From Eledone cirrhosa (Eukaryota), in NCBI GenBank assembly GCA_964016885.1, contig OZ024741.1, forward strand, positions 397,420,001-397,484,000: 64,000 bases of DNA. Direction: 5' to 3'. Below the pieces are notes generated by a model. The model saw only the letters and a list, made by a program, of their open reading frames with translations, did no database searches and was not told where the DNA came from. Positions 1 to 64,000 of the stretch are shown piece by piece. A program made the translations under genes and the position numbers. Numbering within the stretch: the stretch's first letter is position 1; every line of letters begins with the position of its first letter.

Positions 1-3000
1 TCCTCCCTATCATTGACAATCTCTGCCAGTCTGTCTCTGTATGTGTGTCCTCCCTATCATTGACAATCTCTGCCAGTCTGTCCCTGTATGTGTGTCCTCC
101 CTATCATTGACAATCTCTGTCAGTCTGTCCCTGTATGTGTGACCTTCCTATCATTGACAATCTCTGCCAGTCTGTCTCTGTATGTGTGTCCTCCCTATTA
201 TTGACAATCTCTGTCAGTCTGTCTCTGTATGTGTGTCCTCCCTATCATTGACAATCTCTGCCAGTCTGTCTCTGTATGTGTGTCCTCCCTATCATTGACA
301 ATCTCTGCCAGTCTGTCCCTGTATGTGTGTCCTCCCTATCATTGACAATCTCTGTCAGTCTGTCCCTGTATGTGTGACCTTCCTATCATTGACAATCTCT
401 GCCAGTCTGTCTCTGTATGTGTGTCCTCCCTATTATTGACAATCTCTGTCAGTCTGTCTCTGTATGTGTGTCCTCCCTATCATTGACAACCTCTGTCAGT
501 CTGTCTCTGTATGTGTGTCCTCCCTATCATTGACAATCTCTGTCAGTCTGTCTCTGTATGTGTGTCCTCCCTATCATTGACAATCTCTGCCAGTCTGTCC
601 CTGTATGTGTGTCCTCCCTATCATTGACAATCTCTGTCAGTCTGTCCCTGTATGTGTGACCTTCCTATCATTGACAATCTCTGCCAGTCTGTCTCTGTAT
701 CTGTGTCCTCCCTATTATTGACAATCTCTGCCAGTCTGTCTCTGTATGTGTGTCCTCCCCATCATTGACAATCTCTGTCAGTCTTTCTCTGTATGTGTGT
801 CCTCCCTATCATTGACAATCTCTGTCAGTCTGTCTCTGTATGTGTGTCCTTCCTATCATTGACAATCTCTGTCAGTCTGTCTCTGTATGTGTGTCGTCCC
901 CATCATTGACAATCTCTGCCAGTCTGTCTCTGTATGTGTGTCCTCTCTATCATTGACAATCTCTGTCAGTCTGTCTCTGTATGTGTGTCCTCCCTATTAT
1001 TGACAATCTCTGCCAGTCTGTCTTTGTATGTGTGTCCTCCCTATCATTGACAATCTCTGCCAGTCTGTCCCTGTATGTGTGTCCTCCCTATTATTGACAA
1101 TCTCTGCCAGTCTGTCTTTGTATGTGTGTCCTCCCTATCATTGACAATCTCTGCCAATCTGTCCCTGTATGTGTGTCCTCCCTATCATTGACAATCTCTG
1201 CCAGTCTGTCCCTGTATGTGTGTCCTCCCTATTATTGACAAACTCTGCCAGTCTGTCTCTGTATGTGTGTCCTCTCTATCATTGACAATATCTGCCAGTC
1301 TGTCCCTGTATGTGTGTCCTCCCTATTATTGACAATCTCTGCCAGTCTGTCTTTGTATGTGTGTCCTCCCTATCATTGACAATCTCTGCCAGTCTGTCTC
1401 TGTATGAGTGTCCTCCCTATCATTGACAATCTCTGCCAGTCTGTCCCTGTATTTGTGTCCTTCCTATCATTGACAATCTCTGCCAGTCTGTCCCTGTATG
1501 TGTGTCCTTCCTATCATTGACAATCTCTGCCAGTCTGTCTCTGTATGTGTGTCCTCCCTATCATTGACAATCTCTGCCAGACTGTCCCTGTATGTGTGTC
1601 CTCCCTATCATTGACAATCTCTGCCAGTCTGTCCCCGTATTTGTGTCCTTCCTATCATTGACAATCTCTGCCAGTCTGTCCCTGTATGTGTGTCCTCCCT
1701 ATTATTGACAAACTCTGTCAGTCTGTCTCTGTATGTGTGTCCTCCCTATCATTGACAATCTCTGCCAGTCTGTCCCTGTATGTGTGTCCTCCCTATTATT
1801 GACAATCTCTGTCAGTCTGTCTCTGTATGTGTGTCCTCCCTATCATTGACAATCTCTGTCAGTCTGTCTCTGTATGTGTGTCCTCCTTATTATTGACAAT
1901 CTCTGCCAGTCTGTCTCTGTATGTGTGTCCTCTCTATCATTGACAATCTCTGCCAGTCTGTCACTGTATGTGTGTCCTCCCTATTATTGACAATCTCTGT
2001 CAGTCTGTCTCTGTATGTGTGTCCTCCCTATCATTGACAATCTCTGCCAGTCTGTCTCTGTATGTGTGTCCTCCCTATCATTGACAATCTCTGCCAGTCT
2101 GTCTCTGTATGTGTGTCCTCCCTATCATTGACAATCTCTGCCAGTCTGTCTCTGTTTGTGTGTCCTCCCTATTGTTGACAATCTCTGCCAGTCTGTCCCT
2201 GTATGTGTGTCCTCCCTATTATTGACATTCTCTGTCAGTCTGTCCCTGTATGTGTGTCCTCCCTATTATTGACAATCTCTGCCAGTCTGTCCCTGTATGT
2301 GTGTCCTCCCTATTATTGACAATCTCTGCCAGTCTGTCCCTGTATGTGTGTCCTCCCTATCATTGACAATCTCTGCCAGTCTGTCTCTGTTTGTGTGTCC
2401 TCCCTATTATTGACAATCTCTGCCAGTCTGTCCCTGTATGTGTGTCCTCCCTATTATTGACAATCTCTGCCAGTCTGTCTCTGTATGTGTGTCCTCCCTA
2501 TCATTGACAATCTCTGCCAGTCTGTCTCTGTATGTGTGTCCTCCCTATCATTGACAATCTCTGCCAGTCTGTCTCTGTATGTATGTCCTCCCTATCATTG
2601 ACAATCTCTGTCAGTCTGTCTCTGTATGTGTGTCCTCCCTATCATTGACAATCTCTGCCAGTCTATCTCTGTATGTGTGTCCTCCCTATTATTGACAATC
2701 TCTGCCAGTCTGTCTCTGTATGTGTGTCCTCCCTATCATTGACAATCTCTGTCAGTCTGTCTCTGTATGTGTGTCCTCCCTATCATTGACAATCTCTGCC
2801 AGTCTGTCTCTGTATGTGTGTCCTCCCTATCATTGACAATCTCTGCCAGTCTGTCTCTGTATGTGTGTCCTCCCTATCATTGACAATCTCTGCCAGTCTG
2901 TCTCTGTATGTGTCTCCTCCCTATCATTGACAATCTCTGCCAGTCTGTCCCTGTATGTGTGTCCTCCCTATTATTGACAATCTCTGTCAGTCTGTCTCTG

Positions 3001-6000
3001 TATGTGTGTCCTCCCTATCATTGACAATCTCTGTCAGTCTGTCTCTGTATGTGTGTCCTCCCTATTATTGACAATCTCTGCCAGTCTGTCTCTGTATGTG
3101 TGTCCTCCCTATCATTGACAATCTCTGTCAGTCTGTCTCTGTATGTGTGTCCTCCCTATCATTGACAATCTCTGTCAGTCTGTCTCTGTATGTGTGTCCT
3201 CCCTATCATTGACAATCTCTGCCAGTCTGTCTCTGTATGTGTGTCCTCCCTATTATTGACAATCTCTGTCAGTCTGTCTCTGTATGTGTGTCCTCCCTAT
3301 CATTGACAATCTCTGCCAGTCTGCCTCTGTATGTGTGTCCTCCCTATCATTGACAATCTCTGTCAGTCTGTCTCTGTATGTGTGTCCTCCCTATTATTGA
3401 CAATCTCTGCCAGTCTGTCTCTGTATGTGTGTCCTCCCTATCATTGACAATCTCTGTCAGTCTGTCTCTGTATGTGTGTCCTCCCTATCATTGACAATCT
3501 CTGCCAGTCTGTCTCTGTATGTGTGTCCTCCCTATCATTGACAATCTCTGTCAGTCTGTCCCTGTATGTGTGTCCTCCCTATCATTGACAATCTCTGCCA
3601 GTCTGTCTCTGTATGTGTGTCCTCCCTATCATTGACAATCTCTGCCAGTCTGTAGCTGTATGTGTGTCCTCCCTATCATTGACAATCTCTGCCAGTCTGT
3701 CCCTGTATGTGTGTCCTCCCTATCATTGACAATCTCTGTCAGTCTGTCTCTGTATGTGTGTCCTCCCTATCATTGACAATCTCTGTCAGTCTGTCCCTGT
3801 ATGTGTGTCCTCCCTATCATTGACAATCTCTGTCAGTCTGTCCCTGTATGTGTGTCCTCCCTATCATTGACAATCTCTGTCAGTCTGTCTCTGTATGTGT
3901 GTCCTCCCTATCATTGACAATCTCTGCCAGTCTGTCTCTGTATGTGTGTCCTCCCTATCATTGACAATCTCTGCCAGTCTGTCTCTGTATGTGTGTCCTC
4001 CCTATCATTGACAATCTCTGCCAGTCTGTCCCTGTATGTGTCCTCCCTATTATTGACAATATCTGTCAGTCTGTCCCTGTATGTGTGTCCTCCCTATTAT
4101 TGACAATCTCTGTCAGTCTGTCTCTGTATGTGTGTCCTCCCTATTATTGACAATCTCTGCCAGTCTGTCTCTGTATGTGTGTCCTCCCTATCATTGACAA
4201 TCTCTGTCAGTCTGTCCCTGTATGTCTGTCCTCCCTATTATTGACAATCTCTGTCAGTCTGTCTCCGTACGTGTGTCCTCCCTATCATTGACAATCTCTG
4301 TCAGTCTGTCCTTGTTTGTGTGTCCTCCCTATTATTGACAATCTCTGCCAGTCTGTCCCTGTATGTGTGTCCTCCCTATTATTGACAATCTCTGTCAGTC
4401 TGTCTCCGTACGTGTGTCCTCCCTATCATTGACAATCTCTGTCAGTCTGTCCTTGTATGTGTGTCCTCCCTATCATTGACAATCTCTGCCAGTCTGTCCC
4501 TGTATGTGTGTCCTCCCTATCATTGACAATCTCTGCCAGTCTGTCCCTGTATGTGTGTCCTCCCTATCATTGACAATCTCTGTCAGTCTGTCTCTGTATG
4601 TGTGTCCTCCCTATTATTGACAATCTCTGCCAGTCTGTCTCTGTATGTGTGTCCTCCCTATCATTGACAATCTCTGTCAGTCTGTCCCTGTATGTCTGTC
4701 CTCCCTATTATTGTCAATCTCTGTCAGTCTGTCTCTGTATGTGTGTCCCTCCCTATCATTGACAATCTCTGCCAGTCTGTCTCTGTATGTGTGTCCTCCC
4801 TATCATTGACAATCTCTGTCAGTCTGTCCCTGTATGTGTCTCCTCCCTATCATTGACAATCTCTGCCAGTCTGTCTCTGTATGTGTGTCCTCCTATCATT
4901 GACAATATCTGTCAGTCTGTCTCTGTATGTGTGTCCTCCCTATCATTGACAATCTCTGCCAGTCTGTCCCTGTATGTGTGTCCTCCCTATCATTGACAAT
5001 CTCTGCCAGTCTGTCTCTGTATGTGTGTCCTCCCTATCATTGACAATCTCTGCCAGTCTGTCCCTGTATGTGTGTCCTCCCTATTATTGACAATCTCTGC
5101 CAGTCTGTCCCTGTATGTGTGTCCTCTCTATTATTGACAATCTCTGTCAGTCTGTCTCTGTATGTGTGTCCTCCCTATCATTGACAATCTCTGCCAGTCT
5201 GTCCCTGTATCTGTGTCCTCCCTATCATTGACAATCTCTGTCAGTCTGTCCCTGTATGTGTGTCCTCCCTATCATTGACAATCTCTGCCAGTCTGTCTCT
5301 GTATGTGTGTCCTCCCTATCATTGACAATCTCTGCCAGTCTGTCCCTGTATGTCTGTCCTCCCTATCATTGACAATCTCTGCCAGTCTGTCTCTGTATGT
5401 GTGTCCTCTCTATCATTGACAATCTCTGCCAGTCTGTCCCTGTATGTGTGTCCTCCCTATCATTGACAATCTCTGCCAGTCTGTCTCTGTATCTGTGTCC
5501 TCCCTATCATTGACAATCTCTGCCTGTCTGTCCCTGTATTTGTGTCCTCCCTATTATTGACAATCTCTGCCAGTCTGTCCCTGTATGTGTGTCCTCCCTA
5601 TTATTGACAATCTCTGCCAGTCTGTCCCTGTATGTGTGTCCTCCCTATCATTGACAATCTCTGCCAGTCTGTCCCTGTATGTCTGTCCTCCCTATCATTG
5701 ACAATCTCTGCCAGTCTGTCTCTGTATGTGTGTCCTCCCTATCATTGACAATCTCTGCCAGTCTGTCCCTGTATGTGTGTCCTCCCTATCATTGACAATC
5801 TCTGCCTGTCTGTCCCTGTATTTGTGTCCTCCCTATTATTGACAATCTCTGCCAGTCTGTCCCTGTATGTGTGTCCTCCCTATTATTGACAATCTCTGCC
5901 AGTCTGTCTCTGTATGTGTGTCCTCCCTATCATTGACAATCTCTGCCAGTCTGTCCCTGTATGTCTGTCCTCCCTATCATTGACAATCTCTGCCAGTCTG

Positions 6001-9000
6001 TCTCTGTATGTGTGTCCTCCCTATCATTGACAGTCTCTGCCAGTCTGTCTCTGTATGTGTGTCCTCCCTATCATTGACAATTTCTGCCAGTCTGTCTCTG
6101 TATGTGTGTCCTCCCTATCATTGACAATCTCTGCCAGTCTGTCCCTGTATGTGTGTCCTCCCTATCATTGACAATCTCTGCCAGTCTGTCCCTGTATTTG
6201 TGTCCTCCCTATTATTGACAATCTCTGCCAGTCTGTCCCTGTATGTGTGTCCTCCCTATCATTGACAATCTCTGTCAGTCTGTCCCTGTATGTCTGTCCT
6301 CCCTATCATTGACAATCTCTGCCAGTCTGTCTCTGTATGTGTGTCCTCCCTATCATTGACAATCTCTGCCAGTCTGTCTCTGTATGTGTGTCCTCCCTAT
6401 CACTGACAATCTCTGCCAGTCTGTCTCTGTATGTGTGTCCTCCCTATCATTGACAATCTCTGCCAGTCTGTCCCTGTATGTGTGTCCTCCCTATTATTGA
6501 CAATCTCTGCCAGTCTGTCCCTGTATGTGTGTCCTCCCTATTATTGACAATCTCTGCCAGTCTGTCTCTGTATGTGTGTCCTCCCTATCATTGACAATCT
6601 CTGTCAGTCTGTCCCTGTATGTGTGTCCTCCTATCATTGACAATCTCTGTCAGTCTATCTCTGTATGTGTGTCCTCCCTATTATTGACAATCTCTGCCAG
6701 TCTGTCCCTGTATGTGTGTCCTCCCTATCATTGACAATCTCTGTCAGTCTGTCTCTGTATGTGTGTCCTTCCTATCATTGACAATCTCTGTCATTCTGTC
6801 TCTGTATGTGTGTCCTTCCTATCATTGACAATCTCTGCCAGTCTGTCTCTGTATGTGTGTCCTCCCTATCATTGACAATCTCTGCCAGTCTGTCTCTGTA
6901 TGTGTGTCCTCCCTATCATTGACAATCTCTGCCAGTCTGTCCCTGTATGTGTGTCCTCCCTATTATTGACAATCTCTGCCAGTCTGTCCCTGTATGTGTG
7001 TCCTCCCTATCATTGACAATCTCTGTCAGTCTGTCTCTGTATGTGTGTCCTTCCTATCATTGACAATCTCTGCCAGTCTGTCTCTGTATGTGTGTCCTCC
7101 CTATCATTGACAATCTCTGACAGTCTGTCCCTGTATGTGTGTCCTCCCTATCATTGACAATCTCTGTCAGTCTGTCTCTGTATGTGTGTCCTCCCTATTA
7201 TTGACAATCTCTGCCAGTCTGTCTCTGTATGTGTGTCCTCCCTATCATTGACAATCTCTGCCAGTCTGTCTCTGTATGTGTGTCCTCCCTATTATTGACA
7301 ATCTCTGCCAGTCTGTCCCTGTATGTGTGTCCTCCCTATCATTGACAATCTCTGTCAGTCTGTCTCTGTATGTGTGTCCTTCCTATCATTGACAATCTCT
7401 GTCAGTCTGTCTCTGTATGTGTGTCCTCCCTATCATTGACAATCTCTGCCAGTCTGTCCCTGTATGTGTGTCCTCCCTATCATTGACAATCTCTGTCAGT
7501 CTGTCCCTGTATGTGTGTCCTCCCTATTATTGACAATCTCTGCCAGTCTGTCTCTGTATGTGTGTCCTCCCTATCATTGACAATCTCTGCCAGTCTGTCC
7601 CTGTATGTGTGTCCTCCCTATCATTGACAATCTCTGCCAGTCTGTCTCTGTATGTGTGTCCTCCCTATCATTGACAATCTCTGCCAGTCTGTCCCTGTAT
7701 GTGTGTCCTCCCTATTATTGACAATCTCTGCCAGTCTGTCTCTGTATGTGTGTCCTCCCTATCATTGACAATCTCTGCCAGTCTGTCTCTGTATGTGTGT
7801 CCTCCCTATCACTGACAATCTCTGCCAGTCTGTCTCTGTATGTGTGTCCTCCCTATCATTGACAATCTCTGCCAGTCTGTCCCTGTATGTGTGTCCTCCC
7901 TATTATTGACAATCTCTGCCAGTCTGTCCCTGTATGTGTGTCCTCCCTATTATTGACAATCTCTGCCAGTCTGTCTCTGTATGTGTGTCCTCCCTATCAT
8001 TGACAATCTCTGTCAGTCTGTCCCTGTATGTGTGTCCTCCTATCATTGACAAACTCTGTCAGTCTGTCTCTGTATGTGTGTCCTCCCTATTATTGACAAT
8101 CTCTGCCAGTCTGTCCCTGTATGTGTGTCCTCCCTATCATTGACAATCTCTGTCAGTCTGTCTCTGTATGTGTGTCCTTCCTATCATTGACAATCTCTGT
8201 CATTCTGTCTCTGTATGTGTGTCCTTCCTATCATTGACAATCTCTGCCAGTCTGTCTCTGTATGTGTGTCCTCCCTATCATTGACAATCTCTGCCAGTCT
8301 GTCTCTGTATGTGTGTCCTCCCTATCATTGACAATCTCTGCCAGTCTGTCCCTGTATGTGTGTCCTCCCTATTATTGACAATCTCTGCCAGTCTGTCCCT
8401 GTATGTGTGTCCTCCCTATCATTGACAATCTCTGTCAGTCTGTCTCAGTATGTGTGTCCTTCCTATCATTGACAATCTCTGCCAGTCTGTCTCTGTATGT
8501 GTGTCCTCCCTATCATTGACAATCTCTGACAGTCTGTCCCTGTATGTGTGTCCTCCCTATCATTGACAATCTCTGTCAGTCTGTCTCTGTATGTGTGTCC
8601 TCCCTATTATTGACAATCTCTGCCAGTCTGTCTCTGTATGTGTGTCCTCCCTATCATTGACAATCTCTGCCAGTCTGTCTCTGTATGTGTGTCCTCCCTA
8701 TTATTGACAATCTCTGCCAGTCTGTCCCTGTATGTGTGTCCTCCCTATCATTGACAATCTCTGTCAGTCTGTCTCTGTATGTGTGTCCTTCCTATCATTG
8801 ACAATCTCTGTCAGTCTGTCTCTGTATGTGTGTCCTCCCTATCATTGACAATCTCTGCCAGTCTGTCCCTGTATGTGTGTCCTCCCTATCATTGACAATC
8901 TCTGTCAGTCTGTCCCTGTATGTGTGTCCTCCCTATTATTGACAATCTCTGCCAGTCTGTCTCTGTATGTGTGTCCTCCCTATCATTGACAATCTCTGCC

Positions 9001-12000
9001 AGTCTGTCCCTGTATGTGTGTCCTCCCTATCATTGACAATCTCTGCCAGTCTGTCTCTGTATGTGTGTCCTCCCTATCATTGACAATCTCTGCCAGTCTG
9101 TCCCTGTATGTGTGTCCTCCCTATTATTGACAATCTCTGCCAGTCTGTCCCTGTATGTGTGTCCTCTCTATTATTGACAATCTCTGTCAGTCTGTCTCTG
9201 TATGTGTGTCCTCCCTATCATTGACAATCTCTGCCAGTCTGTCCCTGTATCTGTGTCCTCCCTATCATTGACAATCTCTGTCAGTCTGTCCCTGTATGTG
9301 TGTCCTCCCTATCATTGACAATCTCTGCCAGTCTGTCTCTGTATGTGTGTCCTCCCTATCATTGACAATCTCTGCCAGTCTGTCCCTGTATGTCTGTCCT
9401 CCCTATCATTGACAATCTCTGCCAGTCTGTCTCTGTATGTGTGTCCTCTCTATCATTGACAATCTCTGCCAGTCTGTCCCTGTATGTGTGTCCTCCCTAT
9501 CATTGACAATCTCTGCCAGTCTGTCTCTGTATGTGTGTCCTCCCTATCATTGACAATCTCTGCCAGTCTGTCCCTGTATGTGTGTCCTCCCTATTATTGA
9601 CAATCTCTGCCAGTCTGTCCCTGTATGTGTGTCCTCCCTATCATTGACAATCTCTGCCAGTCTGTCCCTGTATGTGTGTCCTCCCTATCATTGACAATCT
9701 CTGCCAGTCTGTCTCTGTATGTGTGTCCTCCCTATCATTGACAATCTCTGCCAGTCTGTCCCTGTATCTGTGTCCTCCCTATCATTGACAATCTCTGTCA
9801 GTCTGTCCCTGTATGTGTGTCCTCCCTATCATTGACAATCTCTGCCTGTCTGTCCCTGTATTTGTGTCCTCCCTATTATTGACAATCTCTGCCAGTCTGT
9901 CCCTGTATGTGTGTCCTCCCTATCATTGACAATCTCTGTCAGTCTGTCCCTGTATGTCTGTCCTCCCTATCATTGACAATCTCTGCCAGTCTGTCTCTGT
10001 ATGTGTGTCCTCCCTATCATTGACAATCTCTGCCAGTCTGTCCCTGTATGTGTGTCCTCCCTATCATTGACAATCTCTGCCAGTCTGTCTCTGTATGTGT
10101 GTCCTCCCTATCATTGACAATCTCTGCCAGTCTGTCTCTGTATGTGTGTCCTCCCTATCATTGACAATCTCTGCCAGTCTGTCTCTGTATGTGTGTCCTC
10201 CCTATCATTGACAATCTCTGCCAGTCTGTCCCTGTATGTGTGTCCTCCCTATTATTGACAATCTCTGCCAGTCTGTCCCTGTATGTGTGTCCTCCCTATT
10301 ATTGACAATCTCTGCCAGTCTGTCTCTGTATGTGTGTCCTCCCTATCATTGACAATCTCTGTCAGTCTGTCCCTGTATGTGTGTCCTCCCTATCATTGAC
10401 AATCTCTGTCAGTCTGTCTCTGTATGTGTGTCCTCCCTATTATTGACAATCTCTGCCAGTCTGTCCCTGTATGTGTGTCCTCCCTATCATTGACAATCTC
10501 TGTCAGTCTGTCTCTGTATGTGTGTCCTTCCTATCATTGACAATCTCTTCCAGTCTGTCTCTGTATGTGTGTCCTCCCTATCATTGACAATCTCTGTCAT
10601 TCTGTCTCTGTATGTGTGTCCTTCCTATCATTGACAATCTCTGCCAGTCTGTCTCTGTATGTGTGTCCTCCCTATCATTGACAATCTCTGCCAGTCTGTC
10701 TCTGTATGTGTGTCCTCCCTATCATTGACAATCTCTGCCAGTCTGTCCCTGTATGTGTGTCCTCCCTATTATTGACAATCTCTGCCAGTCTGTCCCTGTA
10801 TGTGTGTCCTCCCTATCATTGACAATCTCTGTCAGTCTGTCTCTGTATGTGTGTCCTTCCTATCATTGACAATCTCTGCCAGTCTGTCTCTGTATGTGTG
10901 TCCTCCCTATCATTGACAATCTCTGACAGTCTGTCCCTGTATGTGTGTCCTCTCTATTATTGACAATCTCTGTCAGTCTGTCTCTGTATGTGTGTCCTCC
11001 CTATCATTGACAATCTCTGCCAGTCTGTCCCTGTATCTGTGTCCTCCCTATCATTGACAATCTCTGTCAGTCTGTCCCTGTATGTGTGTCCTCCCTATCA
11101 TTGACAATCTCTGCCAGTCTGTCTCTGTATGTGTGTCCTCCCTATCATTGACAATCTCTGCCAGTCTGTCCCTGTATGTCTGTCCTCCCTATCATTGACA
11201 ATCTCTGCCAGTCTGTCTCTGTATGTGTGTCCTCTCTATCATTGACAATCTCTGCCAGTCTGTCCCTGTATGTGTGTCCTCCCTATCATTGACAATCTCT
11301 GCCAGTCTGTCTCTGTATGTGTGTCCTCCCTATCATTGACAATCTCTGCCAGTCTGTCCCTGTATGTGTGTCCTCCCTATTATTGACAATCTCTGCCAGT
11401 CTGTCCCTGTATGTGTGTCCTCCCTATCATTGACAATCTCTGCCAGTCTGTCCCTGTATGTGTGTCCTCCCTATCATTGACAATCTCTGCCAGTCTGTCT
11501 CTGTATGTGTGTCCTCCCTATCATTGACAATCTCTGCCAGTCTGTCCCTGTATCTGTGTCCTCCCTATCATTGACAATCTCTGTCAGTCTGTCCCTGTAT
11601 GTGTGTCCTCCCTATCATTGACAATCTCTGCCTGTCTGTCCCTGTATTTGTGTCCTCCCTATTATTGACAATCTCTGCCAGTCTGTCCCTGTATGTGTGT
11701 CCTCCCTATCATTGACAATCTCTGTCAGTCTGTCCCTGTATGTCTGTCCTCCCTATCATTGACAATCTCTGCCAGTCTGTCTCTGTATGTGTGTCCTCCC
11801 TATCATTGACAATCTCTGCCAGTCTGTCCCTGTATGTGTGTCCTCCCTATCGTTGACAATCTCTGCCAGTCTGTCCCTGTATTTGTGTCCTCCCTATTAT
11901 TGACAATCTCTGCCAGTCTGTCCCTGTATGTGTGTCCTCCCTATCATTGACAATCTCTGTCAGTCTGTCCCTGTATGTCTGTCCTCCCTATCATTGACAA

Positions 12001-14328
12001 TCTCTGCCAGTCTGTCTCTGTATGTGTGTCCTCCCTATCATTGACAATCTCTGCCAGTCTGTCCCTGTATGTGTGTCCTCCCTATCATTGACAATCTCTG
12101 CCAGTCTGTCTCTGTATGTGTGTCCTCTCTATCATTGACAATCTCTGCCAGTCTGTCTCTGTATGTGTGTCCTCCCTATCATTGACAATCTCTGCCAGTC
12201 TGTCTCTGTATGTGTGTCCTCCCTATCATTGACAATCTCTGCCAGTCTGTCCCTGTATGTGTGTCCTCCCTATTATTGACAATCTCTGCCAGTCTGTCCC
12301 TGTATGTGTGTTCTCCCTATTATTGACAATCTCTGCCAGTCTGTCTCTGTATGTGTGTCCTCCCTATCATTGACAATCTCTGTCAGTCTGTCCCTGTATG
12401 TGTGTCCTCCCTATCATTGACAATCTCTGTCAGTCTGTCTCTGTATGTGTGTCCTCCCTATTATTGACAATCTCTGCCAGTCTGTCCCTGTATGTGTGTC
12501 CTCCCTATCATTGACAATCTCTGTCAGTCTGTCTCTGTATGTGTGTCCTTCCTATCATTGACAATCTCTTCCAGTCTGTCTCTGTATGTGTGTCCTCCCT
12601 ATCATTGACAATCTCTGTCAGTCTGTCCCTGTATGTGTGTCCTCCCTATCATTGACAATCTCTGTCAGTCTGTCTCTGTATGTGTGTCCTCCCTATCATT
12701 GACAATCTCTGTCAGTTTGTCTCTGTATGTGTGTCCTCCCTATCATTGACAATCTCTGCCAGTCTGTCTCTGTATGTGTGTCCTCCCTATCATTGACAAT
12801 CTCTGCCAGTCTGTCCCTGTATGTGTGTCCTCCCTATTATTGACAATCTCTGCCAGTCTGTCCCTGTATGTGTGTCCTCCCTATCATTGACAATCTCTGT
12901 CAGTCTGTCTCTGTATGTGTGTCCTTCCTATCATTGACAATCTCTGCCAGTCTGTCTCTGTATGTGTGTCCTCCCTATCATTGACAATCTCTGACAGTCT
13001 GTCCCTGTATGTGTGTCCTCCCTATCATTGACAATCTCTGTCAGTCTGTCTCTGTATGTGTGTCCTCCCTATTATTGACAATCTCTGCCAGTCTGTCTCT
13101 GTATGTGTGTCCTCCCTATCATTGACAATCTCTGCCAGTCTGTCTCTGTATGTGTGTCCTCCCTATTATTGACAATCTCTGCCAGTCTGTCCCTGTATGT
13201 GTGTCCTCCCTATCATTGACAATCTCTGTCAGTCTGTCTCTGTATGTGTGTCCTTCCTATCATTGACAATCTCTGTCAGTCTGTCTCTGTATGTGTGTCC
13301 TCCCTATCATTGACAATCTCTGCCAGTCTGTCTCTGTATGTGTGTCCTCCCTATCATTGACAATCTCTGTCAGTCTGTCCCTGTATGTGTGTCCTCCCTA
13401 TTATTGACAATCTCTGCCAGTCTGTCTCTGTATGTGTGTCCTCCCTATCATTGACAATCTCTGACAGTCTGTCCCTGTATGTGTGTCCTCCCCATCATTG
13501 ACAATCTCTGTCAGTCTGTCTCTGTATGTGTGTCCTCCCTATTATTAACAATCTCTGCGAGTCTGTCTCTGTATGTGTGTCCTCCCTATTATTGACAATC
13601 TCTGCCAGTCTGTCTCTGTATGTGTGTCCTCCCTATCATTGACAATCTCTGCCAGTCTGTCCCTGTATGTGTGTCCTCCCTATCATTGACAATCTCTGCC
13701 AGTCTGTCCCTGTATGTGTGTCCTCCCTATCATTGACAATCTCTGTCAGTCTGTCTCTGTATGTGTGTCCTCCCTATTATTAACAATCTCTGCGAGTCTG
13801 TCTCTGTATGTGTGTCCTCCCTATCATTGACAATCTCTGCCAGTCTGTCCCTGTATGTGTGTCCTCCCTATCATTGACAATCTCTGCCAGTCTGTCTCTG
13901 TATGTGTGTCCTCCCTATCATTGACAATCTCTGTCAGTCTGTCCCTGTATGTGTGTCCTCCCTATCATTGACAATCTCTGCCAGTCTGTCCCTGTATGTG
14001 TGTCCTCCCTATCATTGACAATCTCTGCCAGTCTGTCCCTGTATGTGTGTCCTCCCTATCATTGACAATCTCTGCCAGTCTGTCTCTGTATATGTGTCCT
14101 CCCTATCATTGACAATCTCTGCCAGTCTGTCCCTGTATGTGTGTCCTCCCTATTATTGACAATCTCTGCCAGTCTGTCCCTGTATTTGTGTCCTCCCTAT
14201 TATTGACAATCTCTGCCAGTCTGTCTCTGTATGTGTGTCCCCCCCTATCATTGACAATCTCTGCCAGTCTGTCTCTGTATGTGTGTCCCCCCTATCATTG
14301 ACAATCTCTGCCTGTCTGTCTCTGTTTG
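1..14328. repeat. 47-bp satellite array (about 305 copies, open at window start)
   Basis: Unit TCCTCCCTATCATTGACAATCTCTGCCAGTCTGTCTCTGTATGTGTG repeats at 1, 48, 95... with mostly C/T variants at three positions; ends near 14328. Confidence 0.99.
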
Positions 14329-14330
14329 TT

Positions 14331-14466
14331 CTCTTTCTCTTAATTTCGAGTACATCTTTTACCGGCCACCTTCCTCGGGGCAAGGTTGTAAAAGAAAAGA
14401 AATTGTCATCCCTTGAAAAGCAAAAATGTTTTACAAATTTTAAAGTTGCCAGATATTGCGGCCAAG
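14331..14466 (-). mobile_element. 3' fragment of R4/Dong-like non-LTR retrotransposon
   Basis: Closely similar to 52430-52570, which encodes an RLE-domain C-terminus on the minus strand. Confidence 0.65.
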
Positions 14467-14485
14467 TGCGTACGTACGTATGTAG

Positions 14486-14531
<46 letters not shown>

Positions 14532-14533
<2 letters not shown>

Positions 14534-15086
14534 TAGAATTGGTGCTCTGAAATAGCGATATATATATGAATGTATATACAGTGTATTTTGCAATACACTG
14601 TATGCTTAATTAAAAGCATTTCGAAGACCTTACGCTATTGTTTTAGAGTCGTGACAGTCTCATTTACTTTAAATTTTCAGCAAACAGGGGAGATAAAACT
14701 GTCAGAGCTCTGTTTCGTACTTTTAATTAAGCATACAGTGTATTGCAAAATACACTATATATACATTCATATATATATCGCTATTTCAGAGCACCAATTC
14801 TAATTTTCAATTTCTGCTTGACCGGAAACCGCTCTGTATAATTAGTTACTAATTATTACTAGAATTCTATAAGAATCAAACATTCATGATTTTCAGCAAA
14901 CAGGTGGAGTAGTTTAGCTTTGATAAGTACCAAAAAGTACGAAACAGAGCTCTGTCAGCTTTATCTCCCCTGTTTGCTGAAAATTTAAAGTAAGTGAGAC
15001 TGTCACTACTCTAAAACAATAGCGTAAGGTCTTCGAAATGCTTTTAATTAAGCATACAGTGTATTGCAAAATACACTATATATACA

Positions 15087-15090
<4 letters not shown>
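14532..15090. mobile_element. Fold-back (inverted) repeat cassette between TA tracts, probable Penelope pLTR relic
   Basis: 14532-14612 is inverted at about 14724-14804; 14560-14724 is inverted at about 14933-15090; flanked by (TA)n. Confidence 0.55.
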
Positions 15091-15126
<36 letters not shown>

Positions 15127-15132
<6 letters not shown>

Positions 15133-15307
15133 AATTCCGCTATACCGAAATTCACGGGGTATAAAAAATTCGTTGTAAACAAAAATTCTTTATAACGAGA
15201 TCGACCTAACACATCGAGCGTATGGCTGGGCATTTCGTGGATTGAAAATGATTTCGTTATACTGAAAAATTCGTTAAAATGGTATTCGTTATAACGGAAT
15301 TTTACCT
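15127..15307. mobile_element. Tigger/pogo-like MITE
   Basis: TIR-like ends AGTGAAATTCCGCTATACCGAA / TTCGTTATAACGGAATTTTAC; a second copy in opposite orientation at 20357-20528. Confidence 0.75.
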
Positions 15308-15340
15308 TTGTATGTATATATATATGTGTGCGTGTGTGTG

Positions 15341-15380
<40 letters not shown>

Positions 15381-15384
<4 letters not shown>

Positions 15385-15450
15385 TTCGATTCCCAGACCG
15401 GGCGATGCGTTATGTCCTTGAGCAAGACTCTTTATTTCACGTTGCTCCTA
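15381..15450 (+). mobile_element. tRNA-derived SINE fragment
   Basis: B-box GAGTTCGATTCC followed by GTCCTTGAGCAAGAC-CTTTATTTCACGTTGCTCC core shared with 27430-28410 and 58836-58940. Confidence 0.7.
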
Positions 15451-15920
15451 CCTGGAGTTGCGACCGATAGATAGTATTAGCAATTGGAAAGACCAACGGA
15501 AACATTGCTTCCTCGGTCCGATTGGCGAAAGTCGATCGTTCTTTTATATATATATATATACATATATATATGTAATAATATATAATCTATTAACAAACCA
15601 CATGTACTACATAAAATACCCCAGGAGCCGCAGCCAATAAAATATACAATTGCCTTAATGAAAATATCAGCTGCCAATTTCAAAATGACAGCCAATTAAC
15701 TAATTATATGAAAGAAATGGTGAAACATAATTCCAATTATATAAAAGAATTGGTAAAATTTAACTCCATAGTATGCAGGATATTTTAACTAAGTATAATG
15801 TTCTGTGACAATTACACATTTATTTAAGGAACTGATGAATATAAAAATCCTGTGTATGAATACACAGGCACTCACACGTACATCCATACATGTATACATT
15901 TTATATCAAAAACCTCGCAA

Positions 15921-15994
<74 letters not shown>

Positions 15995-16004
<10 letters not shown>

Positions 16005-17330
16005 TTGCGAGGTTTTTGATATAAAATCGTGTGTCGAAACAAATTGTTATACTTGTGGAGGGTCATATTGTTGTAATAATATTGCCAGAAATAATAACAG
16101 AACACTCTCACTGTTTGGTTGGTTTTCGCTTCTGTATCTTTTATATCTCCACAGTTAATTCATTCGGTCCTCAATGTCTATCATAGACTGACCAACGGTC
16201 AAAAATACAGATATAATATAGACATAAACACATGTATATAGTCTAACAAAGTTCTTTCGTTGCACATCTGCAACATCATCAGTGGTGCTATTATGTTCCT
16301 TCTGTTGTATTGTATGTCTACGCCATTTTTATTTTATCTTTTTATTTATTTATTTATTTTTGTCTTCTTCTCTGCGCATGCGTTTGCGTGTGTGTATAGT
16401 GTTAGGTGTGTGTTCGCGTTTGGGTGACTGTGTTTTGGTTATTGTATTCTATCTATGCGGTTGATGAAGTGTTGGATGTGTCTTTCCATTTCAGTTGGGT
16501 CGCACATGTGGGACACGTTCTTCATCACTTGTACCAAGTCTGCGATCAGAATATTAAACTTAGCACTACTGGACATTGCTGAGTTTTTGAGTATTAGGTA
16601 TTTGAAGGCCATGCGTTTAGCGTAGTCTGAGTGGAGAATTTGGGCCCTCTCGTCTATAGTGTTAATCCAGAATACAGGTAGTCTACTGTTAGGGTGTTTG
16701 GAAGGGTGGTCGATAGTTACAGTTATACTCTGGTGTATGGAGTTAGCTATCTGCTGGATGCTTTCCATTGTGCTACATTCTAAATCATATTTGTTAGTAC
16801 TCTCTTGTAACCAGAGTACCTAATGAGGTCTATGGAGCTCTCACCAAGGAGATCTTTGAGTCTCCATTCCCACCATACCTTAAAAATGTTGGCAACGTCA
16901 CCAGCTATGCTGACGCCAATGGCTGCTCCCTCATTTTGGGTGTAGATCTTTTCGTTGAATTTGAATATATGGCCCTTTAGGGTAGTTTTAATACTAGCCC
17001 CTATTGTATGCGTGACCATTTTTTCTTACCTGATCATTGTTTTGGGGGTCCGTATGGCTTTGGTCCACCCAATCCACCTTCCCATGGGAGTCTTTTTTGC
17101 CATTGAGGTTATGGTGGGGGTCTACCTCTTATGGGTCTACTGGGGCAGAAACTGCTAAGATTATGGCTGTCTAGGTACTCGGTGTCATAGGTAAGTCTAA
17201 GTAGGAGGCCCAGTTCATCTGTGTTGACGTCGCAGAACTCCACCTCACTCTCACTGATCATCTCCACACATTTTTCCACAGCAAAATCAATGTTAATGGA
17301 TGGGTTTAGTGATACCACGTCCATACTGCC
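15995..17330 (-). mobile_element. Degenerate, internally deleted Penelope-like element (same family as 34533-37290)
   Basis: Minus ORF pieces MDVVSLNPSI, QNEGAAIGVSIAGDVAN, TIDHPSKHPNSRLPV align with the 35646-37049 ORF; GIY-YIG region absent; pLTR with hammerhead at 16245. Confidence 0.9.
16245..16286 (-). ncRNA. Type I hammerhead ribozyme motif
   Basis: Minus: ACCA CUGAUGA U GUUGCA GAUG UGCAAC GAAA GAAC UU UGUU; 6-bp stem II, stem I with one mismatch. Confidence 0.75.
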
Positions 17331-17407
17331 TATATATATATATTTCTGGTCCAGAAATAGCTGTCGAAACGGTTTGGGCTCTGCCGTCGGGGTTCTGACT
17401 CTTTTCC

Positions 17408-17829
<422 letters not shown>

Positions 17830-17980
17830 ACACGGGTGTGTATGATTGTGAATAGAAGATTATATTAATAAAAGGAATTCCAACTTTGTCTGATTTACTC
17901 GTTTTATTTACAATCCTTTAAAATTTATAATGGTATTAGAATGAAATAGTATGGTAGAATATTAAATGTTAAGTGTTAAT

Positions 17981-18019
17981 TGAACAAATACTTTCATGCT
18001 TTCGCATTCTTCAGGTTCA
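17981..18019 (-). ncRNA. Minimal type I hammerhead ribozyme
   Basis: Minus: UGAAC CUGAAGA AUGC GAAA GCAU GAAA GUAU UU GUUCA; 5-bp stem I, 4-bp stem II with GAAA loop. Confidence 0.8.
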
Positions 18020-18097
18020 TAAAGTGTGGTGACAGTCAAGTTTGCAATTTTCAACTGTTGAAAATTGCAAACTTGACTGTCACCACACTTGACTGTC

Positions 18098-18383
18098 ACC
18101 TGTATGTTTTGTGAAGGTACGTATACTTTCTCGTACGAATATTTGATTGTATATGTTATGGCGTATAATTTTATATATTCTGGTACATATGGTTTGGTTT
18201 GTGTATACGGGAGTTTTGCGTCTGTGTGAGTATGCGGGTTCGTACGTGTATATGTGTACTTCATGTTTTGGTTGACTTACGTTTCCGAACATTTGTGTAT
18301 TTACATGTAGGTATGTGTGTGCGCTTGTTATATACGTATTCATTTATTTATATACGTTTATTTAATTATTTATTTATTTGTAT

Positions 18384-18425
<42 letters not shown>

Positions 18426-18972
18426 TTATATGTGCGTGGTTTTGTATACCTATGGTAAGTGTTTTCGCGTATGCTTGTGTATGTACGTATTTGTATGCGT
18501 GTATGTATTTATTTAATTTCTATTACCTCTGTATTGTATTTATTAACTTTGTTCTTAACTCTGTAGCGGAGATTCATTCGGTCTCCTAGTTAGAATTTTA
18601 GTCTACGACTTCTGCTATACCATTTACGTGGTTTTGTCTTTGCGTGCAATTGCTCTCTACGCTCCACATATGACGTATTATCTTCGTTTTTTTTCGTTCA
18701 TTACCAGAGAACGTCTCTATGAATCACCTAAGAGAACATTAGTCTACGACCTCTTTTATACCATAAACGTGGTTCTGTCTTTGCGCGTAATTGTTTTTCA
18801 CCGCTCCTATTAATGACGTATTATATTCGTTTTTTCCCGTTCTTTGCCAGGGAACGTTTCCACGAACCAAAGTATCGTCTTCCTGTCTTCCTCCGGTTGC
18901 AACGTTTTTTGAAATATCCACTTCTGCGTTTACAGATTGACTTTGTTAGTTTCAGAAGATCCCGTTAAGGGA
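18098..18972 (+). mobile_element. Solo 3'UTR/pLTR of the Naiad-like Penelope family
   Basis: Colinear with 49355-50210; ends at stem II of the hammerhead motif (CAGAAGATCCCGTTAAGGG) then TA. Confidence 0.9.
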
Positions 18973-19324
18973 TATATATACGGGATAACAGGTTATCGTT
19001 ATAGGTAGTCCACTTAGATGTAGTCCAGTTAGGGTACTCCGTGTAGTGGATAGTATTAACGTGCGGCTTAGTTTGACTCAACAAGACGTTTCCATAGTGA
19101 TGCTGCGAGTTCGCGGTGATTTCTATGTAGTTTACACTTGGAGTAATAATAAATCAAGAAAGAAGAGTGACATGGTTCGCTATACAATAAGGGCTTTATT
19201 CACATTGCTGACAATTGTTTCTTTGATCTGGCAGGTCTAGAGTTCGATATACGCCTGATTATGCGCCAATCGATCTCAAATACTTTGTTTATACCAGTTG
19301 ACTGGTTATAAACAAAGTATTGGA

Positions 19325-19700
19325 GATCATTGTTATATATACAGGCCTGACCTGACATGTGAGACCTGTAAGAGGGTTTGTCTGAGCATGGCAGGTCTAA
19401 AGAGTCACCTGAGAGTGCACACTGAGAGTGCACAAGAACAGGGAAGCAGGCACCTGTGGAGCTATAAGTGTTCATCAGACGACGACATGTAATGTTTGTG
19501 GAAGGGTATGCAGGTCGAGTAGTAATCTCACACGACACCTTGGGTCACATGGTACCATGGACCCAGCACTAGGTGTCAATAATTGTCACAAGTGTTGTGT
19601 TTGTACCAGAGTTTTCAAGTCGCTGGCTGGACTAAAAAGCCACACTCGTTCAGCACATCGGTAGGGGTTCTCCTACATGGATATAAAGTGGTGACCACTA
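19325..19700 (+). mobile_element. 3' end of an RTE-type LINE with three C2H2 fingers
   Basis: CETCKRVCLSMAGLKSHLRVH, CNVCGRVCRSSSNLTRHLGSH, CCVCTRVFKSLAGLKSHTRSAH with a frameshift; no TGEKP linkers; second copy at 52225-52380. Confidence 0.7.
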
Positions 19701-20229
19701 CTTTATATCCATTTAGGAGAATCCCTACCGATGCGCTGAACGAGTTGCCTCCATCACAGAATCATGGATCAACTAAGCACTCTTGCTATATTAACACATT
19801 TTGATCTGCTTAACTTCAATGACTTTGCTTGTAAATAACATTATCTTTTCTTCCACATTGACTTTTTATGTTCTACATTATGCACGTTCTTTTTCCTTTT
19901 TCTTTTTCCTTTTCACTTCATAAACCTTGTTTGAAAATAACATTATTCTTTCTGCACCTTCTGTTTAACATGTGCGACACCACACTAATACATTTCTCTA
20001 TCATTTGATAATGCATAAAAATACTGAAACCGGTAATAGACAATAATTAAATAGATAAATAGATAAATAAATGCCATTGTTAAATAATAAATAAATCAAC
20101 TAATACCTTAACACTTCACACAAAGTAAAACATTTCGTTTTAATCATTTTCTAACCCAGAAAAAAGAGAGAGAGAAACAAAAAAGGAAAAAAATATATTT
20201 TTCTTCCTAATAATCGTCTCTTTCTCCGT

Positions 20230-20265
<36 letters not shown>

Positions 20266-20356
20266 TCAAAGAAAGCCAGTATGGCTATGTCTTTAGAATA
20301 TGAATTCTAGAATAAAGACAATGGAAAAAAACAACGGAAAAACATATGTATGTAAA

Positions 20357-20528
20357 CAGGTGAAATTCCGTTATAACGAATACCATTATAACGAATTTTT
20401 CAGTATAACGAAATTTTTCTACCAACGAGGCCACACGATGTGTTAGGTCGATCTCGTTATAAAGAATTTTTCATTACAATGAATTAATTTTTATACCCCG
20501 TCAATTTCGTTATAACGGAATTTCACTG
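20357..20528. mobile_element. Tigger/pogo-like MITE
   Basis: TIRs CAGGTGAAATTCCGTTATAACGAA / TTCGTTATAACGGAATTTCACTG. Confidence 0.8.
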
Positions 20529-20614
20529 TGTATATATATATATATATTCGAAGTCGATAAAAAAAGTACCAGTCAAGTTTTGGGGTCGATTCTTCCTCTA
20601 TATCTCTTTCTTAC

Positions 20615-20667
<53 letters not shown>

Positions 20668-20807
20668 AAGAAATCTGCTGTATTCAAACCTGGTGAGGAG
20701 ATATGCTCCGTCAGGTTTTAAACTTGCCCTAGAAACGCCATATGGCACCCCTACAACTCCCCTAGGAATTAGGGATCCATACATACAAAGATAAATACAT
20801 TTTTATA

Positions 20808-21266
20808 TACTCTCGGGTCTCGAATAATTTTTCCCCCACCGTTTATTAAATTTTGCTAATCTATCTCCAGTGAAATTTTATTTTAAGTGGTAGCATTCCT
20901 GCGACAACAAAAAATATATTACTAGAAATCCCATACATTATAAAATAGATAGGAAGGGTTGGGGTCTCAATATGTAAACTAAACGACTAATTCTGGTTTT
21001 TTAAAATATCGACGGAGATAACCGAAAAAAATTACCCATCCCCACTTATTCCAGCTCCCAGCTCCTCCTCCGCTTATTCCCCTCCCCTATTATTTGGGAC
21101 CCTAGAGAACTTTTCTTTAGTCACTAAAAAACATTATATATGACAAAAAAAAAATATTACTAGAAATCCCATACATTATAAAGTGTTGGGGTCTCAACAT
21201 GCAAACTAAACAACTAAATCACCCCCACCCCAATCCCTTCCTCTATTATTTGGGTTCCTAAAGTAG
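20808..21266. mobile_element. Tc1/mariner-superfamily-like MITE plus partial duplicate
   Basis: TACTCTCGGGTCTCGAATAAT ... ATTATTTGGGACCCTAGAG (about 21108); internal segment repeated at 21145-21266. Confidence 0.55.
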
Positions 21267-21404
21267 AAATAAGATTGAATGAGATGTCAGTTTTAGCCTG
21301 AGTTAAGGCTAAATATGGCAACGTCTGTTGTTTTATTGCTTCTGTTCTTCATCTCAAACAATATAGTATTGTGTTATAGAGAAAGATTTCCATCTACAAT
21401 AATA

Positions 21405-21830
21405 ATTGTTTCTACTACAAGGCCAGCAATTATCCCAGTGTATTACTGGTACTTTATTTTATCGACGCTCTAAGGATGAAAGGCAAAGTGAACCTCGGTG
21501 GGATCTGATCTTAGAACGTAAAAGGGCCGTAACTATGTGCTTCAAAGCATGGTGTCCGATGCTCTACCGATTCTGCCAAGCCACTACCCAGTTATGGTTA
21601 AATATTGGTTTCTTATATAGGCACAAGGCCACCAATTTTGGGAGAGGGGAAGTCGATTAAATCGACCCCAAGGCTTGACTGGTACTTTATTTTATCGACC
21701 CCGTAAGCTGGAAAGGCAAAGTTAACATCGGTGGGATTTGAACTCAGAGCGTAAAGGACCGTAACTCTATGCCATAAAGCATGGTGTCCGACGCTTTACC
21801 GATTCCTGCTAGTCCACTACCCAGTTATGG
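21405..21830 (-). mobile_element. Two tandem octopod-type tRNA-derived SINEs
   Basis: ACTGGTACTTTATTTTATCGACCCCGTAAGGATGAAAGGCAAAGTTAACCTCGGCGGGATTTGAACTC core, recurring more than 12 times in the window. Confidence 0.85.
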
Positions 21831-21914
21831 TTAAATATTGATAGTTCTGTTGTTTTTTTACTGCTTCTGGCCTCATCACAAACAATATAGTATTGCTATA
21901 TTGTAGAGAAGGAT

Positions 21915-23960
21915 TTCCAGCGAGCGCCGCCTTCTGAGTGCAATTGTGGCTCTCACCAATAGGCTCATCCATGGCGCCCTGGACCCTTACGCCCGAGGCC
22001 TCTTTTTTTTCGGCCAGCCTCACCACTCTCAGGAAGAAAGAGAGTGGCATATTGCTGTAGGCAATGTCTTCCGGAGGCTGGCTGCCAATGTGATCTGCAA
22101 GTCCGTAACACACAAACTGGGTGTCGGCGTGTCCGGTGGCTGTGAGGGGGCCGTCATGCAACCAGGCAGTTCTTCAACAGCTGTCCATCGGAACCGGCAT
22201 CCGGGGACTCCAGGCAATCATTGTCAAGCTTGACATCAGGAATGCCTTAAACTGCTTGCGCCGAGACCATCTGCTCGAGGCCTGCCTCAGCCGAGCCCCC
22301 TCTGCCTACCCGCTGGCCTACCTGTCGTATGGAGCCTCGAGCATGTTCCTTGCTGCTGATACGGTCATACCCTCGGCTACTGGGGTCCAACAGGGCGACC
22401 CTTTGGGACCGCTCCTGTTCGCCCTTGGTATTGATCACATCGCCCGGAGTATCACGGCCCCTCTCAACGTTTGGTATCTGGATGATGCTACGTTGAGCGG
22501 CCCATACCAACTGTCTGCCATGACCTTCAATCAGTGGTCCCTGCCCTGGCGGGAATCGGCCTCCAGGTCAACTCGGCCAAGTCGGAGGTGGTGAATGTCA
22601 GCCTCGATGCTGAGAGTTTTGCAGCCTCTGTCTTGGACGTGCAGTCCATTCTCCACCAGGTTCAGGTGACCCCCAAAGAGGATGTCTTCATCCTCGGGTC
22701 ACCGATCCACCCACCGGCCATCCGTTCCACCATCAGGTCCAGGCTTCAATAACTCCAGACTCTCACGAGCCGACTGGGCGTGATTGACGGCCACCCAGCT
22801 CTCTTTCTGCTGAGGAACTGCTTCGCCATACCGAAAACTCCTCTATACCCTTCGCAGCGCTCCGTGCTACACCCACACATCTCTCCTCGCTGACCTCGAT
22901 ACTTGTATCTGAGCAGCAGCCGAGGAGATATGCAACGTCAAGTTTGACGACATAGGGTGGCAACAGGCCATTTTACCTGTCAGGTATGGCGGTCTTGGCC
23001 TCCGGTCCCCGATCTTACTAGCCTTTCCAGCGTATCTTTCGTCGATAACCTCGTGCCACGTCCTCGTCAGCAGGGTTCTTCAAAACACAACAGAACCCTC
23101 TGTGTTCAGAGAACGTGAGGCCGCCTCTGACACGTGGGACCGGCTGGGACTTAGCCCAGTAGACGTCCCTCCTCCTTCTCCCCCTGTTGACGTCAAGTCC
23201 GCCAAAGCACTTGGGATGCCATCGAGTGCAACCTGGCCTCAGACAGGCTCACGCGCCAGCTCAACCAGCACCGCCTTGCTTGTTTTCATGCGGCCTCCAA
23301 ACACCACAGTGGTGCCTGGCTCCATGTCCTGCCCTCCTTCTCCACTGACACGCAGTTAGACAACCATATCCTGCGCATCGGCGTTTCCATGAGGCTCGGC
23401 CTCCGGATCTGCCAGCCACACCAATGTCGCTGCGATTCCACCGTGGACTCTTTCGGCCTTCACCCGCTTTCCTGTCGCCACAGTGCCGGCCGCATTCCAC
23501 GCCATGCTGCCCTCAACGAGGTCATTAAGCATGGCTTGGAAGCTGCAGGCTTCCCTTCCCAGCTCGAGCCCATGGGGCTGGATTGAGGGGACGGCAAAAG
23601 GCCAGATGACCATCTTCCCGTTCCGCGGTGGCAAACCCCTCGTCTGGGATGCCATTTGCACCGACACTTTCTGCAGCCGCATCCTGGTGCAGTCTACGAC
23701 TGACCCAGGTTCTGCTGCACGTCGGGCCGAGGAGGCCAAACTCCTCAAATACCGGTCGCTCTCCGACAGGTTTGCGGTCGTACCCCTGGCAGTGGAGACT
23801 TCTGGTGTCCTCGGCCCCAGGGCTACCTCCTTACTCACCACCATAGGCGCTGAGCTGGCCAGCCGCAGGTGAGCCCCGCGAGTTGGAGTGGCTTTTCCAG
23901 TGCGTCTCCCTTGCCGCCCTCCGGGGAAACGCCTTCTCCATTCTGTCTGCCGGGGCTGTG
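21915..23960 (+). mobile_element. 5'-truncated, frameshifted CRE-clade non-LTR retrotransposon (RT + zinc knuckle + RLE)
   Basis: KLDIRNALN, GVQQGDPLGPLLFALGI, VWYLDDATL RT motifs; CRCDSTVDSFGLHPLSC...RHAALNEVI; PFRGGKPLVWDA...EEAKLLKY...PLAVETSG RLE domain. Confidence 0.9.
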
Positions 23961-24184
23961 GGTGGGTCCATGGCGTATCATTTTTGTAAATATGACAACA
24001 GTTTATGATTTGATTTTATTGTTGATATTACTTCTTTATGCATACAACGAGTTATGGAGCATCTCTTCAACATCGCCAGAACCAACGAGAAACATAGATT
24101 CCTCCTTGTGTTTCTTATTTATATAAGATAGGTCGTGTATTTCCTAAGGTCAGCATGATTGTGACTTTAGCTCTGAAGGTCATA

Positions 24185-24999
24185 ACTGTTGTTGTTGTTG
24201 GTGGTGGTGGTGGTGGTGGTATTGGTGGTGGTGTTGGTGGTGGTGTTGGTGGTGGTGGTCTGGTGGTAGTGGTGGTGGTGATGGTGGTGGTAGTGGTGGT
24301 GGTAGTGGTGGTGGTGGTGGTGGTAGTGGTGGTGGTGGTGGTAGTGCTGGTGGTGGTGGTAGTGGTGGTTGTGGTAGTGGTGGTTGTGGTAGTGGTGGTG
24401 GTAGTGATGGTGGTGGTGGTGGTAGTGGTGGTGGTAGTGGTGGTGGTGGTGGTGGTGGTAGTGGTCGTGGTAGTGGTCGTGGTGGTGTGGTAGTGGTGGT
24501 GGTGGTGGTGGTGGTGGTGGTGGTGGTGGTATTGGTGGTGGTGTTGGTGGTGGTGTTGGTGGTGGTGGTCTGGTGGTAGTGGTGGTGGTGATGGTGGTGA
24601 TAGTGGTGGTGGTAGTGGTGGTGGTAGTGGTGGTGGTGGTGGTGGTGGTGGTGGTGGTGGTGGTGGTGGTGGTGGTGGTAGTGCTGGTGGTGGTGGTAGT
24701 GGTGGTTGTGGTAGTGGTGGTGGTAGTGATGGTGGTGGTGGTGGTAGTGGTGGTGGTAGTGGTGGTGGTGGTGGTGGCGGTGGTAGTGGTGGTGGTAGTG
24801 GTGGTGGTGGTGGTGGTAGTGCTGGTGGTGGTGGTAGTGGTGGTGGTAGTGCTGATGATGGTGGTAGTGGTGGTGGTGGTTGTGGTAGTGGTGGTGGTGG
24901 TAGTGGTGGTGGTAGTGGTGGTGGTAGTGGTGGTGGTGATGGTGGTTGTAGTGGTGGTGGTGGTGGTAGTGGTGGTGGTGGTGTTGGTGGTGGTGGTGG
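24185..24999. repeat. (GGT/AGT)n trinucleotide tract
   Basis: About 800 bp of GGT with AGT/GAT/TGT interruptions; an internal block is duplicated (24200-24440 vs 24510-24770). Confidence 0.97.
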
Positions 25000-25254
25000 G
25001 AAAAATTTATCATCAAATGCATTCCAGCCCTGACCATTCTAAGGAAAATAGGATCACATTGTCCTCTTTTAAAGACGGTAGATTGTAATTTAAGGAAGAT
25101 TTGGCTGCTGTTTCTAGCAAATGGAATGGCTAGAGAGAAGGTCAATCGTAATATTTCTAGATTAAGATAACATTTAAGATAGAGAAAGGTCACAGCTATG
25201 GACTGGCAAATATTAATGTCACAAGAAAAGATTAAATAATAATAAACATATACA

Positions 25255-26070
25255 AAACAGTTCTGTTTATTACGGTAGGTTTTTGAAAATGACTATCTTA
25301 AGTTGAACTATGGAAGAAAATCAAAGATATAATTGAAACAGTTCTGTTTGTTGCGATAGGTCTTGGAGAAGGACGATTTTAAGTTTATCTATGGAAGAAA
25401 ATCAAAGATATAATTGAAACAGTTCTGTTTGTTACGATAGGTCAGTGAACTCAACCTTTTTTTGCCAACGGCACACCTTGGAACACATGAAAAAATAGCG
25501 GCACACCTGGCTAAATATATATATGTAAAATTTGAACTCTGAAAATTACACTATTTTTTAACCATTTTGGGTCATATCTCAGCATTAGGACTAGATGAAA
25601 AAGAAATATTTCATTTGTCTCAGTTTTAGAGGTAGATTCTACCATAAAAGTGAAAAATAGATGCATGATCTAAAAATTCTTTTTTTCTTCCTGATGGGAG
25701 GGGGGGGGGGGTCCCACCTTAAGACAAGTATTGACCAATATCCATTTATATAATCAATACTAATGACGAAGGAAATAATAAAAGATATAGAATTTTTAGT
25801 ATTGCGACATTTGGAAACATTTCGCTCAACCCTAAGTGAACAAAGCTATGTGGTGCAACATGTAACACCACAGACGGGGAATACTCAATTGGGATCACCT
25901 GGTTTTTGGCATTTTCTTAGTGCGCCGATCAAAATTTCGCGACCCACTTAGAAGATCTCGTGCCACACCTGTGTGTCGCGCGGCACACTGGTTGAGAATC
26001 ACTGCGATAGGTGTTGGAGAATGACGATCTTAAGTTTAACTATGGAAGAAAATCAAAGATATAATTGAAA
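25255..26070. repeat. 81-bp tandem repeat (3 units), third unit split by a hAT MITE
   Basis: AAACAGTTCTGTTT...GGAAGAAAATCAAAGATATAATTG units start at 25255, 25336, 25417 and resume at 26005. Confidence 0.85.
25443..26004. mobile_element. hAT (Charlie-like) MITE
   Basis: TIRs CAGTGAACTCAACC / GGTTGAGAATCACTG; perfect 8-bp TSD CGATAGGT at 25435-25442 and 26005-26012. Confidence 0.9.
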
Positions 26071-26144
26071 CCTTTAACAGCACGGTGGCGGTGCCCCAGC
26101 ATGGCCTCAGTCTCCCGGCTGGAACACGTAATAGAGTAATAGAG

Positions 26145-26937
26145 TAGTTTCTGATTTAGGCACAAGGCCAACAATTTGGGGGAAGAGGAGGGGAAAGTCC
26201 ATTAATTCAGCCCTAGTACTTGACTGATACTCTGTTTTATCGACCACAGAAGGATGAAAAGCAATGTTGACCACAGTGGGATTTGAACCCAGAACGTAAA
26301 GGGACGTAACTATATGCCGTAAAGAATAATAATGGTTTCTGATTTTAGATACAAGGCCAACAATTTTGGAAGAAGGGGGGTGTCGATTAAATCAACCCCA
26401 ATACGTTACTGGTACTTTATTTTATCGACTCTGTAAAGATGAAAGGCAAAACTAACCTCGGCGGGATTAGAACTCAGAGCATAAAGGGACGTGACTATAT
26501 ACCGTAAAGCAAAATAATGGTTTTTAATTTAGACACAAGGCCAACAATTTTGGGGAGGGGAACTTCATTAAATCGGCCCTAGTACTTGACTAATATTCTA
26601 TTTTATCGAACCCCAGAATATGAAAAGTAAAGTTGACCTCAGTGAGATTTGAAGCCAGAACTTAAAGAGCGGGAAAAAAAACACTACAAAGCATTTCGTC
26701 CGATGCTCTACCGACTCTATCAATCCACCTACCTTGTAGCCTTTAATATAATTGTTTCTACTTTTGGCACAAGGCCAGCAATTATCTCAGCGCATTACTG
26801 GTACTTTATTTTAACGACCCCGTAAGGATGAAAGGCAAAGTTAACCTCGGCGGGATTTGAACTCAGAATGGCAAGGGCCGTAACTCTATGCGTCAAAGAA
26901 TGGTGGCCGACCCTCTACTGATACTGCCAATCCTCCA
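26145..26937 (-). mobile_element. Head-to-tail array of four SINE copies
   Basis: Four diverged units each beginning GTTTC..TTAGGCACAAGGCCA and containing the SINE core. Confidence 0.85.
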
Positions 26938-27429
26938 TAATGAACCAAGTTTGGATGTTGTTTTTAACAATCTTAACTATAAACTGAAATCGAGGATATA
27001 ATCTTAATTTTGAACGTAATAAAACAATGTTATGAAGATTTGTAAATTTATGCAACAAAATAAAAATTATAAACGCGTAATTGACAAAAAATCCCGCTGG
27101 TATAAATGTTTATCGAGGTCAACTTTGCCTTTCATCTATTCGAGGTCAGTAAAAATGTACCAGTTTAGTTCTGGGGGTCGATTCTTCCTCTATATCTCTT
27201 TCACATCCCTTACCTTCTCTGGAAGAAATCTACTGTATTCTGGCCTGAAAGGGAGATGGGCTCCGTCAGGCTTTAAAAATGCCCTAGAAACACCTTATGT
27301 CGATACAGTGTCCCTGCAACTTCCCAAGGAGTTACTAGTCCTCACAATATCATAACTTGTATTTTTGTACAATTGAAAATAGTCTAAGTACAAAATGATC
27401 TATACTAGAAAACTACTTTTTACATAGTC

Positions 27430-28410
27430 TAAAGTCTGTCTCAAGCCAGAAGGCTCGTTAGACCGGTGCTTATCATGGTTTCGTGGTGTGAAGCGACTCA
27501 GAGTACAAGACTCCCCCCCTGGACAGGACACCTGTTCATCGCAGGGGTAAAGCTCCAGCTATTGCTGGTACTCATTTTCAGCTGACTATACTGGGGCAAT
27601 GTGAAAATGAACAGTTTTGCTCAAGAACACAACACGCAACCCAGCCAAGGAATCGAACACAGGACATTATGATCGTAAGTCCGACATCCTTACCACTAGG
27701 GTACAAGCCTCCACATACTTTTTACATAGCCACATCTTATACTGTGACACTGACTATAAAATGAGAAACTACTAGAAATAAAGCATCATCATAGTCTTAT
27801 ACTAAGAGACTGTTGTATATTGACCATAGTCCAGGTAATCAACTAAAACATTGCTCTATATAAAAATATATTTTCTCAGTCCTGGGTGTCTTTAAAAAGA
27901 GCTACTGTTTATCTCCGGTTTCATGATAAAGTAAAGGGGGTAAAACCCCCTTCGGCCAGGAATAACCATGGGATTTGTACCTAGAAAGTTCCTCTCGCAG
28001 GCACAAGTCCGGGCAAGGTTGGTGGAAGACCTGTAGTCACCCATACATCCAGTCTCCCCTCTCCACGCCACTGATGTTGTCCAAGAGAAAAGCAATGGCT
28101 GATACAGCTTGGCACCTGTGACATAATATATATACAGTATAGACTTATTATATATACACTATATATATCTTATATACACTATATTTAGACTATATATACA
28201 CTATATATGATGTTGTCCAAGGGAAAGGCGATGACCGATACAGCTTGGCACAAGTGACATCACAACTCATTTCTACAGATGAGTAAACTGGAGCAACGTG
28301 AAATAAAGTGTCTTACTCAAAGACACAATGCAGTACCCTGTCTGAGAATCGAACTCACAACTTCATGATTGCAATCCCAATGCTCTAACTCCTAAGCCAT
28401 GCTCCTTCAT
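27430..28410 (-). mobile_element. Two tRNA-derived SINEs (second family group)
   Basis: 27430-27715 and about 27980-28410 end with a reverse tRNA head (GAATCGAAC...TAAC/TACCACTA) and CTGGAGCAACGTGAAAT-like core. Confidence 0.75.
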
Positions 28411-28483
28411 GGTATGAGGCAGATAAGGAAAATAGAAAACTTGACTTGGATAAAGGACAAGTATATCTTATGTAGCATTCCTT

Positions 28484-29145
28484 AATGATCTGGTAACTAC
28501 ACCTGTAAACTAGAGATGAACTGAAGCTGTGTTAAATGATCTGGTAACTACACCTGTAAACTAGAGATGAACTGAAGCTGTGTTAAATGATCTGGTAACT
28601 ACACCTGTAAACTAGAGATGAACTGAAGCTGTGTTAAATGATCTGGTAACTACACCTGTAAACTAGAGATGAACTGAAGCTGTGTTAAATGATCTGGTAA
28701 CTACACCTGTAAACTAGAGATGAACTGAAGCTGTGTTAAATGATCTGGTAACTACACCTGTAAACTAGAGGTGAACTGAAGTTGTGTTAAATGATCTGGT
28801 GACTACAGATGTCACCAGGAACTCAACTGGGGTCTGGTAATTACAGATGTCAATTAAAGGTGAATTGCGATCTGGTAACTAAAGATGTCAACTGGGGTCT
28901 GGTAACTACAAGTATCAATTAAAGGTGAATTGGGATCTGGTGACTACAGATGTCAACTGGGATCTGGTAACTATAAGTATCAATTAAAGGTGAATTGGGA
29001 TCTGGTGACTACAGATGTCAACTGGGGTCTGGCAATTACAGATGTCAATTGGGATCTGGTGACTACAGATGTCAACTGGGGCCTGGTAATTACAGATGTC
29101 AATCGAAGGTGAATTGGGGTCTGGTAACTACAGGTGTCAACTGGA
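28484..29145. repeat. 51-bp minisatellite (6 copies) grading into 27/42-bp degenerate units
   Basis: AATGATCTGGTAACTACACCTGTAAACTAGAGATGAACTGAAGCTGTGTTA at 28484, 28535...; later units keep the CTGGTRACTACAGATGTCAA core. Confidence 0.92.
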
Positions 29146-30490
29146 ACTCAACAATAAAGTGTTTACAGTGGATTTATGCCACCTGGATCAGTGAAAATTC
29201 TATGGCTCCAAAATAACTTAGATTACTTTAAAGTAAATATCTAAACTATAATAAAGTAAGGAGTGCGGGACTGCATCCAGAATATAATGTTTTATGCCAT
29301 TAGTAAAATAAGTTGGATTACTTTGAATAAATAATGAATGAATATTACATAATTTATCTACTAAATTTCGTAGCTGTTGATTAAATATATTTTATTGCTT
29401 ATTTTAAGATTCACTTTAAAATGTTCAAATGTCAACACTTCCGGTTAGCGATCGCTTAAATAAACATTCATATATTTCCGTCACTAATTTCCCCCTAATG
29501 CAGTTTATATATAATATAGTCTTTTTTTTAATGTATCATGGATTACGTTACTGATTACATAAGACAATGTAACACAGTCTTCGTTCAATTTCTGTGTATA
29601 TTGTCAATTACGATGTTATTTGATGTATCATATCTACATGTATATATATTTTTATTTTATTAAAATGGGAGTGAAAATATGAACACATGATATATACAAA
29701 GCATATAAATAAATTTACAGTAGAATAACATAACAAATATGTTTTAAATATATACATAAATAACATTACAAATACTTAGATTACATTATAAATTGCTCGC
29801 GATTCTGTCAGAAGGATATATTCCTTTAATGTCGCAATAAAATGTAAAGGAAGCGGTGAACAACCGAGCCAACACCAGAGCAAAAGACAGCAGCGAGGAG
29901 TACCGGGAAATCTCTCTAATGATTTTTTAGGCAAGCCAGCACACTGGAAGTGTTGCCTCAGGTGATGGCGAGGCTAATACCAATATGCACACTACACATG
30001 CTAGCAGAAAACCACCCAAAAGGGTGGTTTTTCTACTAGTTTCATTAATGGAAGATATTGAAATATGTTTGTTTTGTTTCTCTCAATTAGTAATCTACCA
30101 CCCAGACTGAGAGGTAGAGTCTATCCCTTCTTCACTTCCCAGACTTTCAACACAGGGATGTAGAGTCTGCCATCCACACACCTCATTCATCTGACTGTTA
30201 GAAGGGTGTACAGTCTGCCCTCCCTCTTCGCCCCAGACACACCCCATTACCCAGACTTTCAATAAAGTGGTAAATGTTATATAATTTAAATGAAGTTTGT
30301 TAAATTAAGATTTTATGTTTGTGAAAAAAGAGAAATTATATTGAAAAATAAAGAATTACTTGTTAAGGTTAAAATGCACACACATATACAAACACACACA
30401 TACATATATACACATACAAACACACACACATATAGTCATTTATAATAGGTTAGATTACACATAAACAAACACACACACATAGTCATTTAT

Positions 30491-31435
30491 AACTAGACAT
30501 GAAAAATGCGCAAGCTCAAAAGTGCCACAGAATGTTATAATAAACCTTCAAAAGTGTGGGACTAGAGTTGTTGCTAAAAAATATTGTAATCATTATATAT
30601 CGTACATTCTGTGGCATCCTTTATAAAAATAGCTTAAACCAACGAAGCCTTTATTTTTACGCTATTTCACTTAGTTAATTCTTAGAGTGTAACATATAAA
30701 AATATCATTTACAACTATAAAATAAATTAATTAATATAATAACAGAGCTGCGGAAATAATGGAGTATCGGATCCTGAGTTGGAGCCAGTCAATTTTTGGC
30801 CGACTCCGCAGCCCTGTATAATACATTTCATATTAAAGTTATTAATAAACCTATTTTACACTTCATGCAAATTACCACGAGATATTGATATTAGATATAA
30901 GATACAGCGCAATATCTACAGCTGTAAAAGTACGAAAGCGAAGTAATAATAAGTGGCTTAAGGTAATTCCAATATGAAAGTTTGTAGTGATAAAAATTTG
31001 ATAATGCAATACGATTGTTAATATTATAGTTCTATGAAAATGTAACAATAGATAACTAAATTATTTTACTATTAGTATATTTAAGAAATTATCATTATAG
31101 ATTTGATCGTTCATATAAGCATCATATTAAGTTTCAACACAATTATTTTGTTACTATGAGTATATGATAATAATATTACGTAATTATTTATAGCTGTTAT
31201 TACATTAAACATAGATGTATTTATTTTTATATGTTACACTCTAAGAATTAACTAAGTGAAATAGCGTAAAAATAAAGGCTTCGTTGGTTTAAGCTATTTT
31301 TATAAAGGATGCCACAGAATGTACGATATATAATGATTACAATATTTTTTAGCAACAACTCTAGTCCCACACTTTTGAAGGTTTATTATAACATTCTGTG
31401 GCACTTTTGAGCTTGCGCATTTTTCATGTCTAGTT
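30491..31435. mobile_element. Fold-back element with about 214-bp apparently perfect inverted arms
   Basis: 30491-30704 is the reverse complement of 31222-31435; AT-rich spacer of about 520 bp; no clear TSD. Confidence 0.75.
30743..30816. mobile_element. 74-bp hAT-type mini-MITE
   Basis: CAGAGCTGCGGA ... TCCGCAGCCCTG TIRs; 8-bp TSD TATAATAA / TATAATAC. Confidence 0.75.
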
Positions 31436-31989
31436 TAATATTTTTTTAAGGCAACGCTTGTAATAACTCTAGTTAAACAGGATATATATTAATAATAAAT
31501 TATCGTTGTAATGTAATTAGATTATGTAATTGTTATTATAAATTATCTTATAAATATTAGTGTAAGATGTATAAAAATATTTTCAGACTTTTAATATAAA
31601 CAACTACAAAAAACAATCAATATTAAATCAATATATTATACATAATAGAAAACATAAAATATACAATACAAAAACAAAATATTTACATACAATTGCAATT
31701 ATCAGTGTATATACATTTTCTTTATATTCCCTGAGCAAATTAATAAGATTTGTTTTTATTGTACATAATTTGATGACTTGTTGGAGTGTATTAAAAGATA
31801 GCAACAATTTGTGATTAAATTGTTATCTTAAGCAACTCACTTTTTAATAGTTGTTGGCTGAGCGAAATTGTAAAAGCCTATGAGCAAATATAAAAAAAAA
31901 TACACAAACAACATTTCCTTGTGTTATTACAACATTAGATAAAATAATTGAGCAATGTCATTATATTTTGCTCTTATTGCACATTAATA

Positions 31990-32155
31990 GTGTTTCTATT
32001 TTTCGGCACAAATCCATTACGGCAGTCCATTACTGGTACTTTATTTTATCGAATTAGTAAGTATGAAAGTCGAAGTTAACCTCGGCAGGATTTGAACTTA
32101 GAATGCAAAGGACCATAACAATACTGCAAAGCATGGTGTCTGACGCTCTACCAAT
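31990..32155 (-). mobile_element. SINE copy
   Basis: Same SINE core as 21405-21830. Confidence 0.75.
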
Positions 32156-32551
32156 ACTTGTGTTGAGCTGGTCATTAATTTATGGTGGTCGTGCGTGGAG
32201 TAGAGCAATCGCTAGTTGAAATATTATGAACAAAACATTTTTATTTGCCGAAGAACATATTTTCAATACTGTTTGTGAATGTGACGAAGGAAATACATTC
32301 TGATATGGAACAGTGTACAAAGTGTGTCTGTGAATAACATAATGTTACCTCATGTTGTTGTCAAGACATAATGGATTTCGTATATCCAGTTAGAAGATGA
32401 AACCTAGCCATCTCGGATTAGTTATATTTCATGCCATGTGTAAACGTGTTTGAGGATAGCAAAATATGCGCGTTAATTATAATAATTAGTTAATAATATT
32501 ACAAAATATACCTAATTAAACTCTTTGCTTGAAATTTTATCATTCTTCGTT

Positions 32552-32584
<33 letters not shown>

Positions 32585-34347
32585 GGAGAGAGATTTATCT
32601 AGTCCTTCGCTCAAGATTAATCTATAAGTTTAGATGTTTGCCTTCGTTTAAGTAAATATTACAGTAAGATTTTTAATATAAACAACTACAAAAAACAATT
32701 AATATTAAAACGAAAAAATTATCAATGATAAAAGAAGCGGATGCAACTTTTTTTTTTATAAAGTTATATTCCTGTTTCTTTAAAGAACATTTCATTTTTG
32801 TTCTATTGTAGGCGAAATAATGCAATGGTTTAATAGGGAAGATATAACTTACGAATTATGTCTCTAACCGTGTAACGCTTTTTAAGTAGATAACTACAAT
32901 TGAAAATACTAAAGAAATGGAACCAACAATTCAATTTGAAAGTCGTCTAGTGACAGTGTATTACTGGTACTTTATTTTATCGACCCCGTAACGATGAAAG
33001 GCAAAAATGCAAATGCTTAAAATTTAAATTGCCTTAATTCTATCGTCTGCTGTTTCATTAAAGGGAGATTATCGTCTGTATTTAATTCTATCGTCTACTG
33101 TTCCACTAAACAGATATACCTCCACTATCGTCTCTATTTATACATTTTAACTTATAACTTATACACATTTGATTTGAAATATTTTATCTAGTCCCCCCTC
33201 TCAATATTATGATGATTTCTTTCGAATGAAACAGTTCTAGTCCTGTAGAAACCATTTATATATATAATTGAACTGAGTTAAAAATTCACAATATTTATAA
33301 TTAAATAAGCTCATATATATATGTGTGTATTTATCTGTTTATTGTATTATATATAATGTGTGTATATACAGGATGTCCCCCAAAAATATATACACACTTC
33401 AACAGCATTCTAATAACTATTGCCTGTACAGGTAATCAAAGTGTCAATCGAATGTTAGTTTCGTGTTTTAACAGTACAAATTTACAATACACACATAAAA
33501 CCAGTGTATATACATACATGAGTGTGTATACACATACATGAATGTGTATATACAATATATATGTATATATATATAGACACATATATTCACGGTGCAACGG
33601 TACATTAAAATATAGATGCGGGAGAGGGGGGGGGTATATATAGGGGCGCTGGGGATAAAGGAGTGTAAAGCGTGTGTAATTGATATATTGAAGGAGAGGA
33701 GCGTGCAGCGATAGAGTAACAAATATATAGAGAGGGGGAGAGATGGTATTGAAGGGGAGGAGTGCAAAGCGAAAGAGTAAGAGATATATATAGAGACGGA
33801 ACAGATAGAGAGAAACAGGCGTAAGTAACAGTGGAAGAGATATAGAGAGAGGTACTCTGATTGGTTGAAAATTAGCCAATGACATACGATCACCACCACC
33901 ACGGCTATCCCCGAAAAAATTTTTAAGAAGCTACGCATATATGTTAGAACACGAAAAGTGAACATTCTGTTGTTTCACACTTTTCGTGTTCTAACAGATA
34001 GGTTAGATCACACATATACATACACATACACACACACACACATACAGTTATTTATAATACGTTAGATCACACATACATACATAGCCTCCCACACGCATAC
34101 ACACACGAACACACACACATACACACATACACACATACAGTCATTTATAATAGGTTAGATTACACATATACATACACAAACGCGCATAGCCTCGCGCACA
34201 CACACATACATACACACATACACACACAACAGCCGTACACACACAGCCAAACCCGCACAGCCACACACACACACACACACACAAATACAAACACACATTA
34301 ACACGCGGCCACACACACACAGCCACAACAACCACCTCCCCCATCTC

Positions 34348-34382
<35 letters not shown>

Positions 34383-34684
34383 ATCTCACCGGTTCTCTCC
34401 CCCCTCTATTTCCCTCTACCACTTCCTACCACCTCGCAACTCTAACTAAATGACCTTCTCTTCCTCTTTTCCTCCAATAATCACTTCTCGTACAAAAACA
34501 TATCAATAGTACACACACACACACATAGATCTATTATTATACTTTGGGAGGGTCATGTTGCCAATAAGAAACACACGCACCAGTTGCTTTCACTTAAATT
34601 TATTATAATAAATTTATAAATTTAGGAATTTATAAATTTCCGGCTGGTTGGTTGGTTCCACAACCAGATGGTTGTTTATATATT

Positions 34685-34727
34685 GTCAAAGTTCTTTCGT
34701 CAAACATTCTGTGACCTCTTCAGTGAC
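34685..34727 (-). ncRNA. Hammerhead ribozyme in 3' pLTR
   Basis: Minus: GUCA CUGAAGA G GUCA...UGAC GAAA GAAC UU UGAC. Confidence 0.8.
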
Positions 34728-34928
34728 TGGGGATTTTTTTCTTTGCTTTTGTGCCTCTCCTTTGTTCTGTCCTACGCCATCTTGTTTCTGTGTGTGTGTT
34801 GTGTGCTCAGTCTGCGCATGCGCCACATCCGGGTGTCTGTGTGTGTTTGTATTCGTTTATTTATTTGTTTATTTACATGTTACAGGTTGGTTGTTTGTTC
34901 TATGTGCGTGTGTGTTTTCATTTTGTCC

Positions 34929-36945
34929 TTAATTGTAAGTTGTGATGTTGCTGTTCCATTCATGTTTTCTATTTAATTTTGGTTGGAGTTTATTTATGTT
35001 TATTGCCTCTGTGATTTGTCTAAACATTGCGTCTTTTCTGTGTGTAGATTCTATTTTTATTTCTATGTTCTCTAATTTACCCTTGTGTTCTATCTTAGCA
35101 TGTTGGTAGAGTACAAATGATTCTTTACTATCTTGAAGGTCTCGCCAGTGTTCGTTTATCCGTTCCCCTACACTACGAACTGTCTCACCTATGTATACTA
35201 TATTTTTGTCTCTACATTGTCCTTCAGTACATCTTATGCTATATACTACATTTCTAGTTTTACAGTTAATATGGGGGCTTAATTTACAGGTTATACATTT
35301 CTTATCTATACAGGGGGTCTTTGAAAAGGGTATGTCTTGCTAATAAGTGTTTTTACGGAGGTACCTGGTCTTTCTACTATCTTACTATTGAGTTTATGTT
35401 TATCTAGGGCCCTTCTAAATTTGTAAGCTAATTCACCTCTAGGGGTTGTATCGATGAACATTACACTCTGGTATTTATTGCTATCATACCATGAGTTTAT
35501 TCTATTAGCCTTATTCTTAGTTCTTTCTATTCTATTCCAAAATTTGCTCCTATACAAGGGGCAGGTCCCATTTGTGTCATTATTTACCATTTTTTTCCCA
35601 TTTGGTTCTGGCTCCTCTATACACTCTGATTTTATCTCTCTGATTTTAACCAGAAAACTGCATACGGTGGATGAAGTGTTGTATGTGTCTCTCTAGTTCT
35701 TCGGGGTTGCACATGCGGGACACGTTTCTCATCACCCGTACCAAATCCGCACTCAGTATGTTGATTTTGGTATGGTCCGAAACAGCTGAGTTTCGGTGGA
35801 TCAGATATTTGGAAGTCATGGGTTTGGCATAATGGGAATGGAGGATTTGTTTTTTGTTATTAATGGTATCTAACCAGAGCTCTGTGTCTAGTACAGGTAA
35901 TCGATGGTTGGGGTGTTTACTTGGGTAGTCTATAGTAACTCTAATACTCTGGTGGATGGAGTTAGCTATTTGCTGGATGCTCTCCATTGTGTTTTTCTCT
36001 AATTCCTGACTGTTCTCTAGTGGGGGTGTTTTAACTACGATGTTTATATCATCAACGTAGCGGGAGTACATTATCAGGGTTAAGGGGTCTTCTAATTGTT
36101 CTTTAAGTTTAAGTTTAAGTCTACTGTCCCACCATACCATGAATAAGTTAGCTATGTCGCCTGCAATGCTAACACCAATGGCTGCTCCTTCCTCTTGGGC
36201 ATATGTTTTTCCATTAAATTTGAACATATGTTCCTTAAGGGTTAATTTTATGCTGGCTCCCACCGCATGTGCAATCATTTTCTTTAGTTCATCGTGGTTT
36301 TTGGGTGTCCGTATGGCTCTGGTCCACCCGTTCCATCTATTTGTGTGGGTTTTCTTGGCCATTGAGGTAATGGTAGGTGGTCTGCCTCTTGCTGGTCTTG
36401 TAGGGCACAGGTTGCTAAGGTCATATGTGTCTAGGTAATTATTACTATAGGTAAGTTTAAGTAGGAGTCCCAGCTCACTGGTATCAATCCCACGGAACTT
36501 AACATTGCTCTCACTGATCATTTCTACGCATTTCTCCACAGCAAAATCCACGTCAATAGATGGATACAGGGACACAACATCCATACTACCTATTATGCAG
36601 TTTGTTAGGTCCCTAGATTGGTTACCCTCGCCGATTCTGCTGAGGAGGTCCTCCGTGCTGTCACATACATCTGGGGACATTTCAATGATGGGGCGTATGA
36701 TCAGGGAGAGGAAGTAGGACAGTCTGTAGTTACTAGCAATGTTAGCTCCACAGACTGGCCGTGTTGGTGGTCCCGTGACAGGGTCACTGCCAGTTTTATG
36801 GTCTTTTCGAAGCCCATACAACGCTGGCACGTCATTGTTCCAGGCCTGGAAGTTGTTGGCAGTCCTTTTGTTGGGTTGCATTATATTCGTCCACATCACC
36901 ATATGGGCATTGAGGGCTTTTTCTCTATCCTCATGCTCTTGTGTT
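34929..36945 (-). pseudogene. Penelope RT-GIY-YIG polyprotein relic
   Basis: PALYGLRKDHK, PTRPV, GSMDVVSLYPSID, GAAIG, YSRYVDD, LPVLD; then NVVYSIRC...IVYIGETVRSVGERINEH at about 35150-35260; frame breaks near 35600-35650 and 35306. The first ~35 aa of the predicted 467-aa ORF come from the inverted pLTR. Confidence 0.9.
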
Positions 36946-36965
36946 AGCAAAGAAAAGAATCCCCA

Positions 36966-37008
36966 GTCACTGAAGAGGTCACATAATGTGTGACGAAAGA
37001 ACTTTGAC
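36966..37008 (+). ncRNA. Hammerhead ribozyme in inverted pLTR
   Basis: GUCA CUGAAGA G GUCACA UAAUG UGUGAC GAAA GAAC UU UGAC. Confidence 0.82.
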
Positions 37009-37296
37009 AATATATAAACAACCATCTGGTTGTGGAACCAACCAACCAACCGGAAATTTATAAATTCCTAAATTTATAAATTTATTATAATAAATTTAAG
37101 TGAAAGCAACTGGTGCGTGTGTTTCTTATTGGCAACATGACCCTCCCAAAGTATAACAATATCGGTTTCAACACACGTTTTCAGATAAAGAATCTTGCTA
37201 AACAAATTCAGAAACGAAATATATATATATAGATATAAATTAAAGTATAGAAATTGTTGTGAGCGTGAAGCCAACAGTATTTCATAATATATAAGT

Positions 37297-37370
<74 letters not shown>

Positions 37371-37465
37371 GTGTATATGTGTATCTAAATACCCCCCCCC
37401 CCCCATCCACCACCCTCCCTTGCCACTACCTAAATGTATAAATACCAGAACTTAATATGACACCC

Positions 37466-37516
37466 AGCTTCCTGAAGATTTCATCTGAATGAAACAGTAC
37501 TAGTCCTGTAGAAGCT
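37466..37516 (+). ncRNA. Type I hammerhead ribozyme
   Basis: AGCUUC CUGAAGA U UUCA UC UGAA U GAAA CAG UACUAGUC CUG UA GAAGCU; 6-bp stem I, GUA site; decayed relative at about 33205-33255. Confidence 0.8.
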
Positions 37517-37632
37517 CCTTCTATAAAATAAAATAAAAATATATATATATATATATATATGTACGTCGAGTGCTCTCCCTAATATTACATCGAGGTTGAC
37601 CACAATTCTATCCAGTGGTGAACCAACAAACC

Positions 37633-37688
<56 letters not shown>

Positions 37689-37881
37689 TTTAGGTTTGTT
37701 GGTTCACCACTGGATAGAACTGGTCATTCCGTGTGGTCAACCTCGATGTAATATTAGGGAGAGCACTCGACGTAATGCAACTCACCCGTCTTCGTTTGTG
37801 TTGGTGGTGCGAGTACGGAGTTAATTATTATGAATAAAATAGCAGGAGGTTGGACTGGTGTAATTCCTTAAAAGGTTTATT

Positions 37882-37939
37882 ATACTATGAACATTTCAAT
37901 GACCGGGTTCAGTATGAATCCGGTGACATCATCAGGTAT
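37882..37939 (-). ncRNA. Type I hammerhead ribozyme
   Basis: Minus: AUAC CUGAUGA UGUC ACCGG...CCGGU CAUU GAAA UG UU CA UA GUAU. Confidence 0.72.
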
Positions 37940-38056
37940 TCGAAATTTAACAAAGGAATATAACCATGGGGCTGAAAAGGCAGAGAGACAAGAAGGCGGC
38001 CACACATTTAGCAGTTTCTAGTTCGGTCGGCCACCTTCATATATATATATACATAC

Positions 38057-38092
<36 letters not shown>

Positions 38093-38124
38093 CTGTGTGT
38101 GTATGTATGTATATATATATCTAT

Positions 38125-38263
38125 CTAGGGTGGGTAAAATTCCCGAGATCCATGGACGAGTTCTCTCCAGCGGTCTCTGTCCCTCATTATCGCTTCCATG
38201 TCCTGCGTCTCCAACAGACCAGTGTCTGTCCTTAGGGCATCAACATAGTGGAAGAGAAAGACC

Positions 38264-38266
<3 letters not shown>
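38125..38266 (-). mobile_element. 3' tip of an RTE-type LINE
   Basis: YVDALRTDTGL...MRDRDRWRELV C-terminus typical of RTE ORF2; embedded in (TA)n. Confidence 0.7.
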
Positions 38267-38335
<69 letters not shown>

Positions 38336-38338
<3 letters not shown>

Positions 38339-38879
38339 CGAAGGAGTTGTGGTAAGGAACCCGATGGACCATAACACACCAGAGTACTCAATACTTAGGG
38401 TAGTAGAGTGAGTAATAGGAGAAAGTATGACCCCGACGGCAGTGCTCAAGCCGTTTCGACGGCTATTTCTGGACTAAATTCAAATTATAGCCGAGCTTTT
38501 CAAGGGGTAATTCCATATATGGGCATGCGATAATCAAGTATTTCAAAAGGATTGGTCGAAGTTTCTTGTAAATACAGTTAAATCTTTCATGGCGGTTGGT
38601 AGGGGGTGGGAGTGGCTGAGCTTGCCTGTAGAACAATGAGGGAGTGGGTTAAGCCGATCAAGCGTTGAAAATGAATTCTATACAACAAATTCTAAGGAGA
38701 GTGGGTGAAGTAGGCTAGCTAGAAAGCAGGCGTAAATAGAATTATACAGGAATCTGAAAATTATAAAATTAAAAAAACTAGAGTCTAAAAGAGCTGCTAT
38801 ATTTAGCTGGTGTTGCCTTTTCCGCCATATATATATATGGCGTTATAGTCCATCTGGTTCCTTGCCACAACTACTCCCT

Positions 38880-38951
<72 letters not shown>

Positions 38952-39392
38952 TAGCAGCTCTTTTAGACTCTAGTTTTTTTAATTTTATAATTTACAGATT
39001 CCTGTATAATTCTATTTACGCCTGCTTTCTAGCTAGCCTACTTCACCCACTCTCCTTAGGATTTGTTGTATAGAATTCATTTTCAACGCTTGACCGGCTT
39101 AACCTACTCCCTCATTGTTCTACAGGCAAGCTCAGCCACTCCTACCCCCTACCTACCGCCATGAAAGATTTAACTGTGTTTACAAGAAACTTCGACCAAT
39201 CCTTTTGAAATACTTGATTATCGCATGCCCATATATGGAGTTGTGGCAAGGCACCAGATGGACCATAGCGCACCAGAGTACTCAATACTTAGGGTAGTAG
39301 AGTGGGTAATAGGAATATGTTTCGACGGCTATTTCTGGACTAGAAATAGCCGTCGAAACGGCTTGAGCTCTGCCGTCGGAGTTAAACATTTT

Positions 39393-39395
<3 letters not shown>
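38336..39395. mobile_element. Cluster of rearranged pLTR copies of a TA-associated family
   Basis: 38512-38805 is inverted at 38948-39238; the terminal ~130 bp recurs at 17344, 39240, 45500, 53297-53945 and 55268. Confidence 0.8.
38430..38508 (-). ncRNA. Hammerhead ribozyme, U3-A8 core variant
   Basis: Minus: ACCCC UUGAAAA G CU CGGCUAU...AUAGCCG UC GAAA CGGC UUGAGCACU GCCG UC GGGGU; GUC site. Confidence 0.82.
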
Positions 39396-39448
<53 letters not shown>

Positions 39449-39604
39449 ACAAAGAAATACACAGACACATGCGAATACATACATATACATGCATATACCC
39501 ACATATATCCCTGAATTTGTGTGGTGCCAACCTTAACCGTTGTTGCTCTATGAGTAATAGGGACAAAATAATCTGAATGGATTAGATTGATTCAATATCA
39601 GAGC

Positions 39605-39884
39605 TATATAATACATTATAAAGAAAGAAGAAACAGATATAAATAAAAAGATATAATATACCTAAATTCCTTCATTATCCTCGACTACGTAGTTTCGTGG
39701 CTATTATGAAAAAACACTACATCATAGAGATGCGGTATTTTTGTGAAGTTTGCCGACTTATCAAGAGGATACCTCATTTAGAGTTTTAAAACACGTCCGT
39801 AGGACGTGAGATAGAATCCCTGAAGGAATTTAGGTATATTATATCTTTTTATTTATATCTAATGTTTCTTCTTTCTTTATAATG

Positions 39885-39892
<8 letters not shown>
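39605..39892. mobile_element. Fold-back pLTR-like cassette with decayed hammerhead
   Basis: Arms about 39605-39673 / 39821-39892; the minus strand of the spacer has CAC GAAA CUACGUAG UC GAG with a degenerate CUGAUGA. Confidence 0.6.
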
Positions 39893-39943
<51 letters not shown>

Positions 39944-39984
39944 CGAAACATAAGTCAATTGCATGAACTCATAATCCTTTATTT

Positions 39985-40040
39985 ACTGCTATATATATTT
40001 CGATGATAGCCATTGAATGGCTATGACCTCATCAGGCAGT
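39985..40040 (-). ncRNA. Type I hammerhead ribozyme
   Basis: Minus: ACUGC CUGAUGA GGUC AUAGCCA UUCAA UGGCUAU CAUC GAAA UAUAUA UA GCAGU; palindromic stem III; lies between two (TA)n tracts. Confidence 0.82.
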
Positions 40041-40449
40041 TAGTCAGTTCTTAGATATGCCAGCTCTATGTTTATAGTGTTGATGGTATCAGAGCCTTGA
40101 AATATATATATATATATATATATGTATGTATATATATATATTAAAGATTATCGATTATCATATATGACAACTGGTGATCAATAGCGTTATTGGTTACGTG
40201 TTTCCATGGGGACAATCACTGATAATGTTTGACCATTCGTATTTGTTAATCTTTCCTGGCAATTATTAAAGATGGACTTCGATCAAAGCGGCTGACTACA
40301 TTAAAAATAGACTTTAGTGATAATGTGACATGTTCCTCCTTTATATCAATTGACACAGATTTCGATCTGAGTGATGTTAAAGGTTTACAGCAGTATACGT
40401 CAAAATGAAGTACCAAAGGACAGTGTAGATGTCATATCAGAGGACTAGA

Positions 40450-41252
40450 AATGTCTAAAGTCTGTCTTGAGCCCGGAGGGGTGATCAGGTGGATGAAGTG
40501 ACGTGTCTCTCCCCTGGACAAGACACTAGTCCATTGCGGGGTTAACGTCTGTTTTGATCCCGGGGGATCATCAGGCTGGTGCATATCTCAGTTTCCCTGG
40601 TGTTAAGTAGCTGAGAGTTCAAGACTTACCCCTGGACAGGACACCTGTCCATCACAGGTTATGTAAAGTTTATATATAATGTTAAGTTAAAGTCTTCTCG
40701 AGCCGGGAGGCTCATCAGACCGGTCCTTATCCCGGTTTCAGTGGTGTGAAGTGACTGAGAATACAAAACTTCCCCTGGACAGGATACCAGTCCATCGCAG
40801 GATTAACCCCCTAGCTACTGCTGGTATTTATTTTCAGCTGAGTATACTGGAGCAACGTGAAATGAGGTGTTTAGCTCAAGACCACAACACACAACCCATT
40901 CCAGGAAATTATGATCGTATGTCCAACACCCTTACCACTAGACCACACACCTCCAACGTGAAATGAAGAGTTTTACTTCAAAACACACCACAGAAGGTTA
41001 ATCATTAAATTCAACAAACATGTAAAGTATAACAATCATGTCATATTATCTAATGGTAAAGAGGCGGTGGATTGGCAGTATCGGTAGAGAGTCGGACGCC
41101 ATGTTTTGCAGCATAGAGTTACGCCCCTTTATAGTCTGAGTTCAAAGCCCGCCGAGGTTAACTTTGCCTTTCATCCTTACGAAGTCGATAAAATAAAGTA
41201 CCAGTAATACACTGGGTAATTGCTGGCCTTGTGCCAAAAGTAGAAACAATTA
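40450..41252. mobile_element. SINE cluster (three partial/complete minus copies, one plus copy at 41062-41252)
   Basis: Repeated CCCCTGGACAGGACAC tails matching 27430-27715; complete tRNA-head SINE on plus at 41062. Confidence 0.8.
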
Positions 41253-41299
41253 TGTAATGGTAAAGTGATGTAATACTGAGCCAGCTGATGAGTGTAGGT

Positions 41300-41820
41300 G
41301 CTCATTCGTAGATGGATTCAAGAGCTTTTACTTCGTCTTTGGTGCATTCAGAAATTCATATCAGTATTGTTCAGTCGGGGAGTGCACTTCACTCTTTGCA
41401 GAGAACGCAGAGGGTGGCCATCCACCAGGACACAAAAGCAAGAGTGTTTCTAGCCTGTATAGAAACGGTTCGGAGTCGGGGACGTTGAATGCTGTTCACC
41501 ACAAGAGACTCGAGGGTAGAAACACCAGAATGCTCTGTTCAACATACAACATCTCTTGGAGATGTCATCCAACAAACAAGACTCTATATGGATCCCTGCT
41601 TCACATCTCTGATGTTATGAGGTGTTGTCGCCTGGCCCATGCTAGACATGTCAGTCGCGAGATTGCTCCTCTGGACACCAGGTGGAAAAGAGACGAGTTG
41701 AAATCAATCATCGAGAGTGACACAGGCCTCAAAGTAACGAACCTGTGTGCTGCAATCGTCAAGCGAGGTTTCGAACTCTATCAATCCCTCACCACCGCCT
41801 CAAGGTATCGGATGACTTAA
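41300..41820 (+). mobile_element. Decayed RTE-like LINE 3' region
   Basis: KRLEGRNTRML...NISWRCHPTNKTLYGSL..ISDVMR..RLAHARH...ESDTGL resembles the RTE ORF2 C-terminus. Confidence 0.65.
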
Positions 41821-41844
41821 GAAAACAAACAAGAAAGTAGTATT

Positions 41845-42057
41845 GATTTCTAGTATAGGCACAAGGCCAGTAATTTGGGGGGAGGGGAAAGTCGATTAAA
41901 TCGACTCCAGTACATTACTGGTACTTTATGTTATCGACCCCGTAAGGATGAAAGGCAAAGTTAAACTCGGTGGGATTTGAACTCATATCATAAAGAGCCG
42001 TAACTCTATGCTGCAAAGCATGGCGTCCGACCCTCTACCGATTCTACCAATCCACCA
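41845..42057 (-). mobile_element. SINE copy
   Basis: Full SINE core and reverse tRNA head. Confidence 0.85.
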
Positions 42058-42229
42058 AAAAAGTAATATTAATGTCATATTGTTTAGATATAAAATGTAG
42101 TATTAATGTCATGTTTTAATATAAAGTGTAATATTAATGTAATATTGTTTTAATATAAAGTGTTGTATTAATGTCATATTGTTTATTAAAACAATATGAC
42201 ATTAATACAACACTTTATATTAATACTGG

Positions 42230-42590
42230 AACAACCAAGTGCCCTCACGAACATCACCAGTTACCTCTGTTTGGCGAGCCGCCAGTGAAGATAAGAACTT
42301 CGCTGTCAGTAACCGGACTCCCCCAAACGTCTCGAACGCCACAGGCTGAATAATGTAGTTAGCTGACAGAACACGGTATTTTAGGATTTTGTTCTGTTCA
42401 ACTGTGGATGCTGTAGCTCTCGCCCTTACCGCTGCATCCAGGATGTGGGAAGAAGCAAAAGAGTCACTAACTGTGCCGTCCCAACTTTGTCGTCCTCTTG
42501 ACCAGGAGCACAGAGTAAGACCGTCAAGTCTTTTCCCATCAATTCTGGACAACCCAGGGGATGTTTGCTCGGGCCAAAGCTCTTGAGTGG
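42230..42590 (-). mobile_element. CRE-clade RLE domain fragment
   Basis: DGKRLDGLTLCSWSRGRQSWDGTVSDSFA...EQNKILKY...PVAFETFG. Confidence 0.82.
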
Positions 42591-42744
42591 TAATAGGACA
42601 GTATGTGTATGTGCGCGCGCGTGAGTTTGTCGGCGTTCTTAAATTAGAGACGTGTGTGTCACTGTTTTTAAGTTAGAGACATATATGTGTGTATCCCTTT
42701 CCTTCCTTTTACACACACATACATTCACACAAACACACATACAC

Positions 42745-43435
42745 ATTGTGTGACGGACAAGTGAACAGAAGTCCCTCAAATTTATATACATGTGAATGGA
42801 GTTCTACTGGAGCAGGTAGAGAAGTTCAAGTATCTCGGGACTATATTGATGAGTGATGGAATGCAGGCGGCTGAATTAAGTGCAAGAATTGCAAAAGTTG
42901 ATGCAGTAATGTGCCAGCCTCAGCATTCAGCAATCAGAAGAAGGGGGTAGGTGTAAAAGCCAAACTCGCTGTCTTTCTGGTATTCCTGCCAACTCTTACC
43001 GAGAATCATGAATCTTGAGTAATGACCAAAAGAATACAATTTCAAATAAAAGCGGCAGAAATGGGATTCCTCCGAAGGGTTTTTGGAGTAACGTTACTCG
43101 ATAAAGTGCATGGCTCAGAGACCAGAGAGTCACTCCAGGTACAGCTGCTACTTCTCCGAATTGAGAGATCACAACTCCGATATTATGAGCATGTGGTCAG
43201 AATGTCTCAGTAAAGAATCGCTGGACACATTTTACAGGCAAAAACCAACCGGCAAGAGACCCAGAGGTAGACCCTGAGCAAGAGAGTTGGATAACATCCA
43301 TGAGCTTGGCTGGTCACACTTTGGGATCCAGCTGGATCAGTTAAAGATGTTTGCTACTGACAGACTCGCTGGAAGGAGTATTTGAGAAGGACTCTTCCCC
43401 CACGACCCTCAGAAATAAGTGGGCGAAGAAGAAGA
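42745..43435 (+). mobile_element. RTE-clade LINE 3' fragment
   Basis: VNGVLLEQVEKFKYLG, IKAAEMGFLRRVFGVTLLDKV, ERSQLRYYEHVVRM, GKRPRGRP. Confidence 0.88.
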
Positions 43436-44174
43436 TATTGTCAATTTACTTTTCAGTTTACATATATCTATATGCATATATATTTGCGTATAATACCAAT
43501 ATGCACACTTCATATTCTAGCAGAAAACCGCCCCAAGGGCGGTTTTCTGCTAATAATATTAATGTCATATTGTTTCAATATAAACTGTAATATTGTTTTA
43601 ATATAAACTGTAATATTAATTGTTTCTACTTTTAGGCCCAAGGCCAGCAATTACTCAGTGCATTACTGGTACTTTATTTTATCGACCCCGTAAGGATGAA
43701 AGGCAAAGTCAAACTGTAATATTAATGTCATCTAGTCGTAAAATAGTTGGCTGTCGTTAGTAATGGTATGGAAGTCAGGAGAAACTTCTTTCACATCCGT
43801 TCTTTTCTCTCTCTTTCTTTCTCTCGTTCTATTCCTCTCTTTCTTTTCTTTCTTTTTCTCTCTCCTCTCTGTCTTGCTCTTTGCAGTGTAATACACACAC
43901 ACACGCACACACACACACATATATATATATATATACGCACACATACATACACACAGATGCACACACATGTATACAGACAGACACACACACAGACACACAC
44001 ACACAAACACACACTAACATAGGGGAAGAAGGGGAGAAAGAAAGAAGGCAGAGACTGGAATGTGTTAAATATTTATTCAGGAATCAATATTACGTCATAA
44101 AAGGGATTTTCTCCAAAGTTGACGTCACAATCAAATATGGCCGTCAGAGAGATTTAACAACTTAGCTTTTTAAA

Positions 44175-45200
44175 CAATGACAACAACAATAACATTACTA
44201 ACGACAACAGCAACAATAACAATGACAACAATAATAATAACAACGATGACGACAACAGCAACAATAATAACAATAACAACAATAATAACATCAATAATAA
44301 CGATTTCATTTATTGGCCACAAGGGCCGACATGTAGGGTCCGTGCGGGTTTACAATAAGGTCGAGTAAAAGTGCACCAATTCAACAATGAAGATATAAAA
44401 CATATAAAATAAACTATGCATAAATATAACAAAATAAATTCCCCTATAGGGGGTGGACGACCCTGGGGTGACTCATGTACCCCACCAATCCTGAACCACC
44501 CTGCGCTTCTAAGGCACCCAGGGAGAACACCCCCTCTCCTCCTCAAATTAGCTAGCCCGTAGGCAAATGTACTGGGGGGGGGCACTTCTCTCCCCACCCT
44601 CACCTTCCTTTCCAGGTGAAACTTGAAGTTGATGAGGGATTGGCCGAAGAGAAAAGTGTTTGTCTTCAGTCCTTTCAATCTGGTCCACCATATAACCTCT
44701 TTCGTAACGGCCACCAGAGGGAGGAAAATTGCCTGCCCTTCCTGACCAAAACAACAGCAACAGCAACAATAATAATTGTTTCTACTTTAGGCACAAGGCC
44801 AGCAAATACCAGTGCATTACTGGTACTTTATTTTATCAACCCCCGTAAGGATGAAAGGCAAAGTTAACCTCGGCGGGATTTGAAATCAGAACAACAGCAA
44901 CAATAATAATAATAACGACGACGACAACAGCAACAACAACAACAAACGACAACAATAATAACATCAACAATAACGACAACAGCAACAACAATAATAACAA
45001 CAACAATAACAACGATGACGACAATACCAATGATGACAACAGCAACAACAATAACAAAAACAACAAAAAATCAACAGCAATAACAACAACAATAACAACA
45101 GAAATAACAACAGCAATAACAATAATAACAACAACAATAGCAACCACAACAACAACAGCAATGATGACCACAACGATAGTAACAACGGTCACAATGACGA
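44175..45200. repeat. (AAC/AAT)n tract interrupted by LINE and SINE insertions
   Basis: Tract at 44175-44302, 44748-44775 and 44890-45200; SINE piece at 44775-44890. Confidence 0.9.
44303..44748 (-). mobile_element. Probable L1/Tx1-clade LINE 3' end
   Basis: AVTKEVIWWTRLKGL...LINFKFHLERKVRV resembles the Tx1/L1 ORF2 C-terminus; 3'UTR ends with AATAAA next to the microsatellite. Confidence 0.55.
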
Positions 45201-45448
45201 ACGAGGTAGCCACTACATGGTCACTTGGCATGTTAGAAATAGCAACCAAATCTCCCTTAAAACACACCCTATAGTCTTAAAGAGAGAGGAGGTACGTTAA
45301 ATAATGTTGTCACGAGAAATATCTAGAAAGACAAGATGGTGACAGTAACAATATCATTGTTCAATCATATATACATACATATCACGCACACACTAACACA
45401 TAAACACACACTCACACGCACACAAATACACTAAACGCATACACACAC

Positions 45449-45499
<51 letters not shown>

Positions 45500-45502
<3 letters not shown>

Positions 45503-45628
45503 CGAAGGAAGTGTGGTAAGGAACCAGGTGGACCATAACGCACCAGAGTACTCGATACTGTGGGTAGTAGAGTGGGTAATAGGAAAAGAGTCAAAACCCC
45601 GACGGCAGAGCTCAAGCCGTTTCGACTG

Positions 45629-45630
<2 letters not shown>
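45500..45630 (-). mobile_element. pLTR terminal fragment in (TA)n
   Basis: Same sequence as 38336-38460, truncated just inside hammerhead stem II; (TA)n on both sides. Confidence 0.85.
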
Positions 45631-45681
<51 letters not shown>

Positions 45682-46001
45682 CAAGGAAAAGCAAATAAAG
45701 AAAAAATTGTTAAATAAATTTCAAAAATTTCACTGTACTTACTATATGTGCTTTTACCGCGATTTCAGATCCCAAAACAAATAAATAATCCAAGCGGGTT
45801 TCTATTGAGAAAGAGATCCTCGTCAGAAGGCTTTTCTCTCTCAGAGAATATAAGATTCCCAAGTTCAAAATACAAACTAGCGCCATGCAAAACTGCCCCA
45901 ACAAATGAATGATGAAACAATTTTGTCTAGTACCGTGTGCAAAGACTGAAAGCAAGGTGGACAGGTCAATCTCTCTCTCTCTCTATCTCTCTCTCTCTCT
46001 A

Positions 46002-46106
<105 letters not shown>

Positions 46107-46258
46107 CTGAACCAGTGGCCAATCGGTTGACGGTATTTTGATGACGCTCAAGGATTTCAGTTACTAATCTACTACGGTGTCTCCTTTAGCATTCACTGCC
46201 ATAGGCGGGACGGATTGGAATCGAATTCTGTCGATAGATTGGTTATTGATTAGGCGAG

Positions 46259-46371
46259 ACCCGCTGATGAAGCCACATGCGCCGATTGTGCATTGTTGCA
46301 TAATAAATACAGACAATAGGTGCTGTACACTCTCTTGCTACATTAAGTGTGGCCGAAATTCGAGTACGGGT
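46259..46371 (+). ncRNA. Hammerhead ribozyme with about 70-nt stem II loop
   Basis: ACCCG CUGAUGA A GCCACA...UGUGGC C GAAA UUCGAG UA CGGGU. Confidence 0.75.
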
Positions 46372-46723
46372 AAAAATTTATGGTATCTATTTACGTGTGT
46401 TGTATTGAGATTTTTACATAACCTTACCTATTGAATACGCTGAGATGCAACCGGTACTAGCAGGGAAACCTTATGCTAGTCCCGTCAACTTATTATATAT
46501 ATATTGGTAATGAAACTGTACAGTTCGGAGCCATTTTTGTCTTCCCACACAAATCCATTTATCTACTATGTAACATATTGTGTACACTCTGATATACAAA
46601 TTCGTATTTACAACATATGATTGTTGTAAAATCATGGAGTGAGTGAAAATTGTGTGGTTGTGTATGTCGAAGGGAAGAAATTGGTAGATGTGCGTAGCTT
46701 CAGTTGATGTGTGTGTGTGGTCA

Positions 46724-46761
<38 letters not shown>

Positions 46762-46866
46762 TCACACACTCACACACAGTTTACAAAAGTTCTTTCAGCG
46801 ACCTCCAGCCATATATATATATATATTGGAAAATGTGTGAAATCCTTGGTACAGTTAGGTATATTT

Positions 46867-47145
46867 AAAAGGCAAAGAATGACTTCACTTGTAGTTCTAA
46901 ACAATTTCATTTAATTTTATGATATTATAATTTTACAATTTGGTTTTGTAGATCTAGTAAGTTCTTATTTAACTTCGGTGGGGAGATTTTTAAAGATTCC
47001 TGATTAATTTTCCTGGAGAAAAATCTCCCCACCGAAGTTAACAAAGAACTTACTAGATCTCCAAAATCAAATTGTAAAATTATAATATCATAAAATTAAA
47101 TCAAATTGTTTAGAACTACAAGTGAAGTCATTCTTTTCCTTTTTT
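46867..47145. repeat. About 125-bp-arm imperfect palindrome
   Basis: 46867-46991 is inverted at 47019-47145 with several mismatches; TA flanks. Confidence 0.85.
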
Positions 47146-47184
47146 CATATATATATATATATATTTATTAAAATAACAGATTAA

Positions 47185-47235
47185 AGTTTAAGCAAAGAAT
47201 CGCTGCTTTCACCCTTAACGGGATCTTCTGAAACT
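47185..47235 (-). ncRNA. Hammerhead-topology motif with CAGAAGA core (inverted pLTR)
   Basis: Reverse complement of 50188-50238 with one stem II change. Confidence 0.6.
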
Positions 47236-47461
47236 AACAAAGTCAATCTGTAAACGCAGAACTGGATATTTCAAAATACGTTGCAACCGGAGGAAGACAG
47301 GAAGACGATACTTTGGTTCGTGGAAACGTTCGCTGGCAAAGAACGGGAAAAAACGAATAATACGTCATTAATAGGAGCGGTGAAAACCAATTACGCGCAA
47401 AGACAGAACCACGTTTATGGTATAAAAGAGGTCGTAGACTAATATTAAGGATTCTAACGCC

Positions 47462-49259
47462 GTGCACGTCCATTCCGACAAAACTGGCAACCTATATCAA
47501 GTGGAGCGCAGTACTTACCATCAACTACTACATAATGCTGTAACTAAGGATTACCGTAAAACTAATCGGTGTGTCATCAATGAAATCAACGATGCTGGGT
47601 TTAAAATCACATCTGATCTCAACATCCTGGACCGGACCGAACCTCTGGACCCTATCTCTCCCCACTTTACCCTGAAGGATCACAAATCCAATTTTCCGAA
47701 CAACCCCTCTATTCGGCTTATTAACCCTACGAAGTCCGATTTAGGTAGACTTAGTAAAACGATTCTTGATAGAATTATACCTGAAATTAGAAGTTTGGCC
47801 CCTCTCGCACTGTGGAACAATTCTTTCGAGGTGATTGATTGGTTCAACAGCATATGTAACAAGGAACATTGCCGTTTTATCCAATTCGACATCAACAATT
47901 ACTATTCCTCCATCACTTTACCACTTCTCCTGAGAGCTATCAATTTCGCTAAAACACTCACAGTGGTTAAGGATTTCGAAGTTGATGTCATCCTTAATGC
48001 CCGAAAGTCGGTGATTAATTTCGACGACTCTATTTGGATTAAAAAATCCAATAGTACCCCATTCGACGTGAGTATGGGCGCCAGTGACTCTGCGGAGGTT
48101 ACTGATCTTATTGGCCTTTTCCTTCTTTTCTCTATCAAGGACGAATTCCCCAACGCGGGCGGTGGTTTGTACCGTGACGATGGTCTTTTGACCATGACTA
48201 AGTGCGGACCTCGTGCTTGCGACAGGTTCAGAAAAGAACTCACAGCCTTCTTTAAAGGCTTCAACCTCTCTATACAGGTTGAGGCCAATCTCTCGGTCGT
48301 TAATTACCTCGACGTTACCCTCAATTTATTGAATGGGTTGTATTACCCGTATAGAAAGCCGAATGATACGCTTAATTACATAAGTAAGCATTCCAACCAT
48401 CCTGCCAGCATAACCAAGAACCTGGTAAAAAAACGTTTCGTTGAGGCTTTCCCGTCTTTCCACCAACGAGCGCATTTTCAACGACCATTCCACTTATTAC
48501 AATGAAGCTCTTGCTGGATTTGTCGATAAGGTAGCATATACAGAGTACGAAAATAGACCTAGAAGAAATAGATCCCGTCGCATTTGTTGGTTTAACCCAC
48601 CATATAATATGGAGGTGGCCACACCATTAGCTAAGATCTTTCTTTCCCTTATTACGAAGCATTTTCCCCCTACACATAAATATAGTAAAATTTTTAATAG
48701 AAATACTATTAAAATTTCTTACTCTACGACTCCTAACCTTGCACATAACATCACAGCTTCAAATTTAGCTAAACTACCTAGCCGTAGGAACACGTGCAAC
48801 CCTGTAGTTAGTACTAACTGTAATTGTAGGAATCGGGCTGATTGCCCCCTATCCGGGAAATGCATCTCTAGTAACATTGTCTACAAATGTAAGGTTGTAA
48901 CACCCACGTCCCGTAGGGCCTACATAGGGTTAACCGCCAATAGTTTCAAGCAGCGTCTTTACATGCATACCCATTCTTTTCGTTACCCTCTAAGAAGGAA
49001 TATGACGTCACTTTCAGCTTATATCTGGAGTCTAAAAGACAACCACACCCAATATAAGTTACACTGGGAGATCCTAGCTAGGGCTAGATCGTATAACGGA
49101 AATAAAAGACCATGTGACCTCTGCGCCGCTGAAGCCCTGGAAATACTCTACGCCACAGACCACATCTTAAACAAAAAATCTGAGGCAATTTCGGCTTGTA
49201 AACATAAATTGCACAACACTTTCCTGTATTACAGCCCCACGTTATACCCTAACGGATAG
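47462..49259 (+). pseudogene. Penelope RT-GIY-YIG ORF with single frameshift
   Basis: DKTGNLY, LKDHK, IRLINPTKS, FIQFDINNYYSSI, FDVSMGASDSAE, GLYRDDGL, NYLDVTL; +1 in A7 run near 48427; WFNPPY, CNCRNRADCPLSGKC, IVYKC...AYIGLT (GIY-YIG). Confidence 0.93.
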
Positions 49260-50187
49260 TACGACCTATACGTGGATATTTTACGTCCTGATGTGGGAGC
49301 TAATTATATGTTTTGTTTATTCCTTTACTTATTTGCATAGGTAAGTATATATTACCTGTATGTTTTGTGAAGGTTGTATACCTTCTCGTACGTATATTTG
49401 ACTGTTATGGCGTATAATTTTTACATATTCTGGTATTTAGGGTTTGGCTATGTGTATACGGGAGTTTTGCGTCTGCGTGAGTATGCAGGTTCGTACGTAT
49501 GGTGGGTGTGTGTATATGTGTACTTCTTGTTTTAGTTGACTTACGTCTCCGAACATTCGTGTATTTATTTGTAGGTATGTGTGTGCGCTTGTTATATACG
49601 TATTTATTTACTTATATACGTTTATATAATTATTTATTTATTTGTACACAAGCATACACACACACACATATTTATATGTGCGTGGTTTTGTATACCTATG
49701 GTAAGGTTTTGCGTATGCTTGTGTATGTACGTATCTGTTTGCGTGTATGTATTTATTTGTTTCTATTACTTCTGTATTGTATTTATTTACTTTGTTCTTA
49801 ACTCTGTAGCGGAGATTCATTTGGTCTCCTAGTTAGAATTTTAGTCTACAACTTCTGCTATACCATTTACGTGGTTTTGTCTTTGCGTGCTATTGTTCTC
49901 CACGCTCCACATATGACTTATTATCTTCGTTTTTTCGTTCATTGCCAGAGAACGTCTCTATGCACCATCTAAGAGAACATTAGTCTACGACCTCTTTTAT
50001 ACCATAAACGTGGTTCTGTTTTTGCGCGTAATTGGTTTTCACCGCTCCTATTAATGACGTATTATTCGTTTTTTTCCCGTTCTTTGCCAGCGAACGTTTC
50101 CACGAACCAAAGTATCGTCTTCCTGTCTTCCTCCGGTTGCAACGTTTTTTGAAATATCCACTTCTGCGTTTACAGATTGACTTTGTT

Positions 50188-50238
50188 AGTTTCAGAAGAT
50201 CCCGTTAGGGGTGAAAGCAGCGATTCTTTGCTTAAACT
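50188..50238 (+). ncRNA. Hammerhead-topology motif with CAGAAGA core (U4A)
   Basis: AGUUU CAGAAGA U CCC GUUAG GGG U GAAA GCA GCGAUUCUU UGC UU AAACU. Confidence 0.62.
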
Positions 50239-50344
50239 TTAATCTGTTATTTTAATAAATATTTGCTCTACGGTTCTTATATATTTGATATATATTTTCT
50301 TTATCGAGCCCTCTTTGGATTTTAGTCTTCAATTTTATTATTAT

Positions 50345-50379
<35 letters not shown>

Positions 50380-50463
50380 AAAGGTAAACAGAAATAAAAA
50401 CACAATTGGTACAGTATATGGAAGGTATATATTAGGTAAACGCTTGATATAGCAGGAAGACGG

Positions 50464-50499
50464 TCTTAACGTTTCGGACGCTAGTCCTTCATCAGAAGA
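50464..50499 (-). ncRNA. Minimal hammerhead ribozyme in pLTR-like fragment (50377-50720)
   Basis: Minus: UCUU CUGAUGA A GGAC UAGC GUCC GAAA CG UU AAGA; identical copy at 54187-54222. Confidence 0.82.
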
Positions 50500-50726
50500 A
50501 AGAATGAGAAATAATATAGATTGAGGAGACGGGCGGGATGGAATTGGAAAAATGTCTTTAGATAAAAATAACAGGTCCATTCATGTTGACATCTCTTGCA
50601 AAACTGTTGGTGCTGGCGGTTTGTGTGTGATTTGTTTTTTTAGAAAAGTGGATGATGGAGCGCGTCTACCTGAAATGAAAAAAAAAACGTTATGTAAAAA
50701 GAGCTATACTTGTGCACGTGCGTGTC

Positions 50727-50800
<74 letters not shown>

Positions 50801-50929
50801 ACGTCCGTACGAAGCTAAGAAATGTGTGTGTATATGTGAGTAAAAGAGTGTGTGTGCGCATGTAAATACGAAGCTCTGAGCAAAAGTATGTTAATATAAG
50901 GGTGTGGACCGGAGGTCGCTGCAATAACA

Positions 50930-51004
<75 letters not shown>

Positions 51005-51735
51005 AATATATATATACGTATATAAATATATATTGTTTTATCTATGTTCATACACGGAGAAAAAAAGGGCTAGCTAAGCTTCCAAGGTCCAATTATGACT
51101 GTCATGCCAGATTGTATACGGTGGTAGAGAGTGGAAGAGCGATCAAATTTGTGACTTAGTCATCAGGCGTTTGAACTCGTTTGAAGATGTGAATAAACAG
51201 AAATAAATAATATACACCTCTCATACCAGGTTCAGCAGAGTATTTTTACTTTTTTACTTTGACACATCCACGATTTTACTACACACACACACATATATTT
51301 ATGTGCGTGTGTGTATATATATACATATATATGTGAGTGTGCGTGTGTAATGAATAAAATATGTGGGCAAGACAAGGTAAAAACAAATGAAACGGAGGAC
51401 AGTCCCCTCTTATCAGTCGACCGCGGGGGTACGTGGTTCCATTATTATCCCATGAGTATAGGAGCTACTTCTATCGACCTAAAAGCAATTTTAAGATACA
51501 GTTTGTATGATTTTAGCCACGTAGGATTACTTTTTGAAATTGATATATGTATAATATATATATAAACAATGAGTTATTTGGTTTGTTGATTTGATTATTT
51601 AACAAAGTTAATTTTACAACAGATTAGAAGCATTCAACAGTTTTATCCGGAGTATCCTTAATGATGTTAATCCTCACTGAACTTATAACATTAAGTTCTC
51701 ATGAAGATGTGTCACTATCTTTACACCAATTATTA

Positions 51736-51796
51736 TATTTTATCTGACGAAAGCGTACTTAAATATTAGTACCCTTGAAATACGTATAATAAAATA
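51736..51796 (+). ncRNA. Type I hammerhead ribozyme in pLTR-like fragment (51553-51840)
   Basis: UAUUUUAU CUGACGA AAG C GUAC...GUAC C CUU GAAA UACGUA UA AUAAAAUA; 8-bp stem I; second copy at 62163-62223. Confidence 0.85.
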
Positions 51797-51849
51797 AATA
51801 TGGTTTTATAAAGATATTTTCCAGTTATTAATATTATTAATATATATAT

Positions 51850-52400
51850 ATGGTCGGGTCGTTGGCGACTAAACTGGCAACCCCACCAAAGTTTCTTGGT
51901 GAGGAGGGTGACTTTGGACATCATGCAGGACTAAAAACAAAACCTGTCAAAGGGCAATGGAGCTCTTAAGAGTCAATGGCCATCCAAAATCACCGGGAGA
52001 GATGACCCCTTAGCCTTTGTCAAGGCAGAATTCTAGGAGAAGGAAAACTCTAATATAACACCTGCAACCCTGATGGTATCCAATGATGTTGACTTGTTCT
52101 TCTTTTTGGTAAATATCATCTTGGTTAAGAGAGTGGGACTGGCTTTGTGCAGTGCCTTTGCTCACTATAAAAGCTTAACGGCACAGGCATTGCTTTATAT
52201 CTGGAGATCTCTCTGCACTTGTCGTCACATGGTACCATGGGCCCAGCACTATGTGTCAATAATTGTCACAAGTATAGTGTTTGTACCAGAGTTTTCAAGT
52301 CGCTGGCTGGACAAAAAGTCACACTCATTCAGCGCATCGGTAGGGGTTCTCCTACATGGATATAAAGTAATGGCCGTACTCGAAAACGAGTTGGCAGCCA
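51850..52400 (+). mobile_element. Possible bipartite (5'UTR + 3' end) RTE deletion derivative
   Basis: Head GGTCGGGTCG...AAACTGGCAACCCCACC also at 58720-58800; GAAGGAAAACTCT motif; tail 52225-52380 matches 19545-19690. Confidence 0.5.
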
Positions 52401-52427
52401 TCATATATGTATGTATGTATATATGTT

Positions 52428-52711
52428 ATCTCTTTCTCTTAATTTCGAGTATATATTTTTTGACCGGCCACCTTCCTGGTGGCAAGGTTGTAAAAGAAAA
52501 GCAATTGTCATCCCTTGAATCGCAAGAATGTTTTGCAAATTTTGAAGGTGCCAGCTATCGCAGCCATTTGTAGACTATGAATTAGGGAGCTGCGCTTTTT
52601 GACCGCAAATCCAAGTTCAGTCATACTTTGGTCCAAGCGGGTTGGTATATAACCCGTAGCTCCAATAATGATGGGTATGAAGCTAAAGGTGTATCTTGGA
52701 TACTGGATTTG
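52428..52711 (-). mobile_element. 5'-truncated R4/Dong-like element in (TATG)n
   Basis: Minus: YPRYTFSFIPIIIGATGYIP...ELGF.../LQMAAIAGTFKICKTFLRFKG*, matching the R4-type RLE C-terminal pattern; TATG repeats on both sides. Confidence 0.72.
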
Positions 52712-52714
52712 TAC

Positions 52715-52745
<31 letters not shown>

Positions 52746-53024
52746 TGTATGCATGTATGTATGTATGTATGTATGTATGTATGTATGTATGTATGTATGT
52801 ATGTATGTATGTATGTATGTATGTATGTATGTATGTATGTGCGTGTGTGTGCTAAGTATTTCCGTGGAAAAGGTAAAGGAAAGAAAAGTGCTCTATAGTA
52901 CAGAGTTATTTAATTATGTAATAAACAATACAATATAATTAGTCCATTACCCAAGGTTTCACGAAGTCAGAGGAATCTAACAGAGGCGACTGAATCCGTT
53001 CTTATCTGATGAACGAATCAGACT

Positions 53025-53114
<90 letters not shown>

Positions 53115-53155
53115 CGTTTCGCTTATTTCTACCCGCCGAAATACGATTCTCGGTG

Positions 53156-53191
<36 letters not shown>

Positions 53192-53256
53192 TATGTATGT
53201 ATGTAAATAAGTGCCGTACTAAGAGTGAGAAATGAAATTTCGTTTCATTCTATTCC

Positions 53257-53296
<40 letters not shown>

Positions 53297-53299
<3 letters not shown>

Positions 53300-53394
53300 A
53301 ACGAGTAGTCGTTCCTATTACCCACTCTACTACCCTAAGTATTGAGTACTTTGGTGCGATATGGTCCACCTGGTTCCTTACCACATTTCTTCCG

Positions 53395-53442
<48 letters not shown>

Positions 53443-53685
53443 ATATATATATAGGAACAAGTATGACCACGACGGCAGAGCTCAAGCCGTTTCGACGGCT
53501 ATTCCTGATCCAGGAATAGCCGTCGAAACGGCTTGAGCTCTGCCGTCGGGGTAATACTTTTTTCTATTACTCGTACTTTTTCCTATTACCCACTCTACTA
53601 CCTTAAGTATTGAGTACTCTGGTGCGTTATGGTCCATCTGGTTCCTTACCACATCTCCTTCCTTATATATATATATATATAATAT

Positions 53686-53769
<84 letters not shown>

Positions 53770-53945
53770 AAAAGAGTCAGGACGCCGACGGCTGAACTCC
53801 GGCCGTTTCGACAGCTAGACCTGAACTAACCCACTATAGGGTTAGTTCTATTACACACTCTATTACCAACTCTACTACTCTAAATATCGAGTACTCTGGT
53901 GTGTTATGGTACACCTGGTTCCTTACCACACTTCCTTCGTTTTAT
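53297..53945 (+). mobile_element. Three pLTR terminal fragments separated by (TA)n
   Basis: CCTATTACCCACTCTACTACCCTAAGTATTGAGTACT...TTCCTTACCACA family at 53297, 53455 and 53768. Confidence 0.85.
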
Positions 53946-53964
53946 ATATATATATGTATATATT

Positions 53965-54105
<141 letters not shown>

Positions 54106-54186
54106 GGTAAACAGAAATAACAACACAATCGGTATAGTATATGGAAGGAATATATTAGGTTAACACTTGATATAGCAGGAAGACGG

Positions 54187-54222
54187 TCTTAACGTTTCGG
54201 ACGCTAGTCCTTCATCAGAAGA
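54187..54222 (-). ncRNA. Minimal hammerhead ribozyme
   Basis: Identical to 50464-50499, within duplicate fragment 54100-54257. Confidence 0.82.
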
Positions 54223-54829
54223 AAGAATGAGAAATAAGATAGATTGAGGGGACGGGATATATATATATATATACCCATTTTCAACCACGCAGCACGCCAT
54301 TTTTTCATATATTTATACATTTTCCTCTGGTGTGACCCGTCTGTTTCTTTCTTACTGCTTCCCCTTTCTCTGTATCTCTCACTTTCTTTTTACCCCCCTC
54401 TGCCTGTCACTCTCTCAGTTAGCCTCTTCCTCACACTTTCACTCACTCACTCTCTGCTACTCCCTCTCCATCACTTCCTCCCGTTTGACCTGTGCGAAAT
54501 CCTTTCCTCACTCACATTTCAACCAGGTTGGATGGTCTTTTTTTCTCTCGTCTACGATTTCACAGAACTTATTTTCATCGATTTCAGGGACTTGACTCCT
54601 TCTTCCTCACTTTTCGTTGCATTACCATATTTGTTTGTTTGTTTACTGTCTCGCTCGTTCCCCCTATTTACGTGTCCCAACGACTTTCTTTAGCCGTTGC
54701 TCGCACCAACCGGAGGTATATGATCTTTAAAGCGATGAAATACCAATGAAGGCTGGAAATCACTGATGAAGGACTAATTTTATTCATATGTAACCCATTT
54801 GCAACCACGCAGCACGCCATTTTTTCATA

Positions 54830-54870
<41 letters not shown>

Positions 54871-55217
54871 CACTGAATGACACTGAATATATATGTATAT
54901 ATATATATATATATACATACATATATATTCAGTGTCATTCTCGAATATAAATTAAAAACCCACAACTCTACAAAGGCTTCAGTCACTTCTAAAAGTAAGG
55001 AATGTGTTGGTATATATTGTAGAACGATGAAGTTATTATAGTTGATTTCTGTCTCTCTATTACTACCTCCTTTCTTTAATACTTTGGTAAAGAATTCTGA
55101 CAGGAATTTTATGTCCATTAGTGATTTGGAAATTAACATTATCAGACATGCCAGAATGTCTTTTTCTTGTTTGTTTGTTTTTAAATCAATTCAGTAACTT
55201 TATTTACCGAGGCAAAA

Positions 55218-55267
<50 letters not shown>

Positions 55268-55270
<3 letters not shown>

Positions 55271-55465
55271 ACGACGACGGCTGAGCTCAAGCCGTTTCGA
55301 CGGCTAATTCTGGACTAAAAAAAAAAAAAGAATTAGCCGTCGAAACGGCTTGAGCTCAGCCGTCGAGGTCCTACTCGTTCCTATTACCCACTCTACTACC
55401 CTAAGTATTGAGTACTTTGGTGCGTTATGGTCCACCTGGTTCCTTACCACATTTCCTTCGTTATA
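55268..55465 (+). mobile_element. pLTR terminal fragment with fold-back head
   Basis: Same family as 53455; arms CGACGGCTGAGCTCAAGCCGTTTCGACGGCTAATTCT inverted around an A-run. Confidence 0.85.
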
Positions 55466-55503
55466 TATATATATATATATATATTATATTTCTTGTATAT
55501 ATA

Positions 55504-55546
<43 letters not shown>

Positions 55547-55623
55547 ATATATATTATATATATATATATATATTATATATATATATATATATTATATATA
55601 TATATATATATTATATATATATA

Positions 55624-55704
<81 letters not shown>

Positions 55705-55707
<3 letters not shown>

Positions 55708-56987
55708 TAATCTATAAAGCTCAGTGTGTGGTCATGCTCCTTTCTTATAGAAATCTACGATATAGAATTTCTTCAATTGAAATTTACAATTCAGTATTCG
55801 AAATAGCTTCGATTGCGTCTTGGCACAGATAATATTTTCAATTTCACCCACAATTACGCAAAAAATAGATAAAACTCAATATTTTACGATTTTTCTCTGT
55901 CATTTAAACTGCTAAACTCTTTCCACTACCATTCAAAATCAATACAACTTCATACTTCTGCTACTTTCTCTTTCCAAGTTTGATGGTGATACTGTCCGTT
56001 TTACTCTCTCATATCATCTGCTTACCTCTATCTACAACCCACACATTTTGCTACTTTCTCTTTTATACTTCAAACTTACTGATTTATTTCCAAACGCATA
56101 CAAACACACACTCACTTCAAAACATTTATTCAACAACACGCGATAAATCTTTTTTAAAACCTCTTTTCCAAACGCATACAAACACACACTCACTTCAACA
56201 ACAACAACAACAATCTGCCTTTTATAGATAATGATAAACAATAATATCCTCTATGAGGTCACTAAACCTGCTAGAAACAGCAGCTAACTCTCCCCCATAC
56301 CACAACCCTCCCTACTGTATTAAATTTAGAAAACATATCTTCTATGAGGTCACTAAACCTGCTAGAAACAGCAGCTAACTCTCCCCCATATCACACCACT
56401 CCCTACTGTCTTAAATTTAGAAAACACAGATCCTCTATGAGGTTACTAAACCTGCTAGAAACAGCAGCTAACTCTCCATCATCTCACACCCCTCCCTACT
56501 GTCTTAAATTTAGAAAACATATCTTCTATGAGGTCACTAAACCTGCTAGAAACAGCAGCTAACTCTCCCCCATATCACACCACTCCCTACTGTCTTAAAT
56601 TTAGAAAACACATATCCTCTATGAGGTCACTAAACCTGCTAGAAACAACAGCTAACTCTCCCTCATATCACAACCCTCCCTACTGTCTTAAATTTAGAAA
56701 ACACACAGACAACCATGCAGAACAACTCCATCGCAGCTCTGTTGTTCGGCTGGCATCGTCTACGCGCGTGTTGCGCAAGTACTGTGAAACAATAAATTTC
56801 AACACTTTTTTGCACAGAGATAATATCCATAGGCGAAACTACAATTGTCACTGCTGGCACAGCTCCTGCTCCCAAGTCTGCAATTCATTCACCCAATGCC
56901 TGGCAGACAAAAAAGTGCTGCCATAAAATGGGTGGTGCAACCTAACTTTGGTAACTTAAAGACCCCGAGCAACGCCGGGCTTTAATG

Positions 56988-56991
<4 letters not shown>
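55705..56991 (+). mobile_element. Non-autonomous Helitron
   Basis: A|TC 5' end (TCATAATCTATAAAG); 3' hairpin CCCGAGCAACGCCGGG 7 nt before CTAA|T (CTRR); no TSD; inserted in (TA)n. Confidence 0.78.
56245..56705. repeat. 91/93-bp tandem repeat, 5 units, inside the Helitron
   Basis: CTATGAGG at 56251, 56342, 56435, 56526 and 56619. Confidence 0.93.
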
Positions 56992-57024
<33 letters not shown>

Positions 57025-57064
57025 TTTTGTATATATATATATATATATTTTATATATATATATA

Positions 57065-57156
<92 letters not shown>

Positions 57157-57224
57157 TTTTGTATATATATATATATATTTTATATTTTTTGTCTCTGTAA
57201 ATAAAGTTACTGAATATATATATA

Positions 57225-57360
57225 TATTGTTATACTTTGGGAGGGTCATGTTGCCAATAAGAAACACACGCACCTGTTGCTTTCACTTCAATTTATTATA
57301 ATAAATTTATAAATTTAGGAATTTATAAATTTCCGGTTGGTTGGTTCCACAACCAGATGG
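57225..57360 (-). mobile_element. Solo pLTR fragment of the 34533-37290 Penelope family
   Basis: Near-identical to 34535-34671. Confidence 0.9.
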
Positions 57361-57467
57361 GGAGAGGGGAGAGAGAGAGTGTGTGTGCGGGTGTGTGTGT
57401 GTGTTTGAGAGTGAGAGAGATAGTGGGGAGGGGAGAGTGAGAGTGAGAGAGGGGAGAGGAGAGAGAG

Positions 57468-57529
<62 letters not shown>

Positions 57530-57922
57530 GGAGAGGGGGGTGAGAAAGGGGGAGAGTGAGAGGGGCCAGAGAGAGAGAGAGCAACAGACTCTACATCCCA
57601 GTCTATATTGTATCTCTCAGTTTTGCCTTGCGGACAAAATGGCGGAGGCATGATGGATTGTTTGTTTGTATTTTTTTGTTATTCTTTTACTATCTAAAAG
57701 AAACTACAGCGTCTAGATAAAACAGGAGGCAAAGTGATTATCCTGCCTTCAGGCTAAACACTTTGCAACATTAGAGGTGGAATGTCTTTGAAATTCTTCG
57801 ATCGCTTTGGAATGTCTTTGAAATTCCTGTATCGTCTGTGGCAACCCCATGGAGTCATATATTTACGTTAACTCAGATTTGATGTAAAAGATATGTTTAG
57901 TGACTAAATACAGTGTTTTACA

Positions 57923-58402
57923 TACGAGAGAAGGCTGAAAGGTTCAAAGTGCGACCAAGATACTCTCATGGAATGACCAAATGAGGTTTATTTTTCAACA
58001 TAGTCCCAAGAAAGAAACAATGCAGTTATTAATAAGAAGAGTTGAAATTAATGCCTTTAAGATTTCACAGCTCTAGCATTATTCTTTCATAGTCAGCCTA
58101 TGAACGTTTCAGAAAACCCTCGTGTGTGTGTGTGTATATATATATATATACATATATATATAAATGTGTGTGTGTGTATGTGTGTGAGTGTGAGTGTGTG
58201 TGTGTGCGTGTATACGAGGGTGGACTGAAAAGTTCGTAGGCTGACCAAGATACTCTCATGGAATGACCAAATGAGGTTTATTTTTCAACATAGTCCCTGG
58301 AAAGAAACAATATAGTTATTAATAAGAAGAGTTGAAATGAATGTATGCAAGATTTCACAGCTCTAGCATCACAGCTTCATTGCCAGACTATGAACGTTTC
58401 AG
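57923..58402. mobile_element. Two mariner-like MITE copies
   Basis: TACGAGGGTGGACTGAAAAGTTC-type TIR; copies at 57923-58122 and 58213-58402 (second truncated). Confidence 0.75.
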
Positions 58403-58555
58403 ATGTTGTAAGAACCCAACACAGTGCTGGAAGCGGTTTCAACCAGTTTTAATATTTCATTCCATAACGAATCTTTTCACTGATGTCTTTTGTGTTATTT
58501 TATTGAGAAAATCTACATCTTTCTTTAAAGTTCTTGTTATATCATTTATTTCTAC

Positions 58556-58592
<37 letters not shown>

Positions 58593-58959
58593 TGTATGTA
58601 TGTATGTATGTATGTATGTATGTATGTATGTATGTATGTATGTATGTATGTATGTATGTTTGTGTCAGATCTCATTTGAGTGCTACTGGTAACATGTAAC
58701 CCAGTGCAACCTGTCGCATGGTCGGGTCGTCGGCCATTAAACTGGCAACCCCACCAAGCTTGCTTGGTGAGGAGGGTGATATTTGGACACCCTGCGGGAT
58801 GAAATGGATGATGTATGCATGTATGAATGTGTGAAGGCGCAAAGCTTAGTGGTTGGATCATTGGGCTTGCAATCGAGAAGTTGTGAGTTCAATTCTCGGA
58901 CCGGGTGATGGTTTGTGTCCTTGAACAAGACACTTTATTTATGTTTGTGTAAGTGTGTA

Positions 58960-59215
58960 TATAGAGAAGGTATTTCCTCGGAGGATGGTGAGGGAACCGC
59001 GCTGGAAGAACCATTCAAGTTTGCAAGGCTCACACCTGCGGGTAGCCAACTCCGTGTCGATGGTGGTGAGTAGGGAGGTAGCCCTCGGGCTAAGGGCACC
59101 AGAAATCTCCACTGCTAGGGGCTCGACCACAAACCTGTCGGAGAGCGACCGATATTTGAAGAGTTTACCTTCTTCGGCCCGAAGTGCAGCAGAGCCTGGG
59201 TTAGTCACGGACTAC
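58960..59215 (-). mobile_element. CRE-clade 3' fragment (same family as 21915-23960)
   Basis: TNPGSAALRAEEGKLFKYRSLSDRFVVEPLAVE matches the 23483-23872 ORF. Confidence 0.9.
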
Positions 59216-59539
59216 ACCATGTTGCCGCTGGAGTATGTAAAATATTGTTTGTTCACTTCTCTGACTTCAATAAAAAGAGCTCCTAGTCAATATGGCGCCT
59301 ATGACACATACTCTGCTTTCCCTACCCTAGTGACGTGGTTGTTTGTGTCCAGTCATTGTTCAAAGGTATTCTGTTCCTTCCTTATTATATTTGTCTTTCA
59401 TCTATGAAATCCCTTTATATTTTCTTTTTCTTTCTCCCAGAAATTATAGGAGGGGGTTGAAGGGAGGGGGTTGTTCTGTGGTCGTCTGGGAGCCTTAAAC
59501 TTCGTAAATAACATTTATCTCAAATATCTTTAATATGAT

Positions 59540-59815
59540 ACTGTTGTTGTTGTTGTTATTGGTGTTGTAGGTGCTGCTGTTGTTGATATTACCGTTGTTG
59601 TTGTTACTTTTGTAGTTGTTGTTGTAGTAGCTGTTATTGTTACTGTTATTACTACTGTTCTTGATATTACTGTCGTTGCTGTTGTTGTTGTTGCTGCTGC
59701 TACTGCTCTGGTTATTGTTACTGTCGTTGTTGTCATTATTGTTATTGTTGGTGCTGTCTTTGTTATTGTTGTTGTTACTGTTGTTGTTACTGTTGTTGTT
59801 ACTGTTGTTGTTAGT
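59540..59815. repeat. (GTT/ATT/GCT)n tract
   Basis: Degenerate trinucleotide run. Confidence 0.9.
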
Positions 59816-59964
59816 GAGATGTGTTGTCAGACACACTAAAGTGTCACAAACAACTTATTAACTTCACTCACTGCTATTGTTTTTCCTGTTTGTGTGTTTT
59901 ATGTGTTCAAGTCCTAGCAGCACTTATTTGGTCTGTCACTCTTCTAAGATCGATAAATGATCGT

Positions 59965-60172
59965 TTCTGATTTAGGCACAAGACCAACAATTTAGGGGGG
60001 AGGGGAAAGTCGATTAAATCAACCCCAGTGAATTACTGGTATTTTATTTATCGACCCCGTAAGGAGGAAAGTCAACGCTAACCTCGGCGGGATTTGAACT
60101 CAGAACGTAAAGGGCTGTAACTCTATGCCACAAAGAAAGTTTTCAGATGCCCAACCGATACTGCTAATCCAC
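59965..60172 (-). mobile_element. SINE copy
   Basis: Full SINE core and reverse tRNA head. Confidence 0.82.
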
Positions 60173-60600
60173 CCCCCTTTCTGTGTATCTGTGTATGTCA
60201 GCGTGTGTGTTTGTGCATATCTGTGTGTGTGATTGTATATATATATGCGTGTGTGTGTGTATCTGTGTGTATATATATGTGAGTGTATCTGTCTATGTGT
60301 ATGTGTGTGTGTGAGTCTGTAAGTGAATGTATGTGTTTTATATTGTACATAGTGTGTCGAAGTGATATTTCAGCACTTCTCAATCATAGAAAAATATATG
60401 AAAGAAAAATGCACAGACAGATAGACAGATAGATAGATAGAGAGAGGGGGAGAGAGAGGGGGTGGAGATGGAGAGAGAGACAGGGAGGCAACAAAAGAGA
60501 CTTACAGAGGGTTGGGGGGCAACAAAAGGTAATTACAGAGAGAGAGAAAGAAAAAGACAGACAACAAAATAAAAATGCACAGACATACAGACAGTGAGAC

Positions 60601-60631
<31 letters not shown>

Positions 60632-60968
60632 GACAGACAACTAAAGAGAGGTACACAGACAGACAGAGAGAGAGCTAACAAAAGAGAGGTACACACGGTT
60701 GGTTAACAATCCGCCATACAAAGTTGGTAGAAAATGGCGTAGTTGGTAATTCAAAGATAGGGGCGATAACCGGAAAAGCGAATCTAGAACAAAATAATCG
60801 ATTTAGCAAAGATCATTAAAGAAAGTGTTTAATTAAAAGTGTTAACAATAGAAATGATTTTCTGTTAGCGGAAATCTCTTTAGTGTGTTGTTTTCACACT
60901 ATTGGGTATCTCATCTAGTTCAGTGAAACTACAAACTGACGCTGTATTCGCTTTATATTAGTCTGGCC

Positions 60969-61064
<96 letters not shown>

Positions 61065-61362
61065 TGAAAAAATGAAATTTCATTTCTCACTCTTAGTACG
61101 GCTGATACTTAAATATAAGTATGTATTAAGTATTCCTGTCAATCGATTGAACGTTTGAAATTATATACTTTCCTTATGCATATTAACGGCTGAGTAGCCT
61201 AATATGCATATCGAGTGAGTTAGTCGGCCGGGCGTACCGAATACGATAAATGGAAAAAATGGCCGACTAACTCACTCGATATGCAAATTAGGCTGCTCAG
61301 CCGTTAATATGCATAAGGAAAGTATATAATTTCAAACGTTCAATCGATTGACAGGAAGGTAT

Positions 61363-61405
61363 ACGGTGCTGATGATAGCTAATAAGCTAGAAACTAGTTC
61401 ACCGT
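61363..61405 (+). ncRNA. Minimal type I hammerhead ribozyme (unit 1)
   Basis: ACGGUG CUGAUGA UAGCU AAUA AGCUA GAAA CUAG UU CACCGU. Confidence 0.88.
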
Positions 61406-61785
61406 TCCTTTGACAGTGTTGAACAAAAGGTCAACGATGGTTGCCGAACACTGTACAGCTTAATTCGGGCTGTTTGTTTACAAACAGACCGAACATTATA
61501 ATAAATGTTCGGTAAACCCATACGTACATATATATATGTGTATATGTATGTATGATTATACATACTACTATACGTCTGTATACATATATGTATATACGTA
61601 TACATACTTATATTTAAGTAACAGCCGTACTAAGAGTGAGAAATGAAATTTCATTTTTTCCATTTATCGTTTTCGGTACGCCCGACCGACTAACTCACTC
61701 GATATGCAAATTAGGCTGCTCAGCCGTTAATATGCATAAGGAAAGTATATACTTTCAAACGTTCAATCGATTGACAGGAATGTAT

Positions 61786-61828
61786 ACGGTGCTGATGACA
61801 GCTAATAAGCTAGAAACTAGTTCATCGT
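61786..61828 (+). ncRNA. Minimal type I hammerhead ribozyme (unit 2)
   Basis: ACGGUG CUGAUGA CAGCU AAUA AGCUA GAAA CUAG UU CAUCGU; one C-A mismatch in stem II, one G-U in stem I. Confidence 0.8.
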
Positions 61829-62017
61829 TCCTTTGACAGTGTTGAAGAAAAGGGCAACGATGGTTGCCGAACATTATACGGCTTAATTTACAAACAAACC
61901 GAACATTATAATAAATGTTCGGTAAACCCATACGTACATATATATATGTGTACATGTATGCATGATTATATATACTACTGCACGTCTGTATACATATATG
62001 TATGTACGTATACATAC

Positions 62018-62089
<72 letters not shown>

Positions 62090-62162
62090 CATACTTATAT
62101 ATATATATATATATAATATCAATAATATTAATAAATGGTAGCTATCTTTAGAAAACCATATT

Positions 62163-62223
62163 TATTTTATTATACATATTTCAAGGGTACCAATATTTTA
62201 GTACGCTTTCGTCAGATAAAATA
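62163..62223 (-). ncRNA. Type I hammerhead ribozyme (family of 51736)
   Basis: Minus: UAUUUUAU CUGACGA AAGCGUAC...GUACCCUU GAAA UAUGUA UA AUAAAAUA. Confidence 0.82.
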
Positions 62224-62501
62224 CAATATTTGGTTTAAAGATAGTGACATATCTTCATGTGAACTTTATGTTATAAGTTTATTGAAGATAGTGATTACAT
62301 TTTCAAAACCTAGGATCAATATTCTAATGAGGATAACGTTAAAACTCAAAAGGATCGTTAAGTTTAGATGCTAGATAGATTTTAAATAATTATCTAAATT
62401 ATTTTTCTAGAAAAGGTTTGCTATTAAAATTGAAAATAATATTTCAAGTTAATTTAGGAATATTTATAGAAATATGCATATATACATCCAAATAACTCAT
62501 T

Positions 62502-62542
<41 letters not shown>

Positions 62543-62545
<3 letters not shown>

Positions 62546-62702
62546 GTTTAAATAGCTTGACAAATTGAACATTGTGGCAGGCAAAATCCCACACACAATA
62601 CCAAAGTAACGAAAGAACTAACAGGTTGCTTTCGTTACTTTGGTATTGTGTGTGGGATTTTGCCTGCCACAATGTTCAATTTGTCAAGCTATTTAAACGT
62701 AT
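62543..62702. repeat. Perfect about 73-bp-arm palindrome next to (TA)n
   Basis: ATACGTTTAAATAGC...GTAACGAAAG / CTTTCGTTAC...GCTATTTAAACGTAT with a 13-nt spacer. Confidence 0.9.
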
Positions 62703-62807
62703 GTTATTACTCTAAGGATCTACCTTGTCGAGTGCTTTGCTAACTCATTCATATAGTAGGCCAAATTTGCTTGCACACCGCCAGAGATTTGATTTTACTA
62801 AGTATCC

Positions 62808-62845
<38 letters not shown>

Positions 62846-63131
62846 TATGTCCTTAGAATCATTTGATAAGATGTATACTCAATTTCCTCTCCCAATTACC
62901 ATAATCAACCACACAAAAAAACAATTAAACCAGGCTATAAGATTAAAAGGCACCTGTGAAGAAACAATAGATAAATAAACGATACCCATTTATTCGCGAT
63001 CAACAGCCATAGAATATTTACCCATCATTTCAATAGCACGTGGAAATCGATTAAATATATCGTCAACCATACACAATTAGGTATAAAATTAAAGTTATAA
63101 GAAAAAATGCATATACACATACCAGGATTAC

Positions 63132-63212
63132 GTTTCTACCCTTAGGGTTTCGTTCCCTTTCGGAAATATCCTATCAAGGATAAATTCTCGAGCTTCGAAC
63201 TCATCAGGAAAC
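63132..63212 (-). ncRNA. Type I hammerhead ribozyme with extended stem II
   Basis: Minus: GUUUC CUGAUGA GUUC...GAAC GAAA CCC UAA GGG UA GAAAC; canonical G-C closing pair, GUA site. Confidence 0.85.
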
Positions 63213-63537
63213 AAACTCACTTGGACACAGATTTTTCTTAAATGATCCCCGCCAGAAACGAATTCAAAATGGCTAAGAACTGTGACGTGGCAGTGATCAA
63301 GTCAGAAAGAATGTGATTGGTGCCTACGGCTAGTAGGCTGGTTGCTAGAAACCGCAGCCTAATATTGCCCTCAATTGCATCTCAACCTTATGGGAGATTA
63401 TATATATATATATATGCAGAGGTTATATTTAATTTGTTGGGATTCAACAAGCTTAAAAATTTTATAACTAATATAAAGCACTCAACAGATAAGTGGAGTA
63501 AATATTCAATATATTAAATATATTAACTTATTATTAA

Positions 63538-63715
63538 TTGGCAGTATCGGTAGAGAGTCGGACGCCATGCTTTCCAGCATAGATACGTTTCTTTACGGTC
63601 TGAGTTCAAATCCCGCCGAGGTTAACTTTGCCTTTCATCCTTACGGGGTCGATAAAATAAAGTACCAGTAATGTACTGGGTAATTGCTGGCCTTGTGCCA
63701 AAAGTAGAAACAATT
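63538..63715 (+). mobile_element. tRNA-derived SINE
   Basis: TGGCAGTATCGG (A-box-like) ... GAGTTCAAATCC (B-box) + core + AAAAGTAGAAACAATTAT tail. Confidence 0.88.
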
Positions 63716-64000
63716 ATAAATATTATCAATATATTAACTTATAATTATAAATATTATAATAGCATAATGAACGTTATATTTACGTTCTGAGTATTTATCC
63801 ATGTAAAACTTATTTCTTAGTTCGCTTCGCTTCTCTTCACTATCACTATGCATAATCTTGTCTTTCCTTCTTCTCTTTTTCTCTTTCCCTTTTCTTCTCT
63901 CTCCCTTTCACTATTCTTTCTTCCTCTCTTTCAATATTTTTTCTCTCTCTCCCTCTCAATATTTTTTCTCTCTCCCTCTCAATATTTTCCCCTCTCCCTT

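What the first reader, a model, noticed from the sequence alone, without database searches (positions are those of the whole stretch)
61065..62020. 423-bp tandem hammerhead dimer: candidate cephalopod retrozyme / circRNA-producing unit
Seen: two head-to-tail non-coding units, each with a complete minimal type I hammerhead exactly 423 bp apart; stem III is a loop-less palindrome (ACUAGU); inverted unit pieces lie 5'; (TA)n flanks; a further fragment of the family sits at about 53210-53260. Established: minimal hammerheads with palindromic stem III in Penelope pLTRs cleave as dimers, and metazoan non-LTR retrozymes are tandem hammerhead repeats of a few hundred bp that give circular RNAs. Inference: a plus transcript would self-process to a 423-nt monomer (61400-61822) that could circularise and be mobilised by a Penelope RT.
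Basis: partly seen in the sequence, partly recalled or inferred. Interest (0 to 1): 0.85.

Follow-up and report, generated by a model that had tools for sequence, protein, structure and literature searches.

The report
Hammerhead retrozyme with Penelope-type insertion ends
This is an aged copy of a protein-free repeat that occurs thousands of times in this animal genome, each unit carrying a predicted self-cutting RNA motif, and the shape of its insertions says it is likely pasted around by the enzymes of Penelope-type jumping genes, possibly from a circular RNA that nobody has yet detected here.

Summary
In detail: two type I hammerheads 423 bp apart, an inverted arm 5', (TA)n on both sides. 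Two corrections: the ribozyme is the canonical Schistosoma/newt type (extended helix I, loop-loop motif, covariation), not the minimal Penelope type, and the plus arm is 1.84 units. The locus is an old copy (units about 4% apart) of a minor GUU subfamily (810 exact cores) of an ORF-less family with 25,048 exact cores, arrays of 2 to 40+ units and a young sister family. No RT-linked copy was found. Insertions carry the Penelope footprint: 87 of 100 end at one of two fixed sites 51 nt apart before (TA)n, 5' ends are scattered, about half are two-armed, and 21 of 23 classifiable two-armed copies use one site per arm. Verdict: a non-LTR retrozyme, likely mobilised by a Penelope-type RT; a known kind, not found in print for cephalopods in my searches. 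Cleavage, expression and circles are untested (no RNA run), and copying from uncut linear transcripts remains a strong rival. The scan already reported this family type many times on other DNA (21 notes, at least 3 genomes).

The parts
61261..62020 (+). Main arm: 1.84 head-to-tail units of the ORF-less hammerhead repeat; 5'-truncated; 3' end at fixed site P1, running into (TA)n
   Evidence: L001 1499-2264
61059..61261 (-). Inverted arm, head-to-head with the main arm: two pieces (61132-61261, 61059-61126) with an internal deletion that removes the ribozyme; 3' end at fixed site P2, then (TA)n
   Evidence: printed arm sequences
61356..61410 (+). Hammerhead 1, canonical type I: distal helix and internal loop, helix I 61363-61368 with 61400-61405, core 61369-61375, helix II 61376-61389, GAAA, palindromic helix III 61393-61398; predicted cut after GUU at 61399
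61779..61833 (+). Hammerhead 2: same, with a C-A mismatch at the base of helix II, a G-U pair in helix I and a G-to-T change (61781) in the distal helix; predicted cut after 61822
61400..61822 (+). Predicted 423-nt monomer between the two cut sites; no ORF over 36 codons on this strand; folds far better than shuffles
   Evidence: z -7.4; z -4.9 without the microsatellite
61617..61667 (+). 51-nt 'tail' between the two fixed 3'-end sites P1 (about 61616) and P2 (about 61667), with a short hairpin; inferred RT start sites
   Evidence: PLE tail defined in PMC11167929
61521..61610 (+). TA/TG-rich internal microsatellite hairpin; source of the unit-length variation (about 420-510 bp across subfamilies)
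61281..61288 (+). Octamer-like motif (second copy 61704-61711), in a block shared with the sister family; possible internal promoter element, weak lead
60970..61061 (.). (TC)n then (TA)n flank, left
62020..62119 (.). (TA)n flank, right
53166..53260 (+). Separate, short 3'-end fragment of a related subfamily, ending at P2 between (TA)n tracts

Best explanation
The locus is one two-armed insertion of an abundant, ORF-less hammerhead repeat (a non-LTR retrozyme) that is likely copied into (TA)n sites by a Penelope-type RT-endonuclease, most likely from a self-cleaved and re-ligated circular RNA. Shown: the family, its size, its tandem arrays, the lack of an ORF, the two fixed 3' ends, scattered 5' ends and one-end-per-arm rule. 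Inferred steps: (1) tandem copies are transcribed; (2) pairs of ribozymes complete helix III through the palindrome and cut after GUA/GUU; (3) a host ligase closes monomer and sometimes dimer circles; (4) a Penelope-type protein (Neptune clade my guess) cuts both strands of an AT-rich target and starts reverse transcription at two internal sites 51 nt apart, one from each strand, running round the template for up to several units; (5) the two truncated cDNAs are joined head to head. Odds by step: retrozyme family 0.9, Penelope-type mobilisation 0.85, circle as the usual template 0.5, this aged locus itself making a 423-nt circle 0.2.
For: 25,048 exact degenerate cores, control 0; 110 GUU-type pairs and 1,645 GUA-type triples at unit spacing, controls 1 and 2. 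Helix I pairs in 100% of cells with both-side changes at 3 of 6 pairs and helix II at 4 of 5, in 10 chosen copies of subfamilies A and B (related rows, so not a probability). Loop residues match the Schistosoma tertiary motif (PMC2632901). Main-arm 3' ends: P1 48, P2 39, other 13 of 100 loci; homologous sites in sister family B; the same two-start 'tail' is the PLE signature in PMC11167929, where the protein extends both cut strands. Two-armed: 49 of 100 loci; 21 of the 23 with both arms classed use one site each, Fisher p 0.0003; 9 of 11 two-armed B loci likewise, 2 unclassed (read by eye). 5' ends run through the cut site: about 41 of 100 copies break in a 60-nt stretch, 1 within 2 nt of the cut (by eye). 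Young arrays of 4-10 near-identical units keep the canonical ends. Neighbouring units share rare alleles (20 of 175) more than units of different loci (666 of 43,257). Near-intact Neptune-like ORFs (938 and 1,096 codons stop to stop) exist in the genome, and one such family shows two 3' ends before (TA)n.
Against: No RNA evidence of any kind. Rfam gives no hammerhead hit. Family A has C-A or U-U instead of G-C at the base of helix II in 111 of 125 copies, and forcing the two palindromes of this locus to pair costs about 7 kcal/mol. In Xenopus 8 of 9 predicted dimers did not cleave (bioRxiv 10.64898/2026.07.22.740005). In the anole PLE, ribozyme cleavage was not needed and uncut RNA was the main substrate (PMC11167929). 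Long satellites with 3- and 4-unit higher-order repeats show that DNA-level expansion also makes arrays. Inverted arms share rare alleles as often as tandem units (21 of 182), so that test shows a common source, not a circle; its control also mixes subfamilies. No autonomous partner shares sequence with the unit. The 100 loci are not a random sample: 80 were picked by similarity or by having two cores. 26 of 49 two-armed loci could not be classed, and 2 were P1+P1.
Confidence: 0.52

Rival explanations
1. Same family and same Penelope-type enzyme, but the template is an uncut linear read-through transcript of tandem arrays; arrays are renewed by DNA-level expansion and the ribozyme is dispensable for insertion.
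For: Uncut RNA was the main substrate and ribozyme mutants still inserted in the anole system (PMC11167929). Arrays of 40 and more units with higher-order repeats exist as possible sources. No 5'-end pile-up at the cut fits this as well as a circle.
Against: Compensatory changes between families A and B argue that the ribozyme fold is kept by selection. Dispersed arrays with zero to few differences and canonical ends on both arms (L228, L185, L181) are simplest from one reiterated template. Circles are the main form in coral, mussel and axolotl (PMC7229834).
Confidence: 0.36
2. Ordinary pseudo-LTR remnants of an autonomous Penelope-like element whose ORF lies further 5' in longer copies.
For: Full Penelope insertion anatomy; PLE protein fragments lie within the fetched flanks of 16 of 90 and 19 of 54 loci; 24 of 57 Xenopus retrozyme families matched known elements, nearly all PLE ends (bioRxiv 10.64898/2026.07.22.740005).
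Against: Units follow units directly, up to 10 and more. Of 55 5' flanks compared, none shared an extension other than the family itself or unrelated repeat ends. 1 of 30 GIY-YIG loci and 2 of 20 long-ORF PLE loci held a copy; the four neighbours I read in sequence were cut off by (TA)n, other repeats or orientation; the other neighbours were not read one by one. The PLE ORFs found carry different, PLE-type ribozymes.
Confidence: 0.06
3. A satellite spread by DNA mechanisms alone, with a vestigial ribozyme.
For: Satellite-like arrays with higher-order structure exist.
Against: Fixed 3' ends, scattered 5' ends, strand polarity and two-armed insertions on many chromosomes are not expected from unequal crossing-over.
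Confidence: 0.04

Closest known systems
Metazoan non-LTR retrozymes (coral, mussel, axolotl; Cervera and de la Pena 2020, PMC7229834; vertebrate survey bioRxiv 10.64898/2026.07.22.740005)
   Same: ORF-less, AT-rich tandem units of a few hundred bases, one canonical type I hammerhead per unit, monomers to long arrays, strongly self-paired predicted monomer, PLEs in the same genome. One-pair helix III with palindromic tetraloop as in axolotl HHR_Amex1; U-U at the base of helix II as in HHR_Amex2.
   Different: No RNA data here. The sections I read argue the PLE link from co-occurrence, tandem form and pLTR homology; here it is read from insertion ends (two fixed starts, one per arm, (TA)n). No sequence homology to an autonomous PLE was found. 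Most invertebrate retrozyme ribozymes are reported to cleave as monomers; this one has the amphibian-like dimer anatomy.
Penelope-like elements with GIY-YIG endonuclease (PMC8557442; anole Poseidon PAc, PMC11167929)
   Same: 5' truncation, partial tandems, inverted 5' copy, optional tail between two RT start sites, (TA)n bias.
   Different: No ORF; tail of 51 nt (69 in family B) against 30-40 in print; ribozyme canonical, not the minimal long-helix-II PLE form of PMC4209133.
Schistosoma Sm-alpha and newt satellite 2 hammerheads (PMC2632901, PMC6155905)
   Same: 6-bp helix I, internal loop with 5' U and extrahelical pyrimidine positions kept, six-base loop II ending in A, tandem organisation.
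   Different: Helix II base pair is mismatched in family A; internal promoter (snRNA type in newt, cited in PMC2220036) not shown here.
Non-autonomous Chlamys PLEs such as MRC1 (PMC8557442, passage)
   Same: ORF-less head-to-tail insertions with PLE anatomy.
   Different: Those generally resemble an autonomous family at the 3' end and most Chlamys lack hammerheads; this family has a hammerhead and no identified partner.

Membership tests
Metazoan non-LTR retrozyme | Canonical type I hammerhead in each unit | tested here: met
   against the definition in PMC4209133; no Rfam hit
Metazoan non-LTR retrozyme | Tandem units of a few hundred bases, dimers to multimers | tested here: met
   423 bp here; 420-510 bp in the family; arrays of 2 to 40+
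Metazoan non-LTR retrozyme | No protein-coding ORF; GC under 50% | tested here: met
   longest ATG frames 68 codons (minus, in the microsatellite) and 36 (plus); 36.9% GC for 60001-62000
Metazoan non-LTR retrozyme | No LTR, primer-binding site or polypurine tract | not tested
   no terminal-repeat-plus-body layout is seen in the loci, but no PBS/PPT search was run
Metazoan non-LTR retrozyme | Highly self-paired monomer | tested here: met
   predicted only: z -7.4, -4.9 without the microsatellite
Metazoan non-LTR retrozyme | Self-cleavage of the transcript | not testable with these tools
   needs an in vitro assay
Metazoan non-LTR retrozyme | Abundant linear and circular monomer RNA | not testable with these tools
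   no holder on record as RNA
Autonomous Penelope-like element | RT plus GIY-YIG ORF between the repeats | tested here: not met
Autonomous Penelope-like element | Minimal hammerhead (long helix II, short helix I, no defined loop 1) | tested here: not met
   PMC4209133
Penelope-type insertion (works like) | Two fixed 3' ends with an optional tail | tested here: met
   87 of 100 main arms at P1 or P2; family B at 229-235 or 301-303
Penelope-type insertion (works like) | 5' truncation, partial tandem, inverted 5' copy | tested here: met
   46 of 101 or 49 of 100 two-armed; 5' ends in all ten tenths of the unit
Penelope-type insertion (works like) | Microsatellite (TA)n bias | tested here: met
   printed 3' flanks; not tallied; whether the tract pre-exists was not resolved
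Penelope-type insertion (works like) | Sequence link to an autonomous partner | tested here: inconclusive
   none in 30 GIY-YIG loci and 20 long-ORF loci, out of 10,597 first-look candidates

The most novel reading that the evidence does not exclude
The family is a genomic fossil record of rolling reverse transcription on ribozyme circles: a Penelope-type RT dimer primes from both strands of the cut target at two start sites 51 nt apart on the same circular RNA, which explains the long-puzzling head-to-head arms of PLE insertions, and in-phase ABAB arrays (L182, L227, L243) record copying of dimer circles, as expected for a ribozyme that works in pairs.
Probability: 0.3. Interest if true: 0.75.

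Novelty: new member of a known kind. Interest (0 to 1): 0.45.

Why it matters
How animal retrozymes move is proposed, not shown, in the papers I read. A family with tens of thousands of copies, young subfamilies and two precisely placed start sites gives a 420-nt substrate with exact predictions for the existing in vitro Penelope assay, and the one-site-per-arm rule bears on how PLE inverted ends form. The window's own copy is an aged, minor member and is a poor test object; young GUA-type and family B arrays are better.

Tried and rejected
Rfam at gathering and at E up to 5: no hammerhead family; only microsatellite-driven miRNA hits. Sequencing runs: no RNA holder listed; four runs of unrecorded kind, contigs only, were laid on the locus and on a neighbouring PLE; no inference on expression was drawn. 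5' ends at the ribozyme cut (linear self-cleaved monomer as template): rejected, 1 of about 41 breaks within 2 nt (by eye); one stored locus (L047) starts there with 3-nt microhomology. A pile-up at monomer position 10-13 (6 of about 41; 4 stored loci at position 12, one being the same place) is too weak to claim. A 3'-over-5' copy gradient from 13,063 tail-motif matches against 810 cores was dropped once one search showed 25,048 cores across subfamilies. Hydra-like and Poseidon-like ORFs beside copies (L064, L065, L039, L131) proved to be separate insertions. Descent of L011 from a circle of this locus: it shares two rare alleles in the predicted phase but lacks four others; rejected as unproven. 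Octamer as an essential promoter: exact in 204 of 244 copies, as neutral decay would give, and altered in a young spreading subfamily. L082 was left out of the ABAB set because indels spoiled the end comparison. The first octamer tally matched nothing and the second only 43 copies.

Full report
Observation. The window holds two hammerhead cores at 61369 and 61792, 423 bases apart, in a direct repeat of 96%. The plus arm runs 61261 to about 62020 and is 1.84 units. An inverted arm (61261 down to 61059) abuts its 5' end and has lost its ribozyme through an internal deletion. (TA)n flanks both ends. A related 3' fragment lies at 53166-53260. Rfam finds no hammerhead model here.

The ribozyme. [quoted passage not shown] This one is canonical. 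Across 125 stored copies helix I pairs are kept, pair 3 being G-U 77, A-U 26, U-G 9, G-C 2, U-A 2, unpaired 9. A three-base bulge opposite one U and a distal helix follow, and loop II is a six-base loop ending in A in 124 of 125; these are the positions of the Schistosoma loop-loop contact (PMC2632901, passages). In 10 hand-picked copies of the subfamilies, 92.5% of cells pair, 8 of 16 pairs change on both sides, and slid controls reach at most 56%; most both-side changes come from the A/B split, so they are few events. Weak points: the base of helix II is C-A (60) or U-U (51) in family A, as U-U is in axolotl HHR_Amex2, which cleaved poorly as a monomer and well as a dimer (PMC7229834 section 15). 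That GUU is cut less well than GUA is recalled. The second ribozyme of the window has a G-to-T change in the distal helix, and pairing the two palindromes costs about 7 kcal/mol against the best fold.

The family. The window's exact core occurs 810 times; allowing subfamily letters, 25,048 times, control 0, and 99 of the first 100 listed are GUA. There are 110 GUU-type pairs (at least 2 of the 100 listed belong to a sister family) and 1,645 GUA-type triples. Arrays run from dimers to satellites of 40 and more units with 3- and 4-unit higher-order repeats. Sister family B (467 bp, best 40 hits 99-100% alike, 1,286 candidates) is colinear with A, ORF-less, with compensated helices. The window's two units differ at 10 of 245 sites: an old copy.

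No ORF. Of 55 5' flanks not occupied by an inverted arm, three pairs matched at the junction: the family itself, a Hydra-like PLE 3' end and another repeat end. One of 30 GIY-YIG loci and 2 of 20 long-ORF PLE loci held a copy. PLE fragments lie in the flanks of 16 of 90 and 19 of 54 loci (the sets do not overlap); I read four in sequence and found them separate; the rest were not read. A rare autonomous relative among 10,597 GIY-YIG candidates is not excluded. Clade names (Neptune, Hydra, Poseidon) rest on motifs described in PMC8557442 (passages) or recalled, not on a tree.

Insertion footprint. In 100 loci (80 picked by similarity or by having two cores, 20 by a tail motif, duplicates of one place dropped) the main arm ends at P1 in 48, at P2 51 bases further in 39, elsewhere in 13, mostly followed by (TA)n. 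Family B ends at the homologous sites. PMC11167929 (parts 1-2 of 4) shows that a PLE protein starts reverse transcription at two internal sites that bound the genomic 'tail', cuts AT-rich DNA and extends both strands. Half the loci are two-armed; of 23 with both arms classed, 21 use one site each, 2 use P1 twice, none P2 twice (p 0.0003); 26 were unclassed, among them the window, which by eye is P1 plus P2. In family B 9 of 11 two-armed loci follow the rule and 2 are unclassed (by eye). A Neptune-like family in the genome also shows two 3' ends before (TA)n (L124 against L128).

Template. 5' ends do not stop at the cut site (1 of about 41 breaks within 2 nt, by eye), so a self-cleaved linear monomer is not the usual template. 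That leaves circles or uncut multimers. Units of one locus share rare alleles (20 of 175 tandem, 21 of 182 inverted, 666 of 43,257 across loci). Young arrays with canonical ends are either uniform (L181, L185, L191, L228) or alternate AB in phase to the last partial unit (L182: 14-16 differences at lag 1, 0-4 at lag 2; L227: 10-14 against 0-6 over 9 monomers; L243 467/480 lengths; L189 weaker). These were chosen for being arrays, so no frequency is claimed. AB arrays are what a dimer circle would leave, and minor circular dimers were seen in vitro (PMC7229834, passage), but repeated DNA duplication gives them too, and the satellites show that route is open. Their differences are not A-to-G biased.

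Prior knowledge. Non-LTR retrozymes are described from coral, mussel and axolotl with circles shown and PLE mobilisation proposed (PMC7229834: sections 14, 15, 17 and passages; PMC7761336 and PMC6155905: passages). A 2026 preprint (10.64898/2026.07.22.740005, parts 1-3 of 5) links them to PLEs by co-occurrence and pLTR homology, and found cleavage in 1 of 9 dimers. Searches for hammerhead with octopus and Penelope, octopus with retrozyme and cephalopod with hammerhead listed no paper on a cephalopod retrozyme (listings only). I read no supplements; those of PMC7229834 and PMC8557442, the closed preprint files and repeat databases could hold one. The newt snRNA-type promoter was seen only as a citation (PMC2220036). 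The scan's own notes report this kind 21 times in at least 3 genomes; none by sequence or near this place. They are not independent support.

Verdict. A real, very abundant non-LTR retrozyme family, new member of a known kind, with a clear Penelope-type footprint; this locus is an aged minor copy. Interest 0.45; 0.75 if circle-templated, two-start copying is shown.

Noticed in passing
window 1-14329: A 47-bp satellite, about 305 copies, 95% matches, strongly strand-skewed.
   Followed up: no
window 47438-50350: Penelope-like element, Hydra-like by recalled motifs: RT and GIY-YIG-type frames broken by a frameshift near 48430; its ribozyme-like site near 50190 has a changed core; an inverted 3' piece lies at about 47000-47440.
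   Followed up: partly
window 34929-37067 (minus): Another broken PLE with RT and a zinc-finger-linked GIY-YIG domain.
   Followed up: partly
window 51744 (+), 62215 (-), 40035 (-), 18014 (-), 37472 (+): Five further hammerhead-like motifs of other families; the one at 18014 is the type found behind Neptune-like ORFs; the one at 62215 lies tail to tail with the finding across the (TA)n tract.
   Followed up: partly
L191, L073 1500-2200, L161-L180, L243: Sister retrozyme family B, 467 bp, very young (99% alike), G-C at the base of helix II, same two-end rule; a better test object than the window copy.
   Followed up: yes
L182, L227, L243, L189: Arrays alternating two unit types in phase up to the terminal partial unit.
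   Followed up: partly
G000:C1:51773334-51793413 and C1:96986534-97019471: The same unit expanded into long satellites with 3- and 4-unit higher-order repeats.
   Followed up: partly
L036, L050, L058, L159: Four copies start exactly at monomer position 12, the base of the extended helix I; possible RT stall site.
   Followed up: partly
L121, L123: Neptune-like PLE frames of 938 and 1,096 codons stop to stop, candidates for recently active helper families.
   Followed up: no
window 62542-62702: Perfect 74-bp inverted repeat next to a (TA)n tract, probably the inverted end of another PLE-type insertion.
   Followed up: no
window 22109-24015: Broken RT-like and endonuclease-like frames of a GC-rich non-LTR element; family not tested.
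   Followed up: no
window 56244-56705: Five copies of a 91-93-bp tandem unit.
   Followed up: no
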